64,000 nucleotides of DNA from Leucoraja ocellata (Eukaryota): the NCBI GenBank assembly GCA_036785375.1, contig JAWMAR010000035.1, positions 6,138,001 to 6,202,000 of the forward strand, in the 5' to 3' direction. The translations under genes and the position numbers were made by a program. How positions within the stretch are numbered: position 1 is the stretch's first letter; each line of letters starts with the position of its first letter. This document shows positions 1-64,000 of the stretch, piece by piece. The notes below the pieces were generated by a model. It worked only from the letters and a program-made list of their open reading frames with translations. It searched no databases and was not told where the DNA came from.

Positions 1-2318
1 CTTAACACCATTCAGATAATCTGCCTTCCTGTTTTTGCTACCAAAGTGGATAACCTCACATTTAACCACATTAAATTGCATCTGCCATGCATCTGCCCAT
101 TCACCCAACTTGTTCAAGTCACCCTGCATTCTCATAGCACCTCCTCACAGTTCACACTGCCACCCAGCTTTGTGTCATCTGCAAATTTGCTAATGTTACT
201 TTGAATCCCTTCATCTAAATCCTTGATGTATATTGTAAATAGCTGCGGTCCCAGCACCGAGCCTTGCGGTACCCCACTAGTCACTACCTGCCATGCTAAA
301 AGGGACTCGCTAATCCCTACTCTTTGTTTCCTGTCTGTCAACCAATTTTCTATCCATGTCAGCACTCTACCCCCAACACCATGAGCCCTAATTTTGTCCA
401 CTAATCTACTATGTGGGACCTTATCAAATGCTTTCTGAAAGTCCAGGTACACTACATCCACTGGCTCTTCCTTGTCCATTTTCCTAGTTACATCCTCAAA
501 AAATTCCAGAAGGTCCGAGTCAGCATGATTTCCCCTTCGTAAATCCATGCTGACTCGGATCCATGCTGACTCGGACCGATCCTGTTACTGTGCCGCTATT
601 TCATCTTTTATGATTGACACCAGCATCTTCCCCACCACCGATGTTGGGCTAACTGGTCTATAATTCCCTGTTTTCTCTCTCCCGCCTTTCTTAAAAAGTG
701 GGATAACATTAGCTACCCTCCAATCCACAGGAACTGATCCTGAATCTATAGAAAATTGGAAAATGATCACCAATGCGTCCACGATTTCTAGAGCCACTTT
801 CTTAAGTACCCTGGGATGCAGACCATCAGGCCCTGAGGATTTATCAGCCTTCAGTCCCATCCATTTCCTGCCTAATGTGGATTTCCTTCAGTTCCTCCGT
901 CACCCCAGATCCTCTGCCACTAGTACATCGGGAAGATTGTTTATGTCCTCCTTAGTGAAGACAGATCCAAAGTACCTGTGCATCTGCCATTTCGTTATCC
1001 CTCATAATAAATTCACCTTTTTCAGTCTTCAAGGGTCCAACTTTGGTCTTAACTATTTTTTACCTCTTCACATACCTAAAGAAGCTTTTACTATCCTCCT
1101 TTATATTCTTGGCTAGCTTACCTTCGTACCTCATCTTTTCTCCCCTTATTGACTTTTTAGTTATCTTCTGTTGCTCTTTAAACATTACCCAATCCTCTTG
1201 CTTCCAGCTCATCTTTGCTACGTTGTACTACTTCTCTTTTATTTTTATACTGTCCCAGACGTCCCTTGTCAGCCATGGTCGTCCCTTACTCCCCTTGGAA
1301 TCTTTCTTCCACTTTGGAATGAACTGATCCTGCACCTTCTGTATTATTCCCAGAAATACCTGCCATTGTTGTTCCACCGTCACCCTGCTGGGGTAACTTT
1401 CCAGTCAACGTTGGTCAGCTCCTCCCTCATGGCTCCATAGTCCCCTTTGATCAACTGTAACACTGACAACTCCGATTTACCCTTCTCCCTCTCAAATTGT
1501 AGATTAAAACTTGCCATATTATGGTCACTACCTCCTAATGGCTCCTTAACCTCAAAGTTCCCTTTATCAAATCACAACATTAAATCCAGAATTGCCTTCT
1601 CCTTGGTAGGCTCCAATACAAGCTGTACTAAGAATCCATCACGGAGGCCCTCGCAAAACTCCCTTTCTTGGGGTCCAGTACCAACCTGATTTTCCCAGTC
1701 TACCGCCCATAACAACAGTAGCATTACCTTTACAACATGCCAATTTTAACTCTTGACTCAACTTGTACCCCATATCCAGTCTACTGTTTGGGGGCCTGTA
1801 GATGTCCCATTAGGGTGTTTTTACCCCTACAATTCCTTAGTTCTTTCCATACTGATTCCACATCTCCAGTTTCAATGTCACCCCTTGCAAGGAACTAAAT
1901 TTAATTCCTCACCAACAGAGCTACCCCACCCCCTCTGCCCACCTGTCTGTCTTTTCGATAGGAGGTACACCCTTGATTATTCAGTTCCCAGCCCTGGCCC
2001 TCTTGCAACCATATCTCTGTAATTCCCACAACATCATACTTGCTAATTTCTAACTGAGCCTCAAAAGCTCGTCCTCTTTATTTCTTATACTTCGCTCATT
2101 CATATACAACATTTTGACTTTGGTATTCACCTCCCCTCTCAAAATTGGCCCTGACCTTACTCTCTTATCCCTTCTCAAACTTTCCTTCCCATTAATACAG
2201 GAGTCTATTGTAACTTTTTCTGTACTCGCTTCCCCTTTAACTCCATCTTTATACTCCCAATTTGTCAATCCCTCCCCCCAACTAGTTTAAACCCACACGT
2301 GTAGCCCTAGCAAGCCTA
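1..2318 (-). mobile_element. CR1 LINE, 5'-truncated and degenerate; runs off the window start
   Basis: ORF fragments with RT motifs ([45 protein letters not shown]). The ORF1 end RLARATRVGLN* lies at ~2282-2318. Many stops, frameshifts and internal deletions. Confidence 0.93.
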
Positions 2319-2699
2319 CACATATACTACACATCAGCTAGGACATTTCTACACAAACATCAACACTGAAGGATTTTCCCCTTTTAAAATTCTTTCTGCG
2401 GTTCTGACCGCATTGAAGTACTCGTATAACATTTGCAGATAAGTCGACTTGAATGTTAAATAAAGCCACTTAAGATGTACATTAAATTTAGCATCAAGGA
2501 TTATTAAATTGAATGGTCAGTTTGATGGCTCTGCTCCCACATTGGAGACAAGCACAGTTATATTGGAAACAAGTAATAATGTTGTGTAAAGCATTATATC
2601 GGGAAAGGATTAGTCATTGTACTGTAGTTGAACAAATAGGATGCTTACATTGCAGATTGGGTAACTGAAAAGCAGTTTCCATTTTTCAATCATACCTAA

Positions 2700-3184
2700 A
2701 GGGCCTGCCCCACGGGCGACCTAATCCGCGAGTTCTGGCGAGTTTGCCCTCGACTCATACTCGCAGCATGGTCGACACAAGGTCGTAGGTCTTCGTAACT
2801 CTCCTTCATGCTCGAGAGTAGTCTCCGCGTACTCGAGGCCTCAGCTGAGTCGCGGCGTTCTTTTCAATATGTTAAATAATGCCCGTGAGTAAAAAAAAGG
2901 TCGCCATGGAAAAAAAAAAATCGATACTTTTTTTACTCGTAGGTTTAGTCGTAGTAGGTCGGCGTGTTAGTCGTAGGTAATCGAGGGTAGTCGAAGGTAG
3001 TCGTAGTCTTCATCACAGTCGAAAGGAGATCATCTTCACTCTCCACTATTCGGTGTCCAATTTTCTCCAAAGTTAGTCGTAGCTAGTCGATGCTAGACTT
3101 CAACATAGTCGAAGGAGGTCTTCAACATGTTATTTTTTCAAACTCTAAACTCGCCAATTAGGTCGCCCAAGTGGGACAGCCCCT
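2700..3184. mobile_element. Non-autonomous PIF/Harbinger-type MITE
   Basis: Imperfect ~35-bp TIRs (AGGGCCTGCCCCAC-GGGCGACCTAA... / ...TTAGGTCGCCCAAGTGGGACAGCCCCT). TAA on both sides (2697-2699, 3185-3187). Internal AGTCGTAG/AGTCGAAG micro-repeats. Confidence 0.8.
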
Positions 3185-3209
3185 TAACTGTATGAATATT
3201 GGATTCTCC

Positions 3210-3482
3210 AATTTCAAGTAATGCCCTCTTAACCCCCTCCTCGTGCCCACTCTCCCCATCCCAGCGTGCTTCCATTTCTACCACCAGCTCCCACACCTCC
3301 AGTGACACTGCTCCTTTCCCTTCTTTTATTCACTAATCTTCCCTCATATCCACCCTCTCTCCCCTCCCATATTTCTCCATCTAGCTTTACATTTTTCTCC
3401 ACAGATGCAGCCTGACCTGCTGAGTTCCTCCAGCACTTTGTGTTCTACTCAAGATTCCAGGGTCTGCAGTTCCTTGTGTTTT
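3210..3482 (+). mobile_element. Penelope-like element 3' remnant
   Basis: Pyrimidine-rich tract then CTCCACAGATGCAGCCTGACCTGCTGAGTTCCTCCAGC...CTGCAGTTCCTTG, the tail that follows the GIY-YIG ORF at 30311-30765. Confidence 0.6.
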
Positions 3483-3689
3483 CATACCTCAGTGATGGCT
3501 AGATTGCAACGTAATTCTCTGATTGGTTCCAATTGACTCTGCAGTGTGCCACCAACTGCTTTGATACTGCATGGAATACAATTCAGGCATGGATAGTTTC
3601 TTGAAGCGCTACCTTTGCGATGTCCATTGCAAGGCAGATTTGTGTGCTTCAATTGTCCAACACATACCTTCAAGGTCGGTAATGGAGCG

Positions 3690-5357
3690 GCAGGTGAAGG
3701 AGTGAATGCGGGGATTGGCTGAAGAAATTAAATCGCAAATTGTTGTTAGCTAATTAGTGATTGAGTCAATTTATCAGTTAATATAAGCAAGGTTTGCTCT
3801 AGGGGAGCAGCCTGTTGGGGAGCGGCCTTGTCGAGGGAAGTGCCTTGTGAGAAAAGTGCGAGTCTTTGGCTCGAGAGTCTTCGACAAGGAGGCGGCGGCG
3901 GCGAGGAGACTACTCTAAAAGTTGGAGAGGGCGAGATGCAGTGAAGAAATGACAGGCAAGCTGATGCAGTGTGATGCTTGCAGGATGTGGGGGGTCAGGG
4001 ACACTGCTGGTGCCTCTGGCTGCTACAACTGTGGAAAGTGTGTCCAGGTTCAGCTCCTGAAGGACCATGTTAGGGAACTGGACCTTCAGGAGCTGACCTC
4101 AGCATCATCCGGGAAAATGAGTTTCCTGGACAGGACCTAAAGCGAGATCATTACACAGAAATTATCGGAAGAGAGAAGGTGGGTGACAATGTGGAAGGTA
4201 AGGAAGCTTGGAGTACAGGAGACCCCGGGGGTTGTACCTCTTGAAAACAGGTACACCCTCTTGGAAGCTGTCGAGACAGAAGACACTGCCAATCTGAGCG
4301 GCGGACAGGTCTGCGAGTCAAAACATGGCGCTGAGGCAAAGACGAAGAGACAGACGTCAGGCAGAGCCGTGTTAATAGGGGACTCCATAGTGAGAGGTAG
4401 AGACAGTGGTTTTTGCAGTAACAGGAGGGATTCAAGGATGGCGTGTTGCCTCCCTGGTACCAGGGTCCAGGGCGTCACGGACAGATTACAGGGCCTCCTC
4501 AAGGGGGAAGGTGGGGCAGCTGGAAGTGGCAGTGCATGTTCGCACAAATGACATTGGGGAAAAAGAAAGAGATTCTGCAGCGTGACATTGGAGAGCTCAG
4601 AAGAAGGCTGAAAAGCAGGACCTCCAGGGTGGTTATCTCCAGTTAGCTTCCAGTTCCTCATGCTGGTGAGAGCAGGAACAGGGAGATAGGGGATCCGAAT
4701 GTGTGGCTGAGGAACTGGTGCAGGGGGCAGGGATTTAGATTCTTAGACCACTGGGATCTGTTTTGGGGTAAGGGCGAGTTGTACAATAGGGACGGGTTGC
4801 ACCGTTACAGGCGGGGGACTAGCATTCTGGCAGGCAGGTTTGCCACTGCTACACGGGTGGGTTTAAACTAAATAGTGGGGTGGCGGGGGGAGATAAATTG
4901 GAAATACAAGGATGGAGTTAAAGGCAGAGTATAGGAAAAGTTAAGAAATACACCAGAATTAACGGGACAGAAAGCTCATGAAGGGATAGAAGAACATGGG
5001 CAAGTGAAATAGGAATCGAAGTGAAAGGTGAGGTGAGTAAACAATTAAAAATATTATATATGAATGTGTGGAGTATAAGAAGTGGATGAGCTTCAGGCTC
5101 AGTTAGAGATTGGCAGATATGACATTGTGGGGATTACAGAGACATGACTACAGGAGGATCGGGGCTGGGAACTGAATATTCAGGGTTTTACGTCCTGTAG
5201 AAAAGGACAGGCAGATGGGCGGAGGAGGTGGGATAGCTCTGTTGGTGAGGGATGAAATTCAGTCCCTTGTGAGGGGTGACATAGGAACTGACGATGTAGA
5301 GTCGCTACATGGATAGAATTGAGGGATTGTAAAGGTAAGAAGACACTAATGGGAGTC
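3690..5357 (+). mobile_element. CR1 LINE 5' part: 5'UTR, ORF1 (zinc finger plus esterase) and start of ORF2 endonuclease
   Basis: CxxC...CxxC (QCDACRMW...NCGKC), LENRYTLL, VLIGDSIVRG and DGLH motifs typical of CR1 ORF1. ORF1 ends ATRVGLN*. APE motif GITET* follows. Truncated abruptly at 5357. Confidence 0.9.
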
Positions 5358-5358
5358 A

Positions 5359-5388
5359 CAGTGCCCTCCATAATGTTTGGGACAAAGA
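5359..5388 (+). mobile_element. Solitary Tc1 terminal-repeat fragment
   Basis: CAGTGCCCTCCATAATGTTTGGGACAAAGA is identical to the terminus at 6240. Confidence 0.85.
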
Positions 5389-5564
5389 ATTTTGCAGTAT
5401 TGTGTGAAAAGTGTGCCATTGCGTGAAATTATAACTGAATATTGATTTAGTAAAGGTGCAGTTTTATACAAGTATAGATGTAGAAATGCTATTATTATAT
5501 TGTTAGTTATTACAGTACTGGATAGAGACCCATTTCACTGTTTTTCCAACTATCTATACTTCAT

Positions 5565-5970
5565 GCTGCCTTGGGAAAGCAGCCAACATAATCAGACCTT
5601 TCCCAGCTCGGTTATTCCTTCCCCCTGCTCCCAGTAGCTGGAAGATACAGAAGCTTGAAAGCATGTACTGCCAGACTCAGGAACAGCTTCTTCCCCTCTG
5701 TTATTAGACTTTTCAATGGTCCTTCCATGAGCTGGGATACTGTCTAATTTATCTCTATCCTATTGCCAACATTGAACTTTGTCTCTGGAACTGTTGCACT
5801 ACAATGCTGAGAACAATATTCTGCACTCTGTATCTTTCTCTCTGCTCTACCTATTGTACTTCACTTTGGTTTGATTGTATTCATTAAGATCATTATCTGC
5901 TTTGATTGGATTGCATGCAAAACACAAGCTTGTTACTGCCTCGGATCACATGACAATAATAAGCCTAAAT
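5565..5970 (+). mobile_element. Rex1/Babar LINE 3' remnant
   Basis: Similar to 34290-34440 (AGACTCAGGAACAGCTTCTTCCCC) and ends in an ATGACAATAA tail. Confidence 0.65.
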
Positions 5971-6428
5971 TAGCCGTCATCCTGTGAAGAGATGTCATCT
6001 CCAGCAGATGTCTCCCTACTATGATGAGAAATGAGACCAAGAATTTAGCAGAGCTGGCACTGGCACTTTGTGGTGTTGCTCCAATCAGCTGCACTGATTT
6101 TTCAATTAAGAGTTTACTCAAAAGTTAGTGTTGCATTATTAATTGCGACAGGTGAAGCTGAACTCCATATCTCTCAATTTTCTTGCAGTAGTTGCATTTT
6201 ACATTGAGCATGGGATTATTACAAACTTTATGGGCTATACAGTGCCCTCCATAATGTTTGGGACAAAGACCCATCATGAATTTATTTGCTTCTGTCCTTC
6301 ACAATTTGAGATTCGTAATAGAAAAAAAATCACATGTGGTTAAAGTGCACATTGTCAGGTTTTATTAAAGGCCATTTCTATACATTTTCACCATGTAAAC
6401 CATGTAGAAATTACAGCTGTGTTTATAC

Positions 6429-8049
6429 CAGGCACCTGCCGTGAGTAATTATTCAGGGTAGGCAGTCGGCTTTAAAATAATCTCAAAAACTGCGCATGCG
6501 CAGATTGTTCTCCTCTCCGGTAGTCAAATTTTATAAAGCAATTTGTCTTCAAAAGCCTTATCTCTTAATAAATATTTAAAAACATATACTGTATTTCCCG
6601 GCAATGAAGACGCTATTTTTAACCTAAAAATAAGGCACGAAAATTTACCTGCATCTTGGAGGCCGAAGGTTAGGTTGTTAGCCAAGAAAGATAGACGGCT
6701 ATCCCTCAGTACAGCAACATCAAGAAAGATGTTGCTGCACTGATGGATAGCCAAGTCTATCCCTCAATGCTGGCAGCTGTTGAGAAGCGGCTGTAAAAGG
6801 ACAGTGCCGTTGAGGGGGGGGGGGGAGTTCCTTTCACAGCGTGTGGGGAGTCTGGCCCGGGTAGGAGCGTTGAAAAGGAGGGGGTCAGGGATCATACCAG
6901 CAACTCACTAACCGCTGCCGCTACGCTCCAGGCGCGGAGCCACTGCATTGTGGCCAGGGAGGGAAGTAGTTCAGGTGGCTGCGTGCGGCCGCCATTCCTT
7001 AAATTCCAGCTACTGCCGGGTGCAGGACATGGCCTCACTTGCTGCGCTGGGTGACACTGCATGGCATTCATGCCCGGTCCGTGTCTTTCAATGTAGACTG
7101 GACAATGAGGGGACCAGCTCAAGAGCAAAGATCATAGAGCGGAGCGGGTCAGTGGGTGATGGATAACAAGACAGCGGGTGGTGGAGCTTACTGCCGTGTC
7201 AGCGCGACTAACCTCAATTGGTCCCTTGATCGCGCTGACACAGGAGTAAGCTGGCTGCAGCAACGGTGAGCGAGTTGCTGGCATGATCCTCGACCCCCTC
7301 CTTCTCAGCGCTCCTGCCCGTGCTGACCCGGGCCAGACTCCCCCCAATTGGTCCCATGAACTAGTATTCACAACTAGAACTAGTTGTGATCTTATTGTCA
7401 TTCAATAAGATCACAACTGATTCAACTTGTCCTGGTGTGCTGCCGTTTTTCCACCTGCCGTCACCCTCCACCCCCCACCCATTCAGTATGGAGGAGATCT
7501 GGAAGCCTTGGGCAAATTGAATTGTTACTTTCTTTATTTTTATTTTTTGAGCGTGAGAAATTCTGCCCCGCCACCTTTTTTTCCAGAATTTAGCAACTCA
7601 AAATGGGGGTGCGTCTTTGACGCAGGTGCGTCTTCATTGACGGGAAATACGGTAGCTCAAAGAAATTTACCTACCACATTATTTGTACACGAACGCCATT
7701 CTTCTCTTTGTTTCTTAAGATACTCGTAAGATAATGACAATCCATGTTTGAAAAACCCGCCAAGAAACTTGCGCTGCGCATGCACAGTATGCTGCACAGC
7801 ACATGCACGTAGTCCACGGTGGAATGGCAGAATTTCAGCTGCCTTTATAGACCGTTGTCATTGAAGGCATGAAGCAGCGTCGACAGCACATGAGTTGCAC
7901 ATAGTTCCGTGTGTTACACGTACTGTGGATGAAAGATCGATCTCTTAGGTAGGCACAATTCTCCCGTGTCTTTACTATTTATATTTAATAATGACCATTT
8001 TATAATTTTAGTCAGGTTAGGCACTGCCTACCCTGACGGCACGTGCCTG
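6429..8049. mobile_element. Non-autonomous TIR element (hAT-like CAGG termini) inside the Tc1 IR
   Basis: Left CAGGCACCTGCCGT...CAGGGTAGGCAGT matches the reverse complement of right ACTGCCTACCCTGACGGCACGTGCCTG. The flanks rejoin the Tc1 IR seen intact at ~51897-51930. No 8-bp TSD is visible, so the superfamily is uncertain. Confidence 0.65.
6589..7652. mobile_element. Tc2/pogo-like MITE nested in the element above
   Basis: TA|CTGTATTTCCCGGCAATGAAGACGC ... GCGTCTTCATTGACGGGAAATACGG|TA. A second copy lies at 18424-18957. Confidence 0.85.
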
Positions 8050-8222
8050 GTCCCCCCATTTCAGGGCACCATAATGTTTGGGACACATGGCTTCACAGGT
8101 GTTTGTAATTGCTCAGGTGTTTTTAATTGCCTCCTTAATGCAGGTATAAGAGAGCTCTCAGCACCTAGTCTTTCCTCCAGCCTTTTCATCACCTTTGGAA
8201 ACTTTTATTGCTGTTTATCAAC

Positions 8223-9240
8223 ATGAGGACCAAAGTTGTGCCAATGAAAGTCAAAGTAGCCATCATGAGACTGAGAAACAAGAATAAAACTGTTAGAGAC
8301 GTCAGCCAAACCTTAGGCTTACCAAAATCAACTGTTTGGAATATCATTAAGAAGAAAGAGGGCACTGGTGAGCTTACTAATCGCAAAGGGACTGGCAGGC
8401 CAAGGAAGACCTCCACAGCTGATGACAGATGAAATCTCTCTATAATAAAGAAAAATCCCCAAACAACTGTCCGACAGATCAGAAACATTCTTCAGGAGTC
8501 AGGTGTGGATTTGTCAATGACCACTGTCCGCAGAAGACTTCATGAACAGAAATACAGAGGCTACATTGCAAGATGCAAACCTCTGGTTAGCCGCAAAAAT
8601 AGGATGGCCAGGCTACCGTTTGCCAAGTACTTAAAAGAGTAACCACAGTTCTGAGAAAAGGTCTTGTGAACAGATGAGACGAAGGTTAACTTATATCAGA
8701 ATGATGGCAAGAGTAAAGTATGGAGGAGAGAAAGCACTGTCCAAGATCCAAAGCATACCACTTCATCTGAGAAACACGGTGGTGGGGGGGGGGGGTTTGG
8801 CCTGGGGGCGTATGGCCTGGGCATGCATGTACTGGCTCAGTTATCTTCATTGATGATACAACTGCTGATGGTAGTAGCATAATGAATTCTGAAGTGTATA
8901 GACACATTCTATCTGCTCAAGTTCAAACAAATGCCTCAAAATTCACTGGCCGCGGGTTAATTCTACAGCTAGACAATAATCCCAAACATACTGTGAAAGC
9001 AACAAAGGAGTTTCTCAAAGCTAACAAATGGTAAATTCTTGAGTGGTCAAGTCAATCACCCGAACTGAACCCAACTGAGCATGCCTTTCATATGCTGAAG
9101 AGAAAACTGAAGGGGACTAGCCCCCAAAACAAAGCATAAGCTAAAGATGGCTGCAATACAGGCCTGCCAGAGCATCACAAGAGATGACACCCAGCAACTG
9201 GTGATGTCCATGACTTCAAGCAGTCATTGCATGCAAATAC
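8223..9240 (+). pseudogene. Tc1 transposase pseudogene
   Basis: HTH region (VRDVSQTLGLPKSTVWNIIK), GRPRKT, TDETK, QLDNNPKH and WSSQSPELNPTEH motifs, interrupted by stops and frameshifts. Confidence 0.92.
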
Positions 9241-9704
9241 TAAAATACTTAAATACTAAACATGACTACTTTCATTTACATTACATTGCTGTGTCCCAAA
9301 CATCCTGGAGGTCACTGTACATTGAAAAAAACTTTTGCTCTTGATCCAGGCAAATCGTGCCATACACAAGTAAACATGTTCATAAGTTATAAGAGCTGAT
9401 TTACGCCATTCAGCCCATCAAGTCAATTCTGCCATTCAATCATGGATGATCAACCCCATTCTCCTGCCTTCTCTCCATAACCCCCCGACACTTTTACTAA
9501 TCAAGCAGTAAAAAAAATGATAATGCAAATGAGAAAATAAACAGTGCATAATACAGTGATGCAACTGCAGAGAAAAGCAGGTAAAAGACAAATGTATGGG
9601 CTGCAACAACAAGGAAGAGGTTGTTCCTGAATCTGGTGATATATGTTGTCACGGTTTTGTTTCTTCTGGTGCCTATCCTTACTGATTGCCGTCTATGGTT
9701 CAAG

Positions 9705-10005
9705 GGAGACAGTGGCTCAGCTGGTAGCCACTGCCTCACAGCACCAGAGACCCAAATTCGATCACGGCCTCGGATACTGTTTGTGTGGAGTATGCACTTT
9801 TACTCTGTGACCGCGAGGGTTTCCTCCCACATCGCAGACAGGTGGGTTTATTGGTCAATGAGCCTCTATCAATTGCCACGAATATGTAGGGTGGATGAGA
9901 AAGTGGGATAACATAGAGCTAGTGTGAACCGGTGATCGATGGTCGGCATGGACTCGGTGGCCCAAAGGGCATGCTTCCATGCTCTATCTTCGAATCCAAT
10001 CAATC
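9705..10005 (+). mobile_element. HE1-like V-SINE
   Basis: tRNA-derived head (TGGCTCAGCTGG A-box, degenerate TTCGATC B-box), V-domain-like GTGGAGT..GCAC..GGGTTTCCTCCCACA, and a CR1-derived tail. Confidence 0.8.
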
Positions 10006-10651
10006 AAGTTCAAGGATCCTGTTGACGAAGGTGGTGCTGAGTCTTAGGTCCAGGAGTTTGTAGAGGCATTTGCTTGTAATTATGGTATTTAGGCAAGCAG
10101 TTCTGATGCTATGTTAGATGTCCAAGTGCTCATATTATCCTGCACATTCTTCTTGCATTCATGCCATCCCATGCAGATATTATTCTGAGCTTCAATCACT
10201 GCCCAATTACTGGAATGCAAATACAGGTTTGATGCTTTCAGCAGCAAATACATCAATCTGGCTGTTTAATCAGTGAAACCAGTTGCATTCCAGTTGTTCA
10301 ACAGTAAGGTTGCTGGGGTGTGGTGTGAAAAAGTTGATTGAAGGGGGTTTCCCAGATGTTTAAGGCATGTATCCCAAGAACTACGAATGGAATTTTTCAA
10401 TCATATTTTTGGCAACATTTGAAATCTCATCAGTTGAAAGGCACGATTCATTCATATAAAAGGCAGCTGTAGAGTTTGCTGCCTTAAAGCGCCAGAGATG
10501 AGGTTCGATCCTGACTATGGGTGCTGTCTGTATGGAGCTTGTATATTCTCAAATTACAAATTGGAACAAATATAAACATTTACGAACCTTTGATTTAATT
10601 GATCCCAATTTATAATTTCAGGAAAAGAAATATGCCACTGTTTACAGATTC

Positions 10652-11060
10652 ATGAGGGCAGGGCAGTAGACGTTGTCTACATGGACTTTAGCAAGGCCTT
10701 TGACAAGGCCCCAATGGGGTGTTAGATCACATGGGATCAGGCTGAGCTAGCCAACTGAATACAAATCTGGCTCAGTGGAAGGAGTGATAGGGTGGTAATG
10801 AAGGGATGTTATTTGGTTTAGAGGCTTGTGACCATTTGTGTCCCTCAGGGATCTCTGCTGGGTCCACTGTAGATTGTCTCCTATATTAACATTTGGATGA
10901 CAACGTTGATAATATGGTTAGCACATTCGCAGATGACAGCAAAATTCATGACAGTGGACAGTGAAGAGTGTAAACAAGCAAATTTGACTAGTTCAGATAA
11001 CCATTTTGATCACCTTGGACCAACTGGGCTGAAGGCCTCATTCCCATGCTGTAGGTCTCT
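10652..11060 (+). mobile_element. CR1 RT fragment
   Basis: AVDVVYMDFSKAFDK, VPQGSLLGP and FADD motifs. Confidence 0.8.
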
Positions 11061-12164
11061 AGAGCTACTGTAGTTATAAACAACTTCAGTCACCTCAAAT
11101 AACAAAATCTCAGTTAATAACCTCTGCAGCATGGCAATCATCACCTCTGTAAACATCTCAAAATATTCTAAAATAAAGGAGAGCATTGCATTTTGGCTTG
11201 TTGTAGGATAAAGCAAATTCTATCAAAGATTTTTATTGTTCAGGTCTGTAAAACCAGCACTATAATTAAAAAAAATATTCTATAGCAAAAAAAGTCAAAA
11301 AGCCATTTGTTTAAAGAGAAGAAACAGAAACTAAAGAATTACTCCCAATAAAAATACAAATTCCCCCAGAACAATGATGTCTAAATTGCTTACTTTTTGC
11401 ATAAAATTCAATCTCATACATCTACAGCAGTGAACTCAAGTTGATAGACAAGCAAATTATCTTGAATTATCTTCATTCCAGTAAATTGTAACAATGCAAC
11501 TAAATGCAGGGGTTGGTTTGAGAGCAAGGGCAGAATAAATGTGCAAACAATCTACCAGTAATAACACTGTTACACTTTTCTGTCAAAGTGTTCTTAATGA
11601 ATTGAGATTTTTCCCTAATTTTCCTTGTGGGAATTCTCATTTCTATTGGAATCACATGACTGCAGAGGCTGAAATCTGTGGAAGGGAAATTATCAACATT
11701 TCAGTTCGAAACCCTGCATCGGGACAGAGGGTGTTCTACCCGGTAAAAAGGGAGGGGAGTAGTTTAGTTTAGCTTATTATCGCATGTACCGCAGTATAAT
11801 GAAAAGCAGCGAGTAGCTTAGAGAGATGTACAAGGGAATGAATGTTGATGGCCAAATAGAGCCAGGTGGGGGAGGGGAAACGAGGTTGGGTTGAGAGACA
11901 GAGGGAGCTGGGCGATAGGCTGAAGCAAACAAGGCGAAAAAAGGACATGTGCATCCAGGTGAACGGAGCAGAGGGTGAAGATGTAGTGAAGCTGGAGGGA
12001 CACACACACAGTGCTGGAAACAAGGTAATAATGGTACTGATATGGGAAAGATGATGGGCAGAAGGAACCAGAAGGGAGAGGGGTACCAGTGGGTAAACTC
12101 TGCAAGTTGTAGATGGAGGCTGACGGAGAAAGCAGGGAAAAGTGATCAAAACTAAGATGAATGG

Positions 12165-12503
12165 AGGGCAGCACAGTGGTGCAGCATTAGTTGCTGCCTT
12201 ACAGAGACCTGGATTTAGAAAGAATAGGTGCAGGAGTAGACCATTCGGCCCTTTGAGTCAGCACTGCTGTTCAATATGAACATGGCTGATCATCTAAAAT
12301 CAGTACCCCGTTCCTGCTGTTTCCCATATCCTTCGACTCCTTTAGCTTCAAGAGCTAAATCTAACTCTCTTGAAAACATCTTCACTACAAGTTTGTACAT
12401 TCTCCTTGTGGGTTTCCTCTGGGTGGTCTTGTTCCCCCCCCCCCCCCACAGTCCAAAGGCGAATAGATTTGTATATTAATTGGCTTCTGTTAATTGCAAA
12501 TTG

Positions 12504-12546
<43 letters not shown>

Positions 12547-12620
12547 ATAGTGCTAGCGCACAGGCGATCATTGTGGACATGGTGGGCCGAAGGGCCTGTT
12601 TCAACGCTGTATCTCTAAAG
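12165..12620 (+). mobile_element. HE1-like V-SINE interrupted by a CR1 3' tail (~12217-12375, minus strand)
   Basis: Head GGGCAGCACAGTGGTGCAGC and tail GGGCCGAAGGGCCTGTTTC..GCTGTATCTCTAAA. The internal ATAGGTGCAGGAGTAGACCATTCGGCCC is a CR1 tail. Confidence 0.75.
12506..12544. repeat. (GT)n microsatellite
   Basis: About 19 GT units seen directly. Confidence 0.97.
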
Positions 12621-13084
12621 TAAAATAAAGGTGGATCAGTCTAGAGTGCGTAAAACACAAGAGGCAAGGGTTACCTGAAACTGGAACATTCAGTTTCTAT
12701 GATCATACCAATGGGTTGTAGAGGATACATACAGGTGGAATGAGGTGCTGTTCCTCTGGTTTTGTGCCAGCCCTCCCTCTGGCATGAAGGCCAAAGTCAG
12801 ACAGGTTAGTGTGGGAATTGGAAGGGGAACAGAAATAGCATGCAAATGGGAGCTTATGATGACTAGTGGCTAGATTGCAGGTTCTCTACAAACAGGTCAC
12901 CAAGCCAGCACAGAAGTAGAAGAGGCCATGCCAGGGACACCAAATGCAGTAAACGAGGTTGAACTGGAGACTAGAATGAGATTTGAACTTGAATGCGATT
13001 GCAATTTTATGGTATTACTTTTTTTCGAAATCGATCATACTTTTTTCCCCAAGTAAAAAAAGTGACAAAAATCAAAATAGATTC

Positions 13085-13222
13085 ATGGAGTAACTCAGCA
13101 ACAGGCAGCATTTCTGGAGAATGCAGAAATCCATGTCCGCTAGAGATACTGCCTGACCCACTGAATCACTCCAGCACTTTGTTCTTTGGGTTGCTTTGTA
13201 AACCAGCATCTGCAGTTCTTTA
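13085..13222. mobile_element. Fold-back Penelope-tail mini-element
   Basis: TGGAGTAACTCAGC..AGGCAGCAT followed by its inverse ACTGCCTGACCCACTGAATCACTCCA, then the CAGCATCTGCAGTTC terminus. Confidence 0.65.
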
Positions 13223-13559
13223 TGTAGATGTGACCATCTTTATGTGGGCTGAAATGCCTGTTCCTGTGCTGCATCTTTCTATCCTAGCTGTCGTCCCCCA
13301 AGGGTGGATAAAGTGGCATAAAACGCCAGGTTTGATAATTTCTTGAAAAAAGCTCTGGTTTTCAAGAAAGCAAAAAGGCAGAGCAGAAATACCACACAGG
13401 AAATACTTCATTGATTCGTGGTTTTTGTTTCCGCTAAGTAGTGAGAACTGATTCTGGACGCAAAGATAAACCAGTGGGCCGAGGTAACTGAAAATAACCA
13501 GTGTTCTATTCATTAATGCAGCTTCTCAGAAATGCACCGCTAATATTTCAAGCTGCAAA

Positions 13560-14135
13560 TGGTTTCCCCACCTCCCCTGATGGCTCAGGTTCCAGTTTCC
13601 CTTCACCTCTCCCCATTATCACCTTTTTTACTTATCATTTTCTATTCTGAAGAAGGTTCCCGACTAGAAAGGTCAGTTATCCATGTTCTCCAGAGATGCT
13701 GCCTGACCTGCTGTATGTCTACCAGCACTGTGCAATTAAAAATAAAAATCAGATTCTAGCACTGGTGGCTTCTGTATTCCTGCTTATCACCCACCTAGTT
13801 GTCTCCACCTTTATCCTCCCTTCTGGCCGTTTCATTTTTTTTCCCTTTTATCTGCCTCCATCATCCTTTTGCCTCTTAATTCCCCTCTCCCCGCTCCCCT
13901 ACCTGGTTCCATCTGCCCATCTTCCCTCACACGTCTCTGTCCATAAAACACCCATTGGCCCCCGTCTCATAGCTCTTTCCCACCCCCTCCCCCCTTTATA
14001 AATTGACCATCTTCCTTTTCCTCTTACTGTTGTTAGGTTTCAACCCGAAACCTCAACAATTTCCCCCTTCTCCCCACAGATGCTGCTCGACCCATTGAGT
14101 TCCTCCCGCAGATTGTCCATTGCTCCAGATTCCAG
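13560..14135 (+). mobile_element. Two degenerate Penelope 3' ends with decayed hammerhead motifs
   Basis: CTGAAGAAGGTTCCCGACTAGAAAGGTC at ~13647 and CCCGAAACCTC at ~14044, each followed by the AGATGCTGC tail. Confidence 0.55.
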
Positions 14136-14247
14136 TGGGTCAGTTGAGAGACTGTTATCCTGGTTCAATGAATATCAAGATTACATTTCTCTTCCTCCCT
14201 CTAAAAAAAAGTCTGTTTTCTCCCCACACAGGGAACCCTAATTGGCT

Positions 14248-14464
14248 TGAAGATAGACACGAAAAGTTGGAGTAACTCGGCGGTGCAGGCAGCATCACTG
14301 GAGAGAAGGAATCGGTGCCTTTTCGGTCAAGACCCTTCTTCAGACGTCTTGACCCAAAATGTCAGCCATTCCTTCTCTCAGATAGATGCTGCCCATCCTG
14401 CTGAGTTACTCCAGCTTTGTGTCTATCTTCGATTTAAACTAGCATCTGCAGTTCCTTCCTACAT
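14248..14464. mobile_element. Fold-back hammerhead-centred Penelope derivative with 11-bp TSD
   Basis: ~95-bp inverted arms meet at the CTTCTTCAGAC/GTCTTGACCC axis. CCTAATTGGCT is duplicated at 14237-14247 and 14465-14475. Confidence 0.85.
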
Positions 14465-15111
14465 CCTAATTGGCTCCATTATTTCAACCTATGCAATACT
14501 TAGTTTTCATTTACAAAGCCACACAGGATGATGCATGTATGGCTTAAGTTTGTTAAAGTAAAAATTAAATGGTGAACTTCAAAATAAATTTGTTTGTTTG
14601 TAAACGCATTGCATCAAATTTAATTTTAAGATGAGTAGACACAAATGTTAAATTACAAACAAACTCGATTAGTCTTTAAACTTCTACCAGAATATTTACC
14701 AAATGCCCAGTGAAGATAAACAGTGCTCCGACTGGGTAGCTTGGCACAAAGGTTCATAATGCCTTCAACAATTAATGTGCTTGGATCCTTTCAGTTTATG
14801 TTTGGTTGTATAAAGTATTTGTTAAAATGCCTATCTAATTGGACACTTCAGAGTAAAAACATTCATGCAAATTGCAGTACACCACAATTGTTACATTTAA
14901 AAAGAAAAGAAAATTGCAATGAGTCAAGTTTATTATCACATGAACAAGTATAATGAAGTACAGGTACAATGAAAATCTTGCTTGCAGTAGCATCACAGGC
15001 ACACAGACACGGACAACGTACAAAACAAATTGTATATAAATTAAACAAAGTTCTGCAGGACAGTTGAAAGAAAACCAGATGTATAAAAACAAAGACTGTT
15101 ATATTTATTTT

Positions 15112-15788
15112 TTTTAATTCAATTTATTGTCATTGCACTTTTCAGTGCAACAGAATGGTTTAGCCTGTAGTCATAACATAGAATAAATAACAAACACTCA
15201 ACACAGTTTAAAGTCCCAAAGTCATTGTCTCTTCCCTCCTTGCTCTCCCTCTGCGCCGAGGCAATCCAAGCCTCCGATGTTGTGACCCCGCCGGGTGATG
15301 GTAAGTAAGTCCCGCGGCTGAATCCGTGTTCCGCAAACGGGCCGGTTCAAACTCCGGTCGAAGCTGCCGCCCTCCAGTCCAGCGGACGCAGCTGTAGTTG
15401 CGGGAGCTCCGGAAAACAGATCACCACCTGTGACTTGCGAGCTCCCGATGATGTCGTCCACTGGCCCGCGGCTCCAAAGTCGGGTCGGAAGTTGGGTCGC
15501 ACCGCAACCACAGCCCCGAAGTCGGCCAGCCTCGCGTTGGTAAGTCCTGGCTCTGCCTCCGCAGCCTAGAGGTCGGTCGCAGTTGGAGGCCGCCAGGAAA
15601 GGTCGCATTCCCCCCCCCCCCCCCCCCCCCCCGAAGGAAGAGTAAAAAAACATACCACACCCCCCCCCTCCCCCCCCACACACACAACTAAATAAACTGC
15701 AACAACGGGACAAAAGAAAACAAAAAACAGAGAAGACAAACGGACTGCAGGCGAGCCGCAGCTGCAAGACAGTGCCGCCACTTCCGGA
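15112..15788 (-). mobile_element. Non-coding GC-rich retroposon with a Rex1-type 3' tail
   Basis: Head CCGGAAGTGGCGGC...CTGCAGTCCGTTTGTC and tail ...AATGACAATAAATTGAATT. Segments are shared with 25178-25847 and 29101-29950. Confidence 0.6.
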
Positions 15789-18192
15789 CATGCATCTTCT
15801 GTAGCATAGGATTAACTTTAGTCTCACCTGGCATCCCTGAGTGCATTTCATTTTAGAAAGCACTGAACAGTAGAAAGGTTTTATTCAATTCCATTCTCTG
15901 TGGGCAGAGATGTTTGTGTGGGTGGACTTTTGTATCCCAACCATATCATTCTCTACTGTTAAAGCAACCTCCAAGTCAGTTCTCAAGTCCAATAAAACCG
16001 TTGCGTTCAAATCTTAGGTTCTCGCCCTGCCCCCCTCCCTCACCCCAATTTCTATATCATATCACTATTTGTCCTGCCCACCCCAAACACCTGTCCACAA
16101 TATTTTGGCACCTCCAGTCTCTGATTCTTCTATGTTTCAGGTCATCTCATCTCTCCTTTCCCAATTACTTTGGCAGGACAGCAGTACATTGATCTTTAAC
16201 TTTGCTGGAGCTTTGCACAACAATGAAATGGTGATCCTATTATGCTACACCTCTGGAATTCAGGATGTTTTGTTAGGAAAGAAAGCCGCCGTGCTTAAAA
16301 ATGTCATTCTAATATTAAACAGAGATGCGCCACTGACTGCACTACAGCAGCAATGAAATAGTTTAAGTGATTTCATCAATCCATGGCTCAATTTACATTG
16401 ACTGCTTGTGAAGGCCGGGAGAAGCTTGTGTGCTTTGTACCATAAAGAAATCTTCAGGCTGGGATGCTGTGCAGCCAAATAAAGAAAGAGTCAAGAATTT
16501 CCATCACATCCTGCAGGAGGTACTGAGGAGCCACGTGCTCTGAGCAGCTGCTGTCAATCCTCAACAACGTCCTGCATTCATCGCAATATCCATGGTGTAG
16601 CATCGAGCCCTGTATCTCATCACTAAGCAGCAGTACCACCAACACTGCCCGACACCAGGGCCCCACAGTGGTAGCCTCACACCGAGATGTATGGCGATAG
16701 GATCATCACTTTATCGTTGGTCTAGCATCAGCAAAAGGACGGGGTCACGTCAGGCTCCCATTTGTATAAGATTATGCATACCTCCCAGTTTAAAATCCCT
16801 CCTTGTAATTGTTTATTAATACCCAGTTCCTCCACATCGTTTCTAGTCTTTTTTCTAATCTACCCTTAATATATAAATATTGGATTGGCTCCAGACGATT
16901 GATTTGACATGGATTTTTAACAATACAGGTGATTTTCTTTCTTGAGCAAGGAATCCCATGACATTTTACAAAATGACTACTGCTTCTGACTGCTTAATGT
17001 TTTTGCTGTTTTCCTACAGTCCAAGCTAGGCAGGTATTTTGGTCAAACCAGTCAAAAAAACAGGTATTTTGGTCAAACCGTCCATACTGACCAAATTCCC
17101 CAACTCAGTCAGTCCCCCTTGACTGTGTCAGCCTCATAATCCCACAAATTCTTTATTATCCAAGTAGCTGTCTGTGTCCTTTAGCTATTGCAATTGTACC
17201 AACCTCGACCACTTCCACTGGCAGCTAGTTCCATCTGCACATCATCTTTATGCAAATTTTGTAAAATAGTGTTACAAATCAACTTTAATAATTTCCAAAT
17301 GAACTGGAATAGAGATTATAGTTCGAAATAATGACATGGACACTCCATATAGGTGTCCGCTGCATTAAGGAGTTGCATTCCTAGAAAAACATCCTTACTG
17401 CAATATTCTGCAACTTGAACATCCTCCCCCACCCCTGCAATATGCATTCCTACAGGATGACGTTCATTTTATTGGCAGGGACGAAGAAACAACAAATGTT
17501 GTTAATCGTGGGACAATAAGATTTGCCTAGGAGGGTTAGCAGTCACGGGCAGGTCCTTCCTTTGCCAAGCCCTGTCCGGTGCAAGGACATGTGAATAGCT
17601 ATCTCAGAGCGCAGTGCTGCCACAGTCGGCATCTGCACGGAATTCCGTCTGACGCCAAAGGCTTATGGATAAGGAAAGGTTTTAGATGATTTAACAATGA
17701 AAGGGATGGAATTTAGGCAACTGAAAAAAAAAAAGTACCGTGACTAAAAATCAATAAAGCATGTTGAGTCTTTGTCACTGCCAATAAAATGAAAAACATC
17801 CAACAGGAAAGCACGTTTGCATAAAAGCCAGGCGGGGGAGGTTAGAAGAGTCAACAAAGATTGTAAAACCAGCGGAAGGAATACAAGTGAAAGGGGACAA
17901 CGGGAGGGAAAAGGGGACAAGTGCGTGCAAATCCAGGTGGGGCACGGGGAATGGAGGGTGGAGGGAATAAAGGTAGTGGGACCCAGCCGGGGGGGTGGGG
18001 GTGGAAGAGGGGGACGAAGACAAAAATGTGTTGCTTTAGCATTTTGTGTTAACTTATTTTCTCTCCACGCTTGTTCCATAGGAGCAGAATTCTTTCCTCA
18101 TCTCAGTTTTGTAAATTTGATAAGAGAGAATTTGTGTGACATAAATGTTCATAGTGCGGAGTTTAAAAAAAGCCTGTGCTAACAAGTCATCA

Positions 18193-18319
18193 ACAAGTCT
18201 GAAGAAGGGTCTCGACCCAAAACATCATCCATTCCTTCTCTCCAGAGTCCCACTAAGTTATTCCAGCATTTTGTGTCTATCTTCGGTTTAAACCAGCATA
18301 TGCAGTTCCTTCCCACACA
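18193..18319 (+). mobile_element. Short hammerhead-headed Penelope derivative with 14-bp TSD
   Basis: Begins at GTCTGAAGAAGGGTCTCGACCCAAAACATC. CTAACAAGTCATCA is duplicated at 18179-18192 and 18320-18333. Confidence 0.85.
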
Positions 18320-18423
18320 CTAACAAGTCATCAGCTCAATTGTTCACAAACCTGAACATCCAGGATAAGATAAAGAATATTAACATTTGTATCACTTTCC
18401 TATTTAGAACCAAATGGAATTAA

Positions 18424-18957
18424 TAATTTCCTGGCAAAGAAGACGCTATTTTTTACCCAAAAATAAGGCGTGAAAATTTACCTGCGTCTTGGAGGCCGGA
18501 GGGTAGGTTGTTAGCCCAGAAAAATGGACTTGGCTATCCCTCAGTACAGCAACAAGAACGATATAGCTGTGCTAAGCGGCTGTAAAGCGGGAAGCGGCTG
18601 TAAAAGGACAGCACCGCTGGGGGGAGGAGGGAGGGGGGTCTGGCCCGGGTGAGCACAATCTGGGCTGCACAAATTGACTGGGCTGCCAGGGGTAAAGTTG
18701 CGGGGAGGGCAGAAGCGTTGAAAAGGAGGGGGTTGGAGATCTCTCCCCCTCTCCCCACCTTGCATCTCTCTCTCTCTCTCTCTCTCGTCCCAGGACCTGG
18801 AACTGCAACCAGTCCCAGGGCACGCAGGTGATGTTGCCGACCCCTGGACTAAACATAATCCTCTGATCCTGTCCCGCCATCCTTTTTTCAAAATTTTGCA
18901 ACTTAAATTGGAGGTGCGTATTCGACGCAGGTGCGGCTTCATTGCCGAGAAATACGG
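18424..18957. mobile_element. Tc2/pogo-like MITE, second copy
   Basis: The first ~200 bp and the right terminus (GCTTCATTGCCGAGAAATACGG) match 6589-7652. Confidence 0.85.
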
Positions 18958-18975
18958 TTCATACAACTTTCATAC

Positions 18976-19106
18976 CTGTTCTTTGACTGAAGCCAAAATG
19001 GTGGTTGCTGTGGTCTCAGACTCCATTGCGAGATGAGTGGGTGCTTCCCACATGGGAAGCTTCCCCTATTCCATCAATCGGACATTATCAGGAGCTGGCA
19101 TGTTAC
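18976..19106 (-). CDS. PKP4: PKP4 first coding exon (exon 2). ATG at 19101, in-frame TAG at codon 12, downstream in-frame ATG at 19026
   Basis: tttag|GTAAC ATG ... CAG|gtatga translates as MPAPDNVRLME*GKLPMWEAPTHLAMESETTATTILASVKEQ. This matches the recalled human N-terminus MPAPEQASLVEEG...MEPETTATTILASVKEQ. Canonical splice sites; adjacent to CCDC148. Confidence 0.92.
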
Positions 19107-19697
19107 CTAAACATGGGAAAACACAAGTTAATTCCTTCAAACAGTCTTTGTTTTTTCCTGGTGATCACAGCACAGAAAGCATATTATTTTTAAGCAAAGT
19201 TGAATTTAAAAGAGCAGGATATTTTCCCTTCTGTCATGGGTGCTTCTCTCAAATCCTGCTTGCAGGAACACAAAATAATTTCATCAAACAAGAATCATAA
19301 TTCCCCACAGGAATTATGCCCAGTAACACTGGCTTCCTCAGGCAGGCTAATAAACACTGCTTAGCGTATGCACCAGTACCATTCTTGCTGCCACTTCATA
19401 TATTCTCCCTATTTCCTCTTCATTCATTTTACATATAGGTCTTACCACAAAGCCCTGAATCTCATTCCCATCCCCAATTGCTCAGGTTGGTGGTGATCAG
19501 CTACCAATCTGCACAGAAACATTCCATCTAGTGTAGTTATGACAGTGCTGCAGGGCAGAGTGCTTCAAGGATCCAATCTGGAGGAGCTGTAAAAGTCAGG
19601 ATAATTTACAACTCGGAGGGGGACTTGCAGGTAATAATTTTTCCACATGTCTATTGCACTTGTCTACATTAGTGATGGAGGCTGCATGCTTGTGAGG

Positions 19698-20000
19698 TAG
19701 GGCGGCACAGTGCATGGCGGTAGAGTTGTTGCCTTACAGCGCCAGAGACCCGGGTTGAATCTTAACTATGGGTGCTGTCTGGACGGAGTTTGCACTTTCT
19801 CCCTGTGACTGCGTGGGTTTTCTCTGGGTGCTCTGGTTTCCTCCCACATTCCAAAGACATGCAGGTTTGTAGGTTAATTTGGTAAAATAGTAAATCGCCC
19901 CCAGTGTGTAGGATGGTGTTGGTGTACGGGGTGATCGTTGTACGGCACGGACTCGGTGGGCCGAAGAGCCTTTAAATATATCCACACGATATCTCTAAAG
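19698..20000 (+). mobile_element. HE1-like V-SINE, full length
   Basis: GGGCGGCACAGTG head, GGGTTGAATC B-box, V-domain, and tail GGACTCGGTGGGCCGAAG...ATCTCTAAA. Confidence 0.85.
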
Positions 20001-20427
20001 TCAATGGAACACAAGTAATGATGCAGAATCATCATCACTGCTTAACCAGTCAAAAAATGTTGAATTGGCTTATTTACCAAAATGTAACAATGAAATTGTT
20101 ACTTGCAGAAGCACAACAGGTTTGTAAACATTATTCAATAGATAATATAAACAAACAAAAGTTAAATAAATAAAACCTAATATAATGCAATACAGCATAT
20201 ACTGTAAGTGAATACACAAGCAATGGATTGTTACTAACATAACCTGCCATGTACCAGCACGGAATGTGTTCAATTCTGAGCAATACTGATATTGTAATTT
20301 ATCCAGGCAGGTGAATAAAAATAATTCCATGACATTCCTTCTGGAAAGTCTATGGAGATATACAGACGAATGACTCATCACAGGATAGCCAGTCTCTGTA
20401 CTGCTCTCATTATTGTAGTGATTGGAG

Positions 20428-21900
20428 AGTCAAGTCAAGTCACTTTTATTTCTATAGCACATTTAAAAAACAACTCTCGTCGACCAAAGTGCTTTACATT
20501 GATGGAGGTACTAACGTTATACAACATTGGTTCATAGATGCTATGTCTCTCAGAGGACATCAAGAAAGGCTTGAGAGTAAAGATTAGTTTTAAGTCTCGA
20601 CTTAAAAGAGTCGATGGAGGGGGCAGTTCTGATGGGAAGAGGGATGTTGTTCCATAGTCTAGGAACTGCAAACGCAAAGGCGCGGTCGCCCCTAAGCTTA
20701 TGCCTGGACCGCAGGATGTTCAGTAACCCCAAGTCGGCCGATCTGCGGGACCTGGAGGTAGTGTGGTGGGTTAGCAGACTATTGATGTAGGTGGGGGCAA
20801 GCCCGTTAAGGGCTTTGTAAACATAAAAAAGGATCTTGAAATGTATTCTGAACCGCACAGGGAACCAGTGGAGAGAGGCCAGAATCGGGGTGATGTGGTT
20901 TCTTTTTCGGGTGCCCGTCAGGAGTCTCGCTGCAGCGTTTTGGACCAGATGTAGGCGGGACAGGGAGGATTGGCTGATGCCAGGGTAAAGGGAGTTGCAG
21001 TAATCAAGGCGGGAGGAGATAAATGTGTGGATGATCTTTTCGAGGTCATCAAGCTGGAGGAATTGTTTTATTTTAGCTATCGTCCGAAGCTGGAAGAAGC
21101 TAGCTTTTACCACGGCATTGACTTGTTCGTCAAAGTTCAATGCCGAGTCAAATATAACGGCAAGGTTTTTGACGTGAGGTTTGAGTAATGGGGTAAGGCT
21201 TCCAAGGCTGCTTGCTATCACTTTGATTGAGTCTGAGGGGCCGAGAAGGATGACCTCAGACTTACTCTCGTTTAGTTGGAGGAAGTGCTGGGCCATCCAA
21301 CACTTTATATCCTCGAGGCAGTGGATAAGGTAAGTAGATTTGATCCATTTTTGGGCTTAAGGGGGAGATAAGAGTTGTTTATCGTCTGCATAGCAATGGA
21401 GGAAATGCCGTGCCTTTGAATGACTTGGCCTAAGGGGAGCATATACAGGGAGAAGAGAATGGGGCCAAGGGTGGAACCTTGTGGAACCCCACAGCAGAGG
21501 CTAGCTGGGGAGGAGAAAGAGTTGCATATGTTAGTCGAGATACTCCTACCTTTGAGGTAAGAGATGAACCAGCTCGGGGCATTGCCATCAATACCAACCC
21601 CATACTGGAGACGGTTTATTAGGATGGTGTGGTCGACAGTGTCAAATGCTGCGCTGAAGTCAAGAAGGAGCAGGATTACACAGTCGCCAGAGTCAACGGT
21701 GAGCAGTAGGTCATTATGTACCTTTAACAAGGCAGACTCTGTGCTGTGGTGGGCCCTGAAACCTGATTGGAAAGTTTCCGAGATAGTATTTTGGTGAAGG
21801 CAAGGCATAAGGTTACCTTTTCAAGGGCTTTTGAAAGGAAAGGCAGTTTTGAAATAGGTCTGGAGTTGCTTGGCAAGGTGGGGTCGAGGTTAGGTTTTTT
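20428..21900 (-). mobile_element. L2-clade LINE 3' half, relatively young
   Basis: [46 protein letters not shown] and SRLDYCNSL..QNAAARLL..HITPILASLHW..FKSRLKT motifs, with a (GACTT)n tail. Confidence 0.95.
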
Positions 21901-24900
21901 TACATTAGGTGGAATTACATTAAATTGCTAAAGCTACACTGCCATAACAAAACTGAGTGTATTTTCATTAGCTGGTATTTACTGTAGATTACCAATTGTG
22001 GGAAAATAGCAGATTTCTAACAACCGTAGCACAGAATACCAAAAATACAATAAAAAATTGTCACTTTTCAAATTTGGATAATTTGAAAATGCAATTGTAC
22101 AATACTTATGATAGAGAGGAAACATACATTTCCAACGGATTGCTGAGTGACTACTTTGAACTCTGATCTACTAATATTCAGTTATTGAGAAAAGGATTCA
22201 CTGAATGGTTACTAAAAAGGATGCCATTTGGTAATGCAGTGCTTACTGGTTGCAAGCAACTATGCCACATTTTTGTAAAGTCAGTAAAACTGATGTTGAA
22301 AATCAAATATTAAAAAAACAAAACAATGTCTCGTAGGCTTTCACTATGTCACGGTACACATGATAATAAGCTAAACTAAAGGTCAGGCGTCTGTCTTTGC
22401 CCTGAAAATTAACTCTTTTCACAGCTGCTGCCCGACCTGCAAATTGTTTCAGCAATTTTTGTTTTTATTTGCACTTTATTGTGTTATCTGCATATTAGGA
22501 AATATCACTTAAATGCAAAATAATTAATCTGTATTCAAAATACTGGTCTCTGTGCCAACTATGTGGGAACTCCACTGCACACCCCACTTTGCCAGGTTCA
22601 GCAGAATTTCCCATCCCAAAGGATGGAAAAATATGCTCAGTTTCAAGCTCCCCCACAAGTCCATAGGCAAGTACGCTGCTGAATGGTTCAGGAAAATCTC
22701 CAATCCAAGACTTCATTGGTTAATTGTCCAGTAAAGTAAAACGTACTCGGAAGATCTGATTTTACAGCAGATATGTTTGGGTCTCAATATCGTGATTCTA
22801 CCCCAGGATACACAAAATCCTCAGGTACCAGTCTCATCTAACCTCCATATACCCACCCGCCTAAATCAATGCTCCTGTCATTTCCGTTGGTGTAACAGTA
22901 CCTACAGTTAAACCATATTTTTCTGTATCAGTCACAGCAAAGAACATCTCGCAATTGCATCAAATCATGGCTTTGTCACTAGCAACTGCCTGTTTGGGGA
23001 ACAGCAAGGGAGGGAAGGGCAGGATAGAAATGAACAAACATTGCTCAAGGATGCCTTCAATAGTTCAAGTGTTGTAACTTGTCAGGGCATTTCCTTCTGA
23101 ACACGGTCCTTATATGGCCATCTCTATTTGCCCATTTCAGAATATTTCTTTCTATTTCACTTCAATTGTGACTCAGCTTTAAAAAAAAAAATCACAAATG
23201 GGTGGATCAGGAAAGGGCTGCAGTTAATCATCACATGGTTGCCACGTTTAAAACATTAATCACCTGTCCATTGCAAAATTCCAACTAATTTAAATACGAG
23301 ATATAATATTTTAATGATTGTGCCACCAAAGACCTCCCTGTTGCCTTCATTTATTCAGCCAGTGACAAAAGGAGTCATGGAAGTGGGCTTAATGTCTAAA
23401 GGCCAGTTAACATGTTCAAGTCAAAGTTGCAGAATGATTCATGCAAAAATACAAGTCAATATCTGCTACAATAATTTCACCCCACCTCGCTCATTTAGAT
23501 TTATATTATCCCGTCAGAATTGTAGAAGGCAAGCTATTGTTCTTCATTCACATAGATTCTTACTTTTCCACTATTGACCCTTTTATACTTCTAGTCTTCT
23601 GTTGGCCACTGGCTCAAATTATCTTAGACCTCAATATTCCCTTACTGGGATTTAACATGGATCTTCTGGACATTTCACAAACAAATTAAATTTAAACCAA
23701 AAAAAACCCCAAACTGCAGGTGCTAGTACTTAGAACTGCTGACATATCTGAAACAATAAAATTTAATTTTAACAATTGCTTCCTAACCGAGTGTTTACAG
23801 CATTTTTTTGTTTTTATCACCAAATGATTTTCTCCTTTGTTATCACATGTTCATTTTGTGCAAACCCCAAACAAAGCCACAATGTCATCCTCCAAATACT
23901 TTCCAGACCTGACCCTTTGCTATCCTTAATTTACCCTTCAAATCACCGGGCTAGTTGAGTCTAATGTTGAGAATATTTGATCCTTCTCCCTACACTTGCC
24001 ATTCAACAGCTGTCCATGGAATACCGAGGCATTGGTCACTACTTTAGACAGTCAGCGAGTCTAAACTCCTCAGCAAATTTACAGTTCTCCAATTTGCTTT
24101 GCTGACCTTTTTCTTTTAAAAGCTCAATAATATGTTATCCCTGCAACACTTGTAATTTTGGCAATAAAATAGTTGAGTTATCATCAGTTCCCTTTCAAGT
24201 TATTGTCAGCCATTAACTAGCTTGGCCGTTGTTTGGTAACTAAAACACATTAATTGCAAGTTTCAGTGTTAAGCTAAAATTGATTTGAGGCAGAACTGAA
24301 CTTCAAAAAAAAGTGGATGGAGGGACATAACCAATTTCCAAATTGAACAGGAACAGCAAGAGTCTCAATTAACTTCACCCAGGTGTTGGCCTGGGGCTTC
24401 ATGCCAGAAGTAGACTGCATTTATTCTACAACTTTTTTTTGTTAAAATAAAAAATCCTACAACTTTACCAGCAATACAAAACTAGTCCAATTTTACTGTA
24501 GATGTGTGATTACAGCTAAAATCTTAATTTATTTTCATACCTATGCCAATAATTACTCAGTTAAGAATGTGTTGAACCATATTCCTGTTGGAAAAAGTTG
24601 GAAATTAAATGAAACGTTAAAACTTTACTGTACAGAAAATTAGGAATAAGTGATGATTAACTTGGGTAAGTGGAAGAGGGGATCCAGTGTTGCAAAGCAA
24701 TTGAAAAACTGCACCAATATGTTATTTGGATTCCATATTATACAAAATATCTGGTGCAAGATTTTACCACCACAGGATTTAGTTAGGGAATCACGTCCTC
24801 CAATCCAGTGCACGGTATTCAATGCTCACAATATGAGCTCTTGCACATTGGAAACAAAAAGTGCAGACTGTGTGGGTTACACACAAATACCTGCAGCTCA

Positions 24901-25177
24901 TCCTCAGGAGTTGCTGGTTGCTGCCACTTGAATTCTCCACCTCACTCCCATTCTGAAGCAATTCCTTGCTCCATTTCACCAGGATGTTGTCAGGGATGCA
25001 GTTATGAGCAGGAAGTGGAGGGGTTGCATCTGCTTTCTCAGGAATGGAGGTTAAGATAAGGCATGATTGAGGTATATTTTGAAGGTGGACTGCAGGAAAC
25101 ATTTCTTCACAGAGAAACTGGCAGAGTTTATATCAGGAACTTTTCAGTCACTTCCTCAATTGGCAGCAGCACTTGAA

Positions 25178-25847
25178 ACTTTTAAAATTTTTCCCCTGCA
25201 CGGAGAACCCGACCTTTCCCTGTCGGGTCTCAGGTGTCGTTGGGGCTGCACCGTGGAGCGGCCTCCAGCAGGAACGTCCTGGAGCTCCAGTCACGGAGCT
25301 GCGGAGCTACTCACCATCACGGAGCTGGCCGAGTCCGGAGCGGGAGGAGCGGTGGTGGCGCGCTGCTGCGACCCGACCCTCGGAGATTCGGAGGCTTACC
25401 GCAGGTCTGGTGGACAGTGACACCGGGAGCCCGCGGGTCCCTGCTGGGAGACCGCTTTTCGGGGCTTCCGCAACGGCGACTTCTCCCGCCCGAGTAGCTG
25501 GGTCGAGGATGACCTGGAGCGGGGCCTTACATCATCGCCCGGCGTGGCTTCAACGGCTGCAGGACTTTGCCAGCGCCCGCCCGGGGCTCCAACAAGACCC
25601 GGAGCGCAGCCTTGCATCACCCGGCGCAGCGTTAATGGCCGCGGGACAATTGTTATCGCCCGCCGGGGAGAGATACTTTTTTTTGCCTTCCATCACAGCG
25701 AGGTGGAGATGCGCTGTGATGGATGTCTGTGTAAATTGTGTTGTGTCTTGGGTCTTTTTTTTTCTTGTATGTATGACTGCAGAAACAACATTTCACTTGA
25801 GCCTCTATGAGGTTCAAGTGACAAATAAATTGTATTGTATTGTATTC
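25178..25847 (+). mobile_element. Non-coding GC-rich retroposon with stem-loop and (TATTG)n tail
   Basis: Highly similar to the reverse complement of 29101-29770. Ends GTGACAAATAAATTGTATTGTATTGTATT. Confidence 0.75.
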
Positions 25848-28800
25848 TGTGTACTGAAGCAAAGCAAGAATATCATTGTCCTATCAGGGACACATGACAA
25901 TAAACTCACTTGAACTTTTATAACCACCCTTGGTGAGAAGTGCCATATGGATTGTCCTTTCATCTCACCTATCACTGCAGAAGTTAATATTCATCAAATT
26001 TAATTCACAAATGTTGTTCCACAATAGTCACAAAATGGGGCTTAACCAAAATGCAAAAAAATCAATTGCATCATTTTGAAAAAGCAGAACAAATCCAATA
26101 TAGCTTGAGAATTCTAGTTTCCTACTAGTCAATGGTAAATTGATGGAAGATCTGTTGTTAATTGTGTTAAAGAAGCACTTACTTTACCAATGAACTGGCT
26201 ATCAAACGTTCAATTTGGTTTTCACTAGTTAAGTTCCAGATATTATTACAGTCTATAATTTAATTCATAGTTCCACAGGGGAATTCCTGCAATTAGTGCC
26301 TGCAATTGGTTTAATTGACAACATACAGCATCATAGGTCAATGTCCGTCAATCAAGAACAAAAAAAATCTCCCTACTGACTGGGACGTACCAGCTCAAAG
26401 TACAATGATAGTGAAGATTAATTACCTTAACCTAGAATATCGAGTCAGACATATATAGCACGGAAACTGGCTCTACAGCCCTCTGAGCCCAGGTCAGTGT
26501 GGACAACCATTCACTGGCACAAGAGTACCCAAGGGGAATATCATATGCCCAACCACCTTCAACTGTTTCATCAACAACTTCTTTCCATCACAAAAATCAC
26601 GTGAAGATGTTTGCACATTAGTAATGATTAAAACTAAATCTTTAATCAAAAAGCAACAAAAGTTGAAATATTGGAAATCTGAAATAAAAGGTGTCTGTAG
26701 ATGAGGTATACAGAATTGTGAGAAGCAAAAATGTAAAACCTATGGGGTATAAGATTTAAGGCAAGGGATTGGAGATTTAGAAAGGATCAAATAAAGAATT
26801 ATTTTAACCAAAGGCTAGAATTTGGAATGGTGTTTGATGGGGTGGTGGAGGCAGAGGCTTACAACATTTAACAAGTGTCTGGATAAACACTTGAATCACA
26901 AAGGCATAGAAGGCAATGAATGGGCCAAGTGTCATAAAACAGGATTAAGTATACATGGGTACTTGATGGTCAGCACAGATAGTGGTATTTACCTTGTGGA
27001 GGAACATTCTTGCAGTAGAAACAGTTCAAGGAAGGTTTACTTGTCCGATTCCTGGAATGTAAAAAGTTGGTTTTGAGGGAAAGCTAACTGACAGGGGTTT
27101 AGAAAAGTGAGAGATGATTTTATTAAAACAGATTCTGAAATGAGAAATTAGGCAATAATTCCAAATTTAGCAACAGAAATTGGCCCTTCAGCCCACTGAG
27201 CCAAGGTCAGTGTTGGCTTAGCTCCAGGGTGGGAGAATTTTCACCACAAGAGCTGTAGCAGTTCAGGGCAACTACTCACTGCATTCAGTGAAAATAAGAA
27301 CACAAGAAATAGTAGATGATCATTTGAATCCTCCATTCAATATACTCAATCTTAAACTTTTTTGCGTCTATCTTTAGTAAATTCACTACCTTCGGTGAAG
27401 TTTCTTCATTTTAACCCAAAAAAGCAACCCTTTATTTTGTGACGTGTGAATACATGGTGGACTTTCCAGTAACATTCACATCTGCCAAACAATTTAAAAA
27501 CTCTTGTTCCAAATTCCCTTGGTATCACCTCTCAACATTATGTCCCCCTTCACCATCATTCCAGTCTGAACCTCTCACATAGCTTTCTGTCCATGTAAAG
27601 AAACAAATGAGCAACAGACTTTATGACTTGGAGCTTGTTCTAACATTTAGCAGGACCACAGTCAATCTGATCTTGGCACAAGCTTCACTTTTCTAACCAT
27701 CACTCCAGGCCATTTCACATCCTTACAGAGCAAACATTGCAAAATATTCCATCTGTCCAACTCGATGGAATATATTCCAATGCTTAGTCTCCACAGTTGC
27801 ATGGGAAGATCATTTCAAAATTAACAACCTTTGGAGAAGAAATTCATCTTCAACAAGCAACTCCTTTTTTCTGAAATTATGTCCTCGGTTCCAGATTCCC
27901 TCGAGGGGAAACATCCTTTCTACATCAAACCATGTTAGAATCTTTCAGAATCTGTGTTTTAATAAAATTGTGCCTCATTTTCCTACATTGCAGACAGTTA
28001 ACCTTCCCTTCACAAACCAACTCTTTACATCCCAGATATCAACCGAGTGAAACTTCTTTGAACTGCCTCCAATGCGAAAACACTCCTCCACAAGGCAAAA
28101 TGTCAAAAAATCCAAAGCTCAGAGCACTGGCATCACAAATGCTTCTCATTTTCCTCAAGCTGTCTGTAGATAGTGACCTCGTTGTGGACACCATCCACTT
28201 TGATTGATGCCTATCCATCATTCAGTCAAGTGGGAATGCACTTATCTGGTTACCGCTGTAGATAAGAAAAATAAACCCTCCAATTACCCAATCTTCCTAC
28301 TCACACACCATTATCTCAACAGTTCACAGCCTCGCCTGGGGACCTTCCTCCTCTCCCCCACCATTTTCATCGATGCTGACACAGAAACCACAAGTTCCAA
28401 ATGTAAACGCACGAAAGCCCGAATCAGAAGTTTCTGAAAGTCGATAATGCCACAATGCACCTGGAGTAGAGACTCAACTCCCGAGTTAAGATATCCACAC
28501 TAGCTCAAAATTACTCGAAACATGTTGGAATTGCTTATTTTCAAATTCTTCCTCGACTTTGTTCCCTCCTTCATCCCCCATAAGGCTTAAATCTATGTGT
28601 ACCTCCAATTCAGGTATCTTGGACATCCGATTTAATTTGCTACAGTGGTTGCTGTGCTTTCAGCTGCCTCGACCAAAATTCAGAAATTATGTTTAAACTA
28701 TCGCTGCTCAAAACCTACCCTTTTTGATCAAGTATTTTACTCAACCATCCCGTTTATTCATGGGGTTTGGAGACAAATTTTGCTTAATAAGTTGTGTCTT

Positions 28801-29100
28801 TAGTTTTACAAAATGCAAGTGTTTTAAAGTCTTTCTTGATCAATAAAACATGAGATTTCTACCAAAGTTGTGGATTGCATTCACCACTGTCATGAAAATA
28901 AAATCAATAAACATTTCAAAAAGCTTTACTAAAACAACCGAGACTATTATCACATTTGATATTTCTATGGTAAGCATACTAGAAAAAAATTGAATCAGCC
29001 TGAAAGGTTGACCCAAAATGTCACCTATCAATGTTCTCCAGAGATGCTGCCTGTGTCCTATTGTGTAAACCAGCATCTGCAGTTCCTTGTTTCTAGTTCC

Positions 29101-29950
29101 TTGTCATTTGACCCTCAAATGAAGTTCAAACGAAATTTGGTTTCTGCAGTCATACAACAAGAAAAAAAACCAAGACACAATTAACACAAACATCCATCAC
29201 AGTGAATCTCCTCCTCACTGTGATGGAAGGCAAAGGCATTGTGATGGAAGGCATTGTCTCCCCCGTTTTCCATTCTTCTCCCGATGTTAAAGCTCCCGGC
29301 GGGTGATGGTAAGTCCCGCGGCCGCTAAGGCCTCGCCGGGCGATGCAAGGCCCTGCTCCGGGTCTTGATGTTGGAACCCCCGGCGGGCGATGGCAAGTTC
29401 CATGGCCGTTAAAGCCGCGTCGGGCGATGTAAGGCCCCGCTCCGGGTCGTTTGCAATCCCGCAATTCGGGCGAGAGAAGTTGTCGTTGCAGGAGCTCCTA
29501 AAAGCGGTCTCCAACCAAGGACCCGTGAGCTCCCGATGTCACCGTCCACCGGCTGGTGCCTCTGAAGTCGGGTCGCAGCCGCGCGCCACCACAGCTCTCC
29601 ACGCTCCGAAGCCGGCCAGCTCAATGATGGTGAGCCAGCAGGCTCTGCAACTGGAGCCCCCAGGCCGTTCCTGTTGGAGGACGCTCCACGGTGCTAGGCC
29701 CCAACGACAACGGAGACCCGACAGGGAAAAGGTCGGGTCCCTGTGCAGGGAAGAGATTAAAAGGTTTTCCCTCTCCCGCCGCCCACATATAAGTTTGTCT
29801 GCAGAAACCAAATTTCATTTGAACTTCATTTGAGGTTCAAATGACAATAAACGGTATTGTATTGTATACACAGCTAAAAACAATATATAAACTACAACCA
29901 AACTATACACTCAACAGGACAAAAATTTTAAAAAGACAGACGGACTGCAC
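29101..29950 (-). mobile_element. Same retroposon family, carrying an inverted extra copy of its own tail at 29799-29867
   Basis: Homologous to 25178-25847, and to the head of 15112-15788 at 29868-29950. Confidence 0.7.
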
Positions 29951-30310
29951 AGTTGTGTAAGAACCAACTTTTCCACATCTTCCAAGCACAATTACAGTAT
30001 TTCTTGGAAAAACAGCAGGCTTGAACTGGAGATTTCGAACTTGAGAGCTGCATGTTAATACCTGTAGTCACATTTCAGGTATGGAAGGAAAGGCGAGTAG
30101 GAAGGAACTGCAGATACTGGTTTACACCAAAGTGATGGACAAGTATGCAATACAAATGCATTATAAGGTAAATTTAATTACTAAACTTATTCAGTACATA
30201 TGCCCAGAACAAAATTCACCTACCGAAACATACCATCTTAAGGCAAAATATATAATTAGTGCAAAGAAAATGACTAATAATGCAGAAGGAAAAAAAATCT
30301 AGTCATAACT

Positions 30311-30765
30311 GCTCTACATCGGTGAGATCAAACGCAGGCTTGGCGATCGCTTTGCCCAACATCTCTGCTCAGTTTGCACGAACCAACTTGATCTCCCAGT
30401 GGCTCAGCACTTCAACTCCTCCTCCCATTCCAAATCCGACCTTTCTGTCCTGGGCCTCCTCCCTGGCCAGAGTGAGTCCCACCGCAAATTGGAGGAGCAG
30501 CACCTCATATTTTGTTTGGGTAGTTTACACCCCAGCAGTATGAACATTGAATTTCAGGTAGTCCTTGCTTTCTCCCTCCTTCCCCTCCCCTCCTCAACTC
30601 TCCCACAGCCTACTGTTTCCGCATTTTCCTTTCCTCTTCCCGTCCCCACTTCCCCACCCCCACATCAATCTGAAGAACGGTCTCGACCCGAAACGTCACC
30701 TATTCCTTCGCTCCATAGATGCAGCCTCACCCGCTGAGTTTCTCCAGCATTTTTGTCTACCTCTG
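30311..30765 (+). mobile_element. Penelope-like element 3' end: GIY-YIG endonuclease C-terminus plus pseudo-LTR
   Basis: Translates as LYIGEIKRRLGDRFAQHL...PVAQHFNSSSHSKSDLSVLGL...RKLEEQHLIFCLGSLHPSSMNIEF. Confidence 0.9.
30667..30700 (+). ncRNA. Minimal type I hammerhead ribozyme motif (Penelope-associated)
   Basis: CUGAAGA (30670-30676), stem II GGUC-UC-GACC, GAAAC (30690-30694), GUC triplet. ACGU palindrome replaces stem III; stem I is weak. Confidence 0.7.
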
Positions 30766-31711
30766 ATTTTATTGTAATAAGCTTTTGGATGCAAAGAAAC
30801 TTAATGATCATTGTGATTAAAAAAAATTCCCAATACACCAGTTAGAACCGGTTAGAAACAGTGACTCAGCAAACGAAGAAGTTTAAGAGGTTAATACAAT
30901 TTGCCAAGTCATTACAGGCGTTTTAACATTTCTGGAAGCTCCGAGCTGATACCTGCTTGGGCATGCAGTTCATCTTCACAATGCTTTGCTCCAGGAAGGC
31001 TGCAAGTATTGTCAAGGATGAATATCACTCTGGCCATTCCCTTCTCTCTTTTTTTTAATCTTGTGGGAGAAGGTAAAGTATCATGAATGTTTGGGCAACC
31101 AGACTCAAGAACAGCTTCTCAGCTTCTCCCCCCCCCCCCCCCCCCCCCCCACTGCTAGATGGCTGAACCAATCCCTTTTCATATCCCATTCCCAGAGATG
31201 CAGCCCTCTATCTCTATTCTTACCTCCATCTCATTTGGTTGTCGTTATTGTACTTTAATATAATTTTGCACTACTCAGAGTTTGTACTACAATCTTGCAC
31301 CATTCTCCCATTTTGCACTCATCATTGTATTCGTCATTACTATATGTATACTGTTTATTCTGTGAATACACAATAAATTGCATTGCATCCTGGTGTATAT
31401 GACAATAATCTAATAATTTAATCTATCCAGCAGTTTTAGCTATGACAGTACAACCTTGGAGTTGGTGAAAATGTTTTACAGAAGATGCAAAATCAGCAGA
31501 ACACCAAAATAGTCCAGAAAATAGGTCTACATGCATGTCAGCAGAATTAAAAAAGGTCAGAACAGATGTTTAAATATTTTTGCTTCACTAAATGTCCTTC
31601 AGAAATTAGTCCAAAACCTAAACAAGACTATCTTGTTCTGGAATAGCCCCCTAGGGTGTGAAATTCATCTTTACATCGCCTGAGTCACCCTTCCAACTGT
31701 ATCTAAATCAA

Positions 31712-31890
31712 AAGGAGACATAAGGAACTGAAGATGCTGGTTAACAAAAAAAATGCTCGAATAACTCAGCGAGTCGGGCCACATCGCTGGAGAACATGGT
31801 TCGGCGATGCTTCGGATCAGGACTGGATTCAGACTGATGAAGGTTCCTGGCCCGAAACATCTCCTATCCATCTTCATCAGAGATGCTGTG
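31712..31890. mobile_element. Fold-back Penelope-tail element with a hammerhead core
   Basis: Inverted arms with CTGATGA (31834-31840)...CCCGAAACATC. Confidence 0.7.
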
Positions 31891-32526
31891 TGATTGTTAC
31901 CCTTGCATTCGTCTTTTTTTGTATCTAAAAAGAATTCAGAGACATGGCTCACCCCCAGCTCCCCAGACTCAGCAGTCCAGCCTGATGGGTTCTCCATCCA
32001 CCGTATGGACCGTACCCTGGCATCTGGGAAAGGGAGAGGAGGGGGCGTCTGCCTCATGGTCAACTCTGCATGGTGCTCAGTGGCAGTCCTATCCAACTCC
32101 TGCTCTCCACACCTCGAACATCTGGCGGTGAAGTGCCGTCCCTTCTACCTCCCAAGGGAATTCACCTCCATTATCCTGACCGCGGTCTACATCCCATCCC
32201 AGGCAGACGTCCGTCTGGCACTGGAGGAGCTGCACGCCGTGGTCAACAAACACCAGACATCTTATACCGAGGCATTTACCACCATTGCTGGGTACTTCAA
32301 TAAGGCAAACCTAAAGAAATCACTCCTAACTTCCACCAACATGTCTCCTGCTGCACCAGAGGACCTAACACCTCGACCACTGCTACACCACCATCAAGAA
32401 TGCCTATCGTTCTATCCCTCGCCATCACTTCGGTAAATCCGACCATACTGCAGTGCTGCTTCTTCCTGCCTACAGGCAGCAATTAAAGAGCGCACCCCCA
32501 GAAGAGAGGACAGTACAGAGCTGGTT

Positions 32527-32543
32527 GGGGGGGGGAGGGGGGG

Positions 32544-32600
<57 letters not shown>
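32527..32600 (+). repeat. Poly-G tract (~74 nt) inside the LINE ORF
   Basis: Seen directly, with two A interruptions. Confidence 0.9.
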
Positions 32601-32603
<3 letters not shown>

Positions 32604-34532
32604 AGGAACAACTCCAGGACTGTTTGGAGTCTGTAGACTGGGCAATGTTCAAGGACTCGGCAACAGAATACGCCACAGTCATTACAGACTTCGTAAAGAA
32701 ATGTGTGGAGGACTGCATCCCTACAAAAACTTCCGAGTGTTTCCCAATCAGAAACCTTGGATGAACTTTGAGATCCGCACTCTTCTGAAGTCCAGACACA
32801 GGGCATTCACTTCCGATGATACAGTGGCCCACATGAAGTCCAGATACGATCTTGGTAAGGCCATCAAAAGGCCAAAAGGGACTTCTGCTCCAAACTGTTC
32901 GGCAGCTGTGGCGGGGCCTGAATGCAATCACCTCCTACAAGGCGAAACCAGGAGGCAGCTCGAATGTCGGTGAAACATCACTCCTGACGAGCTCAATGCG
33001 TTTTACGCACAGTTTGATAGGGAGAATACTGATGTGCCTTCCCGATCCCCCATTTGCTGTGGTGGCATTTCAGTCTCAGTCACAGAGGCCAACCTAAGGA
33101 AATCCTTCAGAGGAGTGAACCCCCGAAAAGCACTTGGACCTGATGGTATACCAGGTCGTGTTCTAAAAACCTGTGCGGACCAACTGGCTGGAGTGTTTTC
33201 AGACATTTTCAACCTCTCACTTCTGAGGTCTGAGGTCCCCACCTGCTTTAAAAGGGCATCAATTATACCAGTGCCCAAGAAGAGTAAGGTAACGTGCCGC
33301 AATGACTATCGACCAGTGGCACTAACGCCGGTGGTGATGAAGTGCTTTGAGATGTTGATCATGGAGTAAATCAACTCCCACCTTTACAAAAACCTGGACC
33401 CACTGCAGTTCGCTTACTGCCACAACAGATCAACGGTGGATGCGATCTCGCTGCCCTCCACTCCGCTCTGGACCACTTGGACAACAAAAACTTATATGTC
33501 AGGCTGTTATTCATCGATTACAGCTCGGCATTTAACACAATTATCCCCTCCAAGCTGGTTACCAAACTCGCAGAACTGGGTCTCTGCGCATCCCTCTGCA
33601 ATTGGTTCCTCGCCTTCCTCATTCACAGATCACAGTCTGTTCGTATTGGTGGAAATGTGTCAGCCTCGATAACAATCAGCACGGGAGCACCTCAAGGCTG
33701 CATGCTCAGCCCCCTGCTGTACTCGCTCTGTACTCATGACTGCATAGCCAGTCACAGTGCGAACTCCATCATCAAGTTCGCTGACGACACCACTGTTGTG
33801 GGGCGTATCACTGATGGGGATGAGTCAGAGTATAGAAGAGAGATCGAGCAACTGTCCATATGGTGCCAGCACAATAACCTGGCCCTCAACACCAGCAAAA
33901 CCAAGGATTGTGGACTTTGGAAGGAGTAGGAGGGGGACCCACAGCCCCATTTATATCAACGGGTCGATGGTTGAAAGGGTCAAGAGCTTCAAATTTCTGG
34001 GCGTGCACATCTCTGAAGATCTTTCCTGGTCCGAGAACACTAATGCAATTATCAAGAAAGCTCATCGGCGCCTCTACTTCCTGAGAGTCGGTTTGTCAAG
34101 GAAGACTCTCTCTAACTTCTACAGGTGCACAGTAGAGAGCATGCTGACCTGTTGCATCGTGGCTTGGTTCGGCAATTTGAGCACCCTGGAGAGGAAAAGA
34201 CTACAAAAAGTAGTAAACACTGCCCAGTCCATCATCGGCTCTGGCCTTCCTTCCATCGAGGGGATTTATCGCAGTCGCTGCCTCAAAAAGGCTGGCAGTA
34301 TCATCAAAGACCCACACCATCCTGGCCACACACTCAACTCCCTGCTACCTTCAGGTAGGAGGTACAGTAGCCGGACGACTGCAACAACCAGGTTCAGGAA
34401 TAGCTACTTCCCCACAGCCATCAGGCTATTAAACCTGGCTCGGACAAAACTCTGATTATTAATAACCACTTTTCTGTTATTTGCACTTTATCAGTTTATT
34501 TATTCATGTGTGTATATATTTATATTATGGTA

Positions 34533-36178
34533 CAGGTGCACAACCTTTTATCCGAAAGCCTTGGGACCAGACACTTTTCGTAATTCAGAATTATTCGGCT
34601 TTCGGAAGGGAAGTTTTTAGCGTAGATTTTAACGGCTGGCTCAGTGGTAGAGTGCTCGGCTCATATCCGCAAGATCGCGAGTTTGAGTCTTCAATGTAGT
34701 TTTTTCTTGCAGAATAGGAGAGAATAGGGAGGGTTAGGCTGGGATCATTCTCTGCGAGATGATCTTAGTGCGGGAGACAAGTGTTGGAGAGGTGTACTGA
34801 CTGTGTGGGCAGAACTTTGGAAGTGATTGGCCCCATTCTCAAAAGCCGCTGTGTCTCCCTGTCCCTCCAACTCCAGAGGAATCCGCTCCCCGATGGGCCG
34901 CTACGGCGACAAGTGGCAGTGACAGCCGAGCTGCGCCACCCCAAGAACAAGACGTACCTTGCACACCATCAGCTTCTGCGTGTTCCTCTGGAGTTGGAGC
35001 GGGGCTGGGATCTCCGTGCTTGCAGTGGGCCTGGGGGTCGGTGTCCCGAGGAGGGGGCGCAGCTCGGGTTGTGGGCGAACTGCCACGTCGCCGTAGCGGC
35101 CCATCGGGGAGCGGCTTCTGGTGGTCCTGACGTCTCTCAGCTCCTGTCCAGGGGGGTGGCCGGAGACGTCAGGACCAACAGGAACCCGCTCCCCGATGCA
35201 CAGCTACAGCGACAAGTGGCAGTTCGCCCACAGCCCGAGCTGCGCCCCCTCATCCGCAGCCCGGGTTCCTCTGGAGTTGGAGCGGGGCTGGGCTAGAGTT
35301 GCTGCTGGCTGTGAGTCTCTGGGATCTCCGTGCTTGCAGTCGGTGTCCCGTTGGTCCTGACGTCTCCGGCCACCCCCTTGGACAGGAGCTGAGACTGGGA
35401 ACTGTACTGCCCTTGCCCCCTCCCTCTGCAACTGCAAACAACCCCACAGTTCCCAGTCTCAGCTCCTGTACAGGGGGGTGGCCAGAGACGTCACAGCCCG
35501 AGCTGCGCCGCCTCATCCGCAACCCCAAGACCAAGACGTACCTTGCACACCATCAGCTTCTGTCCCTACGGGGAGCGTGTTCCTCTGGAGTTGGAACGGG
35601 GCTGGGCTGCTGCTGGCTGTGGGTCTCTGGGATCTCCGTGCTTGCAGTGGGCCTGGGGGTCGGTGTCCTGTTGGTCCTGACGTCTCCGGTGACTGGCACT
35701 GACCTGCTGGCATCGCCGACGTGAAGACAGTGCAAAGCCCCCGCGCCGGTGCAATGGGCGGGGAGCTGGAGAGGGGAGGGAAGGGGTCACACACATGGCC
35801 GGGAAGCAGAGGGGTGTAGGTGGGGTGAAACTGAAGGGAGCAACAATCTGCTGCTGCCTGCCGCTGAGTTTAAAAGGTTCCCACGCAAGGCTCACGATAC
35901 ACTGTGTATCGTGAGTCTACCGTGCGAACTTTTTAACAGCGGGCAGGCAGCAGCAGATTGTCAATTATTAACCCTCCCGCGCAATATACCCTCACCTTCT
36001 CTTTTATGAATGGGGATTTAGTTCCCCTTTCTTCGAGGACCAACCGGAGGTTCCGCTGTCACCTCTGCGGGCCGCCCTCGGTGAACGTCTTCAAGGACCT
36101 TTCTTCAAGGACCGAAAAAATGTCCGCTATTCGGAGCTTTTCGTTATTTGGAACTTCGGATAAAAGGTCGTGCACTTG
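34533..36178. mobile_element. Non-autonomous pogo/Tigger-like TIR element
   Basis: TA|CAGGTGCACAACCTTTTATCCGAA ... TTCGGATAAAAGGTCGTGCACTTG|TA (24-bp TIR, 2 mismatches). The Rex1 3'UTR is continuous across it. Confidence 0.88.
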
Positions 36179-36419
36179 TATATGGACACACTTATCTGTT
36201 TTGTAGTAAATGCCTACTATGTTCTGTGTGCTGAAGCAAAGCAAGAATTTCATTGTCCTATACAGGGTCACATGACAATAAACTCACTTGAACTAAAAAT
36301 CAATGATTGATTTAAAGAGGCCTTCACTGTTCCTGAAAATCAGCAGAAAAGCAGGCAATGCAGAACAGAATCTAGAAGGGCCAAAAGAGAAAAACATTTG
36401 AAGCAAATCACTGCAATGA

Positions 36420-36692
36420 ATCCATTGGCCCTTTGGCCCACCGGGTCTGCACACACTAGAGATCACACTAACTCTATCCTACACACACTAGGGACAATTT
36501 ACATTTATACCAAGGTAATTAACCTACAAAAACCTGTATGTCTATGGAATGTAGAGGGAAACCGACGATCTCGGAGTAAACCCATGCAGTCAGGGGGAGA
36601 ATGTACAAACTCCATACACACAGCACCCGTCCGGATCGAACCCTCGCCTCTAGTGCTGTAAGGCAGTACCTCTACCGCTGCACCATGCCGCG
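36420..36692 (-). mobile_element. HE1-like V-SINE
   Basis: Reverse complement has a GCGGCATGGTGCAGCGGTAGAG head and GGGTTCGATCC B-box. Confidence 0.8.
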
Positions 36693-36727
36693 CTTAAATG
36701 ATTGAAAAGTTCATGGGAAAATAATAA

Positions 36728-37113
36728 AGCCCCTGTCCCACTTAGGAGACCTAAACAGCAACCTCTGGTGACCTTGCCCGCTACCCAAAAAAAAAATTAA
36801 AAAATCAAGGTCGAGGTGACCTGCAACCTTCTACCACCTCCCACGCATATTGAAAACCTTCCTCGACTATGAAGAAATCCGCCTTCGACTAAAAAATTAT
36901 CGATTTTTAAAACGGCAACCTATTTTTAGTTGAGGCCGGTTTTAAACATGATGAAAAAAACAGCAGCAACCTAGATGAAGCCTTGACCTCGCGGGAACCA
37001 CTTTCGACCATTAGGGAGAGTGACCAAAACTTCCGGTGACCTCATGGAAACCTTGGGGGGCGGGCAAGGACACCAGAGGTTGTTGTTTAGGTCTCCAAAG
37101 TGGGACAGGGGCT
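36728..37113. mobile_element. PIF/Harbinger-type MITE
   Basis: ~54-bp near-perfect TIR AGCCCCTGTCCCACTTAGGAGACCTAAACAGCAACCTCTGGTGACCTTGCCCGC. TAA TSD at 36725-36727 and 37114-37116. Confidence 0.9.
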
Positions 37114-37125
37114 TAAAGGTATTAC

Positions 37126-37922
37126 TTTTTTTTCTTTTTTTAAATTTCAAAATAGACCTTATTCAATTGATAAATATATACAATTCATGAACCATTCGAA
37201 CAAAAAATTCATCCGACATTTTTGGAGACTACAAATTTTTTTCAGTACAATATTTTTACATTTGTCAAATTTCACCAAAACTGTCCCCCACCCATGCCAC
37301 TCTGTGGCCCCTGTCCAAGTAATAAATATATACAATGTGTGCACAGTTCGAAAATTCCATTCGACATTTTTGTAGGTTATAGAGATTGTTCAATACAGTT
37401 TATGTCTTTCAAATTCCACAAAAATGTCCCCCACCCGTGCCACTCATGTGGCCCCCTGGTGTGGGATACCTTCCCTTAATTTAATTTGAGGGGCATCTCC
37501 ACCATACCGTGCCCCCCATGTCCAGAAGCGGAAGGACCCTAGACTGTGGCCCTCCCCCACCAAGCCTTGGCGTTGGCTGCACCAAGCTTCAGCAAGTCCC
37601 TTAGCACGTACTCCTGCAGTCTGCAGTGGGCCAGTCGGCAACATTCCCTGACGGACATCTCAGTCTGCTGGGTGGTGAGCAACGCTCGGGCAGACCAAAG
37701 AGCGTCTTTCACCGAGTTGATGACCCTCCAGCAGCACTCGATGTCAGCCTCTGAATGTGTACCTGGGAACAGTCCGTAAATCACAGAGTTCTCTGTGACG
37801 GAGCTGTTCGGGATAAATCGTTCCAGGGACCCTTTCATACTTCTCCAGACTCTTTTTGCAAATCCACACTCTGCAAAGAGGTGGGCAACCGTCTCCTCTC
37901 CATAGCAGCCATCCCGAGGGCA
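37126..37922 (-). mobile_element. Tx1/L1-clade LINE 3' end
   Basis: CCHC knuckle (CPRDGCYGEETVAHLFAEC), C-terminus VIYGLFPG..KDALWSAR..EYVLRD, internally duplicated 3'UTR, and poly(A). Confidence 0.85.
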
Positions 37923-38339
37923 GCTTTAGAAAAGCAGCCCATTTACAAGAAAAGCAGCCCATTTGGTGAATTTTCAATTCAAGTCACTGAAGTATTTGAA
38001 CTTGAATCATTTCTGCACAAGAAATGCTCATTCCCCCCAATCCATATATTTCCCCCAAATCTTAGAAAGTGGTACATCTAAGGAGACTTTAAAAATCCAA
38101 ATTTGTATGTTTTGAATTAAAAATGAGTGCAAAATTGGTTTCTAAAGTAAATGCCCGATTCTCCCTTTTATATATGCAAGGTCACTGGTGATCTGGTGAG
38201 ATCAGGTGTTTTATTTCTTACCTTGTTAAATACCAGTACCTATTCTAAGTATATTTATACCGCTCCCAAACTTTGTCAACCATTTGTAAACTGCATAGAC
38301 TATATCCGGAATTCCTAACCTGCAGGTTATTGGGGACAT

Positions 38340-38465
38340 GTGTAGGAAGGAACTACAGATGCTGGTTTACACTGAAGATAGACACAAAATGCTAGAGTAA
38401 TTAATTTGGACAGGCAGCATCTCTGGAGCGAAGGAATGTGTGACATTCAGGTCGAGACACTTCAC
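38340..38465 (-). mobile_element. Short Penelope-tail element ending in a decayed hammerhead
   Basis: TGTAGGAAGGAACTACAGATGCTGG...GTGACATTCAGGTCGAGAC. Confidence 0.7.
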
Positions 38466-41321
38466 ATGGGAACTAGTTTTTGATGGCACTGGAGAGATGG
38501 GTGACATGTGAAATAAGTAACATTTTTCAATGTTTCAAATAATACTGAAACATTTTTGGTTGGTCAGAGCCAAATGACCTAGCAAATCCAAGCAATTTGA
38601 TTGCATATGGAATTGATTGTGGCAGAAGGGGAAGAGGTAGGTAGTAGATTTTTTTTAATTGTTTTAACAATAGGAATATAATTTGAATTGTAAACTAGTG
38701 AATTATTTAAAACCAATGACTGAATACACTACTGATTGAATTCCCAAGTTTTACATGTTTGCTTAAAAATGGCAAAACACTACACATTTTAGAGAAGAAA
38801 TATTGTCTTGCAATTGTTTGATTACAATCCATGCAGAGGTTAGGTTGTTAATATTTTCAGCATTTAAAATATCAATATCTTTGTTGAGGTATAAATCAGT
38901 TTGTGTAATTAAAATAAAAAATGTCTCATGAATGCGGTCTTTGGAGGAGATTTAAATTTCCTTGCTTTGGAAATGGGTGTACCACTGAATTTATATGGTG
39001 ATACAATAATTCAAAGGTCCAATCTTCTTTTCAATGTTGTACGTTCTTGTACACAAAAAGCAGCAGCCAATACGCATAGCAACCACAAAGAAAATTACTT
39101 CAAATGACTATCAACAACCAACAGGCAACCGGGTGGGATTTTGGCTCCAGGATTGTCCTAGCTACAAACTTAAGAAAAAGTGGTACTATGAACTTTTGAT
39201 TGAACTATGAACTATAGATTGATGGTGTACAGTTGCTCACAGAAATGTTATTTGTGACATTGTTCCAAGATGCTGAAATCCTGTCTCAGGTTGAAACTAT
39301 TAGAGAGAGATAGGCATTCATCTGGTAGGCTTGTGGAGTGAGAAACAAAAGTCTGGAGGTAAAGCAACAATCTGAAAGAACTACTCAAAAAGATTTTGAT
39401 CTATCATTGGGGAAATTCTAGATTTCATTCTTAAGGTAATAGCAGTTCCTTTAGAAAAGATAGAAGTATAGAAATATACAAAATCCTGTAGAATTATGAG
39501 TGGCATAGATAAGAGTCTATTTCCAAAGGAGTTCATTGTGAGAGGGAGAAAGTTTACGATGAGAGGGGAAACGTTAAAAAGATGCATGGCAAGAAATGTC
39601 TGTTTACACAGTTGTAAATGCCTGGAATGCTTTGCTGGGCAGGTGGTAGAAGCAGACATGATAGCTACTTTTAAAGAGGCATTTAGACAAGAACAGGCAT
39701 GGAACAAGAAGGATACAGACCATGTGTTATCACCGTCAGTGCAGACGTGGTGGCCTGTACTGTACTAGGTTCCAAAAGGTAGAGATGGAATAGTTAGTGT
39801 GTAACTATAGTTGGATGGCACAGTGAACAGACAGCTAAGCATTGCATAGCTTTAATTTGAAAGTGTAATTTCAAATGGACTTGAAAGAAATGCAAGTGCA
39901 ATTGCATTCTCCCATCTCCCCCAAACACTACCAATTCCCATCAAGGATAAGAGATAGAAATGTGGTTAGAAAATAGTTGGTTGTGAAGGAAAGGGAATGT
40001 GATTGTAGATGACCATCGTTATTGCCAATCAGCAATTGAATTAATATCTACTATACACATTACTCATGATGGTGTATGTGATCACTTTTTGCAATGCTAC
40101 TCATTACAGGGTTCAAAGTGGTACACTCGAAAGTCAGAATCTAAATTTACATTCAGCCCAAAACTTTGTGATTCTGGGCAAAGGTTAAAGAGCAACACTC
40201 AATTAGAAACACTTGTATGGACTTCACAGCACCTCAACATAACACATGGAGTTAGAGAAAGGTTACGATTGAGGTTTACTATACAAACAGGATATTAGAT
40301 GAGAAAGAATGAAAGATTATTTCCCTGGCCTACCCCTCTTTGGAACAGAGACCAAACATTTACAAGAACTGAGGGACGGAGAAATTAAATAATGAACAAT
40401 TTAATTCCAAAGGTTAACAAATTCACATCAAGATGTGATGATATGTTGTAAATTAATCAAATTAGGTGTTTTGTAAAGCACGCAGGATCAAATTAACAAT
40501 GCTCTACCACATGGAATTCAACAAAACAAAAATTAGGTAAGTGGATGAAAAATAAAAAAAGGATCAAGGATAAGGCTAGTAAATGGCAGTGTGCTGCAGA
40601 AAGAACAAGCCACAGTCAGTGCACTTTGGGCTGGTAACTATACTAAAGCTGATTTTTATCAAGACTTAAGCGCAATATTTATGATGCGTGTAACTTCTGC
40701 TCAGTTGGTTTACCAATGTTTAAAGATTTTAGAATCTTTGCTAGAAGGTTAGATAATGAAACATTTGGAAATAAAGATAAGGCTGTTAAGTCTGTAACGA
40801 AACACGATTGTGATCAATGCAATCTATTTCTGCTCATTCATCTCCATTTGTCTGCAACGTTCGACAAGCTGACCACTCTGGAAGGTTCCAAGATCTGCAA
40901 GATAAAAACACTACACAAATTGGAACACACTACCTGAGCTGCACTTTTATCTATTCAATCATGACCACAGAAAATCCAGCAATTGCTTCACTTCCTACTC
41001 CCAAACCTCTGGCATTCCCCAGGGATATCTCCTTGACAGTCTTCTTCTCCACTGAATTACATACTACCTGTAGGTAACAGCTGATTTCATTTGCATACGA
41101 TAACATTTAGCTCTACTCCTATCACCAGCTCTTTCGACTGTTCCAGTGTTTCAACTGTCGGAAAGTTTATTCAACATCCAACAATGAACAAACTGATATT
41201 TTTTCAAGCTGAACACTGTATAAAATCATGAGGGGAATAGATAGGGTGAATGCAGAGCTTTTTACCCACCAGGATAAGGGAATCAAGAACCAGAGGAAGG
41301 CGGCGAGAGGGACTCCGAGGG

Positions 41322-41757
41322 CAGGGGCGGAAATCCCGGGGGGGCCAGGGGGGTACACATCCCCCCTCCGTTTTGAGAGGCGGGGGACATCCCCCCCCCC
41401 CAGTTTTTGTAATCCGGATTTTAAAACCCGGTGAAATCTCCGCTTTCCGCGAGACAGTGGGGGTTGGACTGCTGAGCGAGGGCGCCGGTTGGACGAGAGA
41501 GACATTGGTCAGCAGGCAATGGGGGCGGGACATGATGATTCAGCGATCATTGGAGGAGGGAGGAGTGGGGGGGGGGGGGGGTGTCCCGTCAGTCCAGGCA
41601 GGGCTGTAGGTTAACCCGTCGAGACAGGCAGAGTTGAGCTGCATTTGGTGCTGGATTCAGCCTCCGAAGCCTCGCATGAGTGTGCGCATGCACGCGCAGC
41701 CGCCAAAAAAATGTCCCACCAGTCCCCTCCATATTTTGATAGCGATTTCCTTGCCTG
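41322..41757. mobile_element. hAT-like MITE inside an old plus-strand CR1 3' fragment (~41215-41900)
   Basis: Imperfect TIR CAGGGGCGGAAATC / GATTTCCTTGCCTG, with a degenerate 8-bp flank match. CR1 sequence resumes afterwards. Confidence 0.5.
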
Positions 41758-41900
41758 CCCAAGTGGCAATGTTTAAACACAGAGGGTGATTGCCATATGG
41801 AACGAGCTGGTATAGGAGGTAGTTGAGGCAGATACTATAAAAGTATTTAAAAGACACTAGGACAGGTCCATGCCTAGGAAAGGTTTAGAGAGCTATGGGC

Positions 41901-43370
41901 AATAGACAATAAGTGCAGAAGTAGGCCATTCGGCCCTTCCAGCCAGCACCAACATTCAATATGATCATGGCTGATCATCCACAATCAGTACCCTGTTCCT
42001 GCCTTCTCGCCACATCCCCCGACGCCGCTATCCTAAAGAGTTCCATCCAACTCTCTATTGAAAGCATCCAGAGAATTGGCCTCCACTGCCTTCTGAGGAA
42101 GAGAATTCCAGATTCACAACTCTGGGTGAAAAAGTTTTTCCTCATCTCCGTTCTAAATGGCCTACCCACATTCTTAAACTGTGGCCCCTAGTTCTGGATT
42201 CTCCTAACATTGGAAACATGTTTCCTTCCTCTAGCATGTTCAATCCCTTAAATAATCCTATATGTTTCAATAAGATCCCCTCTCATCCTTCTAAATTCCA
42301 GAGTACACAAGCCCAGCCGCCCCATTCTATCAACATATGACAGTCTTGCCATCCCGGGAATTAACCTTGTGAACCTACGCTGCACTCCCTCAATAGCAAG
42401 AATGTCTTTCCTCAAATTTGGAGACCTAAACTGCACACAATACTCCAGGTGTGGTCTCACTCAGGCCCTGTACAACTGCAGAAAGACCTCTTTGCACCTA
42501 TACTCAACTAGTCGTGTTATGAAGGCCAACATGCCATTAGCTTTCTTCACTGCCTACTTCCCCTTTCCCCAACTTGACACCATACAAGTAATAAACTGCC
42601 TTCCTGTTTTAGCCACCAAAGTGGTTAATCTCACATTTATCCACATTAAACTGCACCTGCCATGGATCTGCCCACTCACCCAATCTGTCCAAGTCACCCT
42701 GCATCCTCATAGAATCCTCCTCACAGTTCACACTGCCATCCAGCTTTGTGTGATCTGCAAATTTGCTAATGTTACTATTAATCCCTTCATCTAAATCATT
42801 AATGTATATTGTAAATAGCTGCGGTCCCAGCACCGAGCCTTGCGGTACCCCACTAGTCACTGCCTGCCATTCTGAAAGGGACCCGTTAATTCCTACTCAG
42901 TTTCCTGTCTGCCAACCAATTTTCTATCCATGTCAGTATCCTACCCCCAATACCATGTGCTCCAATTTTGCCAACTAATCTCCTATGTGGGACCTTATCA
43001 AATGCTTTCAGAAAGTCCAGGTACACTATATCCACTGGCTCTCCCTTGTCTATTTTCCTAGTTACATCCTCAAAAATTCCAGAAGATGAGTCAAGCATGA
43101 TTTCCCCATGGTAAATCCATGCTGACTTGGACCAACCCTGTTACTGCTATCCAAATGTGCTGCTATTTCATCTTTTATAATTGACTCCAGCATCTTCCCC
43201 ACCACCGATGTCAGGCTAACTGGTCTATAATTCCCTGTTTTCTCTGCCTTTCTTAAAAAGTGGGATATCATTAGCTACCCTCCAATCCACAGGAACTGAT
43301 CCCGAATCTATAGAACAATATCTATAAAATGGTCACCAATGCATTCACGATTTCTGGACCTACTTCCTTC
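41901..43370 (-). mobile_element. CR1 LINE 3' part with intact tail
   Basis: [36 protein letters not shown] and RPHLEYCVQF motifs. Same subfamily as 1-2318. Confidence 0.93.
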
Positions 43371-44475
43371 CTGGGACTTGGTTGTAAATTGTTGTAAACA
43401 CATGCTGCCTACATTACAATGTGACAAGTCCTGCTCACCAACCATACTTTTGACCTTTTCATCTAGATGGTTCGTTGCTTTCAAGATTTTAAAATTTCAC
43501 CCATCATTCAATCTCAGTTTCTTTCCGATCATAACCCACTGGCATCTGCACCCCTCCAAATTTTCAGTCCTTGAGCACGTGTGAATTTAAGAATTAACCT
43601 CACCTACCATGCCTTTAACTGCCGAATTTCTCAACTTTATTTTCCTTTCCATTATCAAGATGTTCTCAAAAACCTATTTGAACAGGTATTTTTATCATTC
43701 ACCTTTTTATCTTTAGTGCCGTTTCAATTTCTGATAACTTTCTGTAAAGTACCATTCAAAACGCAGTATATAAACTGGCATTCTAAAATAAAGACCTTGT
43801 CCTTAAAGAAATCATATGTTATGGTAGTGTAGTAACTATATTATTGGATTTGTAATTCCATGGCCTGGATAGTTATCTGGATATAACAAATTCATTCTGG
43901 AAAAGCAGCTAGGAAATTTTAAGTCAGTTAAATAAATCTAAAACAGAACTACCATAAAACTGCCAGGATGCTGTAAAAAAACACGATTTGACAGTGTGAT
44001 TAACCAGCAAGGTACTGTTATACTAAAATGCTAATAAGGATTATGTAACATGGACCGAGGAAACATTCAAATATTTGGGCACGTCCAACAAAGCAACAAT
44101 CTTCTTGTCTGCACCTATATTGTGCCAAAGGGGTTCTTTCTGTGCTGCATGACTCTATGAACAGGTATCTAAACTGGAGAGCGACCTCAGAGACTAATCA
44201 AGCATCAGGACTCACAGTGAAGGCATAAAGGGCAAACACAATCATCCTGGAGACAAAATTCCATTATTACACTGAAGAGCCATCACATTATGTTACAGAG
44301 TTAAAAATTGTAATTCATAACAGCATATAGTGGGTCTAAACCAAGATCCCATGGCAATGTTGTAGCCCAAGACTGACTTGAGCGGCAAAATTGAGTTCCA
44401 ATACAACTCATGAGCACGGTGTGGTATTGTTAGTGGCTCATCAAGTCTTGGGACCAACTCTAGCTACTAAACTGT

Positions 44476-44830
44476 TTTTTTTTTTGTTTTTTTTTGTTTC
44501 TTTTATTAGAAGTTAATACAGTACAAAACAGTACAAAACAGTACAGTGGAACCTAATTTTAGGTGCCAACTATGTCATACCATAATCCATTCTATGTACA
44601 ACCTCTAGTTTTATGTTATGAAAAGGAAGTAAGCAAGACAAGAAAAAGAAAACAATAGAAAGAGGAAAAAGTGGAAAAGTAGATGGTAGAGAGTAGAATA
44701 ACATGAGTGTGTATATAAAAAATTAAAAAAAATAAAAATAAAAAGTGGAAAATAGAAATAGAAGAGAAGGCCCCTTAAAAGAGAATTTTTCAAATCTGTA
44801 TTCGGAGATGTAGATCTATCCACGTCATGA
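44476..44830 (-). mobile_element. L1-like 3'UTR with poly(A)
   Basis: T-rich UTR with CTAATAAAA followed by an A-rich tail on the minus strand. Confidence 0.5.
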
Positions 44831-46309
44831 ACGGAAGTAAACTGTTAATAAATAAATAAATAAAATTTAAAAAGATCACATCAGGAATAGCAAGACTCCA
44901 CAATTTCTTTTGACATTCAAGTACACTAGTTACTGCCGAGCTCACGACCACCAACAGCCCAGGGATTATGACTGTCGGAAAATTAAGTTGATTGGCCACA
45001 AAAATACTACACTTGCAAGGGCAGATTAAAAGTTTGCCTTTACCATACTCATGGCACAAGTCAGTTGTGTGACAGAATATTCTCCAATTACATGGATGAT
45101 TGCATTTTCAATCTCAAAGCAATGCATAAAAATAGCAATACCATCCAGTACCTTAAAAGCTTCCACAAACTTCAAAGCACAAAATCATGCTGTAGTGTAC
45201 ATTTATAATGGCACTGAAGCAATCCAACCAGGCATCTGCTACAGCACCTCACGCATCCTTTGTTAGATTTAGAAAACACGAGAATAGTTGAGTAAGGTTT
45301 AATTTATTGTCACCTGTACCGAAGTATAGTGAAAAGCTTTTGTTGCATGATAACCAGTCAGCAGAAAGACAAAACATGATTACAATTGAGCCATCCAGTG
45401 GAGAGATACATGATAAAGGAAATAACATTACTAACTTTTGATGCAGGAATGGATACCCAGCAACTATCCATTCTTGCATCGAAAGTTATTCATGTTACAC
45501 CAAAAATGGCTGTAAAAAAAGTCTGTATTAGCTCTGTGGAAGCACTCTCCATGGACCTGCAAATTCATGTAGGGACTAAAACACAGAACCAGCCCTTTGG
45601 CTTGAGTTTGTGCTGATCACCAATCAGTCATTTGCACCAATCCAATCCCATTTTTTAATTCACCCCTTTAATTTATAAATTACCCTAGAGTCTAATGCTC
45701 ACCTGCAGACTAGGGCCAATTTATAGAGACCAATTAACTCACCTACCTCATAAATCTTTGGGACATGGGTGGAAACTGGAGCACCCGGAGGAAACCCACG
45801 CGGTCAAAGGGAAGCACCCAAGGTCATGATCAAACCTGGGTCCCTTTTTTAATTTGTCTGGGATGTGGGAAGAAATTGGAACAAACGTGATGACTGCGAG
45901 AATTTGCAAACACCACTGTATCCAAGGCCAAGATTAAACCTGGGTCTCTGGTGCAGCAAGGCAGCGACTACTGACTGCTCAACTTTCCTTCCAGATGCAT
46001 ATTCAATTGTAGTATTCCAAATGGAACTGGATGTACCATTGCATTCCAGATTCTATGATTTCCTAGCTCTTAATCCTCCTACATTACAATAATTTTTCTG
46101 CGTCTACGCTCTTCATTATATTTATCCACACAGCTGACGGCCCTTATACACGGAATCCATAGGTAAATCTCTTCTACGCAATCTCCAAAGCTTTCATATC
46201 TTTCCCAAAGTGTGGTTTACAGAACTGAACACATTGTCATCCATGAAATACATCCTTGCTCTTATAAAAGAGAGATCAGGATTCTCACACTTGTAATTAC
46301 TACACTTGT

Positions 46310-47022
46310 TGCTTTACCTCCCCCCTTGACTCCATTCAAGGACCCAAGCAGTCTTTCCAGGTGCAGCAAAGGTTCACCTGCACCTCCTCCAACCTCATCT
46401 ATTGCATCCACTGCTCTAGGTGGCAGCTGCTCTACATTGGTGAGACCAAGTGTAGGCTTGGCGATCGCTTCGGCAAACACCTCTGCTCGGATCGCATTAA
46501 TAATAATAATCTTATTTATATAGCACATTTTTAGTCAACTTGCATTGACCCCAAAGTGCTTCACATAATTACATTACATTTACACACAGGCAAAGGTGGG
46601 TGAAGTGTCTTGCCCCAAGGACACAACGACAGTATGCACTCCAAGCGGGATTCGAACCGGCTACCTTCCGGTCGCCAGCCGAACACTTAGCCCATTGTGC
46701 CATCTGTCGTCCCAGATGGCACAATGAGCATTAACCGACCTGATCTCCCGGTGGCTCAGCACTTAAACTCCCCCTCCCATTCCGAATCCGACCTTTCTGT
46801 CCTGGGCCTTCTCCATGGCCAGAGTGAGGACCACCATAAATTGGAGGAGCAGCACCTCATATTTTGCTTGGGCAGTTTACACCCCAGCGGTATGAACATT
46901 GACCTCTAATTTCAGGTTGTCCCTGCTTTCTCCTTCCCTTCTCAGCTCTCCCTCAGCCCACTGTCTCCGCCTCTTCCTTTCTTCTTCCCACCCTCACATC
47001 AGTCTGAAGAAGGGTCTCGGCC
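46310..47022 (+). mobile_element. Penelope GIY-YIG 3' end interrupted by a SINE
   Basis: FTCTSSNLIYCIHCSRWQLLYIGETKCRLGDRFGKHL then DLPVAQHLNSPSHS...GMNID. Truncated hammerhead CTGAAGA at 47004. Confidence 0.9.
46501..46726 (-). mobile_element. tRNA-derived CORE-like SINE with L2-type tail and 7-bp TSD
   Basis: A-box TGGCACAATGG, perfect B-box GGTTCGAATCC, core GTGTCCTTGGGGCAAGACACTT, (TTA)n tail. GCATTAA is duplicated at 46494-46500 and 46728-46734. Confidence 0.88.
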
Positions 47023-49535
47023 TTTACCCAACCACCATTTTCAGAAATTCTACTCCAACGATAATTTTCTCCGTATTGTCAGCAATTCCCCCACCAAATT
47101 CTCCCATTCATCTAAATGCAAGGGGCAATTTAAAGGCCAATTAACCTACCAACCCACATATCTTTGACGTGTGGGAAGAAGACAGAGCACCTGGAAGAAA
47201 CTCTGGCAGTCACAGGGAGAATGTGCAAACTCCACAAAGACGGGATTGAACCCGGATCTTTGGCTCTGTAAAGCAACGACTCTACAAGTTGCATCACTGT
47301 TCCACCTTGGACGATTGTACTCTCTCCACGCCCACGTCAAAAGATATTTAAAATATTGAAATACCTAGGACTGTGCCATGGGATTAGGTTATATACAGTA
47401 CAGGAAGGCATGCATGGAGTACAAAGAGGAGAAAATAATTCACTCCTGCAATTATACTATATGTTGCACCCACTAATCATTCAATTGAACAAACTTGAAC
47501 TAATTTCTCTGGAGCTTTGGAGATTGAGGAAGACCTGATAGAAGTATATAAAATTACAAGAGGCATAGTCAGGATAGATAGTCAAAGCCTTTCCCCCAGA
47601 GTGGACATGTCAAACACTAGAAGGTACTTCTTTAAGTTGAGGGGGAATATTTAAAAAAAAATTATGTGATGGGGAAAGTTTTTTTAATTCAACAAAATAT
47701 AGTGATGGGTGCCTGGAACATGCTGTCTGGAGGTGGTGGAAGCAGGCAAGATGGTGGCTTTTGAGCAGCTTTTAGATAGGCATGTGGATGTGCAGGTAAT
47801 TGGGGGGGGGGGGGGGGGGGGGGATAGAGAGATATGGATCATCTGCAGGCAGGGGAGATTTAAAAAAAACTTGGCATCATGATCAGCACAGAAATTGCGG
47901 GCCAAAAAGCTTGCTCGTGTACTGCACTGTTAATGAATCCTTGCATTTAATTACCTGAACTTCAAAGCAGTTAATGTACTTGACATGAATATTTAAGATG
48001 GAACAGTGTGTAAACATAGCTGTCTATACTCTGGATGACATTCTCAACAGATATCTATTCTGACAAAACTAAATTCACTGCCAAGTTGAATTTACTACGA
48101 CAGACATTTTTGCCAGCCTCTCTCCATTACATGATCTGCAATCTGCTTAGTGACTTCTTATCCTATAGCTTTCATATTTTTTTAAATAAAATGGAGAATG
48201 CATGATTTTGCACTTGAAACATGGGATTTGGTAACAGTATTATACAAAAGTTACTTTTATAAAGGACAATAAGCTCACAGTCAAAGCAAAATCATTAAGA
48301 ATATTTCAGAGAACAACGAACAAAGTGATTGAGAAAATATTGACAATGAACATGGTTATTGACAAACCCAATGAATTACACAAACATGCCAGTGTCATTG
48401 AATTCACAGGTTTGTATACATTTACTGTAAATACTCCTTTAGTTTAGTTTAAATATACAACATGGAAACAAGCCCTTCCTCCCACCCAATTCCACGCCGA
48501 CCATCAATCACCCGTTCACACTAGTTCTATGTTATACCACTATCACAGCACTCCCTACACACTAGGGACAATTTACAGAGAACAAATATAACATTTCCAC
48601 AATTTTTTGCTTTTTGAAAAACAGATTTAAGAAATGAACACAGGTTTAACTCACAATTACCACAACCAGACATTTCATTTCACTGAGCAGATTTGAAATA
48701 AGCTTGTAAAAAATCTCATAATTAGTTGACGATCAAAAATTCATTCAACGTCAACTGATCTCGCAAACATTTACTTCTGCGGTAATTCTTAATAAATCAT
48801 CTACATTTTATTTTAAATCAATGTAAACCTGTAACTGTGAAAATACCTAATTTTAAATGCACATTTACTACTCAGTAAAGTTAACAAAAAAGTCACACAC
48901 GCTGTGATTTGGTAACGCCCAATAACCGCACAAGGTCTGTTTTATCACCAGTCACAATCAGTGATCATATTCTCGACAGCCTCGCACAGCCAATGCACCA
49001 TACACTGGCGCAAAGGCGTACTATACTGCCTAGGATGATACAAATTCATGCTTAGGGGCTTCCATTCCCTTTGTAAATTTAAATAAATATATATATATTT
49101 CTCGATCGGTACACTGAAAATATATTAACAGGAGGAAAAAGGACATATCAGGGCTCGAATTCAAAACACTGCTCAAATAACAAGCTTGGTTGCCACACCT
49201 TCACTCTAGGCGACTCTCATCAATGTGTGCAAGGATTGCGAAGACGCATTTGAATTGACACAACATATTTTTGATGGGTTCTTGTTCATTCTGGGAACAA
49301 TGGAGAGCCAGTGATCAGGAGAAAATGAAATGAAAGAAATGCTTCCATTTAAAAAAAAATATCACTACTGATGTGGAATTGAGAGGATGGGGTTGAGGGG
49401 TATAAGCTGAGCAGTGCCTGCACTTTCCATCGCGACCCACACTGGTCCCTCCACGTCCCGCCGGCCTGAGGATACGGACACCTGTCCGTAACCCGGCAAC
49501 TGGCCTCCCCCCACTCCACACGCCGGGATACTCAC

Positions 49536-49735
49536 TTGCTCTGGGGTTCCACGCAAACACTGGGCCTGGCTTTCGAACGGAACAGCAGAGAGAGGTTAAC
49601 GGTGAAGAGAGAGCGCCATCCAGACCGCGCGTACCACCGATCGACCTCCTGGCGCTCACATCTTGTCGCCTCCAAGCCGGAGCGCCGAGGCGTCGCCGCC
49701 CATGGTGCGAGGCGCGGCCCCTCCACACTGGTCAC
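49536..49735 (-). other. PKP4: PKP4 non-coding exon 1 (start site approximate)
   Basis: CAA|GTGAGT donor at 49536/49535 inside the CpG island, upstream of the exon-2 acceptor at 19107. The intron would be ~30.4 kb. Confidence 0.65.
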
Positions 49736-49806
49736 CCACCACCTGGCCGCCACGCTATTGGCCACTCGCCGCGCCACATGACAGCCAACCGCAGGGCGAG
49801 TACTTG

Positions 49807-49820
49807 GTTGCCATGGCGCC
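49807..49820. promoter_or_regulatory. RFX X-box-like site
   Basis: GTTGCCATGGCGCC versus the consensus GTTGCCATGGCAAC (12/14). Confidence 0.55.
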
Positions 49821-49938
49821 GGCCGGGCTGTCAACAAGCCGCTGATCCTGCCAGGGCCGCCATTGCTCCGGCCCATCCGTCCGAGGCGCCCGGCCTGCGT
49901 CTGGTGAACGTAAACCACCCCCTCCCTCCCCGTGAGAT
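49821..49938 (+). other. CCDC148: Candidate CCDC148 non-coding exon 1 (start uncertain)
   Basis: The exon at 54712 has a splice acceptor, so an upstream exon is required. GAT|GTGAGT donor at 49939. Confidence 0.45.
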
Positions 49939-50002
49939 GTGAGTTAAATTTGCTATCAGTTTCGCACTAACGAAGGAAATTATTTTTCCTATTCAGACAT
50001 TT

Positions 50003-50190
50003 TCGGTCTGATGAAGGGTCCCGAACCGAAAGGTCATCTTTCCATGTGTAAGAAGGAACTACAGATGCTGGTTTAAACAGAAGATGGGCACAAAAAGCTG
50101 GAGTAACTCAGCTTTTTGTGTCTATCGCCACCTATCCATGTTCTGCACAGATGCTGCCTGACCCGCTGAATTACTCCAGCACCTGTGTGT
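50003..50190 (+). mobile_element. Hammerhead-headed Penelope tail with a second copy nested in reverse
   Basis: GGTCTGATGAAGGGTCCCGAACCGAAAGGTCATC at 50005-50038. Reverse tail at ~50046-50125. Confidence 0.7.
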
Positions 50191-50214
50191 ATTTCATTCG
50201 TTTCTGTGAAATAC

Positions 50215-50500
50215 TTAGCGCAGTTGGTGGAGCCGCTGCCTCACATCGCCAGAGACCCAGTTTCCATCCTGACTGCGGGTTCTCCCTGTGACCGCGTGGG
50301 TTTCCTGCAGGTGCTCTGGTTTCCTCCCATATCTCTAAGACGTGGGAGGCGTGTAGGTTAATTGGCCCTCTGTAAATTGATCCTTGTGTGTAGGGAGTGG
50401 ATGAGAAAGTAGGAATATACAGAACTAATGTGAAACGTGTGATCGGTGGCCGGCGTGGGCTGAAGAGCCCATTTTCATGCTGTAATTCTAAACTAAACTT
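50215..50500 (+). mobile_element. HE1-like V-SINE
   Basis: tRNA head, V-domain and CR1-type tail ending CTAAACTAAACT. Confidence 0.8.
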
Positions 50501-50558
50501 GATTAATTGATTAAAGAATGTTATCATTACATTTTATGTAAAGTAATGTTAATATCAT

Positions 50559-50708
50559 GTAGAAACAAGGAACTGCAGATGCTGCTTTAAGAAAATAGTG
50601 CTGGAGTAGCATCCTGTCTGAATAAAGGTCCAGACCCCAAACGTCACCCATCCTTTTTCTCCAGAGATGCTGCCTGATTGCTGATTTACTCCAGCACTTT
50701 GTGTCCTA
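50559..50708. mobile_element. Fold-back Penelope derivative with 15-bp TSD
   Basis: TAATGTTAATATCAT is duplicated at 50544-50558 and 50709-50723. Decayed GTCTGAATAAAGGTCCAGACCCCAAACGTC core. Confidence 0.8.
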
Positions 50709-50777
50709 TAATGTTAATATCATATCTGATATTCGGTCCAATAAATGGACTGAATTGATTATGCAGTTGTTAGGAGG

Positions 50778-50930
50778 AGGAGACACAAAAAACTGCAGAT
50801 TGCTGGAATCGAACAAAATATAATGCTGGAGGAACACAGACAGAAGAAGGTCTTGACCTGAAACCTCGACTGTCCATTCCCTCCACAGATGCTGCCTGAC
50901 CTGCTGTGTTTTTCCAGCACTTTGTGTGTT
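50778..50930. mobile_element. Fold-back Penelope derivative, older variant
   Basis: AACTGCAGAT..ATGCTGGAGGAAC arm, GAAGAAGGTCTTGACCTGAAACCTCGACTG core, and an inverse arm. Confidence 0.65.
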
Positions 50931-51718
50931 AAGAGGTGGTCTTGTTGTAGATTTAGATGCCAGAATCAGTTGTCCCATTAGCTCTGCAGTTCCAGACAGT
51001 TACAACACTGGTATCTGCCCAGCTACATTGGAAGTTGCTCAGATATAGCCTATTCACATGAAGCAGGACAATTCAAGTTCAGAAAATGACTGAATTTTAG
51101 GTCATTAGCTTTGTCATGGAAGGTAGTATCGGCAGCGCTATGAAGCCGCACTCGCTATCCAAAGATCAGATCATCATTGCCCAAAAACCAGGATCATTTG
51201 ATTTCCCACCTCATCACAGATTTGATCCAGACATAGCTCAATTTAAGAGGACAGATAAAAGTGACTGCCCCTGACATCTGGATAGCATTTGACCAAGTGT
51301 GGCACCAAGAAGTTCTGGTGTAAAATAACTCAATGGGCATCAAGAAGAAAACATTCATTTGTTGGTGTCAAAGCTTGCAGAAATCAAGATGGCTTGTATT
51401 GTTGGAGGCAAATGGTCCAGACCAAGGGTGGTGCCCTCAGGCCAATTATTTTTGACTACTTCATCAGTGTCAGAAGTTGGGAGATTTGCTACTGGTTGCA
51501 CTATATTTAATTCCATTTGCAGCTCCTCATCAAATTAAAAAGAAAACCCCTCTCCCGCCACTGTCAGTAGCAGGACCTGGAGCTAGACTGATATGTGGCA
51601 GATAACATTTGTACCATAGAAATGCTAGGTAATAGTCATGTCTAACATGAGAGAGCTGAATCAAATATCCTTGGCATAACTCTACCATCACCAACTAGAA
51701 ACTGAACTGGAACAACTA

Positions 51719-52889
51719 CAGTGCCCTCCATAATGTTTGGGGCAAACACTCATCATTTATTTATTTGCCTCTGTACTCCACAATTTGATATTTGTAATAG
51801 AAAATATCACATGTGGTTAAAGTGCACATTGTCAGATTTTAAAAATAAAGGCCATTTTTATACATTTTGGTTTCATCATGTAGAAATTACAGCAGTGTTT
51901 ATACGTAGTTCCCCCCATTTCAGGGCACCATAATGTTTGGGACACAGCAATCATATGTAAATGAAAGTAGTCATGTTTAGAATTTTGTTGCATATCCTTT
52001 ACATGCAATGACTGCTTGAAGTCTGCGATTCATGGACATCTCCAGTTGCTGGGTGTCTTCTCTGGTGATGCTCTGTCAGGCCTGTATTGCAGCTATTTTT
52101 AGCTTATGCTTGTTTTGGGGGCTAGTCCCCTTCAGTTTTCGCTTCAGCATATAAAAGGCATGCTCAATTGGATTCAGATCGGGTAATTGACCATTTTTTA
52201 ACTTTGAAAAACTCCTTTGTTGCGTTAGCAGTATGTTTGGGATCATTGTCTTGCTGTAGAATGCACCACCGGCCAATGAGTTTGAGGCATTTGTTTGAAC
52301 TTAAGCAGATAGGATGTGCTATACACATCAGAATTCATTATGCTGCTACTATCAGCAGTTGTATCATCAATGAAGTGATCCAGTATCTTCAGCAGCCATA
52401 CATGCCCAGGCCATAACACCCCCACCACCTTGTTTCACAGATGAGGTGGTATGCTTTGGATCTTCGGCAGTTCCTTCTCTCCTCCATACTTTGCTCTTGC
52501 CATCACTCTGATATGTTAATCTTCGTCTCATCTGTCCACAATACCTTTTTCCAGAACTGTGGTTGCTCTTTTAAGTTCTTCTTGGCAAACTGTAACCTGG
52601 CCATCCTATTTTGCGGCTAACCAGTGGTTTGCATCTTGCAGTGTAGCCTCTGTATTTCTGTTCATTAATTCTTCTGCAGACAGTGGCCATTGACAAATCC
52701 ACACCTAAATCCTGAAGAGTGTTTCTGATCTGTCGGACAGGTGTTTGGGTTTTTTTCTTTACTATAGGGAGAATTCTTCTGTCATCAGCTGTGGATGTCT
52801 CCGTTGTCCTGCCAGTCCCTTTGTGATTAGAAAGCTCACCAGTGCTCTTTTTCTTCTTAATGATGTTCCAAACATTATGGAGGGCATTG
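51719..52889 (-). mobile_element. Tc1 element of the same family as 6240-9317, internally deleted
   Basis: TA|CAGTGCCCTCC ... GGAGGGCATTG|TA. Full ~230-bp IR/DR at 51719-51945. Minus-strand transposase remnants (PDLNPIEHAFYMLKRKL). Confidence 0.93.
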
Positions 52890-52897
52890 TATATGGA

Positions 52898-53035
52898 TGT
52901 AATAAAAATGAACAGCAGATGCTGTGTTTATACTAAAGATAGACACAAAATGCCAGAGTAACTCAGCGGGTCAGGTAGCATCTCTGGAGAAAATAGATAG
53001 GTGACATTTCAGGTCAGGACCCTTCTTCCGACTCA
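52898..53035 (-). mobile_element. Short hammerhead-headed Penelope tail
   Basis: Reverse complement reads AGTCGGAAGAAGGGTCCTGACCTGAAATGTCACC...AGATGCTACCTGACCCGCTGAG. Confidence 0.75.
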
Positions 53036-54716
53036 TCGCAAACAATTCAGACAACCATATGGATACTATGACTATACGGGCAGAGTAGAAGTTCCCCATC
53101 TAGAATATTCAACAATCCTTTATCACTGACCCAGCCCAATCATATTAATTCTTGTCTTCCTGCCAGCTTAGCACTCATGATCTCATCTGACATGTTCAAT
53201 CATGCAAGGTCGCAGATATTTTAAACCTCCAATCTTGTTCCCAATCAGTATTTATTTAGTTCCATCTGAAAATGTGACTTGATGTCAATAAACCTTTTTT
53301 CTGAGGTCTCTTTTCTTTGACGTGTTAAAAAAAGTGTAAGGCTTACTTTAGCATATAGTCTTACATGATCTTATTAGGGTTAACTATTTGTCAGTGCCTG
53401 GGGGTTAAGCCACAAATTCTGCATTCATATGCATCATCTACATTTCTTAGCATTTTAAAGTATTTCAAAAAAGTCACTCATCCATTTTACTACCTAGCTT
53501 AATTGTTTCAATTCCCAATTTTCTCCCCCCACCCTCCAAAACTGGAGCTTATCCAAAATCTTGCGTTGTGTACCCAATATATTAACTTAGTCTTCTTTGG
53601 CTCCTGGTTTACTAAAGTATTTATTTTTATAATTCCAATCCTTGTGTTCAGCTTTGCCACTTCCTATCTTTGAAGAGCAATACCTATGGACACCCTGTCT
53701 GTAAATAGCGTTGACTATTGTGCATCCCAATTCCTTTCCCCTGACAATTGAGGGGCATTTCTTCAGGTGCCCAGACAATCAGCTTGGAAATTATTTCACA
53801 AAGTCTGTTCCTCTCTTTCAATATACTTTTTATACTATTAAAATTTACTTCTTCCTTAGAACTTTTTATCTCTGCCCTAATATTTTATTTTAATTGGCAT
53901 CAGTGTTTAAAGTATTTTAGGAAGGTTATTATATAAATACAAATGATTGTTTTCAAAGAGGCTTGAACATCCTGATGTGTGTGCTCAATCATTGGGCAGA
54001 AACAATATTTTAATGAGTTAAATGCTGTGTTCCAAAGTAATCCAAAGTTATCCTTCTCAAATAAATTAATGTAGTTTGGAGAGCAATGTACCAAAAGCGA
54101 TTTATCATTTGAGATTATTGGTAATTTATTTTCACAATAAAGAAATATTTTTCCATCATTAATGTAATGCAAACATGATAGAAATCTGACGTTCCTTTCC
54201 TGTCTGACCTACGCATAATTCCAAATTGACAAATACATTGACGACTCTTACCCATCTACTCGCAAACTACTACAACAAAACAGAATAAGAAATAAATTAC
54301 ACAAACCAGATAACATTGAACTAGACACCATATTTGGAACAACATCCAATCGACCATGCAAAATCAATAGTCCGTGATACCCTCCTGAAGAAGTAGATAG
54401 CATCTTGGTTTGTTATTGCATCAGAAAGATGGCAGCTGTGCAAGACTCCATAAGAGATGTTAGCCTGGAACTTTCTCATCTGTAGTGCACTTGAGCCATA
54501 ACTGGGTGCCGCAGATGTGTTAGGGGAGGGCTACCAACCAAACCCATTACTGACATTTTTTTAATCTGAAGACCACTTATTGAAGTAATTGGTACCCATT
54601 TCAGAAATTAATATAATCTATTGATAATATATATTCCAACTTCCCTTGTAAGAAAGTACTCTAATTCACAATATCAGTTTAAAATAATTTGTGCAATTTA
54701 CTTTTCCATAGGAATA

Positions 54717-54771
54717 ATGAGTGGAAGAGATCTTAGAATGTTCATCACAAATCACAGAGCAGAAGATGCAG
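54717..54771 (+). CDS. CCDC148: CCDC148 first coding exon (exon starts 54712)
   Basis: cttttccatag|GAATA ATG ... GCA G|gtaatg gives MSGRDLRMFITNHRAEDA. Its phase-1 end joins the next exon in frame (G+AG = Glu). Confidence 0.8.
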
Positions 54772-55129
54772 GTAATGTAAAATACATCTTTCTTCCTGCA
54801 GCTGGTTTATACAATTATCCATCAAATCAAGGCTGTACATCCTGAACGTGTGCTGAGCTAGGTTATCTTTTGAGAACTTCCATTGATTTAAAATAATACA
54901 ATGTTTAATAAAAGACAAATATCAGCTGTTCCATCCATGTGTGTTATCTGATGTATTCTTCCTGAACTGCAAATGTATGGATCTGATTCAATACAGGATC
55001 TCGCTAGTCTAATTTCCAGATGCTAGTTATACAAATTCACAAATTAACCTATACAAAAAAATGTCAATGTAACAATGCCTTCAGGAGGAGCAATGTGGTA
55101 AAATAAATCTTGGAAGAACTATATAGCCA

Positions 55130-55390
55130 TTTAGAACTAATACGAGGAAAAACATTTTCACCCAGAGAGTTGTGATTTGTGGAATTCTCTGCATCAGAAG
55201 GCAATGGAGGCCGACTCACTGGATGCATTGAAAAGAGAGTTAGATAGAGTTCTTAGGGCTAGCGGTATCAAGGGATATGGGGAGAAGACAGGAAAGGGGT
55301 ACTGATTGTGGATGATCAGCCATGCTCACATTGAATGGCGGTGCTAGCTCAAAGGGCCAAATGGCCTACCCCTGCTATCATTTTCTATGT
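55130..55390 (+). mobile_element. CR1 3' end
   Basis: TTTTCACCCAGAGAGTTGTG...GATGATCAGCCATG...AATGGCCTAC tail. Confidence 0.85.
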
Positions 55391-56725
55391 AAGAACAGAA
55401 ATAAGTGTGAATAAGTTTTTAACAAATCGGAAGGAGATTAGTTCACAACTTTAATGTTTTCATGTGAAAGTCTAAAGGATGGACTGTTTTGTGGTATGGG
55501 TAGCATGCTGCTGTGCTCCACCAACTAAAGGTCTCAGGTTTTAATTTAAGCATGTTTAGAGTTAGATTATCTTGGATAGGCTTATCGCTGTTGGCTTTTA
55601 GCAAAGCAAAAACATTTTGAATCCTTGTTGCTAATAGCTACACAGCACCTCAGCAGGAAACATTGTGGTTTCAAAAAGCTATTGAAATTCTGTGGTTAAT
55701 CTCCTAAAATAACTGCATTTTATTTTAAGTAACTTATTTTTAAACTTTAGTGATGATTTGATGAGATGAAAATGCTATTAAATATCAAGTGAATAAAATG
55801 GCAAATGAAATTCATGGATGCCCAGACATTCTACAGTGACCATTTGTTTAAAACAAAAATCATTATTTCATATTCTTTCCAAATCTAAGGTAAACTACAA
55901 TAAAATTAAAATTCTAATAGCCTAGTATCAATAATGTATGCTTCAACATCTTTTAAATCAATATATTTCCCATTGTCTAAGATAAACTACTTTACAGCTT
56001 CATCTTGAATAATTTGACTTCTCATTGACAATGTGCACTAGAGCGATGCACAAACCAAACAGAAAAAATAGTTAATGGAGATTATATCGGATGTATATGA
56101 ACATCTTGCAGGGAACAGATCAATAATGAGCACAATTAGCCAACAATGCAACTGTTATATTGACTGTACCTTTGAGGTGCTCTTTAGAATTAATTTTTTA
56201 TAAAAATAATTATCCTGATATTTGATGTTTGGGTTCTGGTATTTTCATATTTTACTTTAATTCAGTATGAATTACAGATGCATGAAACTAAAATAATTAT
56301 GTATATAATGTCATTGTCAAGGGCAAGTGGCTAGTGGCTATGTAATTTTGGTCTGAATACAAAATATGTTTTGAACAATGTGTTAAAATATTTGTTTTCT
56401 ATTTGTTAGAAAGAAGACTTTATAATTTTCAGTTGGACCAAATAAAATTCCAAAATACAGATTCAGAATTTATCCTGTAACATAAATAGGATAACATATT
56501 TAACATTTTGGTAAGATAGGGTAGAACTAGATAATATGGAAACAGTAAAGCAACAAATAAATAATCTAAATTATATCAGTCAAGGTTGAATATTACTGTG
56601 AAGGACGTAAGATCTCACAATAACTGGTGACTTTATTATGTTTCATTTTCTTGTGCACTTGGTTTTCTTTTGCATATCTAGGAATGTATTGTGAAACATT
56701 TTCTGCTTCTATAATTTTCCATTAG

Positions 56726-56847
56726 AGAAACTGGTTATAAGAATAAAAAATGGTGTTGGAAGTCAGACGTATAAACCAATTGACTATCAACAACTTCAAG
56801 CACTTGCTGAAGCTAAAAGGATGGCATGTCTTGACACTGATCGCAAG
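56726..56847 (+). CDS. CCDC148: CCDC148 coding exon (122 nt)
   Basis: attag|AG AAA ... AAG|gtaaat gives (E)KLVIRIKNGVGSQTYKPIDYQQLQALAEAKRMACLDTDRK, matching recalled human ..KYKPVDYQQLRALTEAKK.. Confidence 0.9.
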
Positions 56848-57754
56848 GTAAATCAATTCCGAACAAACCCGTTAACAAAAATTTCCACACGGCTAAATTT
56901 TGTCCAAAGATAAATAACCATGTATTCTCAAAAGCTTTGTCTTTTTGTTTATTTCCTTCTATGAAATGTTCACATTTTAGTATAGTTTACTAAAAAATAA
57001 TAGATTATTCATTTGACTGTAATAGAGATTATCTCGGGCCACTTGCATGTCTATACACATTTATTTAGAGGGAGCAGGTTGACAAATTGTTCCTTGCTGC
57101 TGTGAACATTTGAATAATACTGGATCAAGAGATAAGGACACATGCAGGAGAAAAAATAAATTGCATACCAGTTATAAAAATCTTAATTTCACTATTGAGA
57201 CAACAACGATATTATTTGAATATTGGAAACATCAATCCTATATAATTTCCAAATATTAGAAGGTAATTTTGTTGAATGTAATACTAAATAACTTTAAAAA
57301 GTAGAGACAAGAAACTGCAGATGCTGGTTTATAAAAAAACACATTGTGCTGGAATAACAGAGGGTCAGGCAGCATCTGTGGGTGAAGTTTGGGCCAGGAC
57401 CCTACTAGAGAGCTTATTCTTAATTGTTGTTTCCGTTCCTATCTTACACTCAGAAAAGAGGATTTAGTTTAGTTTATTATTATTATTGTCAAATGTAACG
57501 AGGTACAGTGAAAAGTTTTGTTGTTGTGTGCAAACAGATATTTTGGCTTTGTGTACATGGCAAGGGACACAGATTACTTAAATGCTGAGGAACTAAAAAT
57601 GTAATGAAAACTAGAGATTAGAAGAAATTAGGATAAATAAAACAGTGCTAGAGAAATCAATGGAATAAAAGCTGATACATCCCCATGGCTTGATAATCTG
57701 TAATTTAAAAAAATCTATCCATGAAAAATATTCTATCAGTTATGAAATAGTGTC

Positions 57755-59367
57755 ATGAGAGCAGTCAGGATTACCATCGATGAACTACTGAAGGTACTGT
57801 CGTATTTGAAGATAGACAAATCTCCAGGCCCTAATGAGATATATCCAAGGACATTACGGGAAACTAGAAAGGAAATTGCGAGAACCCTAGTTGAAATTTA
57901 CGAGTCGCCCTTATATCCAGGAGAGGTGCTGGAAGACTGAGGGTGGCAAATGTTGTGTCTCTTTTCAAGAAGGGCTGCAGGGAAAATGCTGGAAACTATA
58001 GGCCGGTGAGCTTAACATCTGTAGTTGGCAAGTTACTGGAGAGTATTCTGAGGTTTAAGATATACAGGCATTTGGATGGGCAAGGGCTGATTAGGGACAG
58101 TCAGCATGGTTTTGTACGTTGGAGATCGTGTCTCACAAATCTGATTGATTTTTTTGAAGACATGACCAAAAAGGTTGATGAAGGCAGACCTACAGATGTT
58201 GTGGACATGGTCTTCAGTAAGGCATTCGACAAGGTTCCGCAAGGTAGGCTGCCCTGGAAGGTGAGATCACATGGGATCCAAGGAGAGATAGCTGAATGGA
58301 TAGCAAATTGGCTCCATGGAAGGAAGCTAAGGGTGATGGTGGAAGGTTGTTTCTCAGACTGGAGGCCTGTGACTAGTGGTTTGCCTAAGGGTTCGGTGTT
58401 GGGCCCCATTACTGTTTGTCATCTATATCAATGATTTGGATGAGAACAAGTTTAGCAAGTTTGCTGATGATACAAAAGTTAGTGGTTTTGCAGATAGTGA
58501 AGATGGTTGTGAACGATTGCAGCAGGATCTGGATCGATTGGCCAGGTGGGTTTGAGGAATGGTTGATGGAATTTAGTGCAGAGAAGTGTGAGGTGTTGCA
58601 TTTTGGGACGTCGAACAAGGGCAGGACATACACTGTAAATGGTAGGCCTCTGGGTAGTGTTGTCGAGCAGTGGGATCTAGGAGTACAGGTGCATGGTTCC
58701 TTGAAGGTTGAGTTGCAGGTAGATAAGGTGATCAAAAAGGCTTTTGGCATTTTGGCCTTCATCAGTCAGATTATTGAGTATAGAAGTTTGGCAGTTGTAC
58801 TGTATAAGATGTTGGTGAGACCGCATTTAGAATATTGTATTCAGTTCTGGGCACCATGTTATAGGAAAGATATTGTCAAGCTTGAAAGGGTTCAGAAAAG
58901 ATTTACTAGGATTTTGCCAGGACTAGAGGGCATGAACTATAGGGAGAGGTTGAGTAGGCTGGGTCTATTCCATGGAGCTCAGGAGTTTGAGGGGAGATCT
59001 TATAGAGGTGTACAAAATCATGAGAGGACTAGATCGGGTAGATGCACGATGGCCAGTAGGGGAATCGAGGACTAGAGGACATACATAGGTTCAGGGCGAT
59101 GGGGAAAAGATTTAATAGGAATCCGAGGGGTAACTTTTTCACACAAAGGGTGGTGGGTGTTTGGAACAAGCTGCCAGTGGAGGTAGTTGAGTCTGGGACT
59201 ATCCCATCGTTTAAGAAACATTTAGACAGGTACATGGATAGGACAGGTTTGGAGGGATGTGGACCAAGCGCAGGCAAGTGTGACTAGGGTAGCTGGGACA
59301 TTGTTGGCTGGTGTGGGCGAGTTGGGCCAAAGGGCCTGTTTCCACACTGTATCACTCTATGACTCTA
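57755..59367 (+). mobile_element. CR1 LINE 3' half
   Basis: KSPGPNEIYPRTL, NYRPVSLTSVVGKLLE, SQHGF, FADD and RPHLEYCIQFWAP motifs, with a CACTCTATGACTCTA tail. Confidence 0.95.
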
Positions 59368-59599
59368 CAACTCTAAGTTTGTAGATAACACTAAAATAGC
59401 TGGTATCGTAGACAGTGAAGCAAGAATTGCAGTTCGATCTTGATCAGCTGGGCAAGGAGGCAAAATAGAATGGCAAAATAAATTCAATGCAGAGGAGTGT
59501 GAGGTGTTGTATTTTGGGAAGTCAAGCGAGGTTAGGGCTTTCACAGTGAACATACGGGGCCCTGAGAAGTGTTGTAGAACAGAATTTAGCTAGAATTTA

Positions 59600-60018
59600 G
59601 CTAGAAGCTAGAATTTAGAAGATTGAGGGGGGATCTTATAGAAACTTACAAAATTCTTAAGGGGTTGGACAGGCTAGATGTAGGAAGATTGTTCCCGATG
59701 TTGGGGAAGTCCAGAACAAGGGGTCACAGTTTAAGGATAAGGGGGAAATCTTTTAGGACCGATATGAGAAAAACATTTTTCACACAGAGAGTGGTGAATC
59801 TCTGGAATTCTCTGCCACGGAAGGTAGTTGAGGCCAGTTCATTGGCTATATTTAAGAGGGAGTTAGATGTGGCCCTTGTGGCTAAAGGTATCAGGGGGTA
59901 TGGAGAGAAGGCAGGTACAGGATACCGAGTTGGATGATCAGGCATGATCATATTGAATGGCGGTGCAGGCTCGAAGGGCTGAATGGCCTAATCCTGCACC
60001 TATTTTCTATGTTTCTAT
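59600..60018 (+). mobile_element. Young CR1 3' end inserted in an older CR1 fragment (59370-60120)
   Basis: RGDLIETYKILKG..FFTQRVVNLWNSLP with a TTTCTATGTTTCTATG tail. Confidence 0.88.
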
Positions 60019-60151
60019 GAAGGATATAGAAGTACAAGTACATAGTTTCCTGAAAGTGGAGTCACTGGCGGAGAGGGTTGTGAACTGGCTTTTGCCACAT
60101 TGCCCTTCATCAGTGAAGGCATCGATCTATCTTCTATCTATCTTCTATCTA

Positions 60152-61430
60152 TCTATATATCTATAAAACTCTGGGGCCATCCGACCGGCGCCCTTCCTGC
60201 CTTTCGATTCGTGCCCGATACTCGCAGATGTCCAATCGGAATGGCCGATGCTCGCAGATGTCCAATCGGAATGGATTCATTTGCATGTACGGCTGCCGGC
60301 CGCATTTCTTCCTTTGATTCATTGCCACGCCCAATCCAGACGCTCAATCTCTGAGATATTTTCCATTTCGGTAGAGATTTCGCTTTTCTTTCTAAGTATC
60401 TGCTCCTCATTTCATTTCGTCGTGTTGAAGTACACGTTTTTAATCAAATCCTTCTCCCCCCCCACCCACCCCCAAGTATTTAAAAAATAAACAGGCTTCT
60501 CCATTTACATGTCAGCTTCCAACACACTTCGAAACAAAGTTGCAAGACAGGAACACTGAACTTTTCACTGCTGCAGCAGGCAGGGAAGGTGCCATTGGAT
60601 TTTTTTTTTAAATCCACTGCTCAGGGAGGCAGGGCAGTGCTGGAATCTTACTTTTGGGAACGGCTTCAGTTCCATTGGAGGAGACGGGTGCATGGTGGAA
60701 TATTGGGTTGGGGGATCACACCATTGGTGGAGCAGAAATGGCTTCTGAGAGAGTCTTCCAGCAGCTTCCAGTGATGATGTCACATGCCATCTCACAGTCC
60801 ACCAATCACAATCAGCTCTCATTTACACAAGCTGCGACAATGACATCACAATGGGATGTTGGCAATGGTAACGGCAGCAGCTTGAAGAAGAGGTTGCCAA
60901 CGGTAACGGCAGCAGAAGCTTGGTGGAGAATTCTGTGTGCNNNNNNNNNNNNNNNNNNNNNNNNNNNNNNNNNNNNNNNNNNNNNNNNNNNNNNNNNNNN
61001 NNNNNNNNNNNNNNNNNNNNNNNNNNNNNNNNNNNNNNNNNNNNNNNNNNNNNNNNNNNNNNNNNNNNNNNNNNNNNNNNNNNGAGTGGTGGAAACAGGT
61101 TGCGTTAGGGGAATTTTTGAGTGGTGGAATATTACGTTGGGGATTGCTAAGCTTGACAGAGAATGCTGCGTGCCATCATCTTCAGTACGACTGGGCCGCA
61201 CAAGGGGGGGAGGGAGTATGTGTGGGTGGGTGGGGGGGGAGTGTATGATGGAGGAGGGGTCAAGTCAAAAGTCGAGTCTATTCATTGACTCAAAGATTGA
61301 TTGGCGTTTTACAAAAAAAAATTCCAGCACTCTCCTCCAACACTGCCCACAACCCCCCTCCCCCACACGTCAAGTCCACGCTGCCCGCCCACCCCCCACC
61401 ACCACCCCTCCCCCCCCTCTCACTTAAAGC
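60152..61430 (+). mobile_element. Probable non-autonomous Helitron spanning the gap; 3' end not identified
   Basis: A|TCTATATATCTATAAAA 5' end. The GGTGGAATATT..GTTGGGG motif (60694, 61123) is shared in reverse with 62290-62310. Confidence 0.45.
60941..61083. other. Assembly gap (143 N)
   Basis: Run of N. Confidence 1.
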
Positions 61431-62237
61431 TATTATGATCACTGTTCCCTGGAGGTTCACTGAGTAGCAGGTTATTAATAAACCATTTCTCATATATAAT
61501 ATCCTCATATGGATATCAAATAGCCGGTCTCACTTTGGTTCCTTAACACACTAAACTTAAAAATCCTATCTTATGAATTCTATGAATTATTGCTAACTTG
61601 GTTTGCCTCAGACCATATATAGATGAAAATCCCCTCTGGGTATTGTATTATCCGTGTTACCATTCACCTAACATGTTCATGTCTTTTTGTAGATTCTTTG
61701 TTTTCTTTCACAATTCATTTTCTCATCTATCTTTGCTATTGGCAAATTTGGATACATTACTTTGTTCCTTTGTTTAAATCATTAATCTAGATTATAAGTA
61801 GCTGAGACCTTGAAATGAACGCTTAAATATCTCAGTTGCTAAAGCTTGTCAAAGTTATAAAGACCTATTTAAGAAACATAAGAGGCTGCAGGTGCTGGAA
61901 TCCTGTGCAAAAAACAAATTGCTGTAGGAACTTAGTGTGTCAGACAGCCACTGTGGAAGGATCTGTGAAGGATCTACCTCTACCACAACGCCAGGCATCC
62001 ACCACTCTCTCTGTAAAAACTCTTCCCCTTCACATCTCATACCTCTCTCATATTAAAGCTATTCCCTCTAGTCTGACATTTCCACCCTGGGAGAAAGGTT
62101 CAGACTGTCTCCCCTACCTATGCCTCTCATAATTTTACATACTTTCACCTTTTTTATATATATTTTTTAATAAACATATATTCATATTGCTCATTGTAAA
62201 TTACTTGAGGATTGTGGGCAGGAGGAACTATACAATA

Positions 62238-63565
62238 CTAGACTAAGTGGGACCCGTTGGGTCCCATGTTCACACGGGAGGGCTGGTCCCCCAACGCAAT
62301 ATTCCACCTCTCCACCAATTCCAATGTTGGTGGCCAGTGGGGAGGGCTTTCTGGAGCGCTAGTATGGGTATTGTGGGCTGAAGGGACTGGTTTCCAGAGG
62401 GCTAGCTTGGACATTGTGGGCCAAATGGATTCTTGGGGTGACAGCTCAGTCACTTAAGCCTGATGTACTGGCAGCTCACTCAAAGCTAGTGGGCGAGCAG
62501 TTGACTCACGGCTATTCCTTGAAATTTCATTTCAAGCAGGGTGCAAGGCCACCAAATTCAAGTGCAGTTTCATACCACTTCAAGCAGGGTACAGGGCCAC
62601 CAAATTCAAGTGCAGTTTCATACCATTTCATGCTGGGTGCAAGGCCACCAAATTCAAATGCAGTTTCATACCATTTCATGCAGGGTGCAAGGCCACCACA
62701 TTCAAATGCAGTTTCATACCATTTCAAGCAGGGTGAAACCACCATAAAACCACACAAAACCCCACATATACACCACACTCACAGTTCAGTAGACATTCAG
62801 TGTGTTCAGTTGATTCACAGCTCAGACAGACATGACTTCTCCCTCCCCCATCTTGCAGAGACTGAGCCACACCCACACTTCCGGGTTTTATAATCCCTCC
62901 CCCCTCCCACTGGAAGGGGCGTGGCTTTCATGCAGTGATTGACATTCTCGACATTTTTTTAAACACTAATAACAATTTTATTTTTCATTGATGGGAAGAA
63001 TCCTCTGCACCAGATGAGCGGAGGGGGACTGAGTAAGATGGCCAAAAATCACAGCCGTAAGTAGTAGCGTTTTATCTAAAATCAATATACAGTGCAAACA
63101 GGAAGTTGTCAAATTACCACCACCAACAACTATTTGCAGTGCAGCATTTGAAAGCAGTTACCCACCACCAACAACCATTTGCAGTCCAGCATTTTAAAGC
63201 AACCACATTTTCATTTTCAAACCACATTAAGGGCACTCACCGTTGAGTAGACATGTGTTCAGTGTTATTCACAGCTCAGAGAGACATGACCCTCTCACTT
63301 CCTCCAGAGACTGAGTGAGGCACAACACTTCCAGGTTTTATAGTCCCTCCCCCTCCCACCAGAAGGGGCAGCAGAGAGAATGTCAACATTTTTTAAACAT
63401 TAATAACTTTTATTTTTCATCGATGGGAAAAACCTCTTGTCCTGCGCAGCGGAGGGGGACTGAGTAAGATGGCCAAAAATCACAGCCATAAGTGGTAGCG
63501 TTTTTTCAAAAATCATGAAACAGAAAAACAGGAAGTGGTGAAGATCTTATTTTAGTAATATAAGA
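62238..63565 (-). mobile_element. Non-autonomous Helitron
   Basis: Minus strand starts A|TCTTATATTACTAAAA. It ends with the hairpin TGGGACCC-AAC-GGGTCCCA, then CTTAGT-CTAG|T. Inserted in an AT dinucleotide with no TSD. Confidence 0.82.
62528..62735. repeat. 48-bp minisatellite, ~4.3 copies, inside the Helitron
   Basis: Unit CATTTCAAGCAGGGTGCAAGGCCACCAAATTCAAGTGCAGTTTCATAC. This explains the 16-aa periodic ORFs. Confidence 0.92.
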
Positions 63566-64000
63566 TTAATGTAATAGCCTTTAATCTGTCCACTTCCTAT
63601 ACTACTAGTTGATTGAGTACAGATGAAATGGGTAACCCACCTATTCTTAAGGAACTGGATAGTTCAGCAAGTACTAGCTTATCACAGGATAAAAGTACTA
63701 TCATAACATTTAAGGGATGTTTGGACAGGACTGGATAGGTTAGAGACTTGTGGACCAAGCGCGTGTGTGGGACTGGTGTGGGTGGGGCATGTTAGTCGGC
63801 GAGGGCAAGTTGGGCTGAAGGGTCTGTTTCCACGTTGTTTGACTCTAAGAGTGGGGCTAACAAGCCACGATCACTGCACGATCTCCATGAACATTTTTTG
63901 GCAAACCATTGGTTACCATTAGAATTATTCATTTTGATCTGTAGAAACTAGAGAAGAACTATGTAAAAAGAATGATGTGCATTTATAACCTTGGACCAAT

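Follow-up and report, generated by a model that had tools for sequence, protein, structure and literature searches.

An in-frame stop at codon 12 of skate PKP4 is fixed and transcribed, and translation likely starts at the second methionine

The ancestral reading frame of skate PKP4 is interrupted by a TAG at codon 12, which is a real, fixed and transcribed feature of the gene. PKP4 translation likely begins instead at an in-frame ATG further downstream, at position 19026, with the ancestral start left as the predicted start of an 11-codon upstream open reading frame (uORF).

Results

Layout of exon 2 and the 5′ end of the PKP4 transcript

The window, the whole 64,000-nt stretch of DNA analysed, contains exon 2 as its sole PKP4 coding exon, and no further ones were found in it. 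The elements of this exon are as follows.

18976..19106, minus strand: PKP4 exon 2, 131 nt long and the first to code; RNA of three organism labels shows splicing at both of its ends
19066..19101, minus strand: ancestral start ATG 19101 and the 11 codons MPAPDNVRLME, closed by TAG; predicted uORF
19074..19085, minus strand: out-of-frame 3-codon uORF, from ATG 19085 to TGA 19076-19074
19066..19068, minus strand: in-frame TAG at codon 12, at the site of a conserved Glu
19051..19053, minus strand: in-frame ATG 19053 in a weak context, CCC ATG T (C at -3, U at +4)
18976..19026, minus strand: likely true start ATG 19026 (GCA ATG G) and the first 17 codons of short PKP4

On the minus strand, the acceptor of exon 2, a polypyrimidine-AG site, reads ...TTTAG/GTAAC and the donor CAG/GTATGA. 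ATG 19026, with G at both -3 and +4, lies 39 nt past the TAG and 25 codons past ATG 19101, and the 13 codons between the TAG and ATG 19026 are open. ATG 19053 is only 12 nt after the TAG, and the 26 residues read from it are identical to the PKP4 RefSeq proteins of two skates. Another in-frame ATG, at 19074, opens a 2-codon frame closed by the same TAG (19068-19066). The initial annotation had described the ATG, the 11 codons, the TAG, the intact frame and splice sites and the strong ATG 19026, all of which are exact; its layout stands but is incomplete, as it left the strand, which is minus, unstated and missed in-frame ATGs 19053 and 19074, out-of-frame ATG 19085, three ATGs in exon 1 and a predicted hairpin. 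Its grading of the start contexts was correct for ATG 19026, but ATG 19101 (AAC ATG C), which it contrasted with that strong context, is adequate rather than weak because it has A at -3 (graded by the start-context rule given in a section of PMC7397870). A row for Q99569 in a published supplement confirms the human EEG that it gave for the codon-12 site. Among 40 unique bony-vertebrate segments, 38 have Glu at position 12 and 37 have Gly at position 13.

Upstream of exon 2, RNA delineates a non-coding exon and a long intron.

49536..49739, minus strand: PKP4 non-coding exon 1, in a CpG island, defined by RNA read ends, 5′ end approximate
19107..49535, minus strand: intron 1, 30,429 nt, GT-AG
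49656..49703, minus strand: exon-1 uORF of 15 codons in a strong context (ACC ATG G); ATG 49661 has the same stop
49596..49619, minus strand: exon-1 uORF of 7 codons

Loose ends of raw RNA reads gather at the two exon 2 borders (28 reads at 19106 and 33 at 18975). The letters upstream of 19106 in RNA reads match 49538-49562 and no other place in the window, next to the exon 1 donor CAA/GTGAGT at 49536/49535; those downstream of exon 2 run in frame into PKP4 exon 3. Beyond the 5′ border of exon 2, the two probable transcript contigs run on for 204 and 196 nt. GC content is 0.57-0.70 across 49401-50000, the CpG island at the PKP4 promoter, where 49779-49876 holds further ATGs, beyond the 5′ ends of the contigs. 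If the mRNA begins near 49739, as the contigs suggest, six AUGs (49703, 49661, 49619, 19101, 19085 and 19074) head frames of 1-15 codons and are followed by ATG 19053 and ATG 19026. The segment beginning at ATG 19101 is thus an AUG-uORF by definition, having an AUG and an in-frame stop before the main start in the mature mRNA. Among the rows listed, the RNA has neither a joint nor a depth step at the TAG, and the stop is therefore not spliced around. The frame is open for 68 codons ahead of ATG 19101, but an extension from a non-AUG start there was considered and rejected, since the TAG would close it too and one transcript contig (X20) lacks 2 nt at the end of exon 1. These 2 nt (49536-49537) are present in the window, in the raw RNA reads (X24) and in the other transcript contig (X15), and their absence is probably a genomic difference of the organism concerned.

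Several repeats accompany the gene. A high-copy, transcribed short repeat at 18800-18960, likely a SINE, begins ~15 nt inside intron 2, beside the exon 2 donor; its summed contig depth reaches 37,000 in the DNA run X8, and a second copy lies at 7560-7653. Intron 1 holds a tRNA-Ala-like sequence (46636-46710, minus strand, ARAGORN), possibly a tRNA-derived repeat. Broken LINE reverse-transcriptase frames are found in intron 1 and upstream (20550-21927, 31894-34452 and 57895-59934), and a run of N occupies 60941-61083.

No change is listed at the stop codon in RNA and DNA of related organisms

Four runs with four organism labels, from a list of 24 runs, were compared with the window; the best-matching label (A) is not one of the four. 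X24 consists of raw oligo-dT RNA reads, of which ~5% of the run was used, with a depth of ~40 (15.8+24.2) in the bin holding the stop codon. X15 and X20 are transcript contigs (RNA by guess) of 4527 and 4525 nt, the depth of which ends exactly at both exon 2 borders, and X8 is a DNA contig. Among the rows listed, none of the four has a change at 19066-19068. The X20 contig has a single exon 2 difference, synonymous and at 19018; X15 has one, which the tally of change types places elsewhere than at the first base of TAG; and X8, which spans the exon, has none among the rows listed, with 14 listed in the intron at 19145-19417. A further 34 difference rows and 66 loose-end rows belong to the comparison beside those listed, and a minor variant at the stop may be among them.

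The TAG noted at 19068 thus stands in raw reads and RNA, with no GAG or CAG among the rows listed. A base-call error, a private nonsense allele or a dead pseudogene is now only a very remote explanation. The first two, which the initial annotation had kept among its options, are refuted by the lack of any listed change at the codon in four organism labels, one of which is covered by raw RNA reads, and by the protein models of 17 species described below; that the best-matching label lies outside the four runs is the one point in their favour. Full-length transcripts and intact frames of 1,185 aa exist, so the marks of a pseudogene or polymorphic null, a private allele and decay in the rest of the gene, are both absent.

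Short PKP4 N-termini across cartilaginous fishes

For chondrichthyan proteins, we considered the named ones among the members listed for two large clusters (15/72 and 15/18). They represent 18 species, of which Rhincodon has only a model lacking exon 2, leaving 17 informative. The long N-terminus is absent from annotated PKP4 in all 17 among the members listed. In 15 species (five rays, nine sharks and Callorhinchus) the listed proteins start at the Met equivalent to 19026, and in two skates, Leucoraja erinacea (XP_055494064.1) and Rhinoraja longicauda (XP_078259976.1), they start at 19053, as does a Logan model. The chondrichthyan open reading frames are about 1,175-1,190 aa long and hold the head motif and the ARM repeats in one open frame. 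The bony-vertebrate set comprised 128 proteins (the top matches of 2,010 plus others), many of them isoforms, reducing to the 40 unique segments. The first Met is present in 121 of the 128, the other seven being frog-like models that start at an internal Met of an open frame; none starts at the second Met, which is retained in every one.

The short chondrichthyan N-termini are automatic gene models, and the position of the stop and the survival of the first ATG were seen in skates alone. The shark models would imply a closed frame or a lost ATG upstream of the second Met. Degenerate patterns for the exon gave no matches in metagenome and viral contigs, and a search of proteins of 23-74 residues found no candidate. 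The stop had been noted as a feature of one species; it holds for skates, and at the level of protein models the short N-terminus extends to all 17 species and includes the chimaera. In Mobula, two PKP4 models (P0023 and P0029) have 10-11 extra residues between exon 2 and exon 3, within the conserved head.

Whether one event accounts for this distribution can be weighed from the same data. This particular TAG may be confined to skates, other cartilaginous fishes having lost the long head through other lesions, which would be compatible with the uORF mechanism. The good alignment of the dead segment and the near-identity of all organisms compared at the DNA or RNA level are consistent with that possibility, which we regard as the less probable one, given that the long form is missing in 17/17 species of skates, rays, sharks and chimaera, against 0/128 bony proteins starting at the second Met. 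Because of the same counts a single loss is simpler, and from the protein models it would most simply be placed in an ancestor shared by sharks, rays and chimaeras.

The long N-terminus is ancestral

The direction of change was assessed from paralogs and outgroups. CTNND2 of fish and hamster starts with MPVP[ED] ~36 residues before the motif, and delta-catenins of a hemichordate, an annelid, two molluscs and a tick start with MP.. 25-37 residues before it. Since CTNND2 and these five invertebrate proteins have a long head, the long N-terminus is ancestral and was subsequently lost, and Glu12 became the stop. In a quick tree, the skate proteins identical to exon 2 fall within a 14-row PKP4 clade (SH-aLRT 100); chondrichthyan and bony PKP4 group together (support 100), apart from CTNND2, ARVCF and p120. 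Branch lengths in this quick tree are unremarkable, with no long skate branch. One protein, P0156, which groups with a hagfish delta-catenin, combines an MPV start with a second Met directly ahead of the conserved motif, a hint that this arrangement of two starts is older than jawed vertebrates.

In humans, the PKP4 N-terminal peptide 2-18 has been detected, according to rows of PMC10267514 and PMC4770386, so that mammals do initiate at the first Met. These sources gave no sign of initiation at the human second Met, nor did two others: PKP4 does not occur in eight supplement files of PMC7397870, the rows of PMC10267514 and PMC4770386 give the 2-18 peptide only, and PMC11974929 gives UTR lengths only.

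Signs of constraint on the segment upstream of ATG 19026

None of 1000 nucleotide shuffles kept free of stops resembles bony PKP4 as closely as codons 2-11 do (p=0.001), so this likeness is not due to chance; p-values from 1000 shuffles are 0.007 for codons 6-11 and 0.003 for codons 13-25. The codons after the stop are as bony-like as the translated segment of catfish (5.4 vs 0.6 and 0.1). In X8, there are 0 listed differences in 131 exon nt versus up to 21 in 465 flanking nt (Fisher p=0.005). In the four close organisms the uORF is invariant among the rows listed, and the 80 nt before ATG 19026 taken alone give p=0.03-0.07 against the flanks in X8. A long-dead frame would not obviously keep 13 bony-like codons, which is a point against the uORF reading.

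A predicted hairpin directly after the stop

Immediately downstream of the TAG, the RNA is predicted to fold.

19039..19065, minus strand: predicted hairpin with a 7-bp core stem (19060-19054/19049-19043), a 4-nt loop holding AUG 19053, and an outer 3-bp helix

The hairpin (19065-19039), which was noticed post hoc, has a predicted folding energy of -17.1 kcal/mol. None of 1725 sampled 28-nt windows attains this value (z -3.7), nor does any of 200 shuffles of the 40-nt window. No Rfam family was found within the window.

Discussion

Alternative readings of the stop

The hairpin bears most directly on programmed readthrough, in which ribosomes starting at ATG 19101 would decode the UAG, aided by the hairpin, so that a long isoform persists beside the short one. 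The stop and the letters after it, UAG GGG, conform to the type III motif UAGGGV and, followed by a stable structure, resemble the type III (gammaretroviral) signal. The frame is intact, with both halves as tetrapod-like as the catfish coding segment, the structure right after the stop is very stable, and the stop region is invariant in the four runs among the rows listed. The GG after the stop is, however, expected from the ancestral Gly13, and an open stretch of 13 codons is common by chance. Known stimulators need a spacer of 8 nt or more, and 11-12 nt lie inside the ribosome, according to part of PMC13517186; the structure in MoMLV is a pseudoknot. In the skate, a simple hairpin without a pseudoknot follows, with an outer helix that begins at once and a core stem only 5 nt after the stop, near the start of a cellular gene. 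Thus, the sequence context of a type III signal is present but the spaced structure is not, and we consider readthrough improbable. It is equally doubtful that in cartilaginous fishes a conserved UAG, in its retrovirus-like context and with the hairpin, forms a recoding switch that governs how much long (readthrough) PKP4 is made relative to short (re-initiated) PKP4. If true, such a switch would put a vertebrate readthrough signal where a gene begins and not where it ends.

Two further readings concern the start and the mRNA itself. The main start in skates could be ATG 19053, as in RefSeq, giving a protein 9 residues longer than in sharks and rays. This is the first in-frame ATG past the stop and is used by the Leucoraja, Rhinoraja and Logan models. 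Against it stand its weak context, its position 12 nt after the stop and within the hairpin loop, and the 15 other species, none of which uses it as a start. Annotation also tends toward the longest frame. We therefore think a main start there unlikely, and the RefSeq start of the skates is likely placed 9 codons too early. Removal of the stop from part of the mRNA, by A-to-I editing or by an alternative acceptor, is very improbable. The A of the UAG is paired in a predicted whole-exon fold, and rows of the comparison beside those listed leave some room for either process; yet no T>C at 19067 and no joint inside the stretch appear among the rows listed, the depth of the raw RNA reads is flat across the TAG, and editing would yield Trp rather than the ancestral residue.

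Proposed translation of skate PKP4

Use of the downstream start at ATG 19026 beneath a uORF, one of the options put forward initially, is the best supported reading, by short models in 17/17 species and by the transcribed stop. Scanning ribosomes would encounter as many as six AUGs further upstream, half of them in exon 1 and half in exon 2. Those leaking past them, or re-initiating, would skip the weak, hairpin-buried AUG 19053 and start at AUG 19026; leakage past ATG 19101 is possibly limited because of its A at -3. Stops close to a start readily allow re-initiation and escape NMD, and spacing of 39-42 nt was favourable for p53, as described in part of PMC10275272. The product would lose ~25 low-complexity residues and keep the ILASVKEQ head and the ARM repeats. 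In p120-family proteins the conserved head binds DIPA/CCDC85 (in a section of PMC4148249). Because the second Met is kept in 128/128 bony proteins, it could likely already serve as a spare start when the loss occurred, and the stop would therefore have been tolerable. The present effect of the uORF would be to damp or adjust the translation of PKP4.

Relation to known systems

Bony PKP4/p0071 (human Q99569, Latimeria P0122) is the orthologue of the skate gene and has the same exon, an MPxP[DE] start, the second Met, the ILASVKEQ end and the ARM repeats. It reads on from the first Met, with 26-27 residues before the second, whereas the skate exon has a stop at codon 12 and one codon fewer. The skate RefSeq models, with their identical 26 residues from 19053, already imply a closed frame upstream but make no mention of the ancestral start, the uORF or the hairpin. 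The proposed mechanism resembles re-initiation after start-proximal stops in ATRX and ATP7A patients and in wheat Rht-B1b/Rht-D1b, where an early stop and a downstream AUG give a shortened functional protein; for the wheat alleles re-initiation is established (part of PMC12867750). Those cases are within-species alleles, whereas the skate stop is fixed across species and may be so throughout a vertebrate class. Conservation of in-frame AUGs further downstream is a pattern already known (sections of PMC7397870 and PMC3025576).

Within the family, p120-catenin has four ATG starts, as stated in a section of PMC4148249. The start of ARVCF- and p120-like proteins lies 9-11 residues ahead of the conserved motif, and that of short PKP4 lies 9 ahead of it; p120 isoforms gain or lose a whole 101-aa head, whereas PKP4 loses only the ~25 residues before the conserved head. 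In the literature searched, mostly without subscription papers, no paper on a short cartilaginous PKP4 start was found, and the part of the PKP4 review PMC11863852 that was available mentions neither isoforms nor alternative starts. A uORF derived from the ancestral coding start is apparently lineage-wide and is undescribed in the literature searched; the class of mechanism is well known.

Skate PKP4 would be a clean natural example of the birth of a uORF, in which an early stop turns the old start into a leader element and the second Met takes over. An entire vertebrate lineage can likely dispense with the first 26 PKP4 residues, which bony vertebrates have retained. On our reading, human Met28 may also be able to serve as a second start, a prediction that matters for the interpretation of early PKP4 nonsense variants.
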